A stretch of 64,000 nt of DNA from Burkholderiales bacterium. Its GTDB lineage: Bacteria > Pseudomonadota > Gammaproteobacteria > Burkholderiales > SG8-39. The position numbers and the translations under genes are program-made. A model generated the notes under the pieces. The model was not told the origin of the DNA. It did no database searches and saw only the letters and a list, made by a program, of their open reading frames with translations. Numbering within the stretch: position 1 is the stretch's first letter; each line of letters opens with the position of its first letter. Below are positions 1 through 64,000 of this stretch, piece after piece. Location of the stretch: positions 144,835 to 208,834 of the forward strand of contig DATIDG010000049.1 in assembly GCA_035456405.1 (NCBI GenBank). The letters run 5' to 3'.

Positions 1-132
1 GGTGGCTCGTGTGCGGTTGGGCGTGGGTTGCACTGCCGTCGCGAGCCGGGACCCAACAGGCGACGCACCCTGCGGCGCCATGAGCCGCCCCCGGGCCGCC
101 TCGCCTCGGCTGTAGCAAGTCATTGATTCGGC

Positions 133-162
133 TTGCCGGAAGGGTCCGCGCGCCGCTATAAT
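133..162 (+). promoter_or_regulatory. Candidate sigma70 promoter of the rpsF-priB-rpsR-rplI operon
   Basis: TTGCCG at 133-138 and a perfect TATAAT at 157-162, separated by 18 nt and about 80 nt upstream of the rpsF ATG. Sequence inspection only. Confidence 0.5.
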
Positions 163-244
163 GCGCGGCTTTCCGGGCGCAACGCCCGCTTTCCTTGCCT
201 CACCGGTTGCCCATCCCGGGAGGCTTATCCCATAAGGAGTCCGC

Positions 245-631
245 ATGCGGCATTACGAAGTCGTTTTCATCGTCCATCCGGACCAGAGCGAGCAGGTGCC
301 TGCGATGGTCGAGCGCTACCGCAACGCGGTCACAGCGCGCCAGGGCAAGGTGCACCGCCTCGAGGATTGGGGGCGCCGCCAGCTCGCCTTCCCGATCGAG
401 AAGGTCCACAAGGCGCACTACGTCCTGATGAACATCGAGTGCGACAACGAGGCGCTCGCCGAGCTCGAGCACTCTTTCAAGTTCAACGATGCGGTGCTGC
501 GCCACCTCGTCGTCAAGATGAAGGGCCCGGTGACGACGCCTTCGCCGATGATGAAGGAGGAGAAGTCGAAATCCCTGCTTGCCCGGGAGGGCGGCGCGGA
601 AGCCGCCAAGCCGGCCGAGGCGCGGGCCTGA
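245..631 (+). CDS. rpsF: 30S ribosomal protein S6
   Basis: 128-aa ORF starting [18 protein letters not shown], a classic S6 N-terminus. TAAGGAG lies just upstream of the ATG. Confidence 0.97.
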
Positions 632-642
632 CGCGGGCACGA

Positions 643-978
643 TTGGATCCCGGCAACCGGCTGACGCTCGCGGGAACCCTGGTCGCGCGCGATGCGCTCC
701 GATATACCCCGGCGGGCGTGCCCATCGTGAGCTTCCGTGTCGCGCACGCTTCGCAGCAGCGCGAGGCGGGCGCCGAGCGGCAGGTCGAGATGGAGCTGGC
801 CTGCGTGGCGGTGGAGGAGCTCGCAAGGCTCGTCACCGCGGCGCCGCTCGGCGCAGGAGTGGTGACTTCGGGCTTCGTCGCGCGCAAGGGAAAGTCGAGC
901 CGGCAGCTGGTGCTGCACGTAACCGAATTGGAATTCAGAGAAGGAGAACGAGATGCCTCCTCCCAGCAGAGGACGTAG
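643..978 (+). CDS. priB: Primosomal replication protein N (PriB)
   Basis: An in-frame TTG at 643 opens [32 protein letters not shown]...[10 protein letters not shown], an OB-fold PriB-like sequence in the canonical slot between rpsF and rpsR. The start codon is uncertain. The 3' end overlaps rpsR by 26 nt. Confidence 0.8.
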
Positions 979-1270
979 CGGCGGCCGCGGTGGCCGCGGC
1001 GGCAAGAAGGACGCGCGCGGCCGCGAGCGCGGCGGGTCGCGCCAGCTGTTCAAGCGGCGCAAGTTCTGCCGCTTCACCGCCGAGAAGATCACATGGATCG
1101 ATTACAAGGACGTCGATCTCCTCAAGGACTTCATCGGCGAAAACGGCAAGATCATTCCGGCGCGGATCACCGGCACGAAGACCGGGTACCAGCGGCAGCT
1201 TTCCGACGCGATCAAACGGGCGCGCTTCCTTGCGCTCCTGCCGTACACCGATCTTCATGGGGGGCGCTAG
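953..1270 (+). CDS. rpsR: 30S ribosomal protein S18
   Basis: The C-terminal part ([43 protein letters not shown]...ARFLALLPY) is canonical S18. AAGGAG lies 6 nt upstream of the ATG. The N-terminal 30 aa are RGG-rich. Confidence 0.95.
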
Positions 1271-1273
1271 AAC

Positions 1274-1723
1274 ATGCAGGTCATCCTCCTCGAGAAGGTT
1301 GTCAACCTCGGCGGGCTGGGCGACGTCGTCAAGGTGAAGGACGGCTTCGCCCGGAACTTCCTGATCCCGCAGGGCAAGGCCAAGCGCGCGACGCCGGAGA
1401 ACCTGGCCGAGTTCGAGACGCGCCGCGCGGACTTGGAGAAGACGCAGTCCGAGCAGCTCGCCGCGGCGCAGGAGCGCGGCGGGAAGATCGACGGGCTCGC
1501 GGTCCAGATCGTGCGCAAGGCCGGCGTCGATGGCCGGTTGTTCGGCTCCGTCACGACTTACGATATCGCGGAGGCCCTCCAGGGCCTCGGCCACGAGGTC
1601 GAGCGCGCAGCGATCCGGCTGCCGCAAGGACCGCTGAAGGCGATCGGCGACTACGACATCGCGATCGCGCTGCACGGCGATGTCGTCGTGCACGTGAAAG
1701 TCTCGGTCCTCGGTGAAAGCTGA
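1274..1723 (+). CDS. rplI: 50S ribosomal protein L9
   Basis: [36 protein letters not shown] is the canonical L9 N-terminal domain. Length is 149 aa. Confidence 0.97.
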
Positions 1724-1727
1724 GGAA

Positions 1728-1784
1728 CGGGCTCCGCCCGTAGGGGCTCACCGGGGGGCGCAAGAGCGCCCCCCGTTCGTTTGG
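1728..1784 (+). terminator. Tandem hairpins between rplI and dnaB (terminator or attenuator)
   Basis: ACGGGC-TCC-GCCCGT (1728-1742) and GGGGGGCGC-AAGA-GCGCCCCCC (1753-1774), followed by GTTCGTTTGG. Confidence 0.5.
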
Positions 1785-1803
1785 AGCGGTAGAATCGAAG
1801 GTC

Positions 1804-3207
1804 ATGGCGCAGCCCGTCACCCAGAGCCCGATCCAGAGCTCGGCCGATCCCCAGCTCGTCAGCCTCAAGGTCCCGCCGCACTCGATCGAAGCGGAGCAGT
1901 CGGTCCTCGGCGGGCTGCTCCTCGACAACGGGGCGTGGGACCGCATCGGCGACGTCGTCGCGGTGGACGACTTCTACCGCGACGACCACCGCCGCATCTT
2001 CCGGCACATCGCAATGCTCGTCGAGCAGGGCAAGCCGGCGGACGTGGTCACCGTCGCCGAGTCGATCGAGTCGGGCGAGGACAGGGACAAGGCCGGCGGG
2101 CTCGCCTATCTCGGGAACCTGGCGCAGAACACGCCGTCAGCGCACAACATCCGGCGCTATGCGGAGATCGTGCGCGAGCGCGCGATCATGCGGAAACTGG
2201 TGGCGGTCGGCAACGAGATCGCGGACAGCGCGTTCAACCCGGCCGGCAAGGAGGTCGGGCAGCTGCTCGACGAGGCCGAGTCCCGGGTGTTCCAGATCGC
2301 GGAGGCGCGCGCCCGCACCGGCGGCGGCTTCCACGACATCCACCAGCTCCTGTCGCAGGTGATGGAGCGGGTCGACTTCCTCTACAGCCGCGACAACCCG
2401 AGCGACGTCACCGGCGTTCCCACGGGCTACCGGGACCTCGACTCGATGACCTCGGGGCTGCAGGAGGGCGACCTCGTGATCATCGCGGGGCGGCCGAGCA
2501 TGGGCAAGACCGCATTCGCGCTGAACATGGGGGAATACGTCGCCGTGCACGAGAAGCGGCCGGTGGCGGTGTTCAGCATGGAGATGTCCGGCACGCAGCT
2601 CGCGGCGCGGATGCTCGGTTCGATCGCGCGCATCGACCAGCACAAGCTGCGCACCGGCCGGCTCTCCGACGAGGACTGGAATCGCCTCGCCGACGGACTC
2701 GGAAAGCTGCACGACGCGCCGATCCACATCGACGAGACGCCGGCGCTCAACCCGCTCGAGCTGCGCGCCCGGGCGCGGCGGCTGGCGCGGCAGTACGGCA
2801 AGCTCGGGATGATCGTCGTGGACTACCTGCAGCTGATGGTCACCGACGGCCGGCGCGACGAGAACCGGGCGACCGAGCTGTCAGAAATCTCGCGCTCGCT
2901 CAAGGCGCTCGCGAAGGAGCTCGGGGTGCCGGTGCTCGCGCTCTCGCAGCTCAACCGCAGCGTCGAGAGCCGCAACGACAAGCGCCCGATGATGTCGGAC
3001 CTACGCGAGTCGGGCGCGCTTGAGCAGGACGCGGACGTGATCCTGTTCATCTACCGGGACGAGGTCTACAACCGCGACACCGGTGAAAAGGGCAAGGCCG
3101 AGATCATCATCGGCAAGCAGCGCAACGGTCCGATCGGGACCGTGAACCTCACCTTCCTCGGGCAGTACACGAGATTCGAGAACTACGCCGCACCGAGCGG
3201 GTTCTAG
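1804..3207 (+). CDS. dnaB: Replicative DNA helicase DnaB
   Basis: 467 aa. Walker A GRPSMGKTAF, VVDYLQLM and SQLNRSVESR motifs. The length is typical, so no intein. Confidence 0.97.
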   Translation: MAQPVTQSPIQSSADPQLVSLKVPPHSIEAEQSVLGGLLLDNGAWDRIGDVVAVDDFYRDDHRRIFRHIAMLVEQGKPADVVTVAESIESGEDRDKAGGLAYLGNLAQNTPSAHNIRRYAEIVRERAIMRKLVAVGNEIADSAFNPAGKEVGQLLDEAESRVFQIAEARARTGGGFHDIHQLLSQVMERVDFLYSRDNPSDVTGVPTGYRDLDSMTSGLQEGDLVIIAGRPSMGKTAFALNMGEYVAVHEKRPVAVFSMEMSGTQLAARMLGSIARIDQHKLRTGRLSDEDWNRLADGLGKLHDAPIHIDETPALNPLELRARARRLARQYGKLGMIVVDYLQLMVTDGRRDENRATELSEISRSLKALAKELGVPVLALSQLNRSVESRNDKRPMMSDLRESGALEQDADVILFIYRDEVYNRDTGEKGKAEIIIGKQRNGPIGTVNLTFLGQYTRFENYAAPSGF

Positions 3208-3388
3208 GTTTCCTGGCGCGGCCCGAGACCTCGCCGGCCGGTGGCGCGACAAGTGAGCGTGACTTGCTTGTCATCCGCGGTCCCAAAGTGCGTAAGACGG
3301 TCATAGTGCCTCTCGTCACCGTCGATCACCGCATCCCACCGTAGGCAAATCAGCATGGGAGAGATGCGACGTCGCGTAAAATGCGCCC

Positions 3389-4198
3389 ATGCGCCGTCCG
3401 ACGTTGCGCTGGCTCCTCGTTGCGCTGCTCGCCGCACACGCAACGGCGCTCGCCCAGATGCCGGCGAGCGTCTTCCTCGAGGAGCTGACTTCCCGGGAAC
3501 TCGCCGCCGTTATACGTGCTGGCAAGACTACTATCCTGGTGCCAATCGGCGGCACCGAGCAGAATGGGCCGCACATGGTGCTCGGCAAGCACAACGTGCG
3601 CGCGAAGGTGCTGGCCGGCAAGATTGCGCGTGAGCTCGGCAACGCGCTGGTCGCCCCCGTCGTTGCCTACGTGCCCGAGGGCAGCGTCAATCCCCCGACC
3701 GGGCACATGCGTTACCCGGGAACGATCACGGTGCCGCCGGACGTGTACCGCAAGGTGCTCGATTCCGCCGCGCGCAGCTTCCGGCTCGCCGGATTCCGCG
3801 ACATCGTGTTTCTGGGCGATCACGGCGACTATCAGAAGGACAACGAGATCGTGGCCCGCCAACTCGATCGCGAATGGGCGGGCACCCCAGTCCACGTGTA
3901 CGCCATCGTCGAGTATTACCGGGCGGCAACCGATGGCTTTGCCAAGAACCTCAAGGCGCGCGGCTACAGCGATGCCGAGATCGGCCTTCATGCCGGGCTC
4001 GCGGACACGTCGCTCGCGTTGGCGGTCGACCCGGGACTCGTGCGACCGGAACAGCTGCAGTCCACGCCCGGGACGTGGGCCCCGACCGGCGTTTCGGGTG
4101 ATCCCCGGCGCGCCACCGCCGAGCTCGGCAAGCCGGGCGTCGATGCGATCGTGACCCAATCCGTGGCGGCCATCCGCGCAGCGGTCGCCCGAAGGTAG
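3389..4198 (+). CDS. Creatininase-family amidohydrolase with an N-terminal signal peptide
   Basis: MRRPTLRWLLVALLAAHATALAQ is a signal-like N-terminus. It is followed by ILVPIGGTEQNGPHMVLGKHN and FLGDHGDY, which resemble the creatininase/MftE-family core. Confidence 0.85.
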   Translation: MRRPTLRWLLVALLAAHATALAQMPASVFLEELTSRELAAVIRAGKTTILVPIGGTEQNGPHMVLGKHNVRAKVLAGKIARELGNALVAPVVAYVPEGSVNPPTGHMRYPGTITVPPDVYRKVLDSAARSFRLAGFRDIVFLGDHGDYQKDNEIVARQLDREWAGTPVHVYAIVEYYRAATDGFAKNLKARGYSDAEIGLHAGLADTSLALAVDPGLVRPEQLQSTPGTWAPTGVSGDPRRATAELGKPGVDAIVTQSVAAIRAAVARR

Positions 4199-4253
4199 GT
4201 CCCATGCCGCCAAGAATTTCCGGCAGTCCCGTCCTACAACTTCAGGAGCCGTC

Positions 4254-5516
4254 GTGACGTTCGTCGCTCGCACTCGTTACTTGCCGTTCGCGTTCCCGCT
4301 TGCCTTTGCCTTGTCGACGACTTGCGTCGCGCAGACCCCTGCGAAAGCGCTGGCTGAAGCGCCCGTTCCGCCGGCCATATCCACCGTGCCCGGAATGGCG
4401 TCGGTGCCCGATCCGGCGAATTTGTACAGCGAGACAACCGCCGCCAAGATGAGTCCCGCGCTCGCCAACGACCTGCCGCGTGTCTACGTGCCGCACATCC
4501 AGTCGAACGACATCTACGTGATCGACCCGGCAACGTTCAAGGTCGTCGAAAAATTCAGGGTGGGCCTCAATCCGCAGCACGTCGTGCCGTCGTGGGACCT
4601 GCGCACGCTGTGGGTGACGAACAACGCCGAGAACACGACCAAAGGCAGCCTGACGCCAATCGACCCAAAGACCGGCAAGCCAGGCAAGCCGATCGCAGTT
4701 GACGATCCGTACAACATGTACTTCTCGCCCGACGGCAAGTCCGCGATCGTCGTTGCCGAAGCGATGAAGCGACTCGACTTCCGCGATCCGGTGACGATGA
4801 AGCTGCAGTACTCGATCGACGTTCCGCGTTGCGCCGGCATCAACCACGCCGACTTCGCGATCGACGGCAAGTTCGCGATCTTCACGTGCGAATTTGCCGG
4901 CACCGTGGCCAAGGTCGACCTTGTGAACCGCAAGGTGCTGGGCTACACGCAGGTGATCCAGCCCGGCCGCCCCACAAAGGTCGTCAAGGGACCCGACGGC
5001 AAGGACCAGGTGATCTGCACGACCTGGAAAGGCATGCCACAGGACATCCGGGCGTCGCCGGACGGCAAGCTCTTCTACGTCGCCGATATGATGGCCGACG
5101 GCGTGCACGTGGTCGACGGCGAGACGTTCCGCCAGGTTGGCTTCATCGAAACCGCCAAAGGCACGCACGGCCTCTATCCCAGTCGCGACGGGAAGAAGCT
5201 GTATGTCGCCAATCGCGGCTCGAACAAGATCCACGGCCCGCCTAAGGGCAAGGGCGGTGTATCGGTGATCGACTTCGCGACCCAGAAAGTCGAGGCGAAC
5301 TGGCTGATCCCGGGCGGCGGCAGCCCCGACATGGGCAACGTCAGTGCCGACGGCAAGTGGCTGTGGCTATCGGGCCGCTACGACAATGTCGTGTACGCGT
5401 TCGACACGAGCAATGGTGAAGTGAAGATCATTCCGGTGGGCAAGGAGCCGCATGGGCTCACCGTGTGGCCGCAACCGGGCCGGTACTCGCTGGGTCACAC
5501 GGGCAATCTAAGGTAG
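4254..5516 (+). CDS. Secreted YVTN/YncE-type beta-propeller repeat protein
   Basis: GTG start with CAGGAG 5 nt upstream and a signal peptide (FAFPLAFALSTTCVAQ). Repeated motifs of the type YV.D....V.VID (IYVIDPATFKVV, LYVANRGSNKI, VSVIDFATQKV). Confidence 0.85.
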   Translation: MTFVARTRYLPFAFPLAFALSTTCVAQTPAKALAEAPVPPAISTVPGMASVPDPANLYSETTAAKMSPALANDLPRVYVPHIQSNDIYVIDPATFKVVEKFRVGLNPQHVVPSWDLRTLWVTNNAENTTKGSLTPIDPKTGKPGKPIAVDDPYNMYFSPDGKSAIVVAEAMKRLDFRDPVTMKLQYSIDVPRCAGINHADFAIDGKFAIFTCEFAGTVAKVDLVNRKVLGYTQVIQPGRPTKVVKGPDGKDQVICTTWKGMPQDIRASPDGKLFYVADMMADGVHVVDGETFRQVGFIETAKGTHGLYPSRDGKKLYVANRGSNKIHGPPKGKGGVSVIDFATQKVEANWLIPGGGSPDMGNVSADGKWLWLSGRYDNVVYAFDTSNGEVKIIPVGKEPHGLTVWPQPGRYSLGHTGNLR

Positions 5517-5526
5517 CGTGAAAGAG

Positions 5527-5556
5527 TTGCCGCGGCCGACTTGGCCGGGCCGGCAA
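5527..5556. terminator. GC-rich hairpin in the convergent gap after the propeller gene
   Basis: TTGCCG...CGGCAA arms enclose a further imperfect GGCC-rich stem. No clear T-tract. Confidence 0.35.
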
Positions 5557-5670
5557 TCGGTCCCCGGTTAGTCAGCAGGAAGGCGCCGACCGGGTGGGCC
5601 CAGCAGTGGCTCGGTCCCGGGCGCCTCTGGGCCGCCCTTGCGCCCGTCCGAACCTAGCTAGCCGCGCCCA

Positions 5671-7146
5671 TCAAAGCACGTCTGCCGCCTGGTCGGCGAG
5701 ACGCGAGCGTTCGCCGCGCTGCAGCGTCACGTGCCCCGAGTGCGACCATCCCTTGAAGCGGTCCACGACGTAGGTCAGGCCGGAGCTGCCCTCGGTCAGG
5801 TATGGCGTGTCGATCTGCGCGATGTTCCCTAGGCACACGACCTTCGTGCCGGGCCCGGCGCGCGTGATCAGCGTCTTCATCTGCTTCGGCGTCAGGTTCT
5901 GCGCCTCGTCGATGATCAGGTACTTGTGGATGAAAGTGCGCCCGCGCATGAAGTTGAGCGACTTCACCTTGATCCGCGAGCGGATCAGGTCGCGCGTCGC
6001 CGCGCGCCCCCACTCGCCGGCTTCGTCGTCGGTGTTGTTGAGGACATCGAGGTTGTCCTCGAGCGCGCCCATCCACGGCCCCATCTTCTCCTCCTCGGTG
6101 CCGGGCAGGAAGCCGATGTCCTCGCCGAGGGGCACCGTGACGCGGGTCATGATGATCTCGCTGTAGTGCTTCACCTCCAGCGTCTGCATCAGCCCCGAGG
6201 CCAGGGTGAGCAGCGTCTTTCCGGTGCCGGCCTGCCCGAGCAGCGTGACGAAGTCGATGTCCGGGTTCATGAGCAGGTTCAGGGCGAAGTTCTGCTCGCG
6301 GTTGCGCGCGGTGATGCCCCACACCGCGTTCTTCCCGTGCGTGTACTCGCGCACGGTCTCGAGCACGGCGGTGCGGCCGTGCACTTCCTTCACCAGGGCG
6401 TGCAGCGGACGTTCGCCTTCCTGGTACACGAATTCGTTGAGCAGGAGCTCCTGGCACATCGGTCCGCGCACGCGGTAGTAGGTCCGGCCGTCCTTCTTCC
6501 AGGACTCGATGTCCTTGCCGTGCTCGTCCCAGAAGTCCGCGGGCAGCTCGCGTGCCCCCGTGTAGAGGACATCGGTGTCCTCGAGCACCTTGTCGTTGTA
6601 GTAGTCCTCCGCGGCGAGCCCCAGCGCATGCGCCTTGATGCGCATGTTGATGTCCTTCGATACCAGGATCACGTCGCGGCCGGCCTGGCGCTCCGCCAGC
6701 GCCATCACGACCCCGAGGATCTGGTTGTCGGCCCTCCCGGTCGCAAGACTCGTCGGCAGGCGGCCGCTCATCACTTCGGTCTGCAAGAAGAGACGCCCGC
6801 TCGCGGTGTCGGTGTCGTGCCGCGCGATGGGGATCCCGGCCTCGATCTTGCCCGTCGCCCGGCTGACGATATCGTCGAGGAAGCGGCTCGCCTGGCGGGC
6901 GTTGCGCGCGACCTCGGAGAGCCCGCGCTTGTTGTTGTCGAGTTCCTCGAGCGTCTGCATCGGCAGGAAAATGTCGTGCTCCTCGAACCGGAAGAGGCTC
7001 GTGGGGTCGTGCATCAGAACGTTAGTGTCGAGGACGAAGAGCTTGGGCGTGGCGGGCCGCGCCTTCTCGCGCGGTTTCCTGGCAGGCGCCGCTCGCGCGC
7101 CGTGGACGGCATCGGGGCGAAGGTGCGGCTCAGAGTGTCTTGACAA
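5671..7146 (-). CDS. PIN-domain plus PhoH-like ATPase (YlaK-type)
   Basis: The N-terminal FVLDTNVLMHDP is PIN-like. The C-terminal PhoH domain has Walker A GQAGTGKT. The only in-frame start is TTG at 7146, which overlaps the bcp 3' end by 17 nt. Confidence 0.9.
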   Translation of the reverse strand: MSRHSEPHLRPDAVHGARAAPARKPREKARPATPKLFVLDTNVLMHDPTSLFRFEEHDIFLPMQTLEELDNNKRGLSEVARNARQASRFLDDIVSRATGKIEAGIPIARHDTDTASGRLFLQTEVMSGRLPTSLATGRADNQILGVVMALAERQAGRDVILVSKDINMRIKAHALGLAAEDYYNDKVLEDTDVLYTGARELPADFWDEHGKDIESWKKDGRTYYRVRGPMCQELLLNEFVYQEGERPLHALVKEVHGRTAVLETVREYTHGKNAVWGITARNREQNFALNLLMNPDIDFVTLLGQAGTGKTLLTLASGLMQTLEVKHYSEIIMTRVTVPLGEDIGFLPGTEEEKMGPWMGALEDNLDVLNNTDDEAGEWGRAATRDLIRSRIKVKSLNFMRGRTFIHKYLIIDEAQNLTPKQMKTLITRAGPGTKVVCLGNIAQIDTPYLTEGSSGLTYVVDRFKGWSHSGHVTLQRGERSRLADQAADVL

Positions 7147-7585
7147 AGTCGAGTACCTCCTTGGCGTGTCCGGGAACCTTCACGCCGCGCCACTCGCGGC
7201 GGATCGCGCGCTGCGCGTCGAGCACGAAAGTCGAGCGCTCGATGCCGCGCACCTGCTTGCCGTACATGTTCTTCATCTTGATGACGCCGAACTGCTGGCA
7301 GGCCCTCTCGTCCTCATCCGAGAGCAGCTCGAACGGGAAGCCCATCTTCGCCTTGAAGTTCTCGTGGGATTTCAGACTGTCGCGCGAGATGCCGTAGATC
7401 TCCGCACCCGCCTTACGGAACTCCTTGTGCAGGGCGGCGAACTGCTGGCCTTCGGTGGTGCAGCCGGGCGTGTTGTCCTTCGGGTAGAAGTAGAAGACAA
7501 GGAGGCCGGCTTTCGCCTTCGCGAGATCGAACGTTCCGCCTCCCGTCGCGGGAAGCGAGAAATGCTCTACAGCGTGACCGGGCAT
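7130..7585 (-). CDS. bcp: Thioredoxin-dependent thiol peroxidase (Bcp-type peroxiredoxin)
   Basis: 151 aa with FYFYPKDNTPGCTTE, the peroxiredoxin active-site motif. Confidence 0.93.
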   Translation of the reverse strand: MPGHAVEHFSLPATGGGTFDLAKAKAGLLVFYFYPKDNTPGCTTEGQQFAALHKEFRKAGAEIYGISRDSLKSHENFKAKMGFPFELLSDEDERACQQFGVIKMKNMYGKQVRGIERSTFVLDAQRAIRREWRGVKVPGHAKEVLDFVKTL

Positions 7586-7673
7586 CTATCTTATGACGGT
7601 GGCGCGGAGCGCCACGGCGTTCATTGTCGGGGCATTCCGCGCGCGGCGCAAGCGCGCGGCCCGAACGGCTTCA

Positions 7674-8474
7674 TCAAGCGAGGAACTGCGCGCCCTGCAG
7701 GGCAAACCTCCTCGACCGGCCGGGAAGCTCGCTCCACGCGACGACGTGTCGCGGCAGGCGGGCGGGCTCCAGCGACTCGAGCACGGTGCGGAGCGCGACG
7801 ATCTCGCAGCCGCGGGCGCGCCAGCCTTCGAGCAGCCGCTCGAAGGCCGCAGCGAGGGCCCCGCCGGCGCTCTCGGCGCGCAGGGTGAAGACGTCGTCCG
7901 CCTCGCCGCCGGCGGCAGTCGCCTCGAGCACCCGCTCGTGCGCGGTGTCCGCGCGCTCCATCAGCTCGTCGAGCGTCGGGAGCGTGGTCGGGAGCTGCGG
8001 GCAGAGCACAAGCTCGCCCTCGCACACCGGCATGAAAGGGCGGATGCCGCGCGTGTCGGAAGCGTACTCGAGCCCGAACCGCTGCGTAAGGCGCAGCGCG
8101 TGGCGGCTTGTGTGCCATTCGGGCGCGGCGTGCGTGCGCGGCGGCTCGCCGGCCAAGCGTTCGAAGGTCTGGCACGCGCGACCCAGCGCGGATTCGACCC
8201 ATCGGGCATCGCCCGGCGCCACGCGGTGCGGCCAGCGCACCGTATCCCAGCCATACAGGCCGAGCTCGCAGCCGGCATCCCGCACGGCCTGCATGGCAGC
8301 CGACGCGCGTGACGCAATCGCCCGTCCCGGAAGGAGCCGGTGCAGGCGGTCGGGACCGAGGTTGAAGTAGAACGTGGCCGCGGCGCCGTGGCGCACGAGG
8401 ATCTCCACGATGCGCGGCACCGCGCGCACCGCCCCGCGTGCCGTCGCGACCGTGATGCGGAGTCCGACTCTCAC
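7674..8474 (-). CDS. ArnD-like polysaccharide deacetylase (4-deoxy-4-formamido-L-arabinose-lipid deformylase family)
   Basis: VRVGLRITVATARGAVRAVPRIVEIL...FYFNLGPD parallels the E. coli ArnD N-terminus as I recall it. The GTG at 8474 was chosen on that basis. The ORF track extends to 8582 through Arg/Gly-rich sequence that looks non-coding. Confidence 0.8.
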   Translation of the reverse strand: MRVGLRITVATARGAVRAVPRIVEILVRHGAAATFYFNLGPDRLHRLLPGRAIASRASAAMQAVRDAGCELGLYGWDTVRWPHRVAPGDARWVESALGRACQTFERLAGEPPRTHAAPEWHTSRHALRLTQRFGLEYASDTRGIRPFMPVCEGELVLCPQLPTTLPTLDELMERADTAHERVLEATAAGGEADDVFTLRAESAGGALAAAFERLLEGWRARGCEIVALRTVLESLEPARLPRHVVAWSELPGRSRRFALQGAQFLA

Positions 8475-8604
8475 CGTCGAGTCGACGCGGGAGGGGCCAC
8501 GACCGCGCTTGGATCCCCGGCGCCCATCATGCCAATCGCCTTCCTTCGAGGCGAGACGCCGCGCCCGTGCCCGGCCAGCCAAGTGACCATGTCGGTCTGC
8601 GTGG

Positions 8605-8976
8605 CTAGCTGCGCGCGACGATGAATACGCCGAGGATGATGATGCCGATGCCCACGAGCCGCGTGGCCGTCACCGCCTCGCCGAAGAGGTAGTACGCGGC
8701 GATCGCGTTCACCACATAACCGATCGAGAGCATCGGGTAGGCGATGCTCACCTCGACGCGCGATAGCGCGAGGATCCACACCATTACACTGATCACGTAG
8801 CACGCGATGCCGCCGAGGATGTGCGGCTCGAAGGCGAGCTTGAGGCCCACCGGCAGCGCATTGGCGGCGGCGAACTCGAACTGACCCACCGCATTGGTGC
8901 CAGCCTTGAGCAGGAGCTGCGCCGCGGCGTTGAGCAGCACGCCGGCGAGAATCAGCGCGAAGCTGAGAGCAGTCAT
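8605..8976 (-). CDS. ArnE/ArnF-like small (SMR/DMT-type) membrane protein
   Basis: 123 aa and about four hydrophobic helices. VSIAYPMLSIGYVVNAIAAYYLFGE resembles the ArnE motif VGIAYPMLSLNF. Confidence 0.75.
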   Translation of the reverse strand: MTALSFALILAGVLLNAAAQLLLKAGTNAVGQFEFAAANALPVGLKLAFEPHILGGIACYVISVMVWILALSRVEVSIAYPMLSIGYVVNAIAAYYLFGEAVTATRLVGIGIIILGVFIVARS

Positions 8977-9027
8977 GGGACGTCGTGCCTCCGGAGGAAC
9001 GCGCGGCCGCGCGCCGTGAGGCCGCGG

Positions 9028-9441
9028 TCACGCCAGGAGCAGCGCGGCGGCGACGTTGCGCGCCTCCGCTGCGAGGATGTTGTACGTGCGACAGGCGGCC
9101 TGCACATCCATCACCTCTAGACCGACGCGCGCCTCGACGAGGGCGCGGGTGATCTCGGGGCGGGGGAAGCGCAGACGCGCGCCGGTGCCGAGCAGGACAA
9201 TCTCGGGCGCGAACTCGATGAGGGGCGTGAAGTGCTCGGGCGCAAGGGCATCGAAGCACTCGGCGCCCCAGTCGGCCACGATTCGATCGGGCAGCACGAT
9301 CAGGCTGCGCTCGAAGCGCTTACCGTCGACGGCCACGTAGCCGGCGCCGTAGCCGGTGAAGATGTGCGCCGTGCCGGGCGTGGAAAGATGCAGCTTCAAG
9401 GAAAAACTCGAATTGCGGTAAGGAGTTAGAGCAGGTAGCAT
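9028..9441 (-). CDS. Mth938/DUF498 (NDUFAF3-like) domain protein
   Basis: The 137-aa C-terminal part of the 9028..10314 track starts at the ATG at 9441. [26 protein letters not shown]...EIVLLGTG...[17 protein letters not shown] is typical of the family. Confidence 0.8.
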
Positions 9442-9513
9442 TATATCTTGCTGCGACGCATGGGCCGGGCATGGCCGGTGCGGCGAGGCCGAACGAACCC
9501 CGGACCGCGACTC

Positions 9514-10716
9514 ATGAAGGAATTTCCGCGCATCCAGCGCCTGCCGACGTACGTGTTCAACATCACGGCGGAGCTCAAGATGGCTGCGCGCCGCGCGGGC
9601 GACGACATCATCGACATGAGTATGGGCAACCCCGACGGGCCGACCCCCAAGCACATCGTCGACAAGCTGATCGAGTCGGTGCAGCGCCCGGGCACGCACG
9701 GGTACTCGGTGTCGAAGGGCATCCCGCGCCTGCGACTCGCGATCTGCAACTGGTATCGCCGCCGTTACGGCATCGAGCTCGATCCAGACAAGGAGGCGAT
9801 CGTCACGATCGGCTCCAAGGAGGGCATCGCGCACCTTGCGCTCGCCACCCTGGATCACGGCGACATCGTTCTGGTACCGAACCCGAGCTACCCGATCCAC
9901 ATCTACGGCCCCGTCATCGCGGGCGCCGACATCCGGCACGTGCGCAACACGCCCGACGTCGACTTCTTCGAGGAGCTGGAGCGCGCGATCAAGGAGTCGT
10001 TCCCGAAGCCGAAGATGCTGATCATCAACTTCCCGGGGAACCCGACCGGGCAGTGCGTCGAGCTCGAGTTCTTCGAGCGGATCGTCGCGCTCGCGAAGGA
10101 GCACGACATCCTGGTCGCGCACGATCTCGCGTATGCTGACATCGTGTTCGACGGCTACCGCGCGCCGTCGATCATGGAGGTGCCCGGCGCCCGCGACGTC
10201 GCGGTCGAGTTCTTCACGATGTCGAAGAGCTACAACATGGCCGGCTGGCGGGTCGGCTTCATGGTCGGCAATCGCGAGCTGGTGCACGCACTCGGCCGCA
10301 TCAAGAGCTACCATGACTATGGCACCTTCACGCCGATCCAGGTCGCCTCGATCGTCGCGCTAGAGGGTCCGCAGGACTGCGTCGAGGAGATCCGCGTCAA
10401 GTACCAGCGGCGCCGCGACGTGCTCGTGAAGGGCCTGCACGAGGCCGGCTGGATGGTCGAGAACCCCAAGGCCGCCATGTACGTGTGGGCAGAGATCCCG
10501 GAAGCCTATCGCGCGCTGGGTTCCCTCGAGTTCGCGAAGAAGCTGCTCATGGAGGCCAGAGTGGCGGTCTCGCCGGGGATCGGCTTCGGCGAGTACGGCG
10601 ACACGCACGTGCGGATCGCGATGATCGAGAACGAGAACCGCACCCGCCAGGCCGTGCGCGGAATCAAGGAGATGTTCCGCAAGGACGGCCTGCTCAAGAC
10701 CTCGCGCGCGGCCTAG
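9514..10716 (+). CDS. alaC: Class I/II PLP aminotransferase (AlaC-like alanine transaminase)
   Basis: [17 protein letters not shown] start and PLP-lysine motif [12 protein letters not shown]. It sits in the conserved position upstream of hom-thrC. Confidence 0.88.
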
Positions 10717-10734
10717 GGGCCGCGACCGACTCGC

Positions 10735-10951
10735 GGGGATTTACAAGGGGCGCGGCTGGTGAGGCGGAGCAGGGGCCCCAACGCAAGTTGGGGATGCGAC
10801 CCGATAACAGCCGCAAGCGGCCGCCATTCGCCGCGATGTCCGCCTCCGGGGTCAGATCCCCGGCGCAGGCGCCGGGACCCCTCTTCCGCCCTGCGGCGGA
10901 CGCCCCTTGTTCGACAACGGGGGACATACAAGGGGAGTCCCCCCTTGTTCG
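10735..10951. repeat. Nested inverted/direct repeat structure in the alaC-hom intergenic region
   Basis: GGGGATTTACAAGGGGCG (10735-10752) is complementary over 10 nt to CGCCCCTTGT (10901-10910). A second copy, GGGGACATACAAGGGG (10920-10935), pairs locally with CCCCTTGT (10941-10948). CCCCTTGTTCG occurs twice. Confidence 0.55.
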
Positions 10952-11006
10952 TACGAAGGATTTCGGCCGACCGGAAGGCTGGCGTCGCCCTCAAGAAAGC
11001 GTTCAA

Positions 11007-12329
11007 TTGGCTATCCGTCCCATCAACGTCGGGTTGCTAGGCATCGGCACCGTCGGCGGCGGCACCTGGACGGTGCTCGCCCGCAACCGCGAGGAGATCC
11101 AGCGCCGCGCGGGGCGGGAGATCCGCATCGCCATGGTGGCCGACAAGGATCTCGACAAGGCGCGACGCCTGACGGGCGGCGAAGCGAAGTGCGTCGCCGA
11201 CGGCAACGAGGTGGTCACCAGCCCCGACATCGACATCGTCGTGGAGCTGATCGGCGGTTACACGATCGCGAAGGAACTCGTGCTCAAGGCGATCGCGAAC
11301 GGCAAGCACATCGTGACCGCGAATAAGGCGATGCTCGCGGTGCACGGCAACGAGATCTTCGCCGCCGCCCAGAAGAAGGACGTGATGGTCGCGTTCGAGG
11401 CGGCCGTCGCTGGCGGCGTGCCGATCATCAAGGCGCTGCGCGAGGGGCTCACCGCTAACCGCATCGAGTGGATCGCCGGGATCATCAACGGCACGTCGAA
11501 CTTCATCCTCTCCGAGATGCGCGAGAAGGGGCTTGCATTCGCAGACGTGCTGCGCGAGGCCCAGCGGCTCGGTTATGCGGAAGCGGACCCGACCTTCGAC
11601 ATCGAGGGGATCGACGCCGCGCACAAGCTCACGATCCTCGCCGCAATCGCCTTCGGCGTGCCGATGCAGTTCGACAAGTGCTACCGGGAGGGTATCGAGA
11701 AGCTCACGCAGAGCGACATCCGCTACGCCGAGAGCCTCGGCTACCGGATCAAGCTCCTTGGCGTCACCCGTCGCACGCCCGCGGGCATCGAGCTGCGCGT
11801 GCACCCGACGCTGATCCCGGCGCGGCGCCTGATTGCCAACGTGGAGGGCGTCATGAACGCCATCCTCGTCAAGGGCGATGCCACCGGGCCGACCATGTAC
11901 TACGGCGCCGGCGCCGGTGCCGAGCCGACCGCCAGCGCGGTGGTGGCCGACCTCGTGGACATCACGCGGCTGCACACCGCCGATCCGGAGCACCGCGTGC
12001 CGCATCTCGCGTTCCAGCCCGACCGGCTCGCCGCGACCACGATCCTGCCGATGGCGGAGGTCACGAGCTCCTACTACCTGCGGATGCGGGTGCTCGACCG
12101 CCCCGGCGTGCTGGCCGACATCACGCGCATCCTCGCCGACCGCTCGATCTCGATCGACGCGATGATCCAGCGCGAGCCCGAGGAGGGCGAGGAACAGGTC
12201 GACATCATCATGCTCACGCACCAGACCCAGGAGAAGAACGTCGACGCGGCGATCGCCGCGATCGAGTCGCTACAGGTGGTGACGGCGAAGATCACCCGGA
12301 TCCGGCTCGAGGAGCTGGGGCGGAACTAG
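11007..12329 (+). CDS. hom: Homoserine dehydrogenase
   Basis: A TTG at 11007 gives (M)AIRPINVGLLGIGTVGGG, the usual Hom N-terminus, and a typical length of 440 aa. The C-terminus is ACT-like. The track's upstream 174 codons look non-coding. Confidence 0.93.
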   Translation: MAIRPINVGLLGIGTVGGGTWTVLARNREEIQRRAGREIRIAMVADKDLDKARRLTGGEAKCVADGNEVVTSPDIDIVVELIGGYTIAKELVLKAIANGKHIVTANKAMLAVHGNEIFAAAQKKDVMVAFEAAVAGGVPIIKALREGLTANRIEWIAGIINGTSNFILSEMREKGLAFADVLREAQRLGYAEADPTFDIEGIDAAHKLTILAAIAFGVPMQFDKCYREGIEKLTQSDIRYAESLGYRIKLLGVTRRTPAGIELRVHPTLIPARRLIANVEGVMNAILVKGDATGPTMYYGAGAGAEPTASAVVADLVDITRLHTADPEHRVPHLAFQPDRLAATTILPMAEVTSSYYLRMRVLDRPGVLADITRILADRSISIDAMIQREPEEGEEQVDIIMLTHQTQEKNVDAAIAAIESLQVVTAKITRIRLEELGRN

Positions 12330-12340
12330 AGAAAGGCAGC

Positions 12341-12411
12341 CGCAGAGGACACAGAGGAAAGATCCACCGTGGGGTACATCTTCCCTCCTTCACCTCTGTG
12401 ATCTCTGTGGC
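12341..12411. repeat. CACAGAG-type palindromic intergenic repeat, copy 1
   Basis: GCAGAGGACACAGAGG (12342-12357) and CCTCTGTGATCTCTGTGG (12393-12410) are imperfect inverted arms around a 35-nt spacer. A related copy lies at 49983-50054. Confidence 0.6.
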
Positions 12412-12420
12412 TTAGGTTGT

Positions 12421-13836
12421 ATGCGTTACGTTTCCACCCGCGGCGGGATGGCCCCTGCCGCGTTCTGCGAGATCCTGCTCGAAGGGCTCGCGTCCGACGG
12501 CGGGCTGACCATCCCCGAGACCTACCCGCGGGTCGACCGCGCGACGCTCGCTGCCTGGCGCAAGCTCGACTACCGGGCGCTCGCATTCGAGATCCTGTCG
12601 CAGTACATCGACGACATCCCCGCTGCGGACCTCAGAGCCATCGTCGACCGCACGTACACTGCGGGAGTCTTCGGCTCCGACGAAATCACCCCGGTGCGCA
12701 CGTTCGAGCGGGGGCTGTACCTCCTGCAGCTCTCGAACGGCCCGACGGCGGCCTTCAAGGACGTCGCGATGCAGCTGCTCGGAAGCTTGTTCGAGCACGT
12801 GCTCGCCGCGCGCGGCGAGACCCTGAACATCCTCGGCGCGACCTCCGGCGACACCGGCTCGGCCGCCGAGTACGCGATGCGCGGCAAGCACGGCATCCGC
12901 GTGTTCATGCTGTCGCCGCACGGCAAGATGAGCGCGTTCCAGACGGCGCAGATGTACTCGCTCGCCGATCCGAACATCTTCAACCTCGCGGTGCGCGGCG
13001 TGTTCGACGACTGCCAGGACGTCGTCAAGGCGGTGTCCGCCGACCTCGACTTCAAGACGCGGCTGCGGATCGGTTCGGTGAACTCGATCAACTGGGCGCG
13101 GCTCGTCGCTCAGGTCGTCTACTACTTCAAGGGCTATTTCGCGGTGACGCGGGGCGAGGACGACGAGGTCTCGTTCGCCGTCCCCTCCGGAAACTTCGGC
13201 AACATTTTTGCCGGCCACGTCGCGCGCTCGATGGGCCTGCCGATCCGGAAGCTGATCCTGGCGACCAACGAGAACAACGTGCTCGACGAGTTCTTCCGGA
13301 CCGGCGTGTACCGGGTGCGGGCGGCGAAGGAGGTGTTCCAGACCTCGAGCCCCTCGATGGACATCTCGAAGGCGTCGAACTTCGAACGCTACGTGTACGA
13401 CCTGGTCGGCCGCGACCCGGTGCGCGTGCGCGAGCTGTGGCGCCGCGTCGACGCCGGGGGCGAGTTCGATCTCTCCGGCTCCGCGTACTACACGCGGGTC
13501 GGGGAGACCGGCTTCGTCTCCGACTTCAGCACGCACGCCGACCGGCTCGCGACGATCCGGCGGGTGCACAGCCGCTACGGCTACATCGTCGACACCCACA
13601 CGGCCGACGGCATCAAGGTGGGACTGGGGTTCCGCGAGCGCGGCGTGCCGCTCGTCTGCCTCGAAACCGCGCTCGCCGTGAAGTTCGATGGCGCGATTCG
13701 CGAGGCGCTCGGCTTGGCGCCGCCCCGGCCGAAGGCCTACGAGAACCTCGAATCGCTGCCGCAGCGCTTCGAGGTGATCGACGCCGATGCCGAAGCCGTG
13801 AAGCGCTTCATCGCAAGAGCAGCCGGCGTTTCGTGA
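12421..13836 (+). CDS. thrC: Threonine synthase
   Basis: 471 aa starting MRYVSTRGG..., with the PLP-lysine context NGPTAAFKDVAMQLLG. It follows hom. Confidence 0.96.
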   Translation: MRYVSTRGGMAPAAFCEILLEGLASDGGLTIPETYPRVDRATLAAWRKLDYRALAFEILSQYIDDIPAADLRAIVDRTYTAGVFGSDEITPVRTFERGLYLLQLSNGPTAAFKDVAMQLLGSLFEHVLAARGETLNILGATSGDTGSAAEYAMRGKHGIRVFMLSPHGKMSAFQTAQMYSLADPNIFNLAVRGVFDDCQDVVKAVSADLDFKTRLRIGSVNSINWARLVAQVVYYFKGYFAVTRGEDDEVSFAVPSGNFGNIFAGHVARSMGLPIRKLILATNENNVLDEFFRTGVYRVRAAKEVFQTSSPSMDISKASNFERYVYDLVGRDPVRVRELWRRVDAGGEFDLSGSAYYTRVGETGFVSDFSTHADRLATIRRVHSRYGYIVDTHTADGIKVGLGFRERGVPLVCLETALAVKFDGAIREALGLAPPRPKAYENLESLPQRFEVIDADAEAVKRFIARAAGVS

Positions 13837-13837
13837 C

Positions 13838-15490
13838 TCAGAGGTAGCTCCGGTACGTCGGGTCGTACATGCGCGACCTGACGTCCCCGAGAACGTCCGC
13901 TGGCCGCGGGCGTGCAGCGAGCCCGCTCGAATACGCCACCTCCGCCACCGCGGCGGCGATGTGCGCGGACACGTCCCGGACGCGTGCGAGCGGCGGATAG
14001 AGGCTCCCCTGCTCGAGATCCTGCGCGGTAACCTGCTTCGACAGGGCGTGCGCAGCGGCGAGGAACATCCCGTCGGTGACGTGGCGGGCCTTGGATGCGA
14101 TTGCGCCCAACCCCACGCCGGGAAAGACGTACGAGTTGTTGCCCTGCCTCGGCACGTGCGTCCGGCCGTTCACGGTGACAGGATCGAACGGGCTGCCGCA
14201 CGCGAACAGGCCCCGGCCGTCGGTCCAGCGGTACGCCTGCTCGGCGGTGCACTCGGACTTCGAGGTCGGGTTCGAGAGCGCGAACACGATCGGCCGGGGA
14301 TTGATCTCGGCCATCTTGCGCAGCACCGCCTCGGTGAAGGTTCCGCCGACTGCGGCGACGCCGACGATGCCGGTGGGACGCAGCGCCTCGATCGCCGCGA
14401 GGAATTCTCCCACCGGCCGGTGGTCGTGCGCGTAATGCAGCTTGTGCTCGGCGAGGTCGGTCCGTCCCTTCACGACGAGCCCGTGCGAGTCGAAGAGCCA
14501 CAGCCGCTCGCGTGCTGCCGGCTCCGGGAGGCCGTCGGCCTGCATCGCCGTGCACACCAGGTCGGAAATCCCGGTCGCGGCCTCGCCGGCGCCCATGAAC
14601 AGGATCTTCTGGTCGCGCATCCGGCCGCCGGTGACGCGCAGAGCCGACAGGACGCCGGCGAGCGCCACCGCTGCGGTGCCCTGGATGTCGTCGTTGAACG
14701 TGCAGATCCGTTCGCGGTATTTGCGCAGCATGCGGAAAGCGCTGTGGTTCGCGAAGTCCTCGAACTGCACGACCACGCCGGGGAAGAGCTCCTGCGTCGC
14801 GACGACGAACTCCTCGACGAGGGCGTCATAGTCCGGACCGGTCACGCGGCGCTGCTTCAGCCCGAGGTACAGCGGGTCGTCGAGCAGCGCCTGGTTGTTG
14901 GTCCCGACATCGAGAGTGACCGGCAGGGTCCGGCTCGGGTAGATGCCGGCGCAGGCGCTATACAGCGCGAGCTTCCCGACCGGGATGCCCATACCGTTCG
15001 CGCCGAGGTCGCCCAGGCCGAGGATCCGCTCGCCGTCGGTCACCACGATGATGTCAACCTCGCGGTAGGGCCAGTTGCGCAGCACGGTGGCGACGCGGCC
15101 GCGGTCGGCAGCGGTGACGTACATGCCGCGCGGGCGCGTGTAGATGTGGCCGAAGCGCTGGCACGCGAGGCCGACGGTCGGCGTGTAGATGATCGGCTGC
15201 ATCTCGTCCGGGTGCTCGAGCAGCACGCGGTAGAAGAGCGCCTCGTTGCGGGTGTGCAGCGCCTCGAGCCGGATGTACTTGTCGAGCGGATCGGGCACCC
15301 GGCGCAGGTTCTCGAGGATGCGGCCGACCTGCTCATCCTGGGTTGCGACGAGCGGCGGCAGGAGGCCGCGCAGGCCGAGGGCGTCGCGTTCGGCCTCGGT
15401 GAATGCCGTGCCCTTATTGAGCGCGGGATCGCGCAGTAGCTCGATGCCGTGCGGGGTTGCCGGCTTGCCGGCAGCAGCGTTCGTTGGCAT
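13838..15490 (-). CDS. maeA: NAD-dependent malic enzyme
   Basis: 550 aa with LLRDPALNKGTAFTEAERDALGLRGLLPP and FNDDIQGTAAVALAG, which are malic-enzyme signatures. Confidence 0.95.
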   Translation of the reverse strand: MPTNAAAGKPATPHGIELLRDPALNKGTAFTEAERDALGLRGLLPPLVATQDEQVGRILENLRRVPDPLDKYIRLEALHTRNEALFYRVLLEHPDEMQPIIYTPTVGLACQRFGHIYTRPRGMYVTAADRGRVATVLRNWPYREVDIIVVTDGERILGLGDLGANGMGIPVGKLALYSACAGIYPSRTLPVTLDVGTNNQALLDDPLYLGLKQRRVTGPDYDALVEEFVVATQELFPGVVVQFEDFANHSAFRMLRKYRERICTFNDDIQGTAAVALAGVLSALRVTGGRMRDQKILFMGAGEAATGISDLVCTAMQADGLPEPAARERLWLFDSHGLVVKGRTDLAEHKLHYAHDHRPVGEFLAAIEALRPTGIVGVAAVGGTFTEAVLRKMAEINPRPIVFALSNPTSKSECTAEQAYRWTDGRGLFACGSPFDPVTVNGRTHVPRQGNNSYVFPGVGLGAIASKARHVTDGMFLAAAHALSKQVTAQDLEQGSLYPPLARVRDVSAHIAAAVAEVAYSSGLAARPRPADVLGDVRSRMYDPTYRSYL

Positions 15491-15546
15491 GACTCTCCTC
15501 CAGTGCCGCTCCGTCGTTCAGGGACCGTGGCGGCTGCGGCCCGAGG

Positions 15547-16551
15547 TCAGACGTACTCGCTCGTGTACGACTTGAGCGCCTTCATGTAGTTCGACCGCTC
15601 GAACGCGTCCGGATCGGGGCAGGCGCGCTGGCTGAGCGAGCCCTTCATCTGCGCGACCGACTCGTAGTCGCGTTCCCTCATCCAGGTTTCCACGCCCCGC
15701 AGCAGGCCGGTCACGTGCGCGGGGCCCTTGCGGAGCAGGCTGCTCGCGAGCATCACGCAGTCGGCGCCGGCGAGCACGAGTTTCAGCACGTCCTCGGGCG
15801 TGTGCGCGCCGCCGGTGGCGGCGAGGCTCGCGTCGATGCGCCCGTGCAGGATCGCGATCCAGCGCAACGCGAGGCGCAGCTCGTCGGACGTGGACAGCAC
15901 CAGGTGCGGCGCGACCTCCAGCTCCTCGAGCAGGATGTCGGGTTGCACGAACCGGTTGAACAGGACGAGCCCCGATGCCCCGGCGCGGGCGAGGCGGGCG
16001 GCCATGTTGGCCATTGCGCTGAAGTAGGGCGAGACCTTCACCGCGACGGGCACCTTGACCTGGCTCTTCACCGCGGCGACCAGATCCACGTAGCGAGTCT
16101 CCACCGCGGCGCTCGTGTCGTCGGGATCGGTGGCGAGGAAGTAGACGTTAAGCTCGATGGCGTCGGCGCCGGCATCTTCGAAGCGCTGCGCGTATCGCGT
16201 CCAGCCGCCCGGCGTGTGGCCGTTGAGGCTAGGGATCACCGGCACCGAGAGGGACTTCTTCGCATCCGCGATCAGCTGCAGGTACTGGTCGGGGCCGGTC
16301 TCGTACGCGACCTCCGGGAAGAACCCCTGCGCCTCGGGGGAGATCTCGGCGCCGTACAGCATCAGCTTGTGGGCGGCCATCTCCTCGTGCTCGATCTGCT
16401 CCTCGAAGAGCGAGGGAAGCACGACCGCGGCCACGCCGGCGTCCTCGAGCCGCTTGAGGCTCTCGATGGTGCCTGTCAACGGCGAAGCCGAGGCGACGAT
16501 CGGGTTGCGGAGATCGAGCCCGAGGTAACGCGTGCGCAAATTGACGCTCAT
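15547..16551 (-). CDS. Dihydroorotate-dehydrogenase-like TIM-barrel flavoprotein (PFOR-associated)
   Basis: 334 aa starting at the ATG at 16551. LGLDLRNPIVASASPLTG and GGAHTPEDVLKLVLAGADCVMLAS are class-1 DHOD-like FMN-barrel motifs. The start overlaps the PFOR stop (ATGA). Confidence 0.85.
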   Translation of the reverse strand: MSVNLRTRYLGLDLRNPIVASASPLTGTIESLKRLEDAGVAAVVLPSLFEEQIEHEEMAAHKLMLYGAEISPEAQGFFPEVAYETGPDQYLQLIADAKKSLSVPVIPSLNGHTPGGWTRYAQRFEDAGADAIELNVYFLATDPDDTSAAVETRYVDLVAAVKSQVKVPVAVKVSPYFSAMANMAARLARAGASGLVLFNRFVQPDILLEELEVAPHLVLSTSDELRLALRWIAILHGRIDASLAATGGAHTPEDVLKLVLAGADCVMLASSLLRKGPAHVTGLLRGVETWMRERDYESVAQMKGSLSQRACPDPDAFERSNYMKALKSYTSEYV

Positions 16552-19500
16552 GTCTCCAGCTCCTCGCTCGGTGGCCCGGAGGTCACGACGCCCGGCTCCG
16601 CCTCGGCGCCGCTTTCGGATTCGGCCTCCTCCGGCACGACCCGGTGCACGCCGGCCATCTGCTCGTAGTACTGCCAGCGCGCGTCGATGTCGGCCTGGGC
16701 CGCCTTCATCAGCTGCTTCGCACGCTCGGGATCGGAGCGCGCGAGCATCGCGAAGCGGCCTTCCTTCATCGCGAACTGCTCGAACGGAATGGTCGGCTTG
16801 CGCGAGTCGAGCTTCAGCGGCTGGTCGGCGCCGCCCATGCCTAGCCGCGGGTCGTAGCGGTAGAGTGTCAGGTAGCCGCTCTTCACCGCATCCTTCTGGT
16901 GGCTCATCGCGGTCGACATCTCGATGCCGTGCGCGATGCAGTGGCTGTACGCGATGATCAGCGACGGGCCGGTCCACGATGCGGCTTCCCGGAACGTGCG
17001 CACCGTCTGCACCGGGTTCGCGCCCATTGCCACCTGTGCGACATACGCGTTGCCGTAGGCCATCGCGATCATCCCGAGGTCCTTCTTGGCGATCGGCTTG
17101 CCGGCCGCGGCGAATTTCGCCACCGCGGCGCGCGGCGTCGACTTCGACGCCTGGCCGCCGGTGTTGCTGTAGACCTCGGTGTCGAGCACCAGGATGTTCA
17201 CGTTGCGGCCGGAGGCGAGGACGTGGTCGAGGCCGCCGTAGCCGATGTCGTAGGCCCAGCCGTCGCCGCCCACGATCCACACGCTGCGCGTCACCAGGCT
17301 GTCGGCCACGGCGAGGAGCTGCTTTGCCTCGGGGAAGCGCAGCCGCGGAAGGATCGCCTTCAGCGCCGTCACCCGCTCGCGCTGCGCGCCGATCTCCTCG
17401 TCGCTCGCCTGCGGTGCCTGCAGCAGCGCATCGGCCAGGTCCGCGCCGATCTCCGCGCGCAGCTCGCGCACCAGCCGGTCCGCCAGCGCGCGCTGCGCAT
17501 CGAGTGCGAGCCGCATGCCCAGACCGAACTCGGCGTTGTCCTCGAACAGGCTGTTCGACCATGCGGGCCCCTGACCGGCACGGTTCTTCGTCCACGGCGT
17601 GGTCGGGAGATTGCCGCCGTAGATCGACGAGCAGCCGGTCGCGTTGGCCACCAGCAGATGGTCCCCGAAGAGCTGCGTGAGCAGCTTCAGGTACGGCGTC
17701 TCGCCGCAGCCTGCGCAGGCGCCGGAGTACTCGAACAGCGGTTCGCGCAGCTGCGCGCCCTTGAGCAGCTCGATCGCGTCAAACGACGGGCGGAGCTCGG
17801 GCAGCGCGAGGAAGAACTCGTAGTTGCGCCGCTCGACCTCGAGGTGCTCGAGCTTCGGCGTCATGTTGATCGCCTTGTGCTTCACGGCCTCCTTGCTGCG
17901 CGCCGGACAGATGTCCACGCACACGCCGCAGCCGGTACAGTCGTCCGGGGCGACCTGGATCGTGAACGCCCATCCCGCGGTCGGGCCGTCCTTGCGGTTC
18001 CACGTCTGGTGCTGGAAGCCCTTCGGCGCGTCCTTCAACAGTCCGGGCGGATAGACGTTCATGCGGATCGCCGCGTGCGGGCAGACGAGCGGGCACAGCG
18101 CGCACTGTGTGCACACGCCGGTATCCCAGATCGGGATCTCGTGCGCGATGCTGCGTTTCTCCCACCGCGTCGTGCCGGTCGGGAACGTGCCGTCGACCGG
18201 CAGCGCCGACACCGGGAGCAGGTCGCCCTGGCCGTCGAGCATCATCGCCGTGACGCGCCGCACGAAATCGGGCGCGGCCTCGGGCACCGGCGGGCGGCGG
18301 CGGAGCGGGGAGTCGGTGCGCGCCGGGACCCTGACCGGATGCAGCGCGGCGAGCGACTGGTCCACGGCGGCGAAGTTGCGGGCGAGAACGGTCTCGCCGC
18401 GCTTGCCGTAGGTCTTGCGGATCGATTCCTTGATCTCGGCGATCGCCTCTTCGCGCGGCAAGATGCCGGAGATCGCGAAGAAGCACGCCTGCATCACCGT
18501 GTTCAGGCGGCCCGCGAGACCCGCGTCGCGCGCGACCTTCAGCGCGTCGATCACGAACATCCGCAGCTTGCGGTCGACGATCGCGCGCTGCGCCTCGCCG
18601 GGGAGCTTGTCCCACACTTCCTCGGGGCCGTGGGGGCTGTTCAGCAGGAACGTCGCGCCGGGCCGGGCGAGCGCGAGCACGTCGAGCTTCTCCATGAACT
18701 CGAACTGGTGGCAGGCCACGAAGTCGGCCTGGCGGATCAGGTAGGTCGACTCGATCGGCTGCGGCCCGAAGCGCAGGTGCGACACCGTGATCGCGCCCGA
18801 TTTCTTGCTGTCGTAGACGAAGTAGCCTTGCGCGTGCAGCGGCGTGTTCTCGCCGATGATCTTCACCGAGTTCTTCGTCGCGCCGACCGTGCCGTCGGCG
18901 CCGAGCCCGTAGAAGAGGGCACGCGTGACGTCGGGCGGTTCGGTGTCGAAGCTCTCATCCCAGGCGAGGGAGAGGCGGGTCACGTCGTCGACGATGCCGA
19001 CCGTGAAATGGCGTCGGGGCCGCGGCTCGGCGAGCTCGTCGAGCACTGCCTTCGCCATCGCAGGCGTGTACTCCTTGGACGACAGGCCGTAGCGGCCGCC
19101 GATCACCCGCGGGGCGGGCGTCGCCTCGGGCCAGCGCTCCGCGAGCGCGGCGAGCACGTCCTGGTAGAGCGGCTCACCGACCGCGCCCGGCTCCTTGGTC
19201 CGGTCGAGCACCGCGAGGGCGCGGACGCTCGCCGGCAGCGCTGCGACGAAGGCCTGCGCGTCGAACGGCCGGTAGAGCCGCACGGTCACGAGCCCCACGC
19301 TCTCGCCGGCAGCCACGAGCTTGCGCACCGCCTCGCCTGAGGCGCCGATTCCCGAGCCCATCTGCACCAGCACGCGCTCGGCGTCGGGCGCGCCCTGGTA
19401 GTCGAAGAGCCCGTACCGCCGGCCGGTGAGCTGCGCGAAGCGCTCCATGCACTCGCGCACGATGCCCGGCACCGCGTCGTAGAAGGGGTTGCACGCCTCG

Positions 19501-20186
19501 CGCGCCTGGAAGAACACGTCCGGGTTCTGCGCCGTCCCGCGGAGTACCGGGCGATCGGGATTGAGCGCGCGGGCGCGGTGCGCCTCGACCAGATCGTCGC
19601 CGAGCAGCTCGCGCACCTCCTCCTCGAAGAGGCAGTCGATCTTGTTCACCTCGTGGCTGGTTCGGAACCCGTCGAAGAAGTGCAGGAACGGCACGCGCGC
19701 GCGCAGCGTGGCGACCTGCGCGATCATCGCCATGTCCTGCGCCTCCTGGACGCTGGCGGAGCACAGCATCGCCCAGCCAGTGGTGCGCGCGGCCATCACG
19801 TCGCTGTGGTCGCCGAAGATCGACAAAGCGTGCGTGGCCACGGTGCGCGCGGCGATGTGGAAGACCGTCGGCGTGAGCTCCCCCGCGATCTTGAACATGT
19901 TGGGCAGCATCAGGAGCAGGCCCTGCGAGGCAGTGAAGGTCGTCGTCAGCGCACCCGCCTGGAGCGATCCGTGCACCGCGCCGGCCGCGCCGGCCTCGCT
20001 CTGCATCTCGATCACCTCGGGCACGACGCCCCACAGGTTCTTGCGGCGCGCGGCGGACCAGGCATCGGCGAACTCGCCCATCGGCGATGCGGGCGTGATC
20101 GGGTAGATCGCGATCACCTCGTTGGTGAGGTGGGCGATCCGCGCGGCGGCCTCGTTGCCGTCCATCACGATCGAGCGCTCACTCAT
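16548..20186 (-). CDS. nifJ: Pyruvate:ferredoxin (flavodoxin) oxidoreductase, single-polypeptide type
   Basis: 1212 aa from the ATG at 20186 (MSERSIVMDGNEAAARIAHLTNEVIAIYPITPASPMGE). Two ferredoxin-type cluster motifs (CTQCALCPLVCP, CTGCGVCVDICP) and TPP motif GGDGWAYDIG. The track's extra 177 N-terminal codons were rejected. Confidence 0.95.
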   Translation of the reverse strand: MSERSIVMDGNEAAARIAHLTNEVIAIYPITPASPMGEFADAWSAARRKNLWGVVPEVIEMQSEAGAAGAVHGSLQAGALTTTFTASQGLLLMLPNMFKIAGELTPTVFHIAARTVATHALSIFGDHSDVMAARTTGWAMLCSASVQEAQDMAMIAQVATLRARVPFLHFFDGFRTSHEVNKIDCLFEEEVRELLGDDLVEAHRARALNPDRPVLRGTAQNPDVFFQAREACNPFYDAVPGIVRECMERFAQLTGRRYGLFDYQGAPDAERVLVQMGSGIGASGEAVRKLVAAGESVGLVTVRLYRPFDAQAFVAALPASVRALAVLDRTKEPGAVGEPLYQDVLAALAERWPEATPAPRVIGGRYGLSSKEYTPAMAKAVLDELAEPRPRRHFTVGIVDDVTRLSLAWDESFDTEPPDVTRALFYGLGADGTVGATKNSVKIIGENTPLHAQGYFVYDSKKSGAITVSHLRFGPQPIESTYLIRQADFVACHQFEFMEKLDVLALARPGATFLLNSPHGPEEVWDKLPGEAQRAIVDRKLRMFVIDALKVARDAGLAGRLNTVMQACFFAISGILPREEAIAEIKESIRKTYGKRGETVLARNFAAVDQSLAALHPVRVPARTDSPLRRRPPVPEAAPDFVRRVTAMMLDGQGDLLPVSALPVDGTFPTGTTRWEKRSIAHEIPIWDTGVCTQCALCPLVCPHAAIRMNVYPPGLLKDAPKGFQHQTWNRKDGPTAGWAFTIQVAPDDCTGCGVCVDICPARSKEAVKHKAINMTPKLEHLEVERRNYEFFLALPELRPSFDAIELLKGAQLREPLFEYSGACAGCGETPYLKLLTQLFGDHLLVANATGCSSIYGGNLPTTPWTKNRAGQGPAWSNSLFEDNAEFGLGMRLALDAQRALADRLVRELRAEIGADLADALLQAPQASDEEIGAQRERVTALKAILPRLRFPEAKQLLAVADSLVTRSVWIVGGDGWAYDIGYGGLDHVLASGRNVNILVLDTEVYSNTGGQASKSTPRAAVAKFAAAGKPIAKKDLGMIAMAYGNAYVAQVAMGANPVQTVRTFREAASWTGPSLIIAYSHCIAHGIEMSTAMSHQKDAVKSGYLTLYRYDPRLGMGGADQPLKLDSRKPTIPFEQFAMKEGRFAMLARSDPERAKQLMKAAQADIDARWQYYEQMAGVHRVVPEEAESESGAEAEPGVVTSGPPSEELET

Positions 20187-20196
20187 CGCAATTCCT

Positions 20197-20832
20197 TCAA
20201 AGCAGCCCGGCGCGACCGCTCTGCCAGCGGCTGTACTCCGTGGTGAGTATCTCGACGTGCTCGCGCTCTTCTGCGGCGAGCTCCCGGTAGAGCTGGCGCT
20301 CCGCCGACCCCTCGGGCGACTGCTCGCCGCGCTCGGCAAAGAACTTCGTCGCACGCTGCTCGAACGCGATCGCGATGCGAAACAGGTTGGCGGGGTCCTC
20401 GGGCTGCCGGTCGACGCCCGCGAAGATCGCGGCGCGATCGATCTGGAGGTCCGCCGCGGGTGCCGGCAGGTCCGCGTGATACCGCCGCGACAGGGTTGCC
20501 ATGTGCAACTTCTCCATCTCGGCCATGCGGCCGAAGAGGTCCCGGAGCGCGGGTTCGGCCGCGTCGCGCGCGGCGCGCTCGTAGAACGCGAGCCCGCCGA
20601 GCTCGATCTCGAAGGCCATCCGGATCGCGTCGAGGGCCCGTTCGTCCTCAATCGGCCCGCGCTCGAGCAGTTCGAGCCGGCCCCTGCAGTGCGGACACAT
20701 GCCGTAGGGGAAGGCAAACCCTTCGCTCACCTTGCCGCATGCGGCGCAACGCCAGCGCAGCTCGACGCCGGCGCAGCAGACGTAGGCTTCCTCGCCTTCG
20801 AGCGGTCGGCGGCAGCGCGGGCAGACGTTCAT
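20197..20832 (-). CDS. Zn-ribbon/rubredoxin-like plus diiron ferritin-like (rubrerythrin-type) protein
   Basis: 211 aa from the ATG at 20832. Eight N-terminal Cys residues (CPRC, CC, CAAC, CPHC). The C-terminal helical domain has E...ExxH twice (EMEKLH, EEREH, plus EIE and FEQ). The start overlaps the upstream gene's stop (ATGA). Confidence 0.75.
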   Translation of the reverse strand: MNVCPRCRRPLEGEEAYVCCAGVELRWRCAACGKVSEGFAFPYGMCPHCRGRLELLERGPIEDERALDAIRMAFEIELGGLAFYERAARDAAEPALRDLFGRMAEMEKLHMATLSRRYHADLPAPAADLQIDRAAIFAGVDRQPEDPANLFRIAIAFEQRATKFFAERGEQSPEGSAERQLYRELAAEEREHVEILTTEYSRWQSGRAGLL

Positions 20833-23192
20833 GATGGACGGGCCTCGCTTGAATCGGCGGCCGCTGACGCAGTGAGCAGCGCCGGCGGGACGAACGCGTC
20901 GACATCCGCTTGCGAGATCGGCCAGGTCTGCTTGCCGCCCTGCAGCCATGCGCCGATCGCCTTCGCGGCGCGTCGGCCGGCGCCCATCGCCAGGATCACC
21001 GTCGCCCCGCCGGTGACGATGTCCCCGCCCGCGAACACGCCGGGCAGGTTGGTGGCCTGCGTAACCGGGTCGGCCACGATGTAGCCCCACTTGTTGAGGC
21101 CGAGTCCGGGCGTCGACTGCGCGACGATCGGGTTCGCCTTCGTTCCGAGGGCATAGATCACCGTGTCGCACTCGAGCTCGACAAATTCGTCGAGCGGCAC
21201 CGGCTTGCGGCGGCCCTTCTCGTCGGGCTCGCCGAGCGCCATCTTCTGCACCTTGATGCCGCGGACGTTGCCGTCGGCATCGGTCTGGATCTCGACCGGC
21301 CCGTGCAGGAAGAAGAACTCGATGCCTTCCTCCTTAGCATGGCGCAGCTCCTCGACCCGCGCCGGAGCTTCGGCCTCCGAGCGGCGGTAGACGCAGCGCA
21401 CCGTCGGCGTGCCCAACCGCTTGGCAACGCGCAGACAGTCCATCGCGGTGTTGCCGGCTCCGATCACCACCACGCTCTTGCCGAGCGTGATCGGCGTGTC
21501 CAGGTACGGGAACTTGTCGCCACCCATCAGGTTGACGCGGGTGAGGAACTCGTTGGCCGAGTAGACCTGGCCGGCGAACTCGCCGGGAATGCCGAGGAAG
21601 GCCGGGGCGCCGGCGCCAGCGGCGACGAACACCGCGTCGAAACCCATCTCGCCCATCAGCTGCGGCACCGAGAAGGTCTTGCCGATCACCTTGTTGGTCT
21701 CGAACCTGACGCCGAGCGCCTGCAGGTGTTCGACCTCGCGGCTGATGATCTCGCGCGGCAGACGGAAGGAGGGGATGCCGTACTGAAGCACGCCGCCCAC
21801 CACGTGCAGCGCCTCGTATACGGTGACTTCGCAGCCGTAGCGGGTCAGATCGGCCGCCACCGCCAGCCCCGCCGGGCCGGAGCCGATGACGGCGACGCGG
21901 CCGAGCGGGCGCGGCACGCGCGGCGGCCCGGCCTTGCGCGGCCGCGCGTTGTCGCCCACGAAGCGCTCCAGCCGGCCGATCGCCACCGACTCGAGCTTGC
22001 GGCCGACCACGCACTGCGCCTCGCACTGCGACTCCTGCGGGCACACGCGACCGCAGACCGACGGGAAGAGATTGGACTCGTTGATGACGCCGAGCGCGCC
22101 GTCGACGTCGCGCACCAGCAGGTGCTTGATGAAGCGCGGGATGTCGATCGACACCGGGCAGCCCTCGATGCAGGCCGGCTTCGAGCACATGATGCAGCGC
22201 TCGGCCTCGGCCAGGGCGTCGGCCATCGAGTAGCCGAGGTTCACTTCCTTGAAATTGCGCGAGCGCTCGAGCGGGTCGCGCTCGGGCATTTTCGTCGCGT
22301 GCGGCGCAAGGTCCTTGTACTTCTTGTAGTTGGTCTTGTTCTGCTCGAACAGCACCTTCTCGACGTGGCACACGTGCGCGTAATCGTTCGCCGCCGTGGC
22401 CTCCTCAGTCTTGAAGCGGCGCTGGCGCAGCATCAGTTCCTTGAAGTCGACCTGGTGGCCGTCGAAGTCGGGCCCGTCGACGCATGCGAACTTGACCTCG
22501 CCCCCGACCGAGACGCGGCAGGAACCGCACATGCCGGTGCCGTCGACCATGATCGCGTTGAGCGACACCATCGTCTTCACGCCGAACGGCCGAGTCGTCT
22601 CGACGCACGCGTTCATCATCGGCAGCGGGCCGATGGCGACGACCAGATCCGGGCGGTCGCGCTCGAGCACCTCCTGCAGCGCCGCCGTGACGAAGCCGTG
22701 CTTCCCGTAGCTGCCGTCGTCGGTGCAGACGATGAGCTCGTCGCAATGCTGCTTGAACCGGTCCTCCCAGAACACGAGGTCGCGGTTACGGAAGCCGATG
22801 ACGCCGGTCGTGCGGTTGCCGGCCGCCTTGAACGCGCGCAGCTGCGGATACACCGGCGCGACGCCGAGGCCGCCGCCGACCAGCACGACGTGCCCGGCCC
22901 GGTCGACGTGCTGCGGCAGGCCGAGGGGGCCGACGAAGTCGGCGAAACCGTCGCCCGCCTTGTAGTGATCGCGCATCTCGAGCGTCGTCTTGCCGAGCGC
23001 CTGGATGACCAGGGTGACGGTGCCATCGTCGCGGTCGTAGTCGGCGACAGTGAGGGGAATGCGCTCGCCGCCTTCGTGCAGGCGGAGCATGACGAAGTGC
23101 CCGGGTTGCGCGGACTTCGCAACGTCGGGGGCGAGGACCTCCCACAAGAAGGTCGCGTCGGAGAACGCTTCCCGGCGAACGATCCGGTACAT
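20829..23192 (-). CDS. Fused NfnA-like (PyrK/FNR-type) and NfnB/GltD-like NAD(P)H oxidoreductase
   Basis: 787 aa from the ATG at 23192 (MYRIVRREAF). N-terminal FAD/NAD module ending in the 2Fe-2S motif GMCGSCRV. The following GltD-like half has CIMCSKPACIEGCP, CGRVCPQESQCEAQC and the dinucleotide fold VAVIGSGPAGLA. Confidence 0.88.
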   Translation of the reverse strand: MYRIVRREAFSDATFLWEVLAPDVAKSAQPGHFVMLRLHEGGERIPLTVADYDRDDGTVTLVIQALGKTTLEMRDHYKAGDGFADFVGPLGLPQHVDRAGHVVLVGGGLGVAPVYPQLRAFKAAGNRTTGVIGFRNRDLVFWEDRFKQHCDELIVCTDDGSYGKHGFVTAALQEVLERDRPDLVVAIGPLPMMNACVETTRPFGVKTMVSLNAIMVDGTGMCGSCRVSVGGEVKFACVDGPDFDGHQVDFKELMLRQRRFKTEEATAANDYAHVCHVEKVLFEQNKTNYKKYKDLAPHATKMPERDPLERSRNFKEVNLGYSMADALAEAERCIMCSKPACIEGCPVSIDIPRFIKHLLVRDVDGALGVINESNLFPSVCGRVCPQESQCEAQCVVGRKLESVAIGRLERFVGDNARPRKAGPPRVPRPLGRVAVIGSGPAGLAVAADLTRYGCEVTVYEALHVVGGVLQYGIPSFRLPREIISREVEHLQALGVRFETNKVIGKTFSVPQLMGEMGFDAVFVAAGAGAPAFLGIPGEFAGQVYSANEFLTRVNLMGGDKFPYLDTPITLGKSVVVIGAGNTAMDCLRVAKRLGTPTVRCVYRRSEAEAPARVEELRHAKEEGIEFFFLHGPVEIQTDADGNVRGIKVQKMALGEPDEKGRRKPVPLDEFVELECDTVIYALGTKANPIVAQSTPGLGLNKWGYIVADPVTQATNLPGVFAGGDIVTGGATVILAMGAGRRAAKAIGAWLQGGKQTWPISQADVDAFVPPALLTASAAADSSEARPS

Positions 23193-23298
23193 GTAATCGC
23201 CTTGGCGCTGCCGAGGGAGCTGATCCGCGGTGGGGGTTCGCGCAGGCCGGTCATCGGCCCGCTTCCGCGTAGTCTCTGGGAGGCGGTCGCTCGGCCCG

Positions 23299-23312
23299 TT
23301 GACGTAGATCAA
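23299..23312. promoter_or_regulatory. FNR/CRP-family palindrome upstream of the nfn-PFOR operon
   Basis: TTGACGTAGATCAA matches TTGAT-N4-ATCAA at 9 of 10 positions. It lies within the larger palindrome CCGTTGAC....GATCAACGG, centred about 113 nt upstream of the operon ATG. Confidence 0.45.
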
Positions 23313-23341
23313 CGGCGATGCGCAGCGCGGTCCAGCGCGAA

Positions 23342-24282
23342 TCAGGGCGAGGGGGGCGCGGCGATACCGGGGCTCACCGCGAAGAGGCGCGGGTTCGCGG
23401 GATCGACGTCCACGCGCACCCAGTTCAATTCGGGCGAGCTGAAGCCTTCGACGCGCGTGAAGGTGGCGATCGGGCGCCCGGTCGACGCGTCGCGCAGAGG
23501 CTGGTCGACGCGGTAGCGGTGCCCGTCGCCGTGAACGCGTAGAGCAGCGGCTTGCGGAGCCAGCCCGCGTGCGTCTGCAGGACCGCCCGGAAACGCGCGT
23601 AGCCGTCGATGCGCGGCGGGCCGCGCCGGAATCGCGGGTCCGCGTGCGCAAACACGGCCAGTCCGCGAATCTCGGGCGCTTCGGACCGCTTCACTGCCTC
23701 GTCGAGCCACTCGAAGTTTGCCCGCATGCGCTCCGCGTGCTCCGCGTCCATCTCCGGATTGCGTCCAAGGTTATTGTTGCTGCCGGGGACGTTCAGCGTG
23801 ACGAAGACGACCCCGCTGGTGACCCACCGAGTGTTCTCGCGGTAGGCGAAGAACCGCTCTTCCGCGCTCTGGCGCGTGAGCCGCAGCGATCGGTTCCCGA
23901 GGCTCCTATCGCCGGCGTGGAACAGCGCGCGGAGCCTGTCGAGCCGCTCGAGGGGATCGTGGCGGCCGGCGCCGGCACGGTGGCAGTCGGTCCAGTCGTT
24001 GTCGCCCGGAACTAAGACGAGCGGCACCGGGGACGCGTCGAGGAGGCGGAGGCGATCGGCAAACACCGCGTCGGCGCACGAAGTGAAGCCGCCCTTGAGA
24101 TCCCCGACGTGAACGGCGAAGGCGACGCGCGCGTCGCGCAGGTCCTCGAGCAGCCGCGCGACGCCCGCCTCCTCGTGCGCGAAGTACGGCGTGTCGCCGA
24201 CGACGGCGAAGCGTCAGCGCTCGGCGCCCTGGGCGGCGAGCGCGAGTGCGCCGAGCGCGACCGCCGCGACCGCCCGCCTCAC
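23342..24282 (-). pseudogene. Secreted calcineurin-like metallophosphoesterase, disrupted by an in-frame TGA and a frameshift
   Basis: A GTG at 24282 (overlapping the mutS stop as GTGA) opens the signal peptide [21 protein letters not shown]. An in-frame TGA follows at 24214-24216. The same frame then continues RFAVVGDTPYF...HVGDL...VPGDNDWTDC to about 23540. There the conserved HGDGHRYRVDQPL continues in another frame (track 23342..23710). Confidence 0.7.
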
Positions 24283-26840
24283 AGCTTCTTGAGTTTGTAC
24301 ACGAGCTCGAGCGCGTCGCGCGGGGCGAGCTCGTCGGGGTTCACCGCGTCAAGCAGGTCGAGCGCCGGGTGGCGTTCGGGTTCGGGAGCGGGCGGGGCCG
24401 CGAAGAGATCCGAGTGACCGTCGCGCTGGAGGCTGCGGTGCTCGAGCTCCTGCAGATAGCGGCGTGCCGCCCGGATCACCGCGCCCGGCACGCCGGCGAG
24501 CGCCGCCACCTGCAGGCCGTAGCTCTGGCTCGCGGGACCCTCCTCGAGCGCGTGCAGGAAGACGATCCGGTCCTTGTGCTCGACCGCATCCAAGTGCACG
24601 TTCGCGACCTCGCGGTACTCCTGCGCGAGGCCGGTCAGCTCGAAGTAGTGCGTCGCGAAGAGGGTGTACGCGCGGGTGCGCTCCACCAGATGGCGTGCGA
24701 TCGCCCACGCGAGCGCGAGCCCATCGAAGGTCGAGGTGCCGCGCCCGACCTCGTCCATCAGCACGAGGCTCGCTTCGGTCGCGTTGTGGAGGATGTTCGC
24801 GCTCTCGGTCATCTCGACCATGAACGTCGAGCGCCCGCCGGCGAGGTCGTCGGCCGCGCCGATGCGCGTAAAGATGCGGTCGATCGGGCCGATGCGCGCG
24901 GCGCGCGCGGGCACGAAGCTTCCGAGGTGCGCGAGCAGGACGATGAGGGCGACTTGCCGCATGTAGGTCGACTTGCCGCCCATGTTCGGTCCGGTGATGA
25001 GGAGCAGGCGGCGGGTGGGCGCGAGTCGCGTGTCGTTGGCGATGAACTGCTCGACCTGCGACTCGACCACCGGGTGCCGGCCCGCGTCGATCTCGATCGC
25101 GGCCTCGTCCACGAACTGCGGGCGCCTCCAGTCGCGCGCGACCGCGGTTGCGGCGAACGCCGCGAGCACGTCGAGCTCGGCGACGGCGCGCGCGAGTGCC
25201 TGCAGCCGCGGGGCGTGCGGTGCCAGCGCCGCAAGCAGCTCGTCGTACAGCGACTTCTCCAGCGCCAGCGCCCGCTCCCGCGCAGAGAGGGCCTTTTCCT
25301 CGAAGGCCTTCAGCTCGGGCGTGATGTAGCGCTCGGCGTTCTTGAGCGTCTGGCGCCGGCGATAGTCCTCCGGCACCTTGTCGGCGTGCGCATTGCTGAC
25401 TTCGATGTAGTAGCCATGCACGCGGTTGTACTCGACGCGCAGACTTGGGATGCCGGTGCGGCCGCGTTCGCGGGCCTCGAGCGCGACGAGGAAATCGCCG
25501 GCGTTCGACTGCAGCGCGCGCAGCTCGTCGAGCTCGGCGCTGCGTCCGGCGGCGATGACTCCGCCGTCGCGTACCATGGCGGCCGGCTCCGCGGCGATCG
25601 CGCGCCGCAAGGCGTCGACGCAGGCCTCGGGCGGCTCGAGCTCGCCGCGCAGTGTCGCCAGGCGATTCGCCTGCTCGCCGGCCACCGCAGCCGCGAGATC
25701 GGGCAGGAGCGCGAGCGAATCGCGCAAGCCGGCCAGCTCACGGGGTCGCGCACTCTTGAGCGCGATCCGCGCGGCAATGCGCTCGATGTCGGCGCAACGG
25801 CGCAGCACTGCCTGCATGGCCTGGTACGGGCCGGCACCCGCTTCGCCGGAGAGCGCCTCGATCGCCTCGTGCCGGGCGGCGAGCGCCGCGCGGTCACGCA
25901 GGGGGTGATGCACCCAATGGCGAAGCAAGCGGCTCCCCATCCCGGAGACGCACGCGTCGATCTCGCTGAACAGCGTCGGCGCGGGCGTGCCCCGCAGCGT
26001 CTCGGTGAGCTCGAGATTGCGGCGGGTCGCGGCGTCGAGCCGCACGTACGCATCGTCCCGCTCCGCGCGCAGCGCGACGACGTGCGTGAGCGACTGGGCT
26101 TGGGTCCTGCGCGCGTAGGCGAGGAGGGCGCCCGCGGCGCCGAGCGCGACGCCGAGATCCTCGACGCCGAACCCGGCGAGCCCCGCTGTGCCGAAGTGGC
26201 CCTCGAGCAGGCGGCGCGCGGCGTCGGTGTCGAACTGCCAGGGCGGCAGCCGCGTGACCGCGCCGATGTCGGCCGGCAATGCGGGCGCGGCGTCGTCGGC
26301 AACCAGGATCTCGGCGGGGGCGACGCGCCGCAACTCGTCGAAGAGCGACCGCGCGCCGGTCTCCAACACCCGGAAATCGCCGCTCGCGAGGTTAAGCCAC
26401 GCGAGCCCGACCGTGCCGCGCACTGCAGCGAGCGCGAGCAGCACGTTGTCGGCCTTCTCGTCGAGAAGGCCTGCGTCGGTGAGCGTGCCGGGCGTGACGA
26501 TGCGCGTCACGGCGCGCTCGACCGGTCCCTTCGCCGTTGCGACGTCGCCGACCTGCTCGCAGATCGCGACCGATTCACCCAGCTTCACCAGCTTCGCGAG
26601 GTACTGCTCGACCGAGTGCCACGGCACGCCGGCCATCTTGATAGGCTGGCCGGCCGAGCTGCCGCGCTGCGTGAGGGTGATGTCGAGGAGGCGGGCCGCC
26701 CTCTCCGCGTCCTCGTGGAAGAGCTCGTAGAAATCCCCCATCCGGTAGAAGAGCAGCATGTCCGGATACTGGGCCTTGAGGCCCAGGTACTGCTGCATCA
26801 TCGGGGTGTGCTGACCTCTTAAGCCCTCGTCCAACTTCAT
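24279..26840 (-). CDS. mutS: DNA mismatch repair protein MutS
   Basis: 853 aa starting [31 protein letters not shown], with Walker [10 protein letters not shown]. Confidence 0.97.
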
Positions 26841-27127
26841 CTATTTTCTCCGGAATATAGCCTAACTAGCTAAGTAAAATAGCTTAAATCGTCTAGCAGT
26901 GTCTTCCTGTGTCCAGGAGCGTCTGCCACCATCCAGCCGGTTTGGGGCGTTCCTGGGGCAGTTTTCCACGAACCCTGATCGAATTGGAGTAGCTTTCGGG
27001 GCAATTTTTGCGAGGCGCCGACCGATGATGAAAATCCTGACTCAGGGCGGCAGCTCAGATACCGAACCATCCGCGCGTGGCGCGCGTGACTCGTTCACTT
27101 GTTGAGCGCGATGGGTAGTCAAGAACG

Positions 27128-27610
27128 ATGAATAGCCCTCGGGCAAGCCGGCAACTCTGGTTAGCCGTCCGATGCCTGTTCCTGATCCTTTCTTTGTTGG
27201 GAGTTCTAACAGCTCGGAGCGAGCCGCTTGTTGGCCCTTCTGCGACACCTCATGAGGGAGAGCAGAAATCGGTACAGAAAACGGTCTTATGGGACCTCGT
27301 GGTTCTTGGTCGAATTGACGCGTGTTGGGTTTGTCAACACGGCCCGCCGCCGCACGTCAGCTATACAATAGTTCTTGCTGGGAAAGCACCGACGGGGAAG
27401 GCCCAGGGACAGATTGCCCTTGCGGAAATGTCACCACGGCTGCTGCCAGAAGGAGGTACTCCTATCTACAGGAGCCAACGAGAGGAGATCTGCTATCTGA
27501 AGACTGTCACGCTGCCAGCCAATGAGAGCGCAAGTGTCTACAAGCTAATCGATGTTGAGGAAGCGACACCCGAAAATCTGGCTAAGTTTCAGAGGACCGG
27601 CAAGCAATAA
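27128..27610 (+). CDS. Hypothetical secreted protein with a CxxC motif
   Basis: 160 aa with signal peptide LWLAVRCLFLILSLLGVLTA and a CWVC motif. I recognise no family. It lies in a lower-GC segment 34 nt upstream of the next gene. Confidence 0.6.
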   Translation: MNSPRASRQLWLAVRCLFLILSLLGVLTARSEPLVGPSATPHEGEQKSVQKTVLWDLVVLGRIDACWVCQHGPPPHVSYTIVLAGKAPTGKAQGQIALAEMSPRLLPEGGTPIYRSQREEICYLKTVTLPANESASVYKLIDVEEATPENLAKFQRTGKQ

Positions 27611-27656
27611 CTTGAACGAAACGATACTCGTCGAATAAAGAGCTGTGGGGGCGAAT

Positions 27657-29510
27657 ATGGGCACGAAGCAAAGTAGACGCTTTTCGATCACGCTGACCGT
27701 TGTGTGTACGTCGCTATTGTTTTCCTCGTTTGTTGCAGTTTCGATTGCTCAGGGCGAATCCGCGGGGGCACGGTCTGCGACACCTTATTATGACGAGGGA
27801 GAGGCGGCGGCTGTCGCCAGGACCCTTGTTACTCCCGGCCTGCGGACGTACAGAGCCGCAGGGGGGACGGACGTTCCGCTGATCGGAAGGAACGAACCCG
27901 CCGTCGCGGTCAACCCATGGGATCCCACCAACGTGGTGGTGGCCGGCCTGTTCGAAATTCGCGTTTCAACCGACACCGGAGTGACTTTCACTTCCGCTAC
28001 ACCATCCCCTGTACCCGGTACGCATGTTCGGTGCGGAGATCCCTCGGTGGCATTCGACAGTCGAGGGCGTCTTTTCTGGACGTTCCTTGGCTGCATTGGT
28101 AGCGGCATCGACGTTTTCATCGCCCAGGTTAACCCGTTAACCGGGGCCGTCATCGCTGGGCCCTTCAACGTGACTGCAGCCGCTGGCGTTCCCGGCAGCG
28201 CCGGTAATGGGAACGACAAGGAGTGGCTCGCCATCGACCGCTTCGTTGGAAGTCCCTTCCAAGACCGGATCTATGTGGTCTGGACGAACTTTCTGCCCAC
28301 GGGCGGAACTGTTGTGCAAACGACATTCTCGACCGATCAAGGAGTGAACTGGTCGCCAGCGTTGACGGTGTCGGCGGGTGGTGAGGGGTTTGTCTGGCCG
28401 AGCCACAATGCCGTGGCCTCCAATGGAGATGTCTATGTTTCGTACCATTCTCAACCGACTTTTGCCGCTAATGCGCCTGACGGGACAAGCGGCCGGATAT
28501 TTGTCTTGCGATCCACAGATGGTGGCGCATTGTTTCCGCAGAAGAATGCCGCCTACACAGGAGGCAACGCCGACATTACGTTCAATGTTCAGTTTGGCGT
28601 TCGGACTTTGAACCAGAATCGGTCGTGGACGCAGGGGGCCGCGCAGCCATGGGTATTGCCAGATCCGCTCAACGCCAACAATGTCTACGTGATAGCCGGT
28701 GACGATCCGACCAACGCGGCCCATGGTGGCACGAACGACGACCTAAATGTATATATCGTTCGCTCGACTGACTCTGGAAGCACGTGGAGCAGCCCGACTC
28801 GGATTGACCGGGCCCCGGCCAACAACCACTCGTTCTTCCCCACCGCGACAATCGACGACAAGACAGCATGCATTGTGGTCAACTGGTATGACACGCGGAA
28901 TGGCGCGACAAATGTGGATGGTAACTTCATGTTGGACCTGTTCACGACAATCAGCAACGATGGCGGTCTGACCTTTGCTTCTGAATCGCAGATTAACGAT
29001 GCGCCGTTCGATCCTGACTTAGGCGCACCAGATAGATTTCCCCCGACCCGGACTTTGCGGATTGGGGAGTACATCGGCGTGACAGTCTCCAATGGGCTAG
29101 CGCATTCGGTATGGACAGGCAACACCGCTACCGGTCAGCAGATCCTGTACGAGAATAGTCCGGCGAAATGCCACGTCACGGTGGACCTCGATATCAAGCC
29201 AGGAAGCGTTCCGAACTCGATTAACACGACGAGCAAGGGCGTGATCCCGGTGGCGATTCTGTCGACTGCAACTTTCGACGCGACCTCGGTCGATCCGCGC
29301 TCGGTGACTTTTGGCCCCGGTGCTGCGACGGAAGCGCACGGACGAGGACACATCGAGGACGTCAATGGCGACACCATTCAGGATCTCGTGTTGCATTTCA
29401 GCACGCAAGAAAGCGGGCTGGGCGTCGGCGACACACAAGCCTGCGTCGATGGCACGACGTATGGCGGCGCGCCGATTCATGGCTGCGATACGGTAAGGAT
29501 CGTCCGTTAG
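27657..29510 (+). CDS. Secreted BNR/Asp-box repeat (sialidase-fold-like) propeller protein
   Basis: Signal peptide. Five S-x-D-x-G-x-T-W/F boxes (STDTGVTF, STDQGVNW, STDGGALF, STDSGSTW, SNDGGLTF). The C-terminal roughly 110-aa domain is IKPGSVPNSIN...GVIPVAILS...HIEDVNGD. The start may be the GTG at 27645 instead. Confidence 0.8.
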   Translation: MGTKQSRRFSITLTVVCTSLLFSSFVAVSIAQGESAGARSATPYYDEGEAAAVARTLVTPGLRTYRAAGGTDVPLIGRNEPAVAVNPWDPTNVVVAGLFEIRVSTDTGVTFTSATPSPVPGTHVRCGDPSVAFDSRGRLFWTFLGCIGSGIDVFIAQVNPLTGAVIAGPFNVTAAAGVPGSAGNGNDKEWLAIDRFVGSPFQDRIYVVWTNFLPTGGTVVQTTFSTDQGVNWSPALTVSAGGEGFVWPSHNAVASNGDVYVSYHSQPTFAANAPDGTSGRIFVLRSTDGGALFPQKNAAYTGGNADITFNVQFGVRTLNQNRSWTQGAAQPWVLPDPLNANNVYVIAGDDPTNAAHGGTNDDLNVYIVRSTDSGSTWSSPTRIDRAPANNHSFFPTATIDDKTACIVVNWYDTRNGATNVDGNFMLDLFTTISNDGGLTFASESQINDAPFDPDLGAPDRFPPTRTLRIGEYIGVTVSNGLAHSVWTGNTATGQQILYENSPAKCHVTVDLDIKPGSVPNSINTTSKGVIPVAILSTATFDATSVDPRSVTFGPGAATEAHGRGHIEDVNGDTIQDLVLHFSTQESGLGVGDTQACVDGTTYGGAPIHGCDTVRIVR

Positions 29511-29534
29511 AACCGAGCCACCCAGTCAGAACGA

Positions 29535-29563
29535 AAGAGCGGTCCTCCGGGGCCGCTCTTCTT
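29535..29563 (+). terminator. Rho-independent-type terminator after the Asp-box protein gene
   Basis: AAGAGCGG...CCGCTCTT stem followed by CTT, 25 nt after the stop codon. Confidence 0.5.
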
Positions 29564-29942
29564 GCTCGCAGCCGTGGCTCGTGACCGTCCTGGGTGATAC
29601 GGTCATGGCTCATTCGCCAACCTAGCGGCGGGGCAGAACTCGGCGCACGACCACGCTGGATGGTGGGGGGGGTGCCAGCTAATTTCGTCGCGAGAAGTCG
29701 GTCCAGCAGGGGCACTCCGACGGACTCCGCCGAATGACCGGGGAGGCGGCGACGGCCGCGCTGAATGCTGCCGACGGTCATGCCGCTGCGTGGTGAGGTC
29801 GGAGTCATCGTCGCGATTGACATTCCTCAAAGCCCCCGCACAGGGACGGCGCAGATTATTCCAAATGGGAGTGTGTGGTAGCTAGCGAAAGGAGATGCAG
29901 AGGCATTCGCATTTCGCGTACCGTTTGCTAAGGAGGATGCAA

Positions 29943-30380
29943 ATGAAAAATGCAACGACAATTTCAAGTCTTGTTGGGATTGCGCTCTTTTGCACTGCGA
30001 GCGCGGCCCTGGCGCAAGCGAAGCCGCAGGCGAGGGTGGATTTCGGCGAGCGGGAGTACAGGTCGAGCTGCGCGGTCTGCCACGGACTGAGCGGGAAGGG
30101 CGACGGTCCCTACCAGCCGTTCCAGGCCAAGAGCCCCCCAAACCTCACGACGCTCTCCAAGGCGAACAGCGGGGTGTTCCCCTATCAACGCGTGTACGAG
30201 ATCATCGACGGCAGACAGGCGGTCGCGGCCCATGGCCCGCGTGACATGCCGATCTGGGGCGCGCGGTATCTGGCGGAGAGCGCGGGGTACTACATGGACG
30301 TTCCGTACGACCCGGAGGCCTTCGTCCGCACCCGCGTCTCGGCGCTCGTCGACTACGTGTATCGCATACAGGCGAAGTAA
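29943..30380 (+). CDS. Monohaem c-type cytochrome (periplasmic)
   Basis: CAVCH haem-binding motif, signal peptide ISSLVGIALFCTASAALAQA and a distal Met candidate in PRDMPIWG. AAGGAGG lies 6 nt upstream of the ATG at 29943. The track begins earlier, at 29895. Confidence 0.85.
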   Translation: MKNATTISSLVGIALFCTASAALAQAKPQARVDFGEREYRSSCAVCHGLSGKGDGPYQPFQAKSPPNLTTLSKANSGVFPYQRVYEIIDGRQAVAAHGPRDMPIWGARYLAESAGYYMDVPYDPEAFVRTRVSALVDYVYRIQAK

Positions 30381-30419
30381 CGAAGCCCGTGCATCGCGCG
30401 AGCGGGCCCACCGCCCCGC

Positions 30420-31142
30420 TTGCGGCGGGGTTCTTCTTTGCAGCGTCGGACTTTGACACGCAGAGTGAGGTCGGTCCTCCTGTTGTTCCTCGCGGTCTCC
30501 CCCTGGGGGTTGCTCGCCGGACCCGGGGCTGTCGGACCGGTACCGCACGAATGCGCTGCTCCACGAAACACCGTCGCGCTATCGTCCAGCCGTCAGGACG
30601 CACTTGACGCCTGCCAGGGCGCTCAGGCCGCAGTCGCATTTCTTGGCTCGCAAGGCTTTCAGGTTGGCGACAGGATCAAGATCGAGGTTGTTCGCACGTT
30701 GCCGGAGGGTGCCGGCCCGGCGGCGGCCGGCTGCTTTGTCCAGTCGGGCACGCGCGTCTTGGTCCTGACCTATGACAAGTTCAAGGCCAGGAGAACCTGG
30801 TTCACGGTCCCCGTCGACAGGAGGCTCTACCAGAGTGTCGCGACTCACGAAGTTGCTCACGCGCTCGCGTCCTGCAACTTTCGGATTCCCGCGCCCTCCA
30901 TTCAGGCCAAGGAGTACATCGCATTCGTGGCCATGTTCGCCACGATGAGCGACTCGCACCGGCGCAAGATCCTGGAGGCCTTTCCGGGCGAGGGATTCGA
31001 GGACGAATCGAGGATGTCGGCCATCGTCTATATGTTTGATCCGCCGCGATTCGGCGTCGAGGCCTACCGACACTATCTGAGGCCGGAAAACGGCCCCGCA
31101 TTTCTGCGCGCGATCCTCTCCGGCTCGGCGCTCGTGGACTGA
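30420..31142 (+). CDS. Hypothetical secreted protein with an HExxH...E zinc-metallopeptidase-like motif
   Basis: The hydrophobic N-terminus VLLLFLAVSPWGLLAG is followed by THEVAH and a Glu 18 residues later (KEYIAF). The start is uncertain (TTG at 30420 or GTG at 30465). Confidence 0.7.
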   Translation: MRRGSSLQRRTLTRRVRSVLLLFLAVSPWGLLAGPGAVGPVPHECAAPRNTVALSSSRQDALDACQGAQAAVAFLGSQGFQVGDRIKIEVVRTLPEGAGPAAAGCFVQSGTRVLVLTYDKFKARRTWFTVPVDRRLYQSVATHEVAHALASCNFRIPAPSIQAKEYIAFVAMFATMSDSHRRKILEAFPGEGFEDESRMSAIVYMFDPPRFGVEAYRHYLRPENGPAFLRAILSGSALVD

Positions 31143-31199
31143 CAGCGTCGTCCGTGTGCTTCGACGATTGCCGAGGAGAGCCTGCGCTGACTCGCCGTA

Positions 31200-31748
31200 C
31201 TACGCCGGCCGCAGCGGCGCCAGCTCCTGCTGCAGCCGCCTGCGGGCGCGATGCAGCGTCGTCCAAAGATTCGCGCTGGTGATGCCGAGCGCGCGGCACA
31301 CCTGGGTCGACTCGTGGCCGAGCACGTCGGCCATGAGGAAGGCCCGCGCCGCCTGGGCGGGCATGCGCTCGAGGCGAGCCTGGCAGGCCTCCCAGAAGCG
31401 GCGCCGCGCCTCCACGTTGAGCGGCTCGTGCGCGGCCGGCGCGGCACCGGCCAGGCGCTCGGCGACCTCGGCGCCGGTTGCGGTGTCGGCGTCGGCGAGC
31501 GCGTCGATGCTCACCGGCGCGCGCGTCCGCTCGCGGAAGCTGTCCGCGATCTTGTGCTTGAGGATCCCGACGAGCCAGGTGCGGACCGCGCTGCGCCCCT
31601 GGAAGCTGCAGCCGCCCTCGAGCGCGGCGACGAAGGTGTCCTGCACGAGGTCGCGAGCGACCTCGGCGTCGCGGACTTGCTGGAGGGCATACCGGTAGAG
31701 ATAGCGGCTGTGCTCCTGCAGCCCGTTCTGGTCGATCGTGATTGTCAT
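31200..31748 (-). CDS. ECF-type RNA polymerase sigma-70 factor
   Basis: 182 aa. Region 2 is DLVQDTFVAAL...RTWLVGILKHKIADSFR. Region 4 HTH is ESTQVCRALGITSANLWTTLHRARRRLQ. AGGAGA lies 6 nt upstream of the ATG. Confidence 0.92.
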   Translation of the reverse strand: MTITIDQNGLQEHSRYLYRYALQQVRDAEVARDLVQDTFVAALEGGCSFQGRSAVRTWLVGILKHKIADSFRERTRAPVSIDALADADTATGAEVAERLAGAAPAAHEPLNVEARRRFWEACQARLERMPAQAARAFLMADVLGHESTQVCRALGITSANLWTTLHRARRRLQQELAPLRPA

Positions 31749-31776
31749 GGCGTTCTCCTGGCGATTCGATCAGGCA

Positions 31777-32478
31777 TTAGCGCTCGGCGATGGCCGCGAC
31801 GACAGTCACGTCGCCATCCGCCGAGCGCAGCAGTTCGAGAGGCGCGCGCGCCACGTCGCGCCCGGTCGTGGCGATGCGTCGCGGCACCGCATCGGCCGAG
31901 CCCGAGGGCGCGACGACGAGGACTGCGACGGCGTTCCGGATCACCGGCGGAGTGAGCGTGGCGACGTAGTGGCCGTGCTCGAGGTCGTAGTCCGCGCGCA
32001 CGAGGCGCTCGATCTCGTCGAGCGCCCGCCCGCCGGGCATGAAGCCGCCGAGCCGGCCGTCGGCGTCCAGCGCGAGGACGACGAGATCGAAGCGCGGCAG
32101 CAGTCCGGTGCGCAGGCCGAAGAAGGCGCGCAACTCCTGCTCGTAGGAGGCGGCCTTCAGCGGATTCGGGTGCTCGGCGATCTCGAGATGGAGGGCGCTC
32201 TCCGGGATCGGCAGGCGGCGGGCGAGCGCCCGCGGGCCGAGAGCCCCGGCCGGTCCCGAGTCGCTCAGGAAGAGGTGCGTCGCGCGCCAGAAACGCTCGT
32301 CCGCGAGTGGTGCCACGGCGAACGCCTCGACCACCGGCGTGGTGAGCGCCGCGGGCGAGAAGGCGACGGTGAAGCGGCCGCTGCGTGCAAATGCCGCGCG
32401 ACCATGGGCCGCGATCCGGGCCAGCAGTGGCGCGGCGGCGTCGGTGGCGACTGGAGTCGGTGTCCCGTTGAAGCCCAC
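31777..32478 (-). CDS. 6-phosphogluconolactonase/NagB-fold protein with degenerate catalytic motifs
   Basis: The GTG at 32478 has AAGGAG 7 nt upstream. The layout matches 6PGL (RFTVAFSPAALTTP...W..THLFLSDSG...FDLVVLALDADGRLGGFMPG). The usual SGGSTP, DER and DGH motifs read SPAALTTP, DSG and DGR. Confidence 0.75.
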   Translation of the reverse strand: MGFNGTPTPVATDAAAPLLARIAAHGRAAFARSGRFTVAFSPAALTTPVVEAFAVAPLADERFWRATHLFLSDSGPAGALGPRALARRLPIPESALHLEIAEHPNPLKAASYEQELRAFFGLRTGLLPRFDLVVLALDADGRLGGFMPGGRALDEIERLVRADYDLEHGHYVATLTPPVIRNAVAVLVVAPSGSADAVPRRIATTGRDVARAPLELLRSADGDVTVVAAIAER

Positions 32479-32585
32479 TTCGGCACTCCTTTTCGTGACG
32501 AGGCGAATGATCGGCGGTCGCGCGCGCCGCGACCATTCGGGCGAGTGCGCAGCCGGACTCCGGGAAACTGCGGAAGCCACGGCCG

Positions 32586-32599
32586 GAACTAAGTAGTTC
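32586..32599. promoter_or_regulatory. Inverted repeat GAACTA-AG-TAGTTC in a divergent promoter region
   Basis: Perfect 6-bp arms separated by 2 bp, located between the pgl-like/ECF operon and the histidine-kinase operon. Confidence 0.3.
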
Positions 32600-32683
32600 T
32601 ACCGAGTGCGTCCCATTGGCCCCGCTGCTAAGGTACGCACACGCGGCCGGAGACCGCTGCGGCGGGAGAGACGGAGAACGTTG

Positions 32684-35125
32684 ATGAGCGCACCTGCAAA
32701 CGCGGCGACGGAGGCACGGCCGGCGACCACGGCGTCGGGCCCGGCGGGGCAGCTCGGTCGCATCGTCGTCCTCACCGTCGGCATCGCGGCGGCATACGTC
32801 CTTTCTGCGAAAGTCGCGCTCGCGCTCTTTCCCGCGACGAAATCGGTGGCGATGCTGTGGCCGTCCGCCGGCATCGCGCTCGCCGCGCTCCTCGTCTGGG
32901 GCATCCGGGCGCTCCCGGGGGTGTTCATCGGTTGCCTGATCGCTCATGTCTCCGCCGCCGACGACGCAGGCGGCGCCGTCGCTTCGGCTGGGCTGACGAC
33001 GGTCTACACGGCGGCCGCCTGGGTGCTCCTCGCGAACGTCGCACGGCTCGATCTCGGTCTGCGGCGCGTGTCGGACGTGCTCGCGCTCGCCGTGCTGGGT
33101 GCGGGAACCGTTGCGCTCACGAAGGCCGCGATTCGCGCCGCCGCGCTGATGGCGAACGGGGCGTGGGGTACGGAGGCCCTGCTGCAGACGGCGGTGAGCG
33201 CGCTCGCAACCGGCGTCGGCATCCTGATCGTCGCGCCGGTGTGCCTCACGCTCTATGCGGCGCGTCGCGACCCGGTGCCGCACGGGCGCCGCATCGAGCT
33301 CGCGCTGGTCGCGGCCGCGACGCTCGGCGTCTCCATCCTGGTGTTCAGCGAACGGTTCTCGCCGATGGTCGCGGTGGCGCAGCTTCCGTACGCCGTCTTC
33401 CCGGTGCTGTTCTGGGCCGGCCTGCGCTTCGGCCCGCGCGAAGTATCGGGCGTGCTGTTCCTGGCCGCGGTGGTGGCCGTCTGGTACACGTCGCTCGGCG
33501 AGGGCCCGTTCGCAGGCGGCGAGCGGATCGAAGGGATGGCGTCGCTCTACCTCTTTCTCACCGTCCTCGCGGTCACCTCGCTCCTCTTCGCCGCCGCGCT
33601 GCGGCAGCGCGAGGAGGCCGATGCCGCGGTCCACGCGAGCGAGCAGCGCAACCGCTTGCTGGTCGAGCGCATGAACGAAGGCCTGGCGATGCTCGATCGC
33701 AACGGCACGATGCACTACGTGAGCGACCGTTTTTGCGAGATCGCCGGCTACCGCCGCGAGGATCTGGTGGGCAAGCGGGGCGTCGAGCTGGCGGCCCCCG
33801 AGGGACGCGAGCAGTGGGAAGAGCATCACCGCGCGCGTCAGCGCGGGGTGGGCGACTCGTTCGAGATGACGATGGTGCGGGGAAACGGCGAGCGGATCGA
33901 CGTCAACGTCTCTCCGCGGCCGCTGTTCGACGAGAGCGGGGCCTATGCGGGCAGCTTCGCGCTCATCACCGACGTGACCGCGCGCAAACGCGCCGAGGCC
34001 GCGCTGCGCCAGAGCGAGAAGCAGTACCGCCTGCTCGTCGAGAATCAGACCGAGCTGATCCTCACCCTCGGCCGCATTGGTGTGGTGAGGTTCGCCAGCC
34101 CGTCCTACCGACAGCTCTTCGGCGCGGATGCGGCCGACGTCGTCGGCCGGCCGCTCGCTCTCGAGGTGCACGAGGACGACCGCGAGACGACCGCGCGCGC
34201 CTGGCAGGCGGCGTGGGCGCCGCCGTACTCGACGAGCATGGAGAACCGCGTGCTGACGCCGCGCGGCTGGGTGTGGCTCGCGTGGTCGATCCGCGCGGTG
34301 CGCGACGAACGTGCAGCAGCCGCGCCGGACGAGGTGGTGGCCGTGGCGCGCGACGTGACCGACCGGCACCGCGCCGAGGAGCAGGCGCGGCAGCACCTGC
34401 AGAGCCTGGCGCACGTGGCACGCGTGAGTTCAATGGGCGAGATGGCGAGCGCGATCGCGCACGAGGTCAACCAGCCGCTCACGGCGATCGCGAACTACGT
34501 GTACGCCTGCATGCGGCTGCTGCGCAGCGGCGCGTCGACCCAGGGCGAGGCGCTGCAGGTCATGCAGCGCGTCGCCACCGAGGCCGAGCGCGCGGGCGAG
34601 GTGGTGCGCAAGATGCGCAGCTTCGTGCGCGGCGAGGAAGGGCAGGTCAGCGCCGTCGACGCGAACTTCCTCGCCACGGAGGTGCTCCGGCTCGCGACGC
34701 CCGAGGCACGGCAGAGCGGCGTCGAGCTCGTCCCGGCGCTCGACTCCGGCCTGCCCGAGGTGTGCGCCGACTCGATCCAGATCCAGCAGGTCCTCCTGAA
34801 CCTGGTGCGCAATGCCGTCGAGGCGATCGTGGCCGGTGGTGCCCGCGAGCGCACCGTGCGGATCGAGACCGCGCGCGGCGAGCCCGGGTGCGTCGAGCTC
34901 CGGGTATCCGACACCGGCCCGGGGCTGGCGCCGGAGTCGCTGGAGAAGGTGTTCGAGCCGTTCTACACGACGAAGGCCGACGGCATCGGCATCGGGCTCG
35001 CGCTCAGCCGGTCGATTGCAGATGCGCATGGTGGCCGGCTCTGGGCGACCGGCGCGCCGGGCCGCGGGGCGACCTTCCATCTTTCCCTGCCGATCGCCAC
35101 CGAGACCGAGGAGCACGATGACTGA
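32684..35125 (+). CDS. MASE1-PAS-PAS sensor histidine kinase (FixL-like transmitter)
   Basis: ATG at 32684 with GGAGA upstream. About 300 aa of polytopic membrane N-terminus, then two PAS-like regions. H-box HEVNQPLTAI and ATPase motifs DTGPGL and GIGIGL. Confidence 0.9.
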   Translation: MSAPANAATEARPATTASGPAGQLGRIVVLTVGIAAAYVLSAKVALALFPATKSVAMLWPSAGIALAALLVWGIRALPGVFIGCLIAHVSAADDAGGAVASAGLTTVYTAAAWVLLANVARLDLGLRRVSDVLALAVLGAGTVALTKAAIRAAALMANGAWGTEALLQTAVSALATGVGILIVAPVCLTLYAARRDPVPHGRRIELALVAAATLGVSILVFSERFSPMVAVAQLPYAVFPVLFWAGLRFGPREVSGVLFLAAVVAVWYTSLGEGPFAGGERIEGMASLYLFLTVLAVTSLLFAAALRQREEADAAVHASEQRNRLLVERMNEGLAMLDRNGTMHYVSDRFCEIAGYRREDLVGKRGVELAAPEGREQWEEHHRARQRGVGDSFEMTMVRGNGERIDVNVSPRPLFDESGAYAGSFALITDVTARKRAEAALRQSEKQYRLLVENQTELILTLGRIGVVRFASPSYRQLFGADAADVVGRPLALEVHEDDRETTARAWQAAWAPPYSTSMENRVLTPRGWVWLAWSIRAVRDERAAAAPDEVVAVARDVTDRHRAEEQARQHLQSLAHVARVSSMGEMASAIAHEVNQPLTAIANYVYACMRLLRSGASTQGEALQVMQRVATEAERAGEVVRKMRSFVRGEEGQVSAVDANFLATEVLRLATPEARQSGVELVPALDSGLPEVCADSIQIQQVLLNLVRNAVEAIVAGGARERTVRIETARGEPGCVELRVSDTGPGLAPESLEKVFEPFYTTKADGIGIGLALSRSIADAHGGRLWATGAPGRGATFHLSLPIATETEEHDD

Positions 35126-35735
35126 GCCTACCGTCTACGTCATCGACGACGAGCCCGCGATCCGCGACTCCCTCGCGATGCTGCTCCGGTCGGTCGGGCT
35201 GCCATCGCGCACCTTTCCGACCGCGCCGGCGTTCCTGGAGGCGTTCGACGGAGCCGCCCCCGGCTGCGCGATCGCCGACGTCCGGATGCCGGGCATGAGC
35301 GGGCTCGAGTTGCAGGAGGCGCTGCGCGCGCGGGCTGCGCGGCTGCCGGTGATCATCATCACCGGCCACGGCGACATCGCGATGGCGGTGCGGGCGATGA
35401 AGGCCGGCGCCGCCGACTTCATCGAGAAGCCGTTCAACGAGCAGGTGCTGCTCGACGCGGTGCACCGGGCGCTGGCGCAGAACCGCGCCGACGCGCCGTC
35501 CGCGGGCGCGAACCGCACGGAGATCGAGGCGCGCGTGGCGACGCTGACCCCGCGCGAGCGCGAGGTGATGCTGCTCATCGCCGAGGGGCGGCCCAACAAG
35601 GTGGTGGCGACGCGGCTAGGGTTGTCGACTCGAACCGTGGAAGTTCACCGCGCGAAGGTCATGGAGAAGATGAGCGCCCGCTCGCTCGCCGAGCTCGTCC
35701 GCATGGCGATCGCCTGCGACCTCATCAAGCCGTGA
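35118..35735 (+). CDS. FixJ/LuxR-family response regulator
   Basis: MTEPTVYVIDDEPAIRDSL receiver domain (DVRMPGMSG). C-terminal LuxR HTH LTPREREVMLLIAEGRPNKVVATRLGLSTRTVEVHR. It overlaps the kinase gene by 8 nt. Confidence 0.93.
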   Translation: MTEPTVYVIDDEPAIRDSLAMLLRSVGLPSRTFPTAPAFLEAFDGAAPGCAIADVRMPGMSGLELQEALRARAARLPVIIITGHGDIAMAVRAMKAGAADFIEKPFNEQVLLDAVHRALAQNRADAPSAGANRTEIEARVATLTPREREVMLLIAEGRPNKVVATRLGLSTRTVEVHRAKVMEKMSARSLAELVRMAIACDLIKP

Positions 35736-35757
35736 GGCGCCCGGTGCCGCTGTCCGT

Positions 35758-36561
35758 TCAGACGGCCCTTGCCCGGTGCGCGCCCTGGACGGTGTGCAGG
35801 AGCGGCACGAAGACCTTCGGTGCGCCGCAGACGATCGAGCCCCGGTCGAGGTAATTCGATTCGCCGTCGAAGTCGCTCACGAGCCCGCCGGCCTCCAGGA
35901 TGAGCAGCGCGCCGGCCGCCATGTCCCAGGCGGCGAGTCCGATCTCCCAGAACCCATCGAGACGCCCGGCCGCGACGTAGGCCAGATCGAGCGCCGCGGC
36001 GCCGGCGCGGCGGATCCCGGCCGTCTCGCGCGTGACGAGCTTGAACGCGGCCATGTACTCGTCGAGATGCTGCAAGTCGCGGAAGGGGAACCCGGTGCCG
36101 ATCAGCGCCTCGGCAAGCTTCGCGCGCTTGGACACGCGAATGCGCCGGTCGTTGAGGAACGCGCCGCGCCCGCGCGTGGCCGTGAAGAGCTCGTTGCGGC
36201 CTGGGTCGTACACCACCGCCTGCTCGAGCACGCCGCGGTGGCGCAGCGCGATCGAGACGGCGTACTGCGGGAAGCCGTGGATGAAGTTCGTCGTGCCGTC
36301 GAGCGGATCGATGATCCACTCGTACTCCGAGATGCCGTGCGCGCCCGACTCCTCCGCGAGGATGGCGTGGCCGGGGTAAGCTCTCCGCAGCACCTCGATG
36401 ATCGCGGCCTCGGCCTCGTGGTCCACCTCGGTGACGAAGTCGTTCTGCCGCTTGCGCGTCACGGTCACGCCCTCGAGGTCGCGCGCGGCGCGGTTGATGA
36501 CCGACCCCGCGCGGCGCGCCGCCTTGACGGCGATGTTGAGCATCGGGTGCAGAACGGACAT
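35758..36561 (-). CDS. suhB: Inositol monophosphatase family protein (SuhB)
   Basis: 267 aa from the ATG at 36561, with [12 protein letters not shown] and WDMAAG motifs. Confidence 0.92.
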
Positions 36562-36594
36562 GGGCGGGCGGTGCGCGAAAGGGCGCAATTCTAT

Positions 36595-37353
36595 ATGAGT
36601 GATCCCGGGGCACCCGACGGCGCGACGGCGCTTGCGCGCGTTCGCATCGTGCTCTCGCACACCACCCACCCCGGCAACATCGGCGCGGCGGCGCGCGCGC
36701 TGAAGACGATGGGCCTCGCGCGTCTCGTGCTGGTGAATCCGCGTCACTTCCCCGATCCGCAGGCCGAGGCGATGGCGGTGGGCGCGGACGACGTACTCGG
36801 TGCGGCGCGCGTATGCGCGAGCGTCGACGAGGCGCTCGCGGGCACGACGCTCGCGATCGCGCTCACGGCGCGCCGGCGCGATCTCTCGCCGCTCGCGCTC
36901 GATGCGCGCGACGCGGCGCGGCTCGCCGCCGCGGAGGCCGCCGGCGGTGGCGAGGTGGCGTTCGTATTCGGCACCGAGATGTCGGGGCTGTCGAACGAGG
37001 ACGTGATCCGCTGTCAGCGGGTCGCGCACATCGCGGCAAGCCCGGCGTTCTCGTCGCTGAATCTGGCGGCGTCGGTGCAGGTGGTCGCCTACGAGACGCG
37101 CGTCGCGGCGGTCGGGGGTGCAGCCGTGGAGGCCGAGCGCACGCCCGCGGCGACGCACGAGGAGGTGGAAGGGTTCTTCGCCCACCTCGAGGCGAGCGTG
37201 ATCCGGAGCGGGTTCCTGGATTCTCACAACCGGCGCCGGCTCATGGAGCGGCTGCGGCGGCTCTTCGGGCGCGTGCGCCTCGAGTCCCAGGAGGTCAACA
37301 TCCTGCGCGGCATGCTCTCGGCGTGGGACCAAGGCCCGCACAAGAAAAGTTGA
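36595..37353 (+). CDS. trmJ: SpoU-class tRNA (cytidine/uridine-2'-O)-methyltransferase TrmJ
   Basis: ATG at 36595. [25 protein letters not shown] and [14 protein letters not shown]...[14 protein letters not shown] are SPOUT motifs. It is divergent from suhB, as in many proteobacteria. Confidence 0.88.
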
Positions 37354-37403
37354 CTGAATCAGTCGGACTTCGGATAATGCACGTGCCGACAGAGGGTTGA
37401 ATC

Positions 37404-38144
37404 ATGTTTGCCAGGTTCCGTGAAGACATCGCCAGCGTATTTGCCCGCGACCCGGCGGCGCGGTCGACCTGGGAGATCGTCACGTGCTATCCCGGCCTGC
37501 ACGCGCTGCTCTTCCATCGCGTCACGCACCGGCTCTGGGCGTGGCGGCTGCGCTGGCTCGCGCGCTGGCTCGCGCACTTCGGGCGCTGGTTCACCGGGAT
37601 CGAGATCCATCCGGGAGCGACGATCGGGCGGCGCTTCTTCATCGACCACGGCATGGGCGTCGTCATCGGCGAGACCGCCGAGATCGGCGACGACGTGACG
37701 CTGTATCACGGCGTCACGCTCGGCGGCACGACCTGGAACCGGGGCAAGCGTCACCCGACGTTAGGCAACGGGGTCGTCGTCGGGGCTGGGGCGAAGCTCC
37801 TCGGGCCGATCATCGTCGGCGACTACGCGAAGGTGGGCTCCAACGCCGTCGTGGTGAAGGACGTCCCGCCTGGCGCGACCGCGGTCGGCATCCCGGCCCG
37901 GATCATCATGGCCGAGCTCGATCAGGCGCGCGAGGCCCACGCCGCGAAGCTCGGCTTCTCGGCCTATGGCTTGTCGAGCCGCGACGACGACCCGGTCGCG
38001 CAGGCGATTCGGGGCCTGACCGATCACACCGCGGAGCTCGAGGCGCGGATCGTGGAGCTCAACGGGCGGCTGGAGCGGCTTGGGCGCGCGGCCGAAGAGG
38101 GCCGGGGCGAGGGGACGCGCCTGCGCAAGGTCGTGGATAACTAG
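37404..38144 (+). CDS. cysE: Serine O-acetyltransferase
   Basis: [44 protein letters not shown] is the hexapeptide-repeat core. Confidence 0.93.
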
Positions 38145-38199
38145 GCCATGTGCAGCGTTTCCTCCTCGGCCCCTCGGATCCGGGCGTAGCATCGGCCTC

Positions 38200-38730
38200 A
38201 TGCGCCTGATGTCCCTCCTCGCCGTCTTCGCGGTCACCACGAGCGCGTCCGCGCAGCCGATCGAGGAACGCGCCGCACAGGTGCGCCAGACGCTGGAGGA
38301 CCGCGCCGCGGACGTGCGCCGCACGATCGATTCGCCGTCGCCGGTCGAAACGGTGATCGATCGCGGGACGCGCGTGATCGCTCAGCCTCCGCCGGTCCCG
38401 CAGGCGACCTCGCCCGCGAACCCGGTAACTTCGCGCCCGGCAACCCAGGGCGGCGTGCCGACCTCGGCGGCGACTGGCGCGCCCGCGAACCGCCTGCTCT
38501 CGCCTGGCACACCCGGTGCGCTCGTGGTTCAACCCGACGCGAACGGGGCGACGGTCGTCGTCGACCCGCGGAGCACCGCGCGCATCGGCATCCCCCAGGC
38601 GCCGGGCGACGTCGGGTTGCGGAACTTCCCGCCCGGCGTGCTCGTCACCCGGGGCGCGAACAACGGGCAGGTGACGGGAGCCTCCAACCTGGTCACCGGC
38701 AACGGCACCTCTCCGGGCGTCGCGCCCTGA
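38200..38730 (+). CDS. Hypothetical secreted low-complexity (Pro/Thr/Gly/Ala-rich) protein
   Basis: The ATG at 38200 gives signal peptide MRLMSLLAVFAVTTSASAQ. The rest is low-complexity and I recognise no family. Confidence 0.55.
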   Translation: MRLMSLLAVFAVTTSASAQPIEERAAQVRQTLEDRAADVRRTIDSPSPVETVIDRGTRVIAQPPPVPQATSPANPVTSRPATQGGVPTSAATGAPANRLLSPGTPGALVVQPDANGATVVVDPRSTARIGIPQAPGDVGLRNFPPGVLVTRGANNGQVTGASNLVTGNGTSPGVAP

Positions 38731-38737
38731 CGAGCTC

Positions 38738-38767
38738 GAAGAATTGCCGCAGCTGCGGCGATTCTTC
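38738..38767. terminator. 30-bp near-perfect palindrome (bidirectional terminator candidate)
   Basis: GAAGAATTGCCGCAGCTGCGGCGATTCTTC, with one mismatch pair, between convergent genes ending at 38730 and 38808. Confidence 0.5.
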
Positions 38768-38807
38768 CGGGATCGGGAGCGCGAAGGGGGCCGCGAGTCG
38801 TGAAAGA

Positions 38808-41800
38808 CTAGACGCTCGCCCCCAGCATTCCCAGCACGTGCTTCACCGCGACGGCGCGCTCCTTGAGCGTCGCGGACGGCACCGTCGCACGCAGTTTCGT
38901 CGGTCCGAGCAGCCGCCAGCCGCGGTGTTTCTGCACGAGCTCGATCACGCGCCCCGGATCGACTGCGGCGTGTGCCCCGAACTGGATCTGCACGTGCTCG
39001 GGCGTCGCGTCAAGCCGCGCGACGCCGAGCGGATGGCCGAGGATGCGGAGACGGTGACTCTCGACGAGGGCCTGCGCCGCGTGCGGAAGCGGCCCGAAGC
39101 GGTCGATGAGTTCCTCGTGCATCGCGGTGAGCGCCTCCGGCGTGTCGCAGTTCGCCAGCCGCTTGTAGAGCACGAGCCGCTCGTGGACGTCGGAGCAGTA
39201 GTCGGCCGGCAGCAGCGCGGGAACGTGCAGGTTGATCTCGGTGACCACGCCGAGCGGCTGGGTGAGGTCGGGCTCGCGGCCCGCCTTCAGACTGCGCACC
39301 GCGTGCGCCAGCATGTCGTTGAAGAGGTTGAAGCCGACCTCCTGCATCTCCCCGCTTTGAGCCTCGCCGAGCACCTCGCCCGCGCCGCGGATCTCGAGGT
39401 CGTGCATCGCCAGGTAGAAGCCCGAGCCGAGCTCCTCCATCATCTGGATGGCCTCGAGTCGCTTCTTCGCGGCAGCGGTCAGCGCTTCCTCCGGCGGGGT
39501 CAGGAGGTACGCGTAGGCCTGGTGGTGGGAGCGCCCGACGCGGCCGCGAAGCTGGTGCAGCTGGGCGAGCCCGAACCGGTCGGCGCGGTTCATCACGATC
39601 GTGTTCGCGGTCGGGATGTCGATACCGGTCTCGATGATGGTGGAGCAGACAAGCAGGTTCGTGCGCTGCTGCAGGAACTCGCGCATCACGCGTTCGAGCT
39701 CGCGCTCGCGCATCTGGCCGTGCGCGACCGCGATGCGCGCCTCGGGCACGAGCTGGGCGATGCGCTCCGCCTGGGCCGCGATCGACTCGAGCTCGTTGTG
39801 CAGGAAGTAGATCTGCCCGCCGCGCTTCAGCTCGCGCAGGGCGGCCTCGCGGATGATCCCGGGGGAGTAGGGCGTGACGAAAGTCTTGATCGCGAGGCGC
39901 TTCGCGGGCGCGGTGGCGATCGCCGACAGGTCGCGCAGGCCCTCCAGCGACATCGCCAGCGTGCGCGGGATCGGCGTCGCGGTGAGCGTCAGAACGTCGA
40001 CTTGCGCGCGCAGCGCCTTCAGGCGCTCCTTCTGGCGCACGCCGAACCGGTGCTCCTCGTCGACGATGACCAACCCCAGGCGCCGGAACTTCACGTCGCG
40101 CGACAGGAGCTTGTGCGTGCCGATCGCGATGTCGACGCGGCCCTCGGCGAGCCCCTTCAGCGCCGCGGCGGTCTCCTTCCCGGTGCGGAAGCGCGACAGC
40201 TCGGCGATGCGCACCGGCCAGTCGGCGAACCGGTCGGAGAACGTGTTGAAGTGCTGCTCGGCGAGCAGTGTCGTCGGCGTGAGCACCGCGACCTGCTGGC
40301 CGTCGGCGACCGCCACGAAAGCGGCGCGCAAGGCCACTTCGGTCTTGCCGAAGCCGACATCGCCGCACACCAGCCGGTCCATCGGCTTGCCCTCGCGCAT
40401 GTCGCGCACCACCGCCTCGATCGCGGCCAGCTGGTCGGGCGTCTCTTCGAAACCGAACCCTTCCGCGAACGCGTCGAGATCGTGCTGCGCCACGTCGAAA
40501 GCGCGGCCCTGGCGTGCGGCGCGCTGCGCATACAGCGACAGGAGCTCCGCGGCGGTGTCGCGGACCTGGGCGGCGGCCTTGCGCTTCGCCCTCTCCCAGT
40601 CGGCGCCGCCGAGCTTGTGCAGCGGCGCCTGCTCGGGCGGACCGCCGGAGTACCTGCCGATCGTGTGCAGCTGCGCCACCGGCACGTAGAGCCTGTCGGC
40701 GTCCGCGTACTCGAGCTGGAGGAACTCGGTGGGCCCGTCGCCGAGATCGAGGCTCACGAGGCCGCGGTACCGGCCGACGCCGTGCTGCTCGTGCACCACC
40801 GGATCGCCGACCACGAGCTCGGACAGGTCGCGCAGCATTCCCTCGATCGAGCTGCGCTTCGCCTGGTCGCGGCCCGCGCGCGCGCGGGCGGTGCCGGCGT
40901 AAAGCTCGGCCTCGGTGACGATCGCGAAGCCGGCCTGCTCGAGACCGAGCGGCTCCAGCGCCGCGGCGGGCGCCGCGAACCCGCCGAACAGCGGGCCGAC
41001 GCCGAGCATCACGCGGGCATCGGCGGCGAGGAACTCCGCGAAGCCGGCGCAGGCCTCGGGCACTAGCCCGTACTGCGCGAAATACTCGGTCATCGTCTCG
41101 CGCCGGCCCGGCGATTCGGCGAGCACGAGCACGCGCAGCGGCGTCGCCGCGAGGAACGACTTGAGCGCGTGCAGGGGATCCGTCGCCCGGCGCTCGACCG
41201 CAACCGCGGGAATCGGGTCTGTTCCGATCAGGTCGGGATCGTCACGCGCGAGGGCCGGTGCATGGACGTCAAGCCGGTCGAAGCGCTGCGCCTCCACGAA
41301 GAAGTTCTCGGCCGTGAGAAACAGGAGCGGCGGCGGGAGCAGCGGCCGCTCGCGGTCGCCGCGCAGGAGCTGGAAGCGCGAGCTGGCGTCGCGCCAGAAC
41401 TGATCGATCGCACCGTGCACGTCGTGATGGAGCACCAGCGTGGCGTTCGCGGGAAGGTAGTCGAACAGGTTGCCCGTGGCGTCGAAGAAGAGCGGCAGGT
41501 AGTACTCGATGCCGGGCGGCGCGACCCCGCTGGAGACGTCCTTGTACACGGTGCTCTTGGACGGATCACCCTCGAACGCCTCGCGGAAGCGGGCGCGGAA
41601 CCGCGCCCGCGCCGCGTCGTCCAGCGGGAACTCCCGCGCCGGCAGCAGCCGGATCTCGGGAACTTTGTAGACGGTTCGCTGGGTGTCGACGTCGAATGTG
41701 CGAATCGACTCGATCGCCTCGTCGGCGAGATCGATCCGGTAGGGCAGGGCGCTGCCCATCGGGAAGAGGTCGATCAGGCCGCCGCGCACGCAGTACTCGC

Positions 41801-42302
41801 CCGGCGCGACGACCTGCGTGACGTGGCTGTAGCCGGCGGTCGCAAGCTGGGCCCGCAGCCGCGCCGCGTCGAGGCGGTCGCCCTGCTTGATGAAGAACGT
41901 GTAACCGGCGAGGTATGACGGCGGCGGCAGCCGGTAGAGCGCGGTCGTGGCCGGGACGATGGCGATGTCGCATTCGCCAGAAGTGATTCGGTACAGCGTC
42001 TCGAGCCGTTCCGAGACGAGGTCGTGGTGCGGCGAGAAGGTGTCGTACGGAAGCGTCTCCCAGTCGGGAAACAGGCTCACGCGCAAGTCCGGCGCGAACC
42101 AGGGGATCTCCCCGCACAGCCGCTGCGCGTCGAGCGCGGACCCGCAGACGACGACGAGCGGCCGCGCGGATGCGGCCAGGCGCGCGAGCGCGAGCGCATC
42201 GGACGAGCCGTGGAGCCTGCCGAAACGGAGCCGGGTGGGAGCGGAAACTTCAGTCACGCGGGTTACGGGCGCCAAACTCCTTGCAGCGCGGGCTGCATGC
42301 AA
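38808..42302 (-). CDS. mfd: Transcription-repair coupling factor Mfd
   Basis: About 1160 aa. Walker A GDVGFGKTEVA, DEEHRFG, and a TRG-region helicase C-terminus. The exact start is uncertain (TTG at 42302 or a downstream GTG). Confidence 0.95.
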   Translation of the reverse strand: MHAARAARSLAPVTRVTEVSAPTRLRFGRLHGSSDALALARLAASARPLVVVCGSALDAQRLCGEIPWFAPDLRVSLFPDWETLPYDTFSPHHDLVSERLETLYRITSGECDIAIVPATTALYRLPPPSYLAGYTFFIKQGDRLDAARLRAQLATAGYSHVTQVVAPGEYCVRGGLIDLFPMGSALPYRIDLADEAIESIRTFDVDTQRTVYKVPEIRLLPAREFPLDDAARARFRARFREAFEGDPSKSTVYKDVSSGVAPPGIEYYLPLFFDATGNLFDYLPANATLVLHHDVHGAIDQFWRDASSRFQLLRGDRERPLLPPPLLFLTAENFFVEAQRFDRLDVHAPALARDDPDLIGTDPIPAVAVERRATDPLHALKSFLAATPLRVLVLAESPGRRETMTEYFAQYGLVPEACAGFAEFLAADARVMLGVGPLFGGFAAPAAALEPLGLEQAGFAIVTEAELYAGTARARAGRDQAKRSSIEGMLRDLSELVVGDPVVHEQHGVGRYRGLVSLDLGDGPTEFLQLEYADADRLYVPVAQLHTIGRYSGGPPEQAPLHKLGGADWERAKRKAAAQVRDTAAELLSLYAQRAARQGRAFDVAQHDLDAFAEGFGFEETPDQLAAIEAVVRDMREGKPMDRLVCGDVGFGKTEVALRAAFVAVADGQQVAVLTPTTLLAEQHFNTFSDRFADWPVRIAELSRFRTGKETAAALKGLAEGRVDIAIGTHKLLSRDVKFRRLGLVIVDEEHRFGVRQKERLKALRAQVDVLTLTATPIPRTLAMSLEGLRDLSAIATAPAKRLAIKTFVTPYSPGIIREAALRELKRGGQIYFLHNELESIAAQAERIAQLVPEARIAVAHGQMRERELERVMREFLQQRTNLLVCSTIIETGIDIPTANTIVMNRADRFGLAQLHQLRGRVGRSHHQAYAYLLTPPEEALTAAAKKRLEAIQMMEELGSGFYLAMHDLEIRGAGEVLGEAQSGEMQEVGFNLFNDMLAHAVRSLKAGREPDLTQPLGVVTEINLHVPALLPADYCSDVHERLVLYKRLANCDTPEALTAMHEELIDRFGPLPHAAQALVESHRLRILGHPLGVARLDATPEHVQIQFGAHAAVDPGRVIELVQKHRGWRLLGPTKLRATVPSATLKERAVAVKHVLGMLGASV

Positions 42303-42356
42303 ACGTCACGCCAGTATTATAGTCGCTGGCATCATGCATTTCGAAGAGCGAACCCC

Positions 42357-43049
42357 GTGTCGGCGCGGCTGTTCGGCCTGATCCCGGCCGCAGGGCAGGG
42401 CGCCCGCCTCGGTGGCGAAACGCCAAAGCAGTACCTCGACATTCGCGGCGAGCCGATGCTCGCGCACGCCGTACGCGCGCTGCTCGCGCACCCGGCGATC
42501 GAGGTCACGTTCGTCGTGCTCTCGCCCGACGACGAGCGCTACGCGACGCACGACTGGGCCGCATTCGGCGATCGGATCGCGCCGCTGTGGTGCGGCGGCC
42601 CGACGCGGCGCGCCAGCGTGCTGAACGGACTCGTCGCGATGGCGAACGTGGTGAATCCCGACGACTGGGTGCTCGTGCACGACGCCGCGCGGCCGTGTCT
42701 CACGCGGGCGGACGTCGAGCGGCTGATCGAGACCGTCGGCGAGGACGACAACGGCGGCATCCTCGCGGTCGCGCTCGCCGATACGCTGAAACGCGCGGAC
42801 GACGGTGAACGCATCGCCGCTACCGAGCCGCGCGAGCGCCTGTGGTTGGCGCAGACGCCGCAGATGTTCCGTCACGGCACCCTGCTTCGGGCGCTCGACG
42901 GCGGGGCGGAGGCGACCGACGAGGCTGCCGCCGTCGAGGCGGCCGGCCTGAAACCGAAGCTCGTGCCCGGCAATGTGCGCAACCTGAAGGTGACCTATCC
43001 GGGCGACGTCGCGATTGCGGCGGCGTTGCTGGAGGCGGGGGAACGATGA
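42357..43049 (+). CDS. ispD: 2-C-methyl-D-erythritol 4-phosphate cytidylyltransferase
   Basis: The GTG at 42357 gives [18 protein letters not shown], the IspD P-loop-like motif. It overlaps ispF (ATGA). Confidence 0.92.
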
Positions 43050-43549
43050 GGATCGGGCACGGCTTCGACGTGCACGCGCTGGTTGCGGGCCGGAAGCTGA
43101 TCGTCGGCGGCGTGGCGATCCCCTTCGAGCGGGGTCTCGAGGGTCACTCGGACGCGGACGTCCTGTTGCACGCGATCACCGACGCGCTGCTCGGCGCCGC
43201 GGCACTCGGCGACATCGGACGCCACTTTCCCGACACGAGCGCCGTCTATCGCGGGGCGGACAGCCGCGCACTGCTGCGCGCCGCGATGACGAAAGTCGTC
43301 GCCGCCGGCTACGTCGTCGCGAACGTCGACGCGACGATCATCGCCCAGGAGCCGAGGATGGCACCGCACGTCCCCGCCATGGTCGAGAACCTTGTGGCCG
43401 ATCTCGGACTGAGGCCCGGCCAGGTGAACGTGAAGGCCACTACGACCGAGCGGCTCGGGTTCACGGGGCGGGGCGAAGGGATCGCTGCGGAGGCGGTGGT
43501 GCTGCTCGAGGACGCCCCGAAGACGTGGGTCACGCCGGACGTCCCGTAG
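43046..43549 (+). CDS. ispF: 2-C-methyl-D-erythritol 2,4-cyclodiphosphate synthase
   Basis: [11 protein letters not shown]...[19 protein letters not shown] is the canonical IspF sequence. Confidence 0.95.
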
Positions 43550-44067
43550 CCGCGCAGCCGCTGCGCCTCTTCTTCGCGCTCTGGCCCGACGACGCGACCC
43601 GTGCGCGATTCGCCGAGTGGACGCGCGCGATTCACCGCGAGAGCGGCGGGCGCGCGATGCGGCGGGAGAGCGTTCACCTCACCTTGGCGTTCCTCGGCGA
43701 CACCGAGCCCGCGGCTCTCCCGGCAACCGAGGCTGCGGCGACGCGGGTGACGCCGCGCGCGTTCACGCTGAGCATCGACGAGCCGGGTTACTGGCGCCAC
43801 AACCAGATTGCCTGGGCGGGCGCGCGCGAGCCGCCGGCCGAGCTCGGGGCGCTGGTCGCCGATCTGCGGACTGCGCTGCTCGAGGCGCGCATTCCATTCG
43901 ACACGAAGCCGTTCGTCACGCACCTCACGCTGATCCGCAAGGCGCAGCCGGGCTTCCGGATGCCGCGCCTCGCGCCGATCGAATGGTTGGTGCGGGACTT
44001 CGTGCTGCTCCGGTCGGTTACCGGCCCGGACGGGAACCGCTACGAGGTGGTCAGGCGTTGGGGATGA
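43525..44067 (+). CDS. thpR: RNA 2',3'-cyclic phosphodiesterase (2H/LigT family, ThpR)
   Basis: Two H-x-T-x motifs (HLTLAF, HLTLIR) and an LRLFFALWP start region. The GTG at 43525 is the nearest in-frame start. Confidence 0.8.
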
Positions 44068-44073
44068 CCCCGC

Positions 44074-45378
44074 TCAACCCTTGAGCGGGAAGGTCACGCG
44101 CGCGATGAGCCCGCCGCCCTCGCGCGGCAGGAGGTCGAGCCCCCCGCCGTGCATGCGCGCGATGCGCTCCACGATCGCGAGCCCGAGGCCGGAACCGCCC
44201 TTGCCGCTGCGGGCGGTCTCCAGGCGCGTGAACGGCTGCTTGAGCCGCTCGACCTCGTCGGCCGGAATGCCCGGGCCGCGGTCGAGGACCTCGACCGCGA
44301 CTGCGCGCCCGGCCGGCGCGACGCGCAGGCGCACGTCCTTCTCGCCGTAGCGGAATGCGTTGTCGACCAGGTTCGTCATGAGCCGGCGCACCGCGAGCCG
44401 GCGCACGGCAACCTGCGGCGCGTCCACGATCTCGTCTTCGAGCGCGTGGCCGGTGTCCCGGTAGTGCCCCGCCACTTCGCGCGCCAGGGCGGCCAGATCT
44501 GTGGGCGCGGCCGGCTCGCCGCCCGCCGCGCGCGCGAAATCGAGGAATTGGCCGATGATGCGATCCATCTCGTCGATGTCCGCCGCCATGCCGCTCTTCA
44601 GCTGGGCGTCGGCTTCCGCCATCTCCAGCCCGAGCCGCAGCCGCGCGAGCGGCGTGCGCAGGTCGTGCGACACGCCCGCGAGGATGAGCGCGCGGTCGTC
44701 CTCGAGCCGCGCGAGGTCGCGCGTCATCTGGTTGAAGGCGCGCGACACGGTCTGGATCTCCTGCGGCCCGGACTCGTCGAGCGGCGCGGGCACGCGCCCG
44801 CGGCCGACGTCGGCTGCGGCGCCGACGAGCGCGCGGAGCGGGCGCCGGAGCCGGAACACGATCAGCCAGGCGCCGGCGAGCGCCGCGACGAGGACGAACG
44901 CGCCCCACCCGAGCCAGCGCAGCGCGACCACGCGCTCCACGCGGTCGCGCGGCAGCATCACCCAGTACTCGTCCCCTTCGATGCGGAAGCTCACCCAGAA
45001 CCCGCGCAGCCCGTCGCGCTCTGATGCGAGCCGCGTCTCCGGGCCCAGCTGGCGCAGCAGCTCGTCGGCGAAGAGGCGGACGCTGGGACGCTCGAGCGCA
45101 AGCGGCACGAGCTGGTCGTCCGGCTCGGCGGGATAGATGCGGATGCCCTCGCGCTCCTGGAGATCGACCAGGAGCTCGCGCCGCAGGTCCGGCTGAGAGG
45201 TGACGAGCGCGGCGCGCGTCAGGTTCACCACGCTCGCCACCATGTCCGCCGTCTGGCGCGCGCGCGGCTCGCGCTCGGAGACGCGGACGAGCTGGAACCA
45301 GGCCGCGACCGCGAGCAGGATCAGCGCGGCAAGCAGGACGAACGTGCGCCAGAGGAGAGTGCGGGGGAAGACCTTCAT
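44074..45378 (-). CDS. envZ: EnvZ-like osmosensor histidine kinase
   Basis: ATG at 45378 (ATGA overlap with ompR). Two TM segments, HAMP domain, H-box SHDLRTPL and ATPase motifs DRGPGI and GGSGLGLAIV. Confidence 0.87.
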   Translation of the reverse strand: MKVFPRTLLWRTFVLLAALILLAVAAWFQLVRVSEREPRARQTADMVASVVNLTRAALVTSQPDLRRELLVDLQEREGIRIYPAEPDDQLVPLALERPSVRLFADELLRQLGPETRLASERDGLRGFWVSFRIEGDEYWVMLPRDRVERVVALRWLGWGAFVLVAALAGAWLIVFRLRRPLRALVGAAADVGRGRVPAPLDESGPQEIQTVSRAFNQMTRDLARLEDDRALILAGVSHDLRTPLARLRLGLEMAEADAQLKSGMAADIDEMDRIIGQFLDFARAAGGEPAAPTDLAALAREVAGHYRDTGHALEDEIVDAPQVAVRRLAVRRLMTNLVDNAFRYGEKDVRLRVAPAGRAVAVEVLDRGPGIPADEVERLKQPFTRLETARSGKGGSGLGLAIVERIARMHGGGLDLLPREGGGLIARVTFPLKG

Positions 45379-46103
45379 CACGCCTTCGTCCCGTCGGGGA
45401 CGAAGACGTAGCCGAAGCCCCACACCGTCTGGATGAGGGTGGGGTTGGCCGGATCGGGCTCGATCAGCTTGCGCAGGCGCGAGACCTGGACGTCGATCGC
45501 GCGGTCGAAGACCTCGTACTCGCGGCCGCGCGCGAGCTCCATCAGCTTGTCGCGCGACAGCGGCACGCGCGGGTGAGTCACCAGTACCTTGAGCAGCGCG
45601 AATTCCCCGGTCGTGAGCGCGATGCTCGCGCCGTTTTTCACGAGCGTCCGCGTCGCGAGGTTCACCGTCATGCCGCCGAACTCGACGGACTCGGCGTCGG
45701 CCGACGGGGCCCCGGGGGGCAGCGGGGCGGCGCGGCGGCGCAGCACCGCGTTAATCCGCGCCACCAGCTCGCGCGGGTTGAAGGGCTTCGGCAAGTAATC
45801 GTCGGCCCCCATCTCGAGCCCGACGATCCGGTCCACGTCCTCGCCCTTGGCGGTCAGCATGATGATCGGGATGGTGTTCTTGGTGCCGCGCAGCCGCCGG
45901 CAGATCGAGAGCCCGTCTTCGCCCGGCAGCATGAGGTCGAGCACCATCAGGTCGAAGCGCTCGTGCGCGAGCAGCTTGTCCATGGCCTGCGCGTCCGACA
46001 CCGCACGCACCGCGAAACCCTGCTCGCCGAGATAGCGGTTGAGCAGGTCGCGCAGGCGCAGGTCGTCGTCGACGACGAGGATCTTGCTCTTGGCGTCCGT
46101 CAT
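45378..46103 (-). CDS. ompR: OmpR-family response regulator
   Basis: KILVVDDDLRLRDLL receiver domain and a winged-helix C-terminus ending IQTVWGFGYVFVP. Confidence 0.93.
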   Translation of the reverse strand: MTDAKSKILVVDDDLRLRDLLNRYLGEQGFAVRAVSDAQAMDKLLAHERFDLMVLDLMLPGEDGLSICRRLRGTKNTIPIIMLTAKGEDVDRIVGLEMGADDYLPKPFNPRELVARINAVLRRRAAPLPPGAPSADAESVEFGGMTVNLATRTLVKNGASIALTTGEFALLKVLVTHPRVPLSRDKLMELARGREYEVFDRAIDVQVSRLRKLIEPDPANPTLIQTVWGFGYVFVPDGTKA

Positions 46104-46148
46104 GGGCTCGAGATGCTACCGCCGGCCGGGACCGCGGGCGAGGGAATG

Positions 46149-46191
46149 GTAACGCGCCGTAACCCTGCGCGGCCCCGTAACAGGCGGTTAC
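46149..46191. promoter_or_regulatory. Phased GTAAC/GTTAC repeats (candidate OmpR-family boxes)
   Basis: GTAAC at 46149, 46159 and 46177, and GTTAC at 46187. The first two are 10 bp apart. The last two form GTAAC-N5-GTTAC. All lie in the divergent ompR / small-periplasmic-protein promoter region. Confidence 0.35.
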
Positions 46192-46373
46192 AAACTCGCC
46201 CGGCGCGCACACATTCCCCTTACAGGCGGCGCCTACATTGCGATTACGCCGATGCGTGGCCCGCCAGAAGACGCGGCGTGCATCCGCAGCATCTATTGCG
46301 AGAAAGACGATGCGGAAGTTCGCTGAGAAGGATGGCATCATTGCGCAGGGAAACGGAAGCGTACGGATAGGCG

Positions 46374-46667
46374 ATGAAGCGGCTGGTGGTCATGACGAGC
46401 CTCGCGATGCTGCTCGCTGCAGCGTGGCCGGCCGCGGCGCAGCCCGGGCCGGGGCAGGGTGGGCGTCGCGGCATGGACCGTTCGATGCCCCAGCGTCCGA
46501 TGGGGCCGCCGCCCGAGCGCGGGTGGCAGCGCCCCGACGGCGATGGCATGCAGCATCGCCGCGGGATGATGTCGCCCGAGGAGCGTGAGAAGCTGCGGCG
46601 CGACATCGGCCAGCACGGCCGCGACATCTACCGCGATCCGCGGCGCGAGCGACCCGGCAAGCAGTGA
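46374..46667 (+). CDS. Small periplasmic basic protein, hypothetical
   Basis: 97 aa. Signal peptide MKRLVVMTSLAMLLAAAWPAAAQ, then a Pro/Gly/Arg-rich region and SPEEREKLRRDI. A GGGATCCG...CGGATCCC hairpin follows at 46677-46705. Confidence 0.6.
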   Translation: MKRLVVMTSLAMLLAAAWPAAAQPGPGQGGRRGMDRSMPQRPMGPPPERGWQRPDGDGMQHRRGMMSPEEREKLRRDIGQHGRDIYRDPRRERPGKQ

Positions 46668-46743
46668 TCTCAAAACGGGATCCGCCTGTCCGTGAAGTCG
46701 GATCCCGGCCCTGCACCTCGCGAAGGCGTGACGAGGAACCCGT

Positions 46744-47508
46744 CTACGCTGCCACCAGGTTCGCGATGCCGTCCCAGAGCAGCTTCGCGCCGGTGACGAA
46801 CATCAGCGCGTACGCGATGCGGTAGAACCACGCCGTGCTGAGCTTTTTGCGCACCCAGATCCCCAGGAGGATGCCGACGACGGCGACGGGCAGCAGCGCG
46901 ACCGCGGTGCCGACGTTGCGCGCGTCGAACAGGCCGAGCATCAGGTAGGGCACGATCTTCGCCGCGTTGATCGCGGTGAAGAAGATGATCGTCGTCCCGA
47001 CGTAGAGCGCCTTGTCGAGGCGCTGCGGCAGCAGGTAGATGGCGAGCGGCGGGCCGCCCGCATGCGCGACGAAGCTGGTGAAGCCGGAGCCCGCAGCACA
47101 GGCGTAGCCCTTCCACTGGCTGGGCTGTGCGGGCGCGGGTAGGCCGGCGAGGACGTTCCACGACACGAAGCCGCACGCGATCGAGCCCAGCAGCACGCGA
47201 ATCCAGTCGTCGTTGAGGTAGTTGAAGGTCACCCAGCCGATGCCGATGCCGGCGAGGCCCGCCGGCATGATGGTCGCCATGATCCGGCGGTCCCAGTGGT
47301 GGCGGTAGGCGTACACGCCGATCAGGTCCATCAGGATCAGGATCGGCAGCATGATCGCCGCCGCCTGCACGGGCGAGATCGCGAGGGACAGCAGCGGGAC
47401 GGAGAATCCGCCCGCGGCGCCGATGCCGCCCTTCGAGATTCCAGTGAGGATGACGGCGGGGATCGCGACCGCGTAGAACCAGGGGTTGGCGATCAGGTCG
47501 AGGTGCAA
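46744..47508 (-). CDS. TauE/SafE-family anion (sulfite/organosulfonate) exporter-type membrane protein
   Basis: 254 aa and polytopic. VILTGISKGGIGAAGGFSVPLL is the family motif. TTG start 9 nt after the upstream stop. Confidence 0.87.
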   Translation of the reverse strand: MHLDLIANPWFYAVAIPAVILTGISKGGIGAAGGFSVPLLSLAISPVQAAAIMLPILILMDLIGVYAYRHHWDRRIMATIMPAGLAGIGIGWVTFNYLNDDWIRVLLGSIACGFVSWNVLAGLPAPAQPSQWKGYACAAGSGFTSFVAHAGGPPLAIYLLPQRLDKALYVGTTIIFFTAINAAKIVPYLMLGLFDARNVGTAVALLPVAVVGILLGIWVRKKLSTAWFYRIAYALMFVTGAKLLWDGIANLVAA

Positions 47509-47517
47509 CGCCGCCGT

Positions 47518-49020
47518 TCAGCCCTTCGCCGCCTGGTCGCGCAGCACGCGCTTGAGGATCTTGCCGGTCGCGCTCTTCGGCAGCTCTTTCACCAGGTCCA
47601 CCTGCGCGGGAATCTTGTAGGCGGCAAGGCGGTCGCGACAGAACTGCGCGAGTTCTTCGGCGTTCGCGTGCTGGCCGCCCTTGAGCACGATCGCGGCGCG
47701 AACCTGCTCCCCCTTGAGCGGATCCGGCGTGCCGTACACGGCGACCTCCTGCACGGCGGGGTGCCGGTACAGCACGTGCTCGACCTCCGCGGGCCAGACC
47801 TTGAACCCGGAGACGTTCACCATGTCCTTCACGCGGTCGACGATGTACACATACCCGTCGGCGTCCATCCGGCCGATGTCGCCGGAATGCAGCCAGCCGT
47901 GGCGCAGGGCCCGGTCGGTGTCCTCGGGCCTGCCCCAGTAGCCCTTCATCACGCCCGGTCCGCGGATGACGATCTCGCCCCACTCGCCGCGCGCCACCTC
48001 CTTGTCGGCGTCGTCGTGGATCGCGAGCGTGAATCCCTCGACGGCGGTGCCGACGCTGCCGAAGCGATGCTCGGTGGCGTGGTTGTAGCAGGCGAAGGGC
48101 GAGCACTCGGTGAGTCCGTAGCCCTCGTTGACGCGGTGACCGAAGCGCTCGGTCCAGCGCCGCGAGATCTCCTCGGGCATCGTCGCAGCGGCGGAGAAGT
48201 AGTAGTCGACCGAGGACAGGTCGTATTTCGCCAAGTCCGTGTTGAGGAGCCCGATGTAGATCGTCGGGACCGCGAAGAACTTCGTGATGCGATCGCGGCC
48301 GATCGCCTCGAGCACCACGTCGGGCACGAAGCGGCGGAAGAGCGCGAGCGTCGCGCCGGCCTCGAACCCGCCGTTCATGATGTAGTTCTGGCCGAAGACG
48401 TGGAACAGCGGCAGGAAGAGCGCGAGCCGGTCCGAGGGTTTGTAGCCCGAGCACTTCGCCGCCGTGCGGATGTTCGTCGCGACGTTGTTGTGCGTCAGCG
48501 TCACGCCTTTCGGGACGCCGGTGGTGCCGGAGGAGTAGAGCAGCACGGCCGGGTCGTCCGGCTGCATGTTTGCCGCCCGGAGCGCCGGGTTGCCGCGCGC
48601 GAGCCAGTCCTCGAGGGCGATCTCGTCGGGCTCCGCGCCCTCGCAGACCACCGTGTGCTGGATCGAGGGGCACTCCGGGCGCGGCACGTTGGGGAGCAGC
48701 TCCTCCGTGGTGAACAGCACTTTCGGGCGCGAATCGTTGACGATGTACCGGACTTCCTCCCACTTGAAGATCGAGTTGATCGACACGACGATCGCACCGA
48801 CCTTGAGACCAGCGAGATACGCCAGCGCGAAGGCGGGAATGTTGGGAAGGTAGAGCGCGACCCGGTCGCCGCGCCGCACCCCGTGCCGTGCGAGCGAATC
48901 GGCGAGCGCCGATGCGCAGTAATCGAGCGTCGCGTACGAGACGCTCTTCCCCTCGAAAAGGATCGCGGGATGCTCCTTGAGGCGCGCGGCGGCGCGCTCC
49001 ACGTGCTGGGCGATGTTCAT
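47518..49020 (-). CDS. AMP-dependent acyl-CoA synthetase/ligase
   Basis: 500 aa from the ATG at 49020. AMP-binding motifs LLYSSGTTGVPKG, GYGLTE and SGDIGRMDADGYVYIVDRVKD. The C-terminus contains PKSATGKILKR. Confidence 0.92.
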   Translation of the reverse strand: MNIAQHVERAAARLKEHPAILFEGKSVSYATLDYCASALADSLARHGVRRGDRVALYLPNIPAFALAYLAGLKVGAIVVSINSIFKWEEVRYIVNDSRPKVLFTTEELLPNVPRPECPSIQHTVVCEGAEPDEIALEDWLARGNPALRAANMQPDDPAVLLYSSGTTGVPKGVTLTHNNVATNIRTAAKCSGYKPSDRLALFLPLFHVFGQNYIMNGGFEAGATLALFRRFVPDVVLEAIGRDRITKFFAVPTIYIGLLNTDLAKYDLSSVDYYFSAAATMPEEISRRWTERFGHRVNEGYGLTECSPFACYNHATEHRFGSVGTAVEGFTLAIHDDADKEVARGEWGEIVIRGPGVMKGYWGRPEDTDRALRHGWLHSGDIGRMDADGYVYIVDRVKDMVNVSGFKVWPAEVEHVLYRHPAVQEVAVYGTPDPLKGEQVRAAIVLKGGQHANAEELAQFCRDRLAAYKIPAQVDLVKELPKSATGKILKRVLRDQAAKG

Positions 49021-49025
49021 TTTGC

Positions 49026-49961
49026 TCAGAAATTGACGTTGTCGCTGCCCTTCAGTTTCAGGATGTCGCGCGCCTCGCCGGGCGTGGCGACCTCGAGCCC
49101 GAGCTCCTCGAGGATGCGGCGGATCTTGGCGACCTGCTCGGCGTTGGTCTGCGCGAGCCGGGCCTTGCCGAGCCACAGGCTGTCCTCCAGCCCGACGCGC
49201 ACGTTGCCGCCCATCACCGCCGACATCGTCGCCACGTACATCTGGTTGCGGCCGGCGCCGAGCACCGACCAGCGGTAGTCGTCGCCGAAGAGGCGGTCGG
49301 CGGTGCGCTTCATGTGCAGCACGTCCTCCGGGTGCGGGCCGATCCCGCCGCGGATGCCGAACACCGACTGGATGAAGAGCGGCGGCTTGACGAGCCTGCG
49401 GTCGAGGAAGTGCGCGGCGGTGTAGAGGTGCCCGATGTCGTAGCACTCGACCTCGAAGCGAGTGTCGTTGCCGCTGCACGACTCAAGGATGTGCGCGATG
49501 TCGCGGAACGTATTCTTGAAGATCCGCTCGTCCGAGCCAGCGAGGTACGGCAGCTCCCAGTCGTGCTTCCAGTCCTTGTAGCGCGGGATCATCTCGTACA
49601 GGCCGAAGTTCATCGAGCCCATGTTGAGCGACGCGACCTCGGGCTTGAGCTGGAGCGCCGGCTGCAGGCGCTCCTCCACCGTCATCGTCGGCGCGCCGCC
49701 GGTGGTCAGGTTGATCACCACGTCGGTGGCCGCCTTGATCTTCGGCAGGAACTGGCGGAAGACGGCAGGATCCTGGGTCGGCCGGCCGTCTGCCGGAACG
49801 CGTGCGTGCAGATGCACGATCGCGGCCCCGGCCTGCGCCGCACCGATTGCGCCGGCCGCGATCTCGTCCGGCGTGATCGGCAGGTGCGGCGACATCGTCG
49901 GGGTGTGGATCGCGCCGGTGACCGCGCAGGTGATGATGACCTTGTTCTGCTTCGCGGACAT
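49026..49961 (-). CDS. Beta-keto acid cleavage enzyme (BKACE/DUF849, 3-keto-5-aminohexanoate cleavage family)
   Basis: 311 aa with VIITCAVTGAIHTP, IVHLHAR and VRVGLEDSL motifs. GGGAGGA RBS. Confidence 0.92.
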   Translation of the reverse strand: MSAKQNKVIITCAVTGAIHTPTMSPHLPITPDEIAAGAIGAAQAGAAIVHLHARVPADGRPTQDPAVFRQFLPKIKAATDVVINLTTGGAPTMTVEERLQPALQLKPEVASLNMGSMNFGLYEMIPRYKDWKHDWELPYLAGSDERIFKNTFRDIAHILESCSGNDTRFEVECYDIGHLYTAAHFLDRRLVKPPLFIQSVFGIRGGIGPHPEDVLHMKRTADRLFGDDYRWSVLGAGRNQMYVATMSAVMGGNVRVGLEDSLWLGKARLAQTNAEQVAKIRRILEELGLEVATPGEARDILKLKGSDNVNF

Positions 49962-49982
49962 TTTCGTCCTCCCTTGAGAACC

Positions 49983-50054
49983 TGATTCTCAGGACACAGA
50001 GATCGCAGAGAGAATCAGCTCGGCTGGGAGCATATCTCTGTGACTTCTGTGGCC
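49983..50054. repeat. CACAGAG-type palindromic intergenic repeat, copy 2
   Basis: GGACACAGAGATCGCAGAGAG (49992-50012) and ATCTCTGTGACTTCTGTGGCC (50034-50054) are imperfect inverted arms. A nested perfect 9-bp hairpin is CTGATTCTC/GAGAATCAG (49983-49991 and 50010-50018). It is related to the 12341-12411 copy. Confidence 0.6.
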
Positions 50055-50062
50055 CAACTTCC

Positions 50063-50995
50063 TTAGCTCTTCTCCGCGGCGCGTTTGTGGGCGGCCAGCG
50101 CCATCAGCCGCCGATCGCGCCACGCCGCACGCTCGGACAGGCGGTCGGCGGGCACCAGCGCCCGGCGCTCCGCCTCCAGCCGCGCGAGCGCCCCGGCATC
50201 CCACTCGCGCGGCACCTGCGCGCGATCCATCTCCACCATCGTGGCGGCGTAGCGCCGCGCGTAATCTACCACTCCGCCCGGCGCATTGAGATCGATCGTT
50301 TCCATCGGACCCATGAACGACCAGCGCAGGCCGAGGCCGTCGCGGATCGTCTTGTCGATGTCCTCTGCCGACGCGCAGCCGTCCTCGTAGAGGCGTATCG
50401 CCTCGCACACGAGGGCCGCCTGCAGGCGGTTGAGGATGAAGCCGGGAATCTCGCGCCGTACGACCACCGGCACCTGTTTCACCGACTCGAGCAGCGTGCG
50501 CGCACGCTCGACCATGTCGGGCGCGGTCCACGGCGCCGGGCACAGCTCGACGACCGGGACGACGTGCGGCGGGTTCACCGGGTGTGCGACGAGGCAGCGC
50601 GCCCGCCCGGGCAGGTCCGCACTGAACGCCGACGCCGGGATGTAGGAGGTCGAGCTCGCGAGGATGCAATCCGGCTTCGCCAGCGCGTCCAGCGCGGCGA
50701 AGATCGCCCGCTTTGCCTCGACGGTCTCGCGCACGCTCTCCTGGACGTAGCGCGCGTCGCGCAGCGCATCGCCGAGGGCGGCGGCCGCGCCGATCCGCGC
50801 GCGCACCGCCGCCGGCGGCTCGTCGAGCAGGCCGTAGCCGGCGAGATCCGCGAGCGCCGCGTCGATGAGGTGCAGGCCTTCGGCCAGCGCGCCGGAGTCG
50901 CTGTCGAATACGGCAACCGGGTGGCCCGCCCGGGCGAACACGATGGCCCAGGCGCGGCCGATGAGCCCGGCACCGACGATGGCGATGCGGTCCAC
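50063..50995 (-). CDS. 3-hydroxyacyl-CoA dehydrogenase-family NAD-dependent dehydrogenase (L-carnitine-dehydrogenase-like)
   Basis: The GTG at 50995 gives (M)DRIAIVGAGLIGRAWAIVFA, a Rossmann fold. A SSTSYI...HPVNPPHVVPVVE core follows. The track's upstream 82 codons were rejected. Confidence 0.87.
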   Translation of the reverse strand: MDRIAIVGAGLIGRAWAIVFARAGHPVAVFDSDSGALAEGLHLIDAALADLAGYGLLDEPPAAVRARIGAAAALGDALRDARYVQESVRETVEAKRAIFAALDALAKPDCILASSTSYIPASAFSADLPGRARCLVAHPVNPPHVVPVVELCPAPWTAPDMVERARTLLESVKQVPVVVRREIPGFILNRLQAALVCEAIRLYEDGCASAEDIDKTIRDGLGLRWSFMGPMETIDLNAPGGVVDYARRYAATMVEMDRAQVPREWDAGALARLEAERRALVPADRLSERAAWRDRRLMALAAHKRAAEKS

Positions 50996-51000
50996 GGGCG

Positions 51001-51777
51001 TCAGATCGTGTGGGTGAGGTCGCCGCACACCGACACGGCCTGCCCGGAGATCTGCTTGCCGGCATCGGTGGCGAGAAAGAGTGCCATGTTCGCGATGTCC
51101 TGCGCGGTGACGAAGGTGCGGAGGCTCACCGTCTCGAGCAGCTTCTGCTTCTGCTGCTCGAACGGGATCCCGAAGGCCCTCGCCTTCGCGTCGATCACCC
51201 GGTTGATGCGGTCCCCCTCGACGGTGCCCGGCTGGATGCAATTCACGCGCACCTTATCCGGTCCCGCCTCGATCGCGAGGCTCTTGGTGAACCCCACGAC
51301 CGCCCATTTGGCCGCGGCGTAGGGCGTTCGCATCGAAAAGCCGAGCCGCCCCGCGACCGACGAGAGATTGATGATGCTTCCGCCGCCGGCCGCCTTGATC
51401 AGCGGCATCGCGAGCCGCGTGCAGTAGAACATCGAGTTGAGGTCGACCGCAATGCAGCGGTCCCAGTCCTCGGGCCGGATGTCCTCGACCTTCGCTGTCG
51501 GGCCCGCGATCCCGGCGTTGTTCACGAGCACATCGAGGCCGCCGAGCGCGCGCTTAGCGTCGGCGAACAGCCGGTCGACCTCGGCGAGGACCGCGACGTC
51601 GGCGACGGTCTGCGTCACCTGCGGAAGCGCGCGTTTCACCTCCTCGAGCGCGGCGCGGTCGATGTCGCAGATGTGCACCCGCGCGCCCTGCGCGACGAAG
51701 GTCTCGGTGATCGCGCGCCCGATCCCGGCCGCGCCAGCCGTCACCAGGACGCGCAGGCCGTTCGCTGATACGTTCAT
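51001..51777 (-). CDS. Short-chain dehydrogenase/reductase (SDR)
   Basis: VLVTAGAAGIGRA cofactor motif, NNAG, and catalytic S...YAAAK. Confidence 0.92.
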   Translation of the reverse strand: MNVSANGLRVLVTAGAAGIGRAITETFVAQGARVHICDIDRAALEEVKRALPQVTQTVADVAVLAEVDRLFADAKRALGGLDVLVNNAGIAGPTAKVEDIRPEDWDRCIAVDLNSMFYCTRLAMPLIKAAGGGSIINLSSVAGRLGFSMRTPYAAAKWAVVGFTKSLAIEAGPDKVRVNCIQPGTVEGDRINRVIDAKARAFGIPFEQQKQKLLETVSLRTFVTAQDIANMALFLATDAGKQISGQAVSVCGDLTHTI

Positions 51778-51866
51778 GAGTGATCCTTCCGGGATGGCCG
51801 GGCGCTCCCTTGGCGTATGGCGTGGCGCGGGAGTTTAGCTCGCCTCGGTAGAATGGCGCACCGACG

Positions 51867-52538
51867 ATGAACATTCTGGCCATCGAAACCGCCACGGAAG
51901 TGCTCTCGCTCGCCGTCGGCACCGGCGCCGAGGTGCACGAGACGACGATCGCGGCCGGTCAGCGGCAGGCCGAGCTCATTCTGGCGCAGATCGACGCGCT
52001 GCTCGCGCGCGCCGGCCTCGGCGTGCGCGACCTGGACGGCGTCGCGTACGGCGCGGGCCCGGGCTCGTTCACCGGCCTGCGGATCGCATGCGGCGTTGCG
52101 CAGGGCATCGCCGCGGCGCGCGGCATCCCGGTGCTCGGCGTGAGCACGCTCGCCGCGCTCGCGGAAGGCTGCGGCGCGGCGCGGGTGATCGCGTGCCTCG
52201 ATGCGCGGATGGGCGAGGTGTATCATGCCGCCTTCGAAAAGCGGAACGGCGCGTTGCACGAAGTCATCCCTGCGGGGCTCCATCGCCCCGCGTCCGTTCC
52301 GCTTCCCCCGGGCGACGGCTGGACCGGCTGCGGCCAGGGCTTTGCGGCCCACCGCGAGGCTCTCGCTGCGCGCCTTGGCGCCCGCCTCGCCGCGGTGCGG
52401 CCGGACGCCGCGCCGTCGGCGGCGGCGATCTTGCGATTGGCCGCGCCGCGTTTCGCGGCGGGCGAGGGCGGCGATGCCGCGACCGCAGCGCCGGTCTATC
52501 TGCGCGAGCGCGTCGCGCTGAAGACGAGCGAGCGGTGA
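51867..52538 (+). CDS. tsaB: tRNA t6A37 biosynthesis protein TsaB
   Basis: MNILAIETATEVLSLAV...GPGSFTGLRIACGVAQG. Confidence 0.92.
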   Translation: MNILAIETATEVLSLAVGTGAEVHETTIAAGQRQAELILAQIDALLARAGLGVRDLDGVAYGAGPGSFTGLRIACGVAQGIAAARGIPVLGVSTLAALAEGCGAARVIACLDARMGEVYHAAFEKRNGALHEVIPAGLHRPASVPLPPGDGWTGCGQGFAAHREALAARLGARLAAVRPDAAPSAAAILRLAAPRFAAGEGGDAATAAPVYLRERVALKTSER

Positions 52539-52996
52539 GCGCAGTCCTGCGTCCCGAGCCGCGGATCAGGCCGCTCGCCGAGCGGGACCTCGACGCGGTC
52601 GTGGCGATCGAGCGCGACATCTACGAGTTCCCATGGTCGCTCGGCAATTTCCGCGACTCGCTTGCGGCCGGATACAGCTGCTGGGCTTATCGTTCCGCCG
52701 ACGGCCTTTTCGGCTACGCGGTGATGATGATCGGCGCGGGCGAGGCACATCTCCTCAACCTGAGCATCGCCGCGGCGTGCCAGCGGCGCGGCTACGGCAA
52801 GCAGCTGCTGGAGCACCTGATGGAGGTCGCGCGCAGCTACGGCGCGCGAGCGCTCCTCCTGGAAGTGCGTCCGTCGAACGAGGGTGCGCGCGGGCTCTAC
52901 GCCGGGTACGGCTTCGAGCAGGTCGGCGTGCGCCGCGGCTACTACCCGGCGCGGGACGGGCGCGAAGACGCGTTGCTGCTGACGTATCGACTGTGA
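52535..52996 (+). CDS. rimI: Ribosomal-protein-alanine N-acetyltransferase
   Basis: The GTG at 52535 overlaps the tsaB stop. GNAT motif QRRGYGKQLL. It follows tsaB in the conserved order. Confidence 0.87.
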   Translation: MSAVLRPEPRIRPLAERDLDAVVAIERDIYEFPWSLGNFRDSLAAGYSCWAYRSADGLFGYAVMMIGAGEAHLLNLSIAAACQRRGYGKQLLEHLMEVARSYGARALLLEVRPSNEGARGLYAGYGFEQVGVRRGYYPARDGREDALLLTYRL

Positions 52997-53006
52997 CCGG
53001 GCGATC

Positions 53007-53816
53007 GTGAGCGCGAGACGCGAGCGCATCCTGGCGGAGATCGGCATCGGCCCGCGCTGGCGGTTGCGGCGGACGCAGCCCGCCGGAGAGCCGCAAATGG
53101 GTGGTTGGCAGTCGGCAGCAGACCCGGCCCCCGTCGCCGGCGCTCCGCATCCCCATCCGCAATCCGGCAGCTTGCAACGCCCGACTGGCGCAGGCAACGC
53201 CGCCTTCGATCTCCACGACCGCGCCGCCCGCATCGCGACGATGAGCTGGCCCGAGCTGAAGTCGCAGGTCGCGGCCTGCACGGCCTGCCAGCTCTGCAAG
53301 ACGCGAACGAACACGGTGTTCGGCGTCGGCGACGAGCGGGCCGAGTGGATGATCGTCGGCGAGGCGCCCGGCGCGGAGGAGGATGCGCGCGGCGAGCCGT
53401 TCGTCGGGCAGGCGGGACGGCTGCTCGACAACATGCTCGCCGCGGTCGGGCTCGAGCGCGGCGCGAACGTCTATATCGCGAACGTGCTCAAGTGCCGGCC
53501 GCCGGGCAACCGCAACCCCGAGCCGTTCGAGGTCGAGCAGTGCAGCCCGCACCTCGTCCGGCAGCTGACGCTGATCCGGCCGAAGCTCATCCTCGCGCTG
53601 GGCCGGTTCGCGGCGCAGACGCTCCTGTCCACGGACGCGAGCATCGCCAGCCTGCGCGGCAGGCTGTTCCAGTACCAAGGCGTGCCGTTGATTGTCAGCT
53701 ACCATCCGGCTTATCTGCTGCGCAACCTGCTGGACAAATCGAAGGCATGGGAAGACCTGTGCTTCGCGCGCGCGACCATGCAGGGATTGAAGGCGTCGGT
53801 CGCGCCTTCATCTTGA
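53007..53816 (+). CDS. Family 4 uracil-DNA glycosylase
   Basis: CTACQLC Fe-S cysteines, GEAPGAEED and NVLKCRPPGNRNP motifs. The N-terminal extension is about 90 aa. Confidence 0.9.
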   Translation: MSARRERILAEIGIGPRWRLRRTQPAGEPQMGGWQSAADPAPVAGAPHPHPQSGSLQRPTGAGNAAFDLHDRAARIATMSWPELKSQVAACTACQLCKTRTNTVFGVGDERAEWMIVGEAPGAEEDARGEPFVGQAGRLLDNMLAAVGLERGANVYIANVLKCRPPGNRNPEPFEVEQCSPHLVRQLTLIRPKLILALGRFAAQTLLSTDASIASLRGRLFQYQGVPLIVSYHPAYLLRNLLDKSKAWEDLCFARATMQGLKASVAPSS

Positions 53817-53850
53817 CCCCCGGCGTCAATCCTGAAGGAGGACAACGACC

Positions 53851-54447
53851 ATGAGAAGGCTCTGGGCTGTGATCATGGCGGGCGTGGCGCTCGCGCTCGG
53901 CGGCTGCGGCTACAACGACATCCAGCGCGCTGACGAGGGCGTGAACGCCGCCTGGTCGGAAGTCGTGAACCAGTATCAGCGCCGGGCGGACCTGATCCCG
54001 AACCTGGTGGAGACGGTTAAAGGCTTCGCCCAGCAGGAGAAGGACGTCCTCACCCAGGTGACGGAGGCGCGCTCGCGCGTCGGCCAGGTGAAGGTGACCC
54101 CGGAGATGCTGAACGATCCGGCCGCGTTGCAGCGGTTCCAGCAGGCCCAGGGCGACCTGTCGAGCGCGCTATCGCGCCTCCTGGTGGTGGTGGAACGGTA
54201 CCCGGAGCTCAAGTCGGACAAGAACTTCCTCGAGCTGCAGGCCCAGCTCGAAGGCACCGAGAACCGCATCGGGGTGGCCCGCAACCGGTACATCAAGGCG
54301 GTGCAGGAGTACAACGTGCTGGTGCGCGAGTTCCCGGTGAACCTCACCGCGATGGTCTTCGGCTACAAGACCAAGGCCAACTTCACCGTCGAGAACGAGC
54401 GCGCGATCCAGACCGCGCCGAAGGTCGACTTCGGCGGGAAGAAGTAA
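53851..54447 (+). CDS. lemA: LemA family protein
   Basis: 198 aa with an N-terminal lipobox-like LALGGCG and WSEVVNQYQRRADLIPNLVETVKG. GGAGGA RBS. Confidence 0.93.
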   Translation: MRRLWAVIMAGVALALGGCGYNDIQRADEGVNAAWSEVVNQYQRRADLIPNLVETVKGFAQQEKDVLTQVTEARSRVGQVKVTPEMLNDPAALQRFQQAQGDLSSALSRLLVVVERYPELKSDKNFLELQAQLEGTENRIGVARNRYIKAVQEYNVLVREFPVNLTAMVFGYKTKANFTVENERAIQTAPKVDFGGKK

Positions 54448-54529
54448 CCGGCGGCACGCGCGACGCCTGCGGCCCCCTGCGGGCCGGCAGGCGCCGCGGT
54501 CGGCCGCAGCACGCTCTACTCGAGGCGCT

Positions 54530-55456
54530 GTGCAAGCGACTGCGTTAGTCCGGCGTTCTCTGGCGCTCCTGGGCGGCGTCCTGCTTCTCCTGTGCGCCGC
54601 GTTCGCGGCGGCCCAGAACCTGCAGCCCATCCCCGTGCTGAAGACGCGGGTCACCGACCTCACCGGCACGCTCAGCGCGCAGCAGGTCGCCGACCTCGAG
54701 CGTCGACTCGCGGACTTCGAGGCGCGCAAGGGCAGCCAGATCGCGGTGCTCGTCGTGCCGACGACCGACCCGGAAGCGATCGACCAGTACTCGATCCGGG
54801 TGGCCGAGGCGTGGAAGATCGGGCGCAAGGGTACCGACGACGGCGTCATCCTCGTCGTCGCGAAGAACGACCGGAAGCTGCGCCTGGAGGTCGGCTACGG
54901 TCTCGAGGGCGCGGTGCCCGACGCATACGCGAAGCGCATCATCCGCGAGGTCATCGCCCCCCGCTTCCAGCAGGGCGACTTCTACGGCGGGATCGCGGCC
55001 GGCACCCAGCAGCTCATGCGTCTCATCGAAGGGGAGAAACTGCCGGCGCCCGCACCGCGCGACGAGCCCCAGGCGGACTTCGGCGGTAACGCGGGCATGC
55101 TCGTCGTCCTTCTCGTCCTCACGATGGTGCTGGGCGGGATCCTGACGGCCATCCTCGGGCGGTTCCTCGGCTCCGCGGCGACGGGCGGGATGGTCGGGCT
55201 CATCGCCTGGACCATCGCAGGCGTGCTGCTCGCAGGGATCGGGGCCGGGCTGCTCGCGTTCGTCTTTTCGCTCTTCCTCGCCGGATCACGCGGCGGCTTC
55301 TCGCACGGCACCCGCGGCCACCAGGGCGGCCGGACGACGGGCGGTTGGACGGGCGGCGGCTGGGGCGGCGGCGGCGGGTGGTCCGGCGGTGGCGGCTGGT
55401 CCGGGGGCGGCGGCGGATTCGGCGGCGGCGGTGCGTCCGGGAGCTGGGGAGACTGA
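54530..55456 (+). CDS. TPM-domain (YgcG-like) membrane protein with a Gly/Trp-rich tail
   Basis: Signal peptide, then TPM domain VTDLTGTLSAQQVADLERRL...IAVLVVPT. TM helices follow, with the C-terminal tail GGWTGGGWGGGGGWSGGGGWSGGGGGFGGGG. Confidence 0.88.
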   Translation: MQATALVRRSLALLGGVLLLLCAAFAAAQNLQPIPVLKTRVTDLTGTLSAQQVADLERRLADFEARKGSQIAVLVVPTTDPEAIDQYSIRVAEAWKIGRKGTDDGVILVVAKNDRKLRLEVGYGLEGAVPDAYAKRIIREVIAPRFQQGDFYGGIAAGTQQLMRLIEGEKLPAPAPRDEPQADFGGNAGMLVVLLVLTMVLGGILTAILGRFLGSAATGGMVGLIAWTIAGVLLAGIGAGLLAFVFSLFLAGSRGGFSHGTRGHQGGRTTGGWTGGGWGGGGGWSGGGGWSGGGGGFGGGGASGSWGD

Positions 55457-55458
55457 CG

Positions 55459-55962
55459 GTGGGCCTCGGCCGCGTGCTTCGCCATCTCTGCTATTACGAC
55501 TATTGGAACGTGCGCAGCGCGTTTCCGCCCGCCGCGATGGCGGCGATCGAGCGCTCGATCGAGGAGCAGGAGCGTCGCCACGACGGCGAGCTGCGCTTTG
55601 CGGTCGAGGCGTCGCTGCCCTTGAATGACCTGCTCCAGGGCGTATCGCCGCGGGACCGCGCGATCGAGCTGTTCGGCCGCCTGCGGGTCTGGGACACCGA
55701 GCAGAACGCCGGCGTCCTGATCTACGTGCTGCTAGCGGACAAGCGCGTCGAGATCGTCGCCGATCGCGGCATTCACAGGAAGGTCGGCGAGACGGCATGG
55801 GAAGCGATCTGCGGCAACATGCAGCGCGAGTTTACGGCAGGACGGTTCCAGGCCGGCGCGCTCGCCGGGCTGCAGGCGGTGAGCGACCTGCTTGCCACGC
55901 ACTTCCCGCCGCGCGATGAGAACCCCGACGAGCTCGCGAATCAGCCGGTGATTGTCGACTGA
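55459..55962 (+). CDS. TPM-domain protein (second, cytoplasmic-type)
   Basis: GTG at 55459, 2 nt after the previous stop. IERSIEEQERRHDGELRFAVE...GVLIYVLLADKRVEIVADRGI is typical of the third gene of LemA-TPM-TPM clusters. Confidence 0.8.
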   Translation: MGLGRVLRHLCYYDYWNVRSAFPPAAMAAIERSIEEQERRHDGELRFAVEASLPLNDLLQGVSPRDRAIELFGRLRVWDTEQNAGVLIYVLLADKRVEIVADRGIHRKVGETAWEAICGNMQREFTAGRFQAGALAGLQAVSDLLATHFPPRDENPDELANQPVIVD

Positions 55963-55966
55963 CCGC

Positions 55967-56290
55967 TCACCCTGTCCAGGCGTGCGCCAGCACGTCGAGG
56001 CGCAGGTCCTGGGTGAAGGAATCGCCGCCGCGCTCGGCGCTCAGGGTCACCACGTGGACGCCGGGCGCGTCGAACTTCACGTTGTGGGTGAAGGTCCCGC
56101 CGCCGGGCACGTCGGCGCTGGCAATGACCTGGCCGCGGACGTCGCGAAGCGTGCAGCGCACGGCCGCACCCGCGTCGAGCAGGGCCTGGATCCGGAACGG
56201 CTCGCCGACGACGCGCCGATACACTTGCGGATCACGATTCGCGTTGAACTGCAGCCCGTTCAGGCGAACGAGCTTCACGAGCTTGCTCAT
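55967..56290 (-). CDS. Hypothetical 107-aa protein (predicted beta-rich)
   Basis: ATG at 56290. Strong G/C third-position bias throughout the ORF. I recognise no family. Confidence 0.6.
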   Translation of the reverse strand: MSKLVKLVRLNGLQFNANRDPQVYRRVVGEPFRIQALLDAGAAVRCTLRDVRGQVIASADVPGGGTFTHNVKFDAPGVHVVTLSAERGGDSFTQDLRLDVLAHAWTG

Positions 56291-56349
56291 CGCAGGAGCC
56301 TCTTCCGCTAGAATCGGCCCGACATTAGCAAACCCTAATATTGAGCGCA

Positions 56350-56745
56350 ATGCTCCACGAGCGCCTCGACCGGATCGACCAGGAGCTCTCGACCCTCGAG
56401 ACCGAAGTCGGCACGCACGAAGCCGACGCACTCGCTGCGCTGCTCGAGCAGGCGATCTCGCTTGTCGCCCGCACGATGCGGGCGTGGATCGAAGCGGAAG
56501 GGAAACTGGCGCCGCCCCCGGACGCCGATGTCCTCGAGGTCTGGAAGGTGCTGGTGAAAGGCGACCCGACCTGGAACGCCATTCGCGACAACTGCCGCGA
56601 GCTCGTCTACTACCGGAACTGCCTCGCGCTCGGTCGCGCGGACGCGCTGCCACCGGTGCCGCAGCGGATGGCGGTGCGCACAGCCCGCCACATCTTCCTG
56701 TACGTGCGCTCGCGCGCGCAGCGCGCCGCCGACGCGAGCCGATGA
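56350..56745 (+). CDS. Hypothetical 131-aa helical protein
   Basis: ATG at 56350 (a TTG at 56341 is also possible). Coding-type G/C third-position bias. I recognise no family. Confidence 0.6.
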   Translation: MLHERLDRIDQELSTLETEVGTHEADALAALLEQAISLVARTMRAWIEAEGKLAPPPDADVLEVWKVLVKGDPTWNAIRDNCRELVYYRNCLALGRADALPPVPQRMAVRTARHIFLYVRSRAQRAADASR

Positions 56746-56747
56746 GC

Positions 56748-57767
56748 TCAATCCGGCACGCGCTCGGCAGGCGTGAGCGCGAGCTCGAGCCGCCGCCCGC
56801 GCCGGAGGACCGATACGGTCGCGCGCCGCCCGATGCGGTCCGCGCCGAGCTGGCGGTGCAGGTCGTCGATGCCGCCCACCCGGACGCCGTCGAACGCGAC
56901 GATGAGATCGCCCGGCTCGAGGCCGGCCCGTGCCGCCGGGCCGTCGCGCGCGAGCGACTCGACGCGCACTGCGCGGTCGCCGTCGAGCGCGTGGTGGCGG
57001 ACGAGGCGTCGCATGAGCGGCACATTCGCGCCGGCGAGGCCCAGGTAGCCCCGCCGCACGCGGCCGTGGCGAAGCAGCTCCATGATCACCCACTGCGCCG
57101 TGTCGATGGCGGTGGCGAAGCAGATGCCCTGCGCCATCGGGATGATCGCGGTGTTGACGCCGATGACGCGGCCGCCCGCGTCGACGAGCGGCCCGCCCGA
57201 GTTGCCGGGGTTGAGAGCCGCGTCAGTCTGGATCACGTCGTCGATCAGCCGCCCGGTGGTGGCGCGGAGGCTGCGGCCGAGCGCGCTCACCACGCCGGCG
57301 GTCACCGAGTGCTGGAAGCCGTACGGGTTGCCGATGGCGATTGCGAGCTGCCCGACGCGCACGTTGCGCGAGCGTCCGAGCGGTGCGGTGGCGAGCCCGC
57401 CAGCGCCGACGCGGATCACCGCGATGTCGGTGTCCGGATCGTCGCCGATGAGGTCCGCGTCGTAGGCGGCGCCGTCCGCGAACGTGGCCTTGACTCCGCG
57501 CGCGCCGTGAACGACGTGGCTGTTGGTCACCAGCAGCCCGTCGGGGGTGAACGCGAACGCCGAACCGCTCCCGCGCCGCGCACCGCCACGCCGCGATTGC
57601 GGCTGCTCGACGTCGAGGTGAGCCACGGCGGGGCCGACCCGCTCGGCCGCCGCGACCACGGCCCGCGAATAGGCGTCGAGGAGATCGCCGTCGGCGTCGC
57701 CAGGGGGCGCACCTGGCGCGGCGGAGCCGCCGGTCTCGTCGAGAACGAACTGCGGAAATGCGCCCAT
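56748..57767 (-). CDS. S1C (HtrA/DegP-like) trypsin-fold serine protease with a PDZ domain and no signal peptide
   Basis: Catalytic His (TNSHVV), Asp (TDIAVI) and Ser (GNSGGPL). C-terminal PDZ domain (GLEPGDLIVAFDG). The N-terminus MGAFPQFVLDETGG is not hydrophobic. Confidence 0.9.
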   Translation of the reverse strand: MGAFPQFVLDETGGSAAPGAPPGDADGDLLDAYSRAVVAAAERVGPAVAHLDVEQPQSRRGGARRGSGSAFAFTPDGLLVTNSHVVHGARGVKATFADGAAYDADLIGDDPDTDIAVIRVGAGGLATAPLGRSRNVRVGQLAIAIGNPYGFQHSVTAGVVSALGRSLRATTGRLIDDVIQTDAALNPGNSGGPLVDAGGRVIGVNTAIIPMAQGICFATAIDTAQWVIMELLRHGRVRRGYLGLAGANVPLMRRLVRHHALDGDRAVRVESLARDGPAARAGLEPGDLIVAFDGVRVGGIDDLHRQLGADRIGRRATVSVLRRGRRLELALTPAERVPD

Positions 57768-57852
57768 GTCGGCCTCGGGATCGGTCCTGGTCCTGGCGAG
57801 GTTGGGGCGCCGCGCGGGAAGTCAATCGCACCGGCGTCCGGCCGGAACACGC

Positions 57853-59037
57853 ATGGGAGCTAACCCGCCCCTCGTTCCGGCCGGACGCAGGGCGGTCTTC
57901 ATCGCCTCGCCGCAGTTCAGGCGGCCGTCGTACGGCAAAAACCATCCGCTCGCGATCCCGCGCGTCGCGCTCACGCTCGATCTGGTGCGCGCGTTCGGCG
58001 CAATCGGGCCTGGCGAGCTGCTGACCGCGCGCAAGGCGGCCGATTTCGAGCTCGAATGGTTCCACGCCCGCGAGTACGTCGCGGCGATCCGCATGGCCGA
58101 GACACTCGGGCGGGTGAAGACCGCGTGGCGGGAGCGCTTCAGGCTGGGCACGCTGGAGAACCCGTTCTTTGCTCACCTGTTCACGACGCCGGCGACCGCG
58201 ACGGGGGCGAGCGTTCAGGCGGCCGAGGAGGTCCTCGCCGGCCGCGTTGCGTTCAATCCCGCCGGGGGCATGCACCATGCGCGTCCCGGCCATGCGCAGG
58301 GGTTCTGCTACTTCAACGACCCCGCGCTCGCCGTGATCCGCCTGCGCCGCGCCGGGGTGCGGGTTCTGTACGTCGATCTGGACGCGCATCACGCCGATGC
58401 CGTCGAGGACGCCTTCGCGCGCGATCCCGAGGTGCTCACGCTCTCGCTGCACATGGACAGCCGGTATGCGTATCCGAATGCGGGCGGCCGCTTCGAGGAT
58501 TGCGGCACGGCGGAAGGCAGGCACGCGACGATCAACAGTGCGTTGCCGAAGGGCGTGAACGACTCCGAGTACCGCCTCGTCTTCGATGCCGCATGGGGGC
58601 GCGCAGTCGAGCGGTTCCGCCCGGATGCGGTCGTCCTGCAGGCGGGAACGGATGCGCTCGCAGTCGACCCGCTCGGCAAATTAGCGCTCTCGACGCAGGG
58701 TTTCCTCGCGATCGCGCGCACGATTGTCGACTCGAGCCCGCGCCATCCGGACGGCACGCCGCGCCTCGTCGCGACCGGCGGCGGCGGCTATCATCCGATT
58801 GCGGTGGCGCGCGCGTGGACGGGCCTGTGGGCGGTGCTCTCCGGGCGCGAGCTCGATGCGGCGGTCCCGCCGGCAGGCGCCGAACTGCTCCGCAGCGTGC
58901 TTTGGGAGGGCGGAGAGGACGACGAGCCGGGTCGGCTCTTTGAATCGCTGGCCGACGAGCCGGCCGATGGACCGGTGCGCGAGGAGATCCGCGCGCTCGC
59001 GCGGCGCATCCCGACGCACCCGTTCTTGTCGCAATGA
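57853..59037 (+). CDS. Histone-deacetylase-family protein (AcuC/acetylpolyamine-amidohydrolase-like)
   Basis: GGMHHA, FCYFND, DLDAHHADAV and GGGGYH motifs. The ATG at 57853 was chosen over the track's 57766. Confidence 0.87.
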   Translation: MGANPPLVPAGRRAVFIASPQFRRPSYGKNHPLAIPRVALTLDLVRAFGAIGPGELLTARKAADFELEWFHAREYVAAIRMAETLGRVKTAWRERFRLGTLENPFFAHLFTTPATATGASVQAAEEVLAGRVAFNPAGGMHHARPGHAQGFCYFNDPALAVIRLRRAGVRVLYVDLDAHHADAVEDAFARDPEVLTLSLHMDSRYAYPNAGGRFEDCGTAEGRHATINSALPKGVNDSEYRLVFDAAWGRAVERFRPDAVVLQAGTDALAVDPLGKLALSTQGFLAIARTIVDSSPRHPDGTPRLVATGGGGYHPIAVARAWTGLWAVLSGRELDAAVPPAGAELLRSVLWEGGEDDEPGRLFESLADEPADGPVREEIRALARRIPTHPFLSQ

Positions 59038-60179
59038 GCGCGACGATTCCCGGGCTCGCGACCCGCGCGGCGACCGAGCGCTACTCGCAGACGTTCGGCT
59101 CGGCCTGCGCCGCGGGTCACTTCAGCGACTTCCTGAATCTGCACCTGCGGCTGTCCTCGCTCGGGCTCGGAACCTTTCCCGGCGCCGCGACCGACGAGGT
59201 CGACGAGGCCTACGCCGCGATCGTTCATCGCGCGGCGCTCGCCGGGATCAACGTGTTCGACACCGCCGCACACTATCGATACGGCCGCTCGGCACGGGCG
59301 CTCGGCGAAGGCCTCAGGCGCGCGTTCGCGGGCGGCGTCGCGCGCGAGCAGGTGTACGTGGTGGCGAAGGGCGGGTTCCTGGCGTTCGACGGCGGCGCGC
59401 CGGACGACCTCGACCGCTGGTTCGACGCGCACGTGGTTGCGCGCGGTCTCGGCGGGCGCGACGATCTGGCCGGCCAGCATTGCCTTTCGGCCGGCTACCT
59501 GATCCAGCAGCTCGACGCGGTGCGCGCGGCGACGGGGCTCGAAACGCTCGACGCGTTCCTGCTCGACCAGCCCGAGGTGCACTACGCCGCGGCCGGCAAG
59601 GAGCGGGCGCACCGCAAGATGACCGGGGTCTTCGAGGCGCTCGAGCGGGCGGTGCGCGACGGGCGCATCGGCTGCTACGGCATCTCGAGCTTCGATGCGT
59701 TCCGGGTCGAAACCGATGCGGTTTCGTTCCAGTCGCTCACGTCGTTGCTGGCCCTGGCCGAGAAGGCGGCCCGGGTCGCGCACGGCAACGATCGCGCCCG
59801 GCACGCGCTCCGCATCGTCCAGCTTCCGTTCAACCAGGCGATGACCGAGGGATTCACGCGGTTCTCACAGGTCACGGGGCAGGGCAACCTCGCCTCGACG
59901 GTGCAGGCGGCGCACCAGCTGCGCGTCTACGCGATGGCGAGCCACGTGATGGGGAAGGGCGCTTTCGCGGCTGCGGCCGCCGGTTCGGTGCGCGCGCGCC
60001 TTTCCGGTCTCGCCAACGACGCGCGGCGCGCGCTGCAGTTCGCGCGCTCGACGCCCGGGATCGGGACGGCGCTCGTGGGCGTGAGCACGCCCGCGCACCT
60101 CGACGACGCCCTGGCGGTGGCGCGCACCGCGCCGCTCGAACGGGCAGACTATCTCGCGCTGTTCGAACGTGCCAGCTAG
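59034..60179 (+). CDS. Aldo/keto reductase family oxidoreductase
   Basis: LGLGTF...INVFDTAAHYRYGRSARALG is an AKR N-terminal signature. The start overlaps the HDAC-like stop (ATGA). Confidence 0.85.
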   Translation: MSATIPGLATRAATERYSQTFGSACAAGHFSDFLNLHLRLSSLGLGTFPGAATDEVDEAYAAIVHRAALAGINVFDTAAHYRYGRSARALGEGLRRAFAGGVAREQVYVVAKGGFLAFDGGAPDDLDRWFDAHVVARGLGGRDDLAGQHCLSAGYLIQQLDAVRAATGLETLDAFLLDQPEVHYAAAGKERAHRKMTGVFEALERAVRDGRIGCYGISSFDAFRVETDAVSFQSLTSLLALAEKAARVAHGNDRARHALRIVQLPFNQAMTEGFTRFSQVTGQGNLASTVQAAHQLRVYAMASHVMGKGAFAAAAAGSVRARLSGLANDARRALQFARSTPGIGTALVGVSTPAHLDDALAVARTAPLERADYLALFERAS

Positions 60180-61477
60180 CGGTCCGGCTTGTCCATGCCG
60201 ATCAGGTGGAGCGAGTCGCCCTGGCGCTGGTTGTACAGGTGGCGCTTGCGGACTAGCATCATCGAGCCGCTCACGAACAGGCCGAAGAGCACGATGATGG
60301 TGAAGACGGAAAATTCGACCCTGATCATGACCGCGTAGAGCGCGAGCATGACGAGGATCGACAAATTCTCGTTGAAATTCTGCACCGCGATCGAGTGGCC
60401 GGCTCCCATCAGGATGTGACCGCGGTGCTGGAGCAGGGCGTTCATAGGGACGACGAAGAAGCCGGCGAGGCCGCCGACGGCCACGAGCAGCGGGATCGCG
60501 ACCCAGAGATCGCGCACGAAGTTCATCCCGATGACGATCACGCCCATCGCGATGCCGACCGGCAGCACGCTCACCGCCTGCCGGAGTGATATGTAGCGGG
60601 CCGCGGCCACCGCACCCGCCGCGATGCCGACGGCGGTGATGCCCTGCAGGGCGGTGGCCTTCGAGAGCGGATAGCCGAGCGCCGCCCTCGCCCATTCGAG
60701 CACGATGAACTGGAGCGTGGCGCCCGCGCCCCAGAAGAGCGTCGTGGTCGCGAGCGAGATCTGCCCGAGCTTGTCCTTCCAGAGCAGGTTGTTGCAGTGG
60801 GCGAAATCGCGGATGAGGTAGAACGGGTTCTTCTTGGGGAGGTGATGGTCCACCCCGGTGTCGGGAATGAACAGATTGAATATCGCCGCGACGACGTAGC
60901 CGAGGACGATTATGGCGACGGCTGCCTCGCCCGGCGTGTCGACGTGGGTGTCGATACGCGGCAGGTCGATCGCGAGCAGCTCGCGCGACACCGTCTCGCT
61001 CACCAGCACGCCGCCGGCGAGCGTGCCGAGAATGATCGAGCCGACGGTGAGGCCCTCGATCCAGCCGTTCGCCGCGACGAGCTGGCTCGGCGGCAGCAGC
61101 TCGGTCAGGATGCCGTACTTGGCGGGCGAGTATGCGGCGGCGCCGAGCCCGACGACGGCGTAGGCGATCAGCACCGTGAGGAACTCGTCGACTCCCGAAG
61201 GCGTGAGCTGCGCGTAGAAGAACATCATCAGGCAGCCGGCCACCTTGATCATGTTGGTGATGAACATGACCCGGCCCTTGGGCATCGAGTCGGCGAACGC
61301 GCCGACGAACGCCGCGAGGGCGACGTACGAGATGGTGAAGAAGAACTTCAGGAGCGGCACCATCCACGGCGGGCCGCTGAGTTGCGCGAGCAGCTGGATC
61401 GCGGCGATCAGGAGCGCGTTGTCGGCGAGCGACGAGAAGAACTGCGCCGCCATGATCGTGTAGAAGCCGCGCTTCAT
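60176..61477 (-). CDS. lplT: Lysophospholipid transporter LplT (MFS)
   Basis: 433 aa from the ATG at 61477. MKRGFYTIMAAQFFSSLADNALLIAAI plus about 12 TM segments. Confidence 0.88.
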   Translation of the reverse strand: MKRGFYTIMAAQFFSSLADNALLIAAIQLLAQLSGPPWMVPLLKFFFTISYVALAAFVGAFADSMPKGRVMFITNMIKVAGCLMMFFYAQLTPSGVDEFLTVLIAYAVVGLGAAAYSPAKYGILTELLPPSQLVAANGWIEGLTVGSIILGTLAGGVLVSETVSRELLAIDLPRIDTHVDTPGEAAVAIIVLGYVVAAIFNLFIPDTGVDHHLPKKNPFYLIRDFAHCNNLLWKDKLGQISLATTTLFWGAGATLQFIVLEWARAALGYPLSKATALQGITAVGIAAGAVAAARYISLRQAVSVLPVGIAMGVIVIGMNFVRDLWVAIPLLVAVGGLAGFFVVPMNALLQHRGHILMGAGHSIAVQNFNENLSILVMLALYAVMIRVEFSVFTIIVLFGLFVSGSMMLVRKRHLYNQRQGDSLHLIGMDKPDR

Positions 61478-61529
61478 CGGGCAATCCAGGCGAAGCGGTG
61501 CGCGAGCGGGGTGAAGGCCGGCGCGCGAG

Positions 61530-62015
61530 TCACCGCGCGTCGGGCTCGGCGGGGGCGGACCCGCTCCGGTCGGGTCCCCGGGCGAGCTCGCGCAGCAGTC
61601 GCTCCTGCTCGGCGAACGAGGGCGCGCGGCCGCCCGGCTCGTCGATCGCGCGGCCGGTGTAGCCCGCGGGCGGGGCCTCGCCCCCCAGAAAGACGTCCCG
61701 GCGTATGCGCTTGTTGAGCCGGGTGACACGTCGGTCGATCCACCACGCGTCGTACGCGGCGGCCGCGAGCATCGCCAATCCGAGCCCGGCCGCCAGCTGC
61801 AGGCTCCAGACCGCGGCGGCGACGGTAACGAGGGACGCCGCTCGCCAGAGCCAGGCGCCAAGCCGGTCGTCGAGGTAGGCTCGGTGCAGTCCGAGCGGTG
61901 CGACCAGGAGCAGGGCCCATGCACGACCGCGGCGCTTCAGGCGGCCGGCGAGCTCCAGGTTCGTGCGCTGCAGGCCGGCCCCCCCGAGGTCAAGCCGTTT
62001 CCAAGCCTCGCTCAA
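61530..62015 (-). CDS. Hypothetical membrane protein (TM2-like segment)
   Basis: TTG start with two hydrophobic helices. RGRAWALLLVAPLGLHRAYL resembles a TM2-domain motif. Coding-type third-position bias. Confidence 0.5.
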   Translation of the reverse strand: MSEAWKRLDLGGAGLQRTNLELAGRLKRRGRAWALLLVAPLGLHRAYLDDRLGAWLWRAASLVTVAAAVWSLQLAAGLGLAMLAAAAYDAWWIDRRVTRLNKRIRRDVFLGGEAPPAGYTGRAIDEPGGRAPSFAEQERLLRELARGPDRSGSAPAEPDAR

Positions 62016-62130
62016 GGCGCCGTCGGCCGCGAAATCGGCTTGCGGCCGCCATAAGTTTGGTTCATGGAGCGATTTATGATTGAATAGCGCGCGGAGGATA
62101 GCACACGCCCTTATCGCCGAAACGGACCCG

Positions 62131-63033
62131 ATGGCCGATCGCCGACTCCAGGTCTTTCACGCCGTGGCGAAGCAGATGAGCTTCACCAAGGCAGCCGAGA
62201 CGTTGTTCATGACGCAGCCCGCGGTGACCTTCCAGATCAAACAGCTGGAGGAGCACTTCAACACGCGCCTGTTCGAGCGCGGACACGGCCGGATCGCGCT
62301 CACTCCGGCCGGCGAGATCGTCCTGGAGTACGCGGAGCGCATCCTCGCGCTCTCGACGGAGCTCGAGACGCGACTGCGGGAGATGACGGGGCGCCTCTCG
62401 GGGCCGCTTCTCATCGGCGCGAGCACGACGATCGCCGAGTTTCTCCTGCCGCGCGTCCTCGGCGAGTTCAAGTCGCAGCATCCCGAGGTGCAGCCGAAGC
62501 TGGTCGTGGGCAACTCCGAGGCGATCGAGAACCGGGTCGCAGAGCACACGCTCGACATCGGTCTCATCGAGGCGCCATCGCACTTGCCGTCCCTGCTCAC
62601 GGAGATGTGCTGTGAGGACGAGCTGCAGGTCGTCGTGGCGCCGAACCATCCCCTCGCGAAGGCGAAGAGCGTGCAACCCAAGCAGCTGCTCGCGTACCCG
62701 TACGTCAGCCGTGAGAGCGGCTCGGGCACGCGCGAGTTCACCGACCTCTACTTCCGCAAGGGCGGCGTGAACCCCGCCGAGCTGAAGGTCGTCATGGAGC
62801 TGGGGAGCCCCGAGGCGCTCAAGGGCGTGGCCGAAACGGGGCTCGGCTTCGCGATCCTCTCCAAGGCTGCAGTCGCGAAGGAGCAGAAGCTCGGCGAACT
62901 CGTCGCAATTCCCCTCGCGCCCAAGCTGCTCCGGTCGCTTTCGCTCGTCTACCCCAAGCAGAAGTTCCGCTCCCGGCTCGTCAACACGTTCGTGTCGTTC
63001 GCCCAGACGCGGCTGAAGGACGCAGTGCTGTAA
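62131..63033 (+). CDS. LysR-family transcriptional regulator
   Basis: MADRRLQVFHAVAKQMSFTKAAETLFMTQPAVTFQIKQLE is the LysR HTH. Length is 300 aa. Confidence 0.92.
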   Translation: MADRRLQVFHAVAKQMSFTKAAETLFMTQPAVTFQIKQLEEHFNTRLFERGHGRIALTPAGEIVLEYAERILALSTELETRLREMTGRLSGPLLIGASTTIAEFLLPRVLGEFKSQHPEVQPKLVVGNSEAIENRVAEHTLDIGLIEAPSHLPSLLTEMCCEDELQVVVAPNHPLAKAKSVQPKQLLAYPYVSRESGSGTREFTDLYFRKGGVNPAELKVVMELGSPEALKGVAETGLGFAILSKAAVAKEQKLGELVAIPLAPKLLRSLSLVYPKQKFRSRLVNTFVSFAQTRLKDAVL

Positions 63034-63209
63034 TCGTCGCGGCGCGCGGGAAACCGGAAAAGACCGCGTGCCGACGTGCGCGCTGTCCGGCGTCGGCGTG
63101 GGGTTCCGCGTCTGACCGGGAGCGATCGTCGGCGTTTCCGGCGCGGGGTCGCCCTCGCGGCTCGTGCTAGCATCGCCACGCAGGCGTTGCTGCCATTCCG
63201 CGCACGGCG

Positions 63210-63959
63210 ATGGTCCGTTTCCTCGCGATCCAGCACACGTTCTCGGAGTTCTTCGGCGCCCTCGAGCCCCGGTTCGAGGCGCGCGACATCGCATTCACCT
63301 ACCTGCGGCCGGTGACTGGCCAGGACGTGACCGCGGCGGCGGGCCAGTTCGACTGCCTGTGGCTGCTCGGTGGCGCGCACCCCGTGGCCGACCGTGAGCA
63401 CTGCCCGTGGATCGAAGATGAACTGCGGCTCGTGACGGCCTTCGCCAGATCGCGCCGGCCGGTCGTCGGGCTGGGGTTCGGCGCGCACGTCATCGCGGTC
63501 GCGCACGGCGGCGCACCGCGCATGGATCCGGAGCACGATGCCTATTGGACGACCGCGCATGCAACCGAAGCCGGCCGCGACGATCCGCTCGCGCGGGCCG
63601 TCGACGGGCGGCGGGTGCTCGTCATGACAAACGGCGGCGTCGACCTTCCGTCCGGCCTGGCGCCGGTCGTCGTGGACGAGCGGGGGCGCTGGATTGCGAT
63701 CCGGCCGACGCCGCTCGCATACGGGCTCACATTCCGGCCCGAGCTGAAGCCCGGCATGATCGAGGACATGATCATGGAGGACGATCGTCCGGTGCCGGAG
63801 AACATCGGTGCGCTGCTCGACGAGGCGCGCGTGCGCTGGGACGAAACGCAGGAGACGACCGCGCGCGTGATCGCGGCGCTGGTCGAGGCGCTCGATCTCA
63901 TGCAGGAGCGGCGGAAGATGCCGGTGTTCGGCCTCCGGCCGGTGAAGGAGGAGGGGTGA
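63210..63959 (+). CDS. Class I glutamine-amidotransferase-fold protein lacking the catalytic Cys/His
   Basis: The fold-typical layout reads LLGGAHP...VVGLGFGAHVIAVAHGG...GLTFRPE. The positions expected for G-x-C-x-G and H-P-E read GLGFG and RPE. Confidence 0.78.
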   Translation: MVRFLAIQHTFSEFFGALEPRFEARDIAFTYLRPVTGQDVTAAAGQFDCLWLLGGAHPVADREHCPWIEDELRLVTAFARSRRPVVGLGFGAHVIAVAHGGAPRMDPEHDAYWTTAHATEAGRDDPLARAVDGRRVLVMTNGGVDLPSGLAPVVVDERGRWIAIRPTPLAYGLTFRPELKPGMIEDMIMEDDRPVPENIGALLDEARVRWDETQETTARVIAALVEALDLMQERRKMPVFGLRPVKEEG

Positions 63960-64000
63960 AAGGGGAACGGCGCGCGGCGCACGACGGTCGGCTGCTCGCC
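63956..64000 (+). CDS. Possible 5' end of a further gene (truncated by the window edge)
   Basis: The GTG at 63956 overlaps the preceding TGA (GTGA) and is preceded by AAGGAGGAGG. Only 15 codons are visible. Confidence 0.25.
   Translation, partial: MKGERRAAHDGRLLA

Follow-up and report, generated by a model that had tools for sequence, protein, structure and literature searches.

Eukaryotic pyruvate:NADP+ oxidoreductase (PNO) is a pyruvate:ferredoxin oxidoreductase (PFOR) fused to an FMN/FAD domain of the NADPH-cytochrome P450 reductase type (CPR-type). Azoarcus has NAD(P)-linked 2-oxoacid oxidoreductases, a 2-oxoglutarate:NADP+ enzyme and the phenylglyoxylate:NAD+ enzyme PadEFGHI. To our knowledge, none of the structurally characterized PFORs is followed by a gene for a dihydroorotate dehydrogenase-like (DHOD-like) protein, and a partner of this kind is in no PDB entry. 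Operons that pair the two genes have been described in Synechocystis, where the nifJ operon TU3296 (sll0741, sll0743 and sll0744) is co-transcribed and induced under microoxic conditions (PMC11368403), and in Propionibacterium, where GltD/NfnB-like and DHOD-like genes flank PFOR, the PFOR/DHOD-like pair is co-transcribed and a quinol-linked bifurcating complex has been proposed (McCubbin et al., 2020; PMC7650540).

Here we describe a locus of this kind in a 64 kb stretch of DNA from a Burkholderiales bacterium (the window). Four genes on the minus strand occupy positions 23192 to 15547. By sequence they encode a 787 aa single-polypeptide NfnA–NfnB fusion (g1, 20829–23192); a 211 aa ferritin-like protein with eight cysteines and a di-iron site (g2, 20197–20832); a 1212 aa PFOR of the homodimer (NifJ) type (g3, 16548–20186); and a 334 aa DHOD-like FMN TIM-barrel protein of family NF005741 (g4, 15547–16551). 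ATGA stop/start overlaps join g1 to g2 (20829–20832) and g3 to g4 (16548–16551), coupling g2 translationally to g1 and g4 to PFOR, and the 10 nt spacer between g2 and g3 (20187–20196) contains the Shine-Dalgarno sequence AAGGAA. A sequence scan found no promoter-like sites and no minus-strand terminator-like sites inside the four-gene cluster. Re-reading the sequence reproduced the open reading frames, strand, overlaps and 10 nt gap given in an earlier note on this DNA, and Pfam, NCBIfam and PDB matches bear out its four domain assignments. Its description of one coupled unit also stands: the junctions are tight, no terminator lies inside and the genes are probably co-translated; they would also be co-transcribed in this organism. 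We regard g1–g4 as probably a real operon built around PFOR and under low-oxygen control. A probable fifth gene, for a 550 aa NAD(P)-dependent malic enzyme, begins 56 nt beyond g4 (13838–15490, also minus strand), and no terminator separates the two; the earlier note had overlooked it. Rfam and tRNA scans of the 64 kb window gave no matches.

The PFOR scores 1740 bits against TIGR02176 (cut-off 911) and 1389 bits against the Moorella enzyme (6cin_A). Its Pfam domains are complete (POR_N, PFOR_II, POR, EKR, 2x[4Fe-4S] and TPP-binding), it has two CxxCxxCxxxCP motifs and it ends in a short, unconserved C-terminal tail. By these measures g3 is a canonical homodimer-type PFOR.

The N-terminal part of g1 is PyrK/NfnA-like (FAD and [2Fe-2S]) and the C-terminal part is GltD/NfnB-like (two [4Fe-4S], FAD and NADPH), with PDB matches to 5jca_S (residues 1–262, 324 bits) and 4ylf_B (residues 299–757, 489 bits). 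The NfnA part matches PF10418, and its alignment conserves the Asp and three Cys ligands of the [2Fe-2S] cluster (DGTGMCGSCR...FAC). The NfnB part matches PF14691 (Fer4_20) and PF07992, and the Cys/Glu motifs of its two [4Fe-4S] clusters are all conserved in the alignment to 4ylf_B. NfnAB is a heterodimer of separate subunits, and here one open reading frame holds both parts; the NCBIfam profiles NF009414 and NF009413 describe such fusions. On its cofactor set g1 is a complete NfnAB-type reductase, with a predicted electron-bifurcating NADH/ferredoxin/NADP+ activity, so it is reasonable to connect PFOR with NAD(P)H, as the earlier note did.

The g2 protein begins with its eight-cysteine region, zinc-ribbon or rubredoxin-like, and continues as a ferritin-like four-helix bundle with two E...ExxH di-iron motifs. 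All eight cysteines, which include CxxCG and CPxC knuckles, are invariant in 23 sequences, as are E75/E77, E107, H110, E158, E188–E191 and H192; aligned with g2, 2fzf has the matching residues where the di-iron ligand motifs fall. The predicted model has four long helices, with the Cys-rich region modelled at low confidence. The Pfam Rubrerythrin match is partial (profile positions 2–53 of 137), the best structural matches are weak ones to COG1633 proteins and bacterioferritins (E about 2e-3 or worse), and a comparison with plasmids gave no match. Profile NF009413 matches g1 over positions 1–780 and g2 over positions 797–1006, so a frameshift artefact at the g1/g2 boundary had to be considered. 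We rejected it: the split with a 4 nt overlap recurs in four related loci (L001, L085, L087 and L088), and true fusions of 1003–1010 aa exist in close relatives as well (P0441, P0462, P0465, P0487 and P0489, and L089, where the fusion is seen in context). Rather than the orphan without a role that it had been taken for, g2 is, judging from these fusions, an accessory Cys-cluster/di-iron module of NfnAB. It would likely serve as an O2/H2O2-reducing or iron-handling outlet.

The g4 protein matches the ‘dihydroorotate dehydrogenase-like protein’ profile NF005741/PRK07565 with 457.8 bits against 303, over positions 2–332 of 335, and falls below the DHOD equivalog cut-offs (TIGR01037, 83.7 against 270; NF005574, 81.9 against 269). 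The position of the catalytic Cys/Ser (ELN-x-S-C-P-N loop) is F138 in g4 and variable across 45 family members (Y12, F11, S5, D4, H3, L2 and others). A genuine DHOD or a subunit of dihydropyrimidine dehydrogenase (DPD) was rejected on these scores and this unconserved position. The predicted fold is an FMN-type barrel (pLDDT 89) that matches the DPD FMN domain and class 1A DHOD at TM of about 0.7, and the family conserves K172, N135, N199, G248 and G276; from motifs and fold, g4 is predicted to bind FMN. Literature searches covering sll0744, the g1–g2 fusion, oxygen-tolerant PFOR and the Azoarcus NADP-linked enzyme brought up no work on the function of either the DHOD-like protein or g2.

The DHOD-like gene is a companion of PFOR. 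In 73 of 76 informative loci, from many phyla, PFOR lies immediately upstream of it, with a 4 nt overlap in 24 of the 73. There is no PFOR–DHOD-like fusion among the 150 best 50%-identity family representatives; where members are longer, the addition is a receiver domain or an unassigned extension. The plasmid comparison returned more distant DHOD-like genes that do not adjoin PFOR. Around the pair, no other gene occurs in more than about 9 of 81 loci, and the sole recurring themes are Hox/HypF genes and ferredoxins. The DHOD-like protein thus goes with PFOR and not with the reductase. It would be an FMN-binding partner specific to the PFOR clade of g3, probably drawing electrons from the PFOR iron–sulfur chain. 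A broader reading is that this barrel is an unrecognized, near-obligate redox subunit of a widespread PFOR clade, which would take electrons from the Fe-S chain to give a pyruvate:X oxidoreductase (where X is NAD(P)+, quinone, fumarate or O2) or oxygen tolerance, with NfnAB, GltD-like and Hox modules as interchangeable sinks. We put this forward as possible but tentative.

The order g1–g2–PFOR–DHOD-like occurs in eight related betaproteobacterial loci (L001, L002, L003, L024, L085, L087, L088 and L089), or nine with the window. When 80 loci were collected around the DHOD-like gene, only the three from betaproteobacteria had g1 and g2, and the other 77 lacked them. Conservation of the four-gene order across taxa, which the earlier note had set as a check, holds in the eight betaproteobacterial loci and fails in the 77 non-betaproteobacterial ones. 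All eight related loci also carry a 2x[4Fe-4S] ferredoxin gene of about 81 aa in or beside the cluster: in seven, an 81 aa gene directly 3' of the DHOD-like gene; in L089, a divergent 82 aa Fer4 gene upstream of the cluster. A search of the 64 kb window for a separate 2x[4Fe-4S] ferredoxin gene turned up none; comparison with the relatives suggests that it was probably lost or relocated in this organism. As in the window, the cluster is followed by a malic enzyme gene in L002, L085, L087 and L088. Five loci (L001, L085, L087, L088 and L089) have fumarate reductase genes upstream of the cluster and on the other strand, accompanied in the last four by fumarase and DcuB genes, and Na+-NQR genes come after the cluster in L085, L087 and L088, as do nuo genes in L001. 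These neighbors place the relatives in an anaerobic C4-dicarboxylate setting. The Frd, fumarase, DcuB and Nqr genes were searched for in the window and are absent from it.

An FNR/CRP-family box lies at 23299–23312 (TTGACGTAGATCAA on the plus strand, TTGATCTACGTCAA on the coding strand), centered 112.5 nt 5' of the g1 ATG. It has one mismatch to TTGAT-N4-ATCAA, and no other site in the 64 kb comes within one mismatch of this pattern. Chance alone would give about 0.27 sites of this quality, and 22% of shuffled sequences contained one or more, so the box in the window alone is weak evidence. All seven related loci scanned (L001, L002, L003, L024, L085, L087 and L088) have one or two boxes with 0–2 mismatches 5' of g1, and six of these loci (111 kb) together hold 13 boxes with no more than one mismatch, 7 of them within the 3 kb directly 5' of g1. 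Going by this recurrence, the box is a conserved promoter feature of the g1 operon. The low-oxygen control that the earlier note had suggested from the palindrome is probable, with regulator binding a prediction; another CRP/FNR-family regulator could bind the box. FNR-dependent promoters have their box centered at about -41.5 or -61.5 relative to the transcription start; a simple scan found no sigma-70-like hexamers.

We read the operon as an FNR/CRP-family-controlled anaerobic malate/pyruvate oxidation module that sends PFOR electrons via ferredoxin to NfnAB, and give this reading about an even chance. Pyruvate supplied by malic enzyme would be converted by PFOR to acetyl-CoA and CO2; a small 2x[4Fe-4S] ferredoxin, here encoded outside the window, would carry off the low-potential electrons; and the fused NfnAB of g1 would use reduced ferredoxin and NADH to make NADPH, in principle reversibly. 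Co-transcription in this organism, the direction of electron flow, mediation by ferredoxin and what g2 and g4 do are what we infer, beyond the observed gene organization, domain and ligand content, synteny, g1–g2 fusions and recurring box. The earlier note had instead proposed that g1–g4 form one hard-wired NAD(P)H-linked pyruvate oxidoreductase/pyruvate synthase without soluble ferredoxin, analogous to PNO. Such a complex would suit the translational coupling of all four genes, the ferredoxin-like domain of PFOR itself and the independent recruitment of NfnB-type genes beside PFOR and DHOD-like genes in Propionibacterium (PMC7650540). The window lacks a ferredoxin gene, so PFOR and NfnAB may be in direct contact; the self-contained scheme has partial support. 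A ferredoxin-free complex is weakened because a dedicated ferredoxin gene sits directly 3' of the DHOD-like gene in seven relatives and divergently upstream in L089. The 77 non-betaproteobacterial loci do without g1 and g2, and no fusion of PFOR to g1, g2 or g4 was seen. The analogy with PNO reduces to a likeness of outcome, as Pfam finds no flavodoxin or FNR-type CPR domain in g1–g4. We consider the hard-wired complex improbable.

Protection from oxygen or peroxide is another reading, and an unlikely one: g1 and g2 would reduce H2O2 or O2 in the manner of a rubrerythrin, driven by NAD(P)H, and the DHOD-like flavoprotein may bleed off PFOR electrons, which together would keep the oxygen-sensitive PFOR working in facultative aerobes. 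The invariant di-iron ligands and knuckle cysteines of g2 and its partial Rubrerythrin match are consistent with this, and the NfnB clusters could feed g2 because orthologs fuse it to the NfnB end of g1. The PFOR/DHOD-like pair is also present in cyanobacteria, Planctomycetota, Actinomycetota and Trueperaceae, which are largely aerobic or facultative lineages. However, g2 is nearest, by weak matches, to uncharacterized COG1633 proteins and bacterioferritins, not to characterized rubrerythrins; the model of its Cys-rich region has low confidence; and both the FNR-type control and the fumarate reductase neighborhood indicate that the genes are expressed at low oxygen. The pathway might also run reductively, with NADPH-bifurcating NfnAB reducing ferredoxin, PFOR acting as pyruvate synthase and malic enzyme carboxylating pyruvate to malate, for anaplerotic CO2 assimilation from acetyl-CoA. 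The genes for these three enzymes are adjacent and all three enzymes are reversible. We find this direction very improbable: the fumarate reductase, fumarase and DcuB neighbors in relatives fit dicarboxylate catabolism at least equally well, an FMN partner on PFOR would at typical flavin potentials favor the oxidative direction, and the sequence holds no feature that sets direction. It is hardly credible that the four genes are neighbors by descent that work independently, without a joint function; each family is found alone elsewhere, and DHOD-like genes without PFOR exist, but the 4 nt overlaps, the identical order in nine loci and the adjacency of PFOR and DHOD-like genes in nearly all informative loci argue otherwise.

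PFOR is central to anaerobic and microoxic carbon metabolism, and efforts to engineer CO2 fixation and hydrogen production target it. A DHOD-like gene directly after it in many phyla marks a gap in the understanding of how PFOR works in the cell; the product of this gene might account for PFOR activity in cyanobacteria and other aerobes, or for the fate of the electrons when the acceptor is not ferredoxin. The betaproteobacterial operon contributes a natural NfnA–NfnB fusion with a di-iron appendage. This protein is a convenient single-gene candidate for studying the coupling between ferredoxin and NADPH pools and the possible feeding of a di-iron oxidase or peroxidase site by an Nfn-type enzyme.

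Set against homodimeric PFORs (Moorella thermoacetica, 6cin; Desulfovibrio africanus, 1b0p), g3 is collinear over about 1170 residues and all domains; unlike the characterized enzymes, its clade nearly always has a DHOD-like gene next. Both halves of g1 align with NfnAB over their full length and keep the Asp/Cys [2Fe-2S] and both [4Fe-4S] motifs, whereas the two subunits are here in one chain, whose C-terminus is followed by a coupled Cys-rich/di-iron protein that orthologs carry as a fusion. Like rubrerythrin and reverse rubrerythrin, g2 joins a di-iron four-helix bundle and a putative Cys4-type metal site in a single polypeptide; in contrast to rubrerythrin, its Cys-rich region is N-terminal rather than C-terminal and has eight cysteines, and its sequence and fold match COG1633 proteins and bacterioferritin instead. 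The PFOR/DHOD-like pair is shared with the Synechocystis and Propionibacterium operons, the latter also having an NfnB-type neighbor, but an NfnA part and a ferritin-like module are described in neither paper (PMC11368403; PMC7650540).

DPD (PreT/PreA) and class 1B DHOD (PyrK/PyrD) share the building blocks of this operon: a GltD-like or PyrK-like reductase, iron–sulfur clusters and a DHOD-fold FMN barrel. Unlike PreA, g4 has no C-terminal ferredoxin domain; unlike both systems, its family conserves no residue where the catalytic Cys/Ser would be, and its constant neighbor is PFOR rather than a GltD or PyrK protein. With PNO and the Azoarcus enzymes the common outcome would be that 2-oxoacid electrons end on NAD(P)+; PNO makes the link through a fused CPR-type domain, whereas in the system of the window the link is probably a diffusible ferredoxin.

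The operon consists of four minus-strand ORFs, identified by ORF calling in the window, that span 23192-15547. These are g1 (20829-23192, 787 aa), an NfnA-NfnB fusion; g2 (20197-20832, 211 aa), a ferritin-like protein; g3 (16548-20186, 1212 aa), a pyruvate:ferredoxin oxidoreductase (PFOR); and g4 (15547-16551, 334 aa), a dihydroorotate dehydrogenase (DHOD)-like protein. The four-gene arrangement described in an earlier note is borne out: the ORF coordinates agree, and the junctions read as ATGA stop/start overlaps between g1 and g2 (20829-20832) and between g3 and g4 (16548-16551), with a 10-nt spacer between g2 and g3 that contains the ribosome-binding sequence AAGGAA. A fifth gene on the same strand, encoding an NAD(P)-type malic enzyme (13838-15490, 550 aa; NF010052, 730 bits), lies 56 nt past g4. 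Consensus scans of 13500-24300 found neither promoter-like sites nor coding-strand terminator-like sites. Homologs of g1 (100% identity and coverage) and g2 (100% identical over the full length) are found in a Burkholderiales metagenome-assembled genome.

Pfam identifies the window genes around the operon as housekeeping genes (dnaB, phoH-like, aminotransferase, mfd); ORFs near the operon that we take to be hom-, thrC- and mutS-like were assigned by reading translations only. Upstream of the operon, a minus-strand ORF (23342-24066) is broken across two frames near 23520 (one frame 23425-24066, the other 23342-23710). Both pieces resemble real protein and neither has a Pfam or NCBIfam match; the ORF is either a frameshifted pseudogene or the product of an assembly indel. 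Elsewhere, GC content is 0.585–0.62 at 27000-31000 versus 0.65–0.72 in the rest of the window, and this stretch may be a horizontally acquired island. One ORF in it (27645-29510) encodes 621 aa, with a hydrophobic N-terminus and a BNR-repeat match too weak to reach threshold; another (29895-30380) encodes a small protein that bears a CxxCH haem motif.

The PFOR is of the canonical homodimer type (TIGR02176, 1740 bits, cut-off 911; 1389 bits to Moorella PFOR 6cin). The NfnA-NfnB fusion is complete: residues 1–262 align to the Pyrococcus NfnI small subunit (5jca_S, 324 bits) and residues 299–757 to Thermotoga NfnB (4ylf_B, 489 bits), and the alignments show that g1 retains the Asp/Cys motif for [2Fe-2S] as well as both [4Fe-4S] motifs. 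The N-terminus of g2 has eight invariant cysteines (4, 7, 19, 20, 29, 32, 46 and 49), among them CxxCG and CPxC knuckles, and its ferritin-like bundle bears two E...ExxH di-iron motifs, both invariant. The AlphaFold model of g2 has four long helices at moderate confidence (pLDDT 70.5), with low confidence in the Cys-rich region. The solved structures most like g2 are those of uncharacterised COG1633 proteins (2fzf, 2oh3) and of bacterioferritins, every match being weak.

The g1 and g2 proteins probably form a single functional unit. One NCBIfam equivalog, NF009413 (1006 positions), spans both: g1 matches 1–780 and g2 matches 797–1006. Of the 120 homologs closest to g1, five (P0441, P0462, P0465, P0487 and P0489) have the fused length of 1003–1010 aa, at about 86% identity, and four of these five have a rubrerythrin-type domain. 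In L089, a related locus, one of these fused genes is immediately followed by PFOR and the DHOD-like gene. The split in the window is not a sequencing artefact, since the same split with a 4-nt overlap is kept in four other loci (L001, L085, L087, L088). At L024 (3301-6290), from a metagenome-assembled genome, g1 and g2 each appear as two tblastn pieces in different frames; these breaks are probably assembly indels, and the locus is therefore unreliable for the question of fusion versus split.

The gene order g1-g2-PFOR-DHOD-like recurs in eight other betaproteobacterial loci (L001, L002, L003, L024, L085, L087, L088, L089). In all of these except L089, a gene for an 81-aa 2x[4Fe-4S] ferredoxin lies directly 3' of the DHOD-like gene; L089 has an 82-aa Fer4 gene divergently upstream. 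At this position the window has only the 56-nt spacer (15491-15546) that separates g4 from malic enzyme, and its 64 kb contain no 2x[4Fe-4S] ferredoxin gene. The simplest reading is that the window lineage lost or relocated it. Malic enzyme is downstream in L002, L085, L087 and L088, as in the window. Fumarate reductase genes (frdCAB) lie upstream on the opposite strand, divergent from the operon, in L001, L085, L087, L088 and L089, accompanied in the last four by fumarase and DcuB transporter genes. On the downstream side, L085, L087 and L088 have Na+-NQR genes and L001 has nuo genes. The window has no frd, fumarase, dcuB, Na+-NQR or nuo genes. In L024, some 5 kb past the operon, a region (15777-16712) is 29% identical to PFOR residues 1–326 and probably encodes the alpha subunit of an additional 2-oxoacid:ferredoxin oxidoreductase.

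The FNR-type box upstream of g1 (23299-23312) is the only match with at most one mismatch in the window, with 0.27 expected and at least one match in 22% of shuffles, so taken alone it is evidence of low weight. The window and 7/7 relatives scanned have boxes with 0–2 mismatches ahead of g1, including a perfect one in L085 (TTGATTTCGATCAA). Six related loci, 111 kb in total, contain 13 boxes with no more than one mismatch, and 7 of these lie in the 3 kb preceding g1. An FNR/CRP-family regulator is likely to control the operon, because boxes recur in all seven relatives and are concentrated upstream of g1.

On the best-supported reading, the operon would be induced under anaerobic conditions and would serve to oxidise malate and pyruvate. 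PFOR would hand its electrons to ferredoxin, which would deliver them to the fused NfnAB, with g2 as a di-iron/Cys module attached to NfnAB and g4 as an FMN partner specific to PFOR. The earlier note's interpretation is partly supported: the four-gene architecture stands, and its proposal that the four proteins form a hard-wired complex working without ferredoxin is disfavoured. Such a complex is possible, and the window has the four genes with no ferredoxin gene beside them, but it is less likely because the operon of the relatives includes one. A serious rival to the malate and pyruvate oxidation module is that g1 and g2, perhaps with g4, protect against oxygen or peroxide. It is also possible that the pathway runs in the reductive direction, as a pyruvate synthase.

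With a score of 458 bits (cut-off 303), g4 belongs to the family NF005741, ‘dihydroorotate dehydrogenase-like protein’; it falls below the cut-off of every true DHOD model and was rejected as a true DHOD. Its model is a TIM barrel (pLDDT 89.3) with low confidence in an insert at about residues 66–86, and most resembles the dihydropyrimidine dehydrogenase FMN domain and class 1A DHODs (TM about 0.7, 16–20% identity). Residues matching the FMN site (K172, N135, N199, G248, G276) are conserved over 45 diverse members. The DHOD catalytic Cys/Ser position is F138 in g4 and is Y, F, S, D, H, L or others across the family; the position that we equate, by our own motif comparison, with the class 1A active-site lysine (K43) is also variable. 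Invariant in the family are S47, F49, W117, E133, F198 and R319, and near-invariant are E51, R200, W231, W290 and Y322. In one family member, P0174 (500 aa), a response-regulator receiver domain is fused N-terminal to the barrel, a hint that this variant may be regulated or act in signalling.

A synteny scan using one genome per species, anchored on a diverse set of aligned g4 relatives, returned 80 loci from Betaproteobacteria, Actinomycetota, Planctomycetota, Chloroflexota, Ignavibacteriota, Bacteroidota, Verrucomicrobiota, Acidobacteriota, Cyanobacteriota, Trueperaceae and other groups; counts add the separately fetched L001, for 81 in total. In 73 of the 76 loci with sufficient upstream sequence, PFOR is the same-strand gene directly upstream of the DHOD-like gene (median gap 18 nt; 4-nt overlap in 24 loci). 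Within the 81 loci, g1 and g2 are limited to Betaproteobacteria, and clustering all neighbouring ORFs found no further widely conserved neighbour. Two themes recur. The bidirectional [NiFe] hydrogenase operon hoxEFUYH directly follows the DHOD-like gene in L005, L045, L058, L062 and L071 (in L071, 4483-10795, without PFOR), and hox genes are divergent from PFOR in L070; hypF adjoins PFOR in L028, L041, L050 and L061. Plasmid members of the family (<50% identity; Methylocella, Parabacteroides, Acaryochloris) are not beside PFOR. An electron-transfer role for the DHOD-like protein would fit, because its constant neighbour is PFOR and its variable neighbours (NfnAB, GltD-like, Hox diaphorase) are NAD(P)-linked iron-sulfur flavoprotein modules; its sequence reveals no catalytic function.

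Searches of the literature library used found no characterisation of the DHOD-like family, its Synechocystis member sll0744 or the g1-g2 protein, and the widely conserved, uncharacterised pairing of PFOR with the DHOD-like gene is the feature that deserves follow-up. Related arrangements have been described. In all Propionibacterium genomes studied, PFOR lies between GltD/NfnB-like and DHOD-like genes that are co-transcribed and co-regulated with it, and a bifurcating complex was proposed as a hypothesis (McCubbin et al. 2020, PMC7650540). The Synechocystis nifJ operon TU3296 comprises sll0741 (nifJ), sll0743 and sll0744 (annotation ‘DHOD (fumarate)’), and is transiently induced in microoxic conditions (PMC11368403). 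The operon in the window is a lineage-specific variant assembled from known parts.

Follow-up and report, generated by a model that had tools for sequence, protein, structure and literature searches.

The locus described here appears to encode a regulatory cassette in which an ECF sigma factor is driven by a two-component system (TCS), probably with autoregulation, and is co-expressed with a pseudoenzyme of 6-phosphogluconolactonase (6PGL) fold that would serve as a non-catalytic accessory protein. This reading, drawn from sequence comparison, is held tentatively, at a probability of roughly 0.45. The cassette would consist of a FixL/FixJ-like TCS, a divergent pseudo-6PGL/ECF sigma operon and a conserved promoter region between them. 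It lies in a window, the whole stretch of DNA analyzed, of 64,000 nucleotides from an uncultured soil Burkholderiales bacterium.

ECF sigma factors that lack a recognizable anti-sigma factor are an open problem, and reviews list several ECF groups for which a conserved enzyme-like neighbor is the only clue to control. The present locus is a clean case of an anti-sigma-less ECF because the ancestral state, with a zinc-type anti-sigma factor (ZAS), and the derived state, with a pseudo-6PGL and a TCS, are both visible in sister clades.

Gene layout and conservation of the cassette

The positions of the relevant features are collected in Table 1. The original prediction had placed an ECF sigma gene, co-oriented, 28 nt behind a gene for a 6PGL-fold protein, and both the coordinates and the family matches agree with this arrangement. 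The pgl-like coding sequence begins with GTG, with AAAAGGAG 7 nt upstream, and its product has the same length (233 aa) as the nearest homologue, P0001. Positions 30900-32750 were scanned for terminators, sigma-70 promoters and Rfam families, with zero hits on the operon (minus) strand, and no terminator was seen in the gap between the two genes. In relatives, the two genes are separated by 22, 22, 27, 17 and 19 nt, and in locus L031 they overlap by 4 nt. Judged by the 28-nt spacing and the lack of a terminator, the adjacent pgl-like and sigma genes are co-transcribed.

Table 1. Features of the pgl-like/sigma operon and its flanks, in window coordinates
Feature	Position	Strand	Details
Pseudo-6-phosphogluconolactonase (pseudo-6PGL, pgl-like)	31777..32478	-	233 aa; first gene of the operon
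Spacer, pgl-like stop to sigma start	31749..31776	-	28 nt; sigma ribosome-binding site CAGGAGA
ECF (group 4) sigma factor	31200..31748	-	182 aa; Sigma70_r2 + Sigma70_r4_2
Candidate promoter, bipartite motif GCAGTTTCCC-N21-CCGAAT	32535..32571	-	Conserved across relatives
Candidate regulator site CACTCGGTAGAACTACTTAG, imperfect inverted repeat	32589..32608	-	Alignment of relatives
Sensor histidine kinase (MASE1, two PAS, HisKA, HATPase_c)	32684..35125	+	Pfam
FixJ-type response regulator (receiver + GerE/LuxR helix-turn-helix)	35121..35735	+	Pfam, NCBIfam
DUF6639 HExxH protein	30420..31142	+	PF20344, 153.5 bits

The sigma factor contains Sigma70_r2 (residues 11-76) and Sigma70_r4_2 (residues 123-172) and lacks sigma-3. 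It scored 60.4 against TIGR02937, over the cut-off of 42.9, and 137.1 bits against TIGR02943, under the cut-off of 162.2. Against the latter model, other members of its clade scored 95-134 and the ZAS-linked sister sigmas 170-212. In a neighbor-joining tree the clade was monophyletic and sister to the TIGR02943-family sigmas; conserved sigma-4 residues specific to it are C122, H145 and T163. An open reading frame for a zinc-type (HxxxCxxC) anti-sigma factor directly follows the sigma gene in 65 of 71 sister loci, as against none of the clade loci, which bears out for the whole clade the claim that no anti-sigma gene adjoins this sigma. A search of the 64-kb window yielded no ZAS homologue, and HxxxCxxC reading frames, sought there and at the clade loci, amounted to one spurious hit out of frame and one separate pair, the latter in L041. 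By these sequence criteria, the sigma is a divergent offshoot of the ZAS-linked TIGR02943 family that has no anti-sigma gene.

Other assignments were considered and rejected. A 60-aa reading frame that follows the sigma gene in L039/L040, a candidate mini anti-sigma factor, is not conserved in L041 or elsewhere. Membership of ECF234 was also rejected, the model member of that group being from Paenibacillus. The gene downstream of the sigma gene is, as had been proposed, a convergent one for an HExxH protein, here a DUF6639 protein containing HEVAH. As a partner for the sigma it was discarded: it lies at one end of an insert of lower GC (26870-31142 in the GC profile), and L001, L003 and L006 lack it between sigma and mutS.

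Divergent from the operon are genes for a MASE1-PAS-PAS-HisKA-HATPase kinase and a FixJ-like regulator, with a 4-nt overlap between the kinase stop and the regulator start. For the kinase, the probable start is the ATG at 32684, which gives 813 aa as in L001, and not the GTG at 32606. The regulator matches Pfam Response_reg and GerE and scored 253.6 bits against the FixJ model NF006900, whose cut-off is 255. Kinase and operon are conserved together in the window-type loci and in L011, L031, L033, L035, L043 and L045.

At least seven different genomic contexts contain the pseudo-6PGL and sigma genes as a pair, in most cases accompanied by the TCS. The four-gene module is found in a mutS/suhB context in the window, L001, L003 and L006, and elsewhere in L011, L031, L033/L034, L035/L036, L043 and L045. 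The pair occurs without an adjacent kinase gene in L039/L040 and L041, and L125 has all components rearranged, with pgl-like between the kinase and regulator genes and apart from sigma. A clade sigma has no adjacent pgl-like gene in L037 and L044, and no TCS lies within 5 kb in L037 and L039. The pseudo-6PGL was observed with this sigma clade across many unrelated contexts; on this distribution, the pairing is not chance synteny. Given that relatives keep the cassette at several genome locations, it probably works as one unit. All of its members are metagenomic, and the family is rare and seen only in uncultured Burkholderiales, which limits both reach and experimental tractability.

Fold and active site of the pgl-like protein

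The pgl-like protein matched Pfam Glucosamine_iso (PF01182) at 52.2 bits, over the cut-off of 27, and the NCBIfam pgl model TIGR01198 at 43.5 bits, under the equivalog cut-off of 124.45. AlphaFold2 predicted a single alpha/beta domain (pLDDT 82.9, pTM 0.85). The top Foldseek matches of this model were trypanosome and mycobacterial 6PGL (6VYE, 2J0E, 3E7F and 3OC6; TM 0.72, E ~1e-12 to 1e-13), with a weak match to LsrR as well. The protein contains no cysteine, and neither anti-sigma domain helices nor HxxxCxxC were found in it with Pfam, NCBIfam or the predicted model.

The motifs of the protein were compared with those of 11 canonical 6PGLs in a MAFFT alignment. The strings FSPAALTTP, FLSDSG and LALDADGRLGGFMPG named in the original prediction are present and align where it had placed them. 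The phosphate-binding loop SGG[ST]TP is absent, ALSGGSTP being replaced by AFSPAALT, and SPAALT is kept across the subfamily. In the GDER region, FWGDERxVPPDxxDSNY is reduced to FLSDS with the deletion of approximately eight residues, and the ligand-contacting Arg is lost; the DER-equivalent Arg is a binding residue by alignment to 3E7F (PMC8399836). The segment LGxGxDGHTASLFPG reads LALDADGRLGGFMPG, with RLGGFMP in place of HTASLFP, such that the DGH histidine, the proposed catalytic base, has become DGR (DGQ in a few subfamily members). Besides confirming these substitutions, the alignment revealed two further losses: YRITLT reads YVATLT, with Val in place of Arg/Lys, and GxxKA reads GSADA, lacking the Lys.

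Orthologues sharing 45-85% identity retain intact reading frames, dN/dS values among them are 0.29-0.51 at dS of 0.5-0.8, and 16 columns are invariant across 36 sequences. As judged from sequence and model together, the protein is a true pseudo-6PGL with a dismantled active site, under purifying selection. The proposal of a degenerate 6PGL fold that senses a ligand thus stands only in part: the catalytic residues have indeed gone, but so have the residues that bind sugar phosphate. Given that these substrate-binding contacts (Thr, Arg, Arg/Lys and Lys) are lost in addition to the catalytic residues, sensing of a sugar phosphate through the old 6PGL pocket is unlikely.

Partly degenerate relatives of the pseudo-6PGL are encoded within bufferin-DoxX operons with no sigma gene within 10 kb, where they are translationally coupled to SDR or DoxX-NDH2 genes. 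These operons are divergent from an orthologous TCS, whose kinase scored 477 bits against that of the window. In L126, the pgl-like gene belongs to an operon facing the TCS, with no sigma gene nearby, and is followed by genes for an SDR, a cyclase, a GMC oxidoreductase and a GH63 protein. Relatives of the L039/L126 type retain the DGH or DAH histidine, have lost only the phosphate-binding residues and score 119.5 bits against TIGR01198; the former pocket of these relatives holds four cysteines. Among bufferin and redox operons, intermediate forms of the pseudoenzyme have persisted. ECF sigma factors are known to target bufferin clusters (PMC11626156, PMC12452194); no bufferin genes were found in the window.

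Promoter region and possible roles of the pseudo-6PGL

A bipartite motif, GTAGTTTCCC-N21-CCGAAT, precedes the pgl-like/sigma operon; it is unique in the window, with 0 chance matches expected. The motif is conserved in register in L001, L003, L006, L011, L035 and L043; in L041 and L044 it immediately precedes sigma, and in L124 it precedes bufA1. Every clade locus in which it was detected has it at the expected position. In L039 and L041 it lies between pgl-like and sigma; therefore, co-transcription of both genes is not required. It was not found upstream of the ZAS-linked sister sigmas, where the pattern is TTTCAAG...GCTTGC...TAGAT. The motif is a candidate operon promoter, dependent on the sigma itself and/or the response regulator. 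Related ECFs use CGAA-type -10 boxes, and a literature search did not find CCGAAT as a known ECF -10 element. The 21-nt spacing exceeds that usual between the -35 and -10 elements of ECF promoters, which counts against the preferred reading.

The conserved element CACTCGGTAGAACTACTTAG, which contains the imperfect inverted repeat GGTAG-aa-CTAC, recurs upstream of sigma in L037 and L044 and may be where the FixJ-type regulator binds. The CTGGC...GC stretch was considered as a sigma-54 site and dismissed; it shows no conservation, and the regulator lacks an AAA+ domain. Given that the TCS is co-conserved and that the inverted repeat and promoter motif lie in the shared intergenic region, purely transcriptional control by the divergent kinase and regulator, put forward originally as an alternative to a protein partner, is at least as well supported as that partner.

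These observations can be accommodated in the following minimal scheme. The activity of the sigma would be set mainly by transcription. With its MASE1 and PAS domains, the kinase would detect a membrane or redox signal; once phosphorylated, the FixJ-type regulator would act at the GGTAGnnCTAC repeat, and the sigma would boost expression of its own operon by way of the GTAGTTTCCC-N21-CCGAAT promoter. The pseudo-6PGL, made alongside the sigma, would be a non-catalytic accessory or a member of the regulon. It probably descended from a lactonase-like gene of the metal or oxidative-stress regulon of the clade, and it probably binds some component of the cascade, catalysis not being its mode of action. 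A direct sigma partner would be equally consistent with the tight coupling of the two genes, which extends to a 4-nt overlap in L031, and with the concurrent loss of the ZAS.

Such a partner would be a new soluble anti-sigma factor, or a co-sigma modulator, that binds the sigma in place of the ZAS and releases it upon a ligand- or redox-dependent change in the remodeled pocket. The clade lost the ZAS retained at most sister loci (65/71) and gained the pgl-like neighbor. The two genes are tightly co-transcribed in prediction (gaps of 17-28 nt, or the L031 overlap), pgl-like stands behind what would be the sigma's own promoter, as in autoregulated sigma/anti-sigma pairs, and its product is a pseudoenzyme under purifying selection, for which C122, H145 and T163 of sigma-4 could form a new interface. 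Anti-sigma genes lie upstream of the sigma gene in nepR-ecfG and rsbW-sigB. An anti-sigma function has also been reported for a TolB-like protein that has no anti-sigma domain (PMC3397946). This reading is nevertheless doubtful: the pgl-like protein has neither anti-sigma-domain helices nor HxxxCxxC, related pseudo-6PGLs belong to bufferin operons without a sigma gene within 10 kb, sigma and promoter motif persist without an adjacent pgl-like gene in L037 and L044, the genes are apart in L125, and in L039 and L041 the promoter motif intervenes between them. We also regard as unlikely the broader proposition that the 6PGL-fold pseudoenzyme represents a structurally new kind of soluble anti-sigma factor or sigma modulator, which in one ECF lineage replaced the ancestral zinc-binding anti-sigma factor along a path from enzyme, via a partly degenerate member of a bufferin or stress regulon, to dedicated sigma regulator. 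Alternatively, the pseudo-6PGL could act on the TCS, as a cytoplasmic accessory or a feedback inhibitor of the kinase, much as FixT does for FixL. Its gene divergently adjoins the kinase gene in every TCS-containing locus, lies between kinase and regulator genes and away from sigma in L125, and in L126 belongs to an operon that faces the TCS with no sigma nearby. The case consists purely of gene neighborhood, however, and is quite improbable given that in L039/L040 the pgl-like gene is beside sigma with no TCS in view and that its product resembles FixT-type receiver proteins in neither sequence nor fold.

The two remaining explanations dispense with a regulatory role. The pgl-like protein could still be an enzyme, a 6PGL paralogue acting on a non-phosphorylated lactone or another small molecule produced by neighboring oxidoreductases, and carried in the sigma operon as a regulon member. 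The L039/L126-type relatives, with their retained DGH/DAH histidine and loss of only the phosphate-binding residues, are consistent with this, and the SDR, cyclase, GMC oxidoreductase and GH63 neighbors in L126 could yield sugar lactones. For the window-type subfamily it is improbable: Arg or Gln stands in place of the histidine, the DER region has been deleted, Ala, Leu and Gly line the pocket, and such partner enzymes are absent from the loci. That the gene is a decaying, functionless relic carried by synteny is suggested by the truncated copy in L031 (~198 aa, with the DGH loop deleted) and by the tiny size of the subfamily, five cluster representatives at E <= 1e-30 among 1.84 billion. This explanation is scarcely credible and was already disfavored by the intact reading frames, dN/dS values and invariant columns described above, together with retention of the gene in several unrelated contexts.

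Our literature searches found no relevant report linking ECF sigmas or anti-sigma factors to 6PGL and no description of the pseudo-6PGL/sigma association; the main text of the ECF reclassification paper does not mention it. If the pseudoenzyme regulates the sigma or the kinase, it would represent a new anti-sigma or accessory fold and a worked example of the conversion of an enzyme to a regulator. Otherwise, the cassette would define a small, undescribed TCS-to-ECF cascade whose predicted promoter motif could serve to trace the regulon, probably one related to metal or oxidative stress.

Comparison with known systems

The pseudo-6PGL shares with canonical 6PGL (Pgl/DevB/Sol3, TIGR01198; 3E7F, 2J0E, 3OC6 and 1Y89) its fold (TM 0.72), overall layout and the structural motifs YEQELRAFF, LPRFDL and TLTPPVI. 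It differs in that the GGSTP loop, DER Arg, DGH His and Arg/Lys ligand contacts are replaced or deleted, in scoring only a third of the TIGR01198 cut-off and in being encoded in a sigma-factor operon and not with zwf or edd. The ISOCOT-fold sensor domains of DeoR/SorC/LsrR regulators, non-catalytic ligand sensors in transcription control, have a related alpha/beta fold. By contrast with the stand-alone pseudo-6PGL, which has lost its sugar-phosphate contacts, these sensors are fused to DNA-binding domains and keep them. Yeast Sol1 and Sol2 are 6PGL paralogues without lactonase activity (PMC8151747), and thus provide a precedent for a non-metabolic role of a 6PGL fold that has lost its activity; they are, however, eukaryotic, linked to tRNA export and not to a transcription factor, and of independent origin.

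In published bufferin clusters, the sigma is of the SigF ECF group with an NrsF anti-sigma factor, and additional conserved genes occur in very low proportions only, with 6PGL unmentioned (PMC11626156, PMC12452194). Relatives of the pseudo-6PGL end bufA1-MNIO-DUF2063-DoxX operons (L124/L126) that share the upstream motif of the window, but the ECF group of the published clusters is different and paired with NrsF, and the window lacks bufferin genes. Among sigma factors, the closest sequence relatives are the TIGR02943 sigmas with small ZAS anti-sigmas (36-45% identity), from which the window sigma differs by the lack of a downstream ZAS, its sub-cut-off score and a different upstream motif.

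Anti-sigma-less, TCS-controlled ECFs are an established class that includes ECF32, ECF39 and ECF234 (PMC7826278, PMC8999054). As in the window, SigE-CseABC (ECF39), HrpL (ECF32) and the predicted ECF234 systems place a TCS beside an ECF that has no anti-sigma factor, and in the CseA case the operon likewise encodes an additional accessory protein. The window differs from these groups in its sigma lineage and in its FixL/FixJ-like kinase and regulator, through which TCS control is inferred, and its accessory is a cytoplasmic pseudoenzyme where CseA is a lipoprotein.

Organization and recurrence of the pgl-like/sigma locus

Coordinates and Pfam assignments agree with the original prediction of an ECF sigma gene co-oriented behind a gene for a 6-phosphogluconolactonase (6PGL)-fold protein, with a convergent HExxH gene downstream. 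The sigma protein contains Sigma70_r2 and Sigma70_r4_2, and the upstream pgl-like product matches Glucosamine_iso (52.2 bits) and equals its nearest homologue, P0001, in length. A gap of 28 nt containing a ribosome-binding site separates the two genes, and no terminator-like site was found between them on the minus strand. Of the divergent two-component system (TCS), kinase orthologues are 813 aa long, which points to the ATG as the true kinase start, and the FixJ-type regulator scored 253.6 bits on NF006900 (cut-off 255).

Table. Features of the window (window-relative coordinates)
Feature	Coordinates	Strand	Description
pgl-like gene	32478-31777	-	GTG start, AAAAGGAG 7 nt upstream; 233 aa
sigma gene	31748-31200	-	182 aa; co-oriented with pgl-like gene
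Divergent kinase	listed from GTG 32606, likely ATG 32684	+	MASE1-PAS-PAS-HisKA-HATPase
FixJ-like regulator			divergent from pgl-like/sigma; start overlaps kinase stop
Inverted repeat	32589-32608		imperfect; CACTCGGTAGAACTACTTAG
Bipartite motif	32535-32571		GCAGTTTCCC-N21-CCGAAT
pgl-like 5' leader	32479-32530		GATCATC element and CGTC...AGGAG
Lower-GC insert	26870-31142		between sigma and mutS
160-aa ORF	27128-27610		in insert
BNR/sialidase-like secreted protein	27645-29510		in insert; 621 aa
c-type cytochrome	29895-30380		in insert
DUF6639 HExxH protein	30420-31142		in insert; convergent, downstream of sigma
169-aa ORF	7964-8470	-	HAGRCARC, sole HxxxCxxC match in window

A protein listed at NCBI from a Burkholderiales MAG has the same sequence as the window sigma (100% identity). 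Three related loci (L001, L003 and L006) share the window context, cysE-spoU-suhB-RR-HK <> pgl-like-sigma-mutS (RR, regulator; HK, kinase), without the DUF6639 gene. Co-occurrence of the pair was upheld in further loci with different flanks. The arrangement RR-HK <> pgl-like-sigma is followed by a cNMP-binding gene in L011, by a patatin gene in L031 (where a truncated pgl-like gene overlaps the sigma start) and by an AhpD-like CMD gene in L033/L034, and lies in a cdsA context in L035/L036; in L039/L040 and L041 the pgl-like gene is still upstream of sigma and the adjacent divergent kinase is missing. All four genes are present in L125 in a changed order (sigma> <HK pgl-like> <RR), and next to the sigma of two clade members, L037 and L044, there is no pgl-like gene. 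On this comparison of gene neighborhoods, the two genes belong to a conserved module.

The lower-GC insert (GC 0.55-0.65 versus 0.70-0.74 around it) is missing from L001, L003 and L006 and is probably a horizontally acquired islet. The DUF6639 protein, being encoded in this insert and absent from those relatives, was therefore ruled out as a partner. A 60-aa ORF (MKSILDRSFRYTPSFETDLRKTFERIR...) begins 2 nt past the sigma stop in L039 (4637-4819) and L040 (5530-5712); its absence from L041 and all window-type loci makes a general role as partner unlikely. A 63-aa signal-peptide protein ending in YDLVDNYNY directly follows the regulator gene in the otherwise different contexts of L033 (659-850, minus strand) and L035 (734-925, minus strand), and is without a counterpart in the window. 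The kinase cores are orthologous but differ in their N-terminal sensors (window 32684-33700 versus L041:6762-9428 and L126:4276-7233): a MASE1 membrane domain in the window type, additional PAS domains instead in L041, L125 and L126, and GAF domains also in place of MASE1 in L041 and L126.

A 6PGL fold without the motifs of the enzyme

The NCBIfam 6PGL equivalog has a cut-off of 124.45, against which the pgl-like product scored 43.5 bits. Alignment with 11 canonical 6PGLs from unrelated genomes confirmed the motif losses originally proposed: ALSGGSTP is replaced by AFSPAALT, FWGDERxVPPDxxDSNY by FLSDS with deletion of about 8 residues, and LGxGxDGHTASLFPG by LALDADGRLGGFMPG. It also showed YRITLT replaced by YVATLT and GxxKA by GSADA. 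In a study of the Giardia enzyme, alignment with 3E7F (the T. brucei 6-phosphogluconate complex) gave Thr, Arg, His, Gln, Arg and Lys as the key binding residues (PMC8399836). By alignment, at least five of these six equivalents are absent from the window protein, which lacks the catalytic histidine and also the ligand contacts. With its phosphate and carboxylate contacts lost, the ancestral pocket is unlikely to sense a sugar phosphate.

A confident AlphaFold2 model (pLDDT 82.9, pTM 0.85) matched 6PGLs best (TM 0.72, E ~1e-12 to 1e-13) and NagB deaminases next. Few proteins belong to the family: when 1.84 billion proteins were searched exhaustively, only 5 cluster representatives reached E <= 1e-30. 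The substitutions are kept throughout 36 family members, which have 16 invariant columns in common, and dN/dS between orthologue pairs was 0.29-0.51 at dS 0.5-0.8 (0.19-0.42 for sigma). Conservation of the substitutions together with these ratios argues that the pgl-like gene is a maintained pseudoenzyme and not a wreck; that it is a relic is very improbable.

Origin of the sigma factor and its putative promoter

Scanning metagenomes with the sigma alignment yielded 77 loci at 36-45% identity. Among the sister loci in which 200 nt or more of sequence follows sigma, an ORF with the HxxxCxxC motif of zinc-type anti-sigma factors (ZAS) immediately followed sigma in 65 of 71; one of these ORFs passed the NCBIfam anti-sigma model. 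Sister sigmas pass the TIGR02943 cut-off (170-212 bits), whereas the pgl-linked sigmas fail it (95-137 bits). In a neighbor-joining tree the latter group in a single clade, whose sister is the ZAS-linked clade, with L031 as a long-branch exception. The L031 sigma groups with L076:702-2552, where two tandem ECF sigma genes precede an HxxxCxxC anti-sigma gene. The search for a canonical anti-sigma partner of this ECF, sought as a ZAS homologue in the 64-kb window and beside each clade sigma, found none; the 169-aa ORF with HAGRCARC is probably a spurious high-GC ORF. Sigma-4 residues particular to the pgl-linked clade are Cys122, His145 and Thr163 (each 92%; most commonly Leu (36%), Leu (56%) and Val (100%) in the sisters), which could form a new interface or sensing site.

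The intergenic region common to the kinase and pgl-like genes holds two conserved elements, the inverted repeat and the bipartite motif. The latter occurs once in the window (0 matches expected by chance) in a register constant among loci. With up to 3 mismatches allowed, L041 and L044 have it immediately in front of sigma; it was seen by eye in L039, L125 and L037, and it precedes bufA1 in L124. Scanning gave 10/10 matches at expected places in clade loci (211 kb) and five weak matches with no positional pattern in sister loci (356 kb). No sigma-70-type promoter was detected in the region. The motif may be a promoter dedicated to the cassette, one that sigma recognizes, that depends on the FixJ-type regulator, or both; 21 nt is an unusual distance between the -35 and -10 elements of an ECF promoter. 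Between motif and start codon, the leader elements are conserved in window-type loci, and the leader has no Rfam match. Upstream of the ZAS-linked sigmas (L046-L122), TTTCAAG was present in 22/72 loci and GCTTGC in 10/72, and several regions also had TAGAT-like elements by eye; their promoter architecture differs from that of the pgl-linked clade.

Relatives in bufferin operons and interpretation of the cassette

A less degenerate sister family (P0156-P0179; 119.5 bits on TIGR01198) keeps the DGH or DAH histidine, but GGSTP, DER and the Arg/Lys contacts are gone, and in some members the old pocket contains four cysteines. In the sigma-linked, partly degenerate L039:3295-4020 and P0156-P0165, cysteines in TCGADTT, SCSCGTP and RHCVTF accompany the DGH histidine and sit exactly at the former phosphate loop, DER motif and Arg contact. 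Together they could form a metal or redox site.

Two members of this family end bufA1-MNIO-DUF2063-DoxX operons, translationally coupled to SDR or DoxX-NDH2 and with cyclase, GMC oxidoreductase, GH63 and MIP genes after them. The TCS that is divergent from these operons is an orthologue of the one in the window (kinase 477 bits), and no sigma gene was found within 10 kb. The same accessory genes (DUF302, DUF1622, SDR, GH63, MIP, patatin) flank sigma in L037, L039 and L041. Bufferins are copper-stress peptides, and Caulobacter clusters are under ECF sigma control (PMC11626156, PMC12452194). By its operon placement and the shared accessory genes, the pgl-like gene thus acts like one of a set of metal or redox-stress genes linked to this TCS and sigma. 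No other member of the set remains beside sigma in the window-type lineage, and bufferin genes are absent from the window. Extended clusters (L123:1554-6999; L126:7531-20795) combine a pseudo-6PGL, SDR, cyclase, GMC oxidoreductase, two GH63/MGH1-like hydrolases, MIP and a DoxX-NDH2 fusion; bufferin surveys report further conserved genes only in very low proportions and do not mention a 6PGL-like gene (PMC11626156, PMC12452194).

The most economical reading, with a probability of roughly 0.45, is a TCS-to-ECF-sigma cascade with the pseudo-6PGL as a co-expressed non-catalytic accessory; the sigma would have lost its ZAS partner and its control would be transcriptional. That the protein is instead a soluble anti-sigma or co-sigma factor, as originally proposed, is a weaker possibility. 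Such a role would fit the accompanying loss of the ZAS gene, the close coupling and common promoter of the two genes and the pseudoenzyme status. Against it, the protein lacks an anti-sigma signature, no sigma lies near its relatives in bufferin operons, a pgl-like neighbor is missing from some clade sigmas, and in L039 and L041 the putative promoter lies between the two genes. A retargeted enzyme is unlikely, and a kinase accessory slightly more so.

Full-text literature searches for 6PGL-like proteins linked to ECF regulation found no paper, and a review of non-canonical ECFs gives other enzyme-like neighbors, 6PGL-like proteins not among them. The significance is moderate, and would be higher if direct interaction were shown. 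TCS-controlled ECFs without an anti-sigma factor are an established class (ECF32, ECF39 and predicted ECF234; PMC7826278, PMC8999054). The TCS-linked ECF sigma lacking an anti-sigma factor is the known part of the cascade favored here, and the pseudoenzyme accessory would be the new one.
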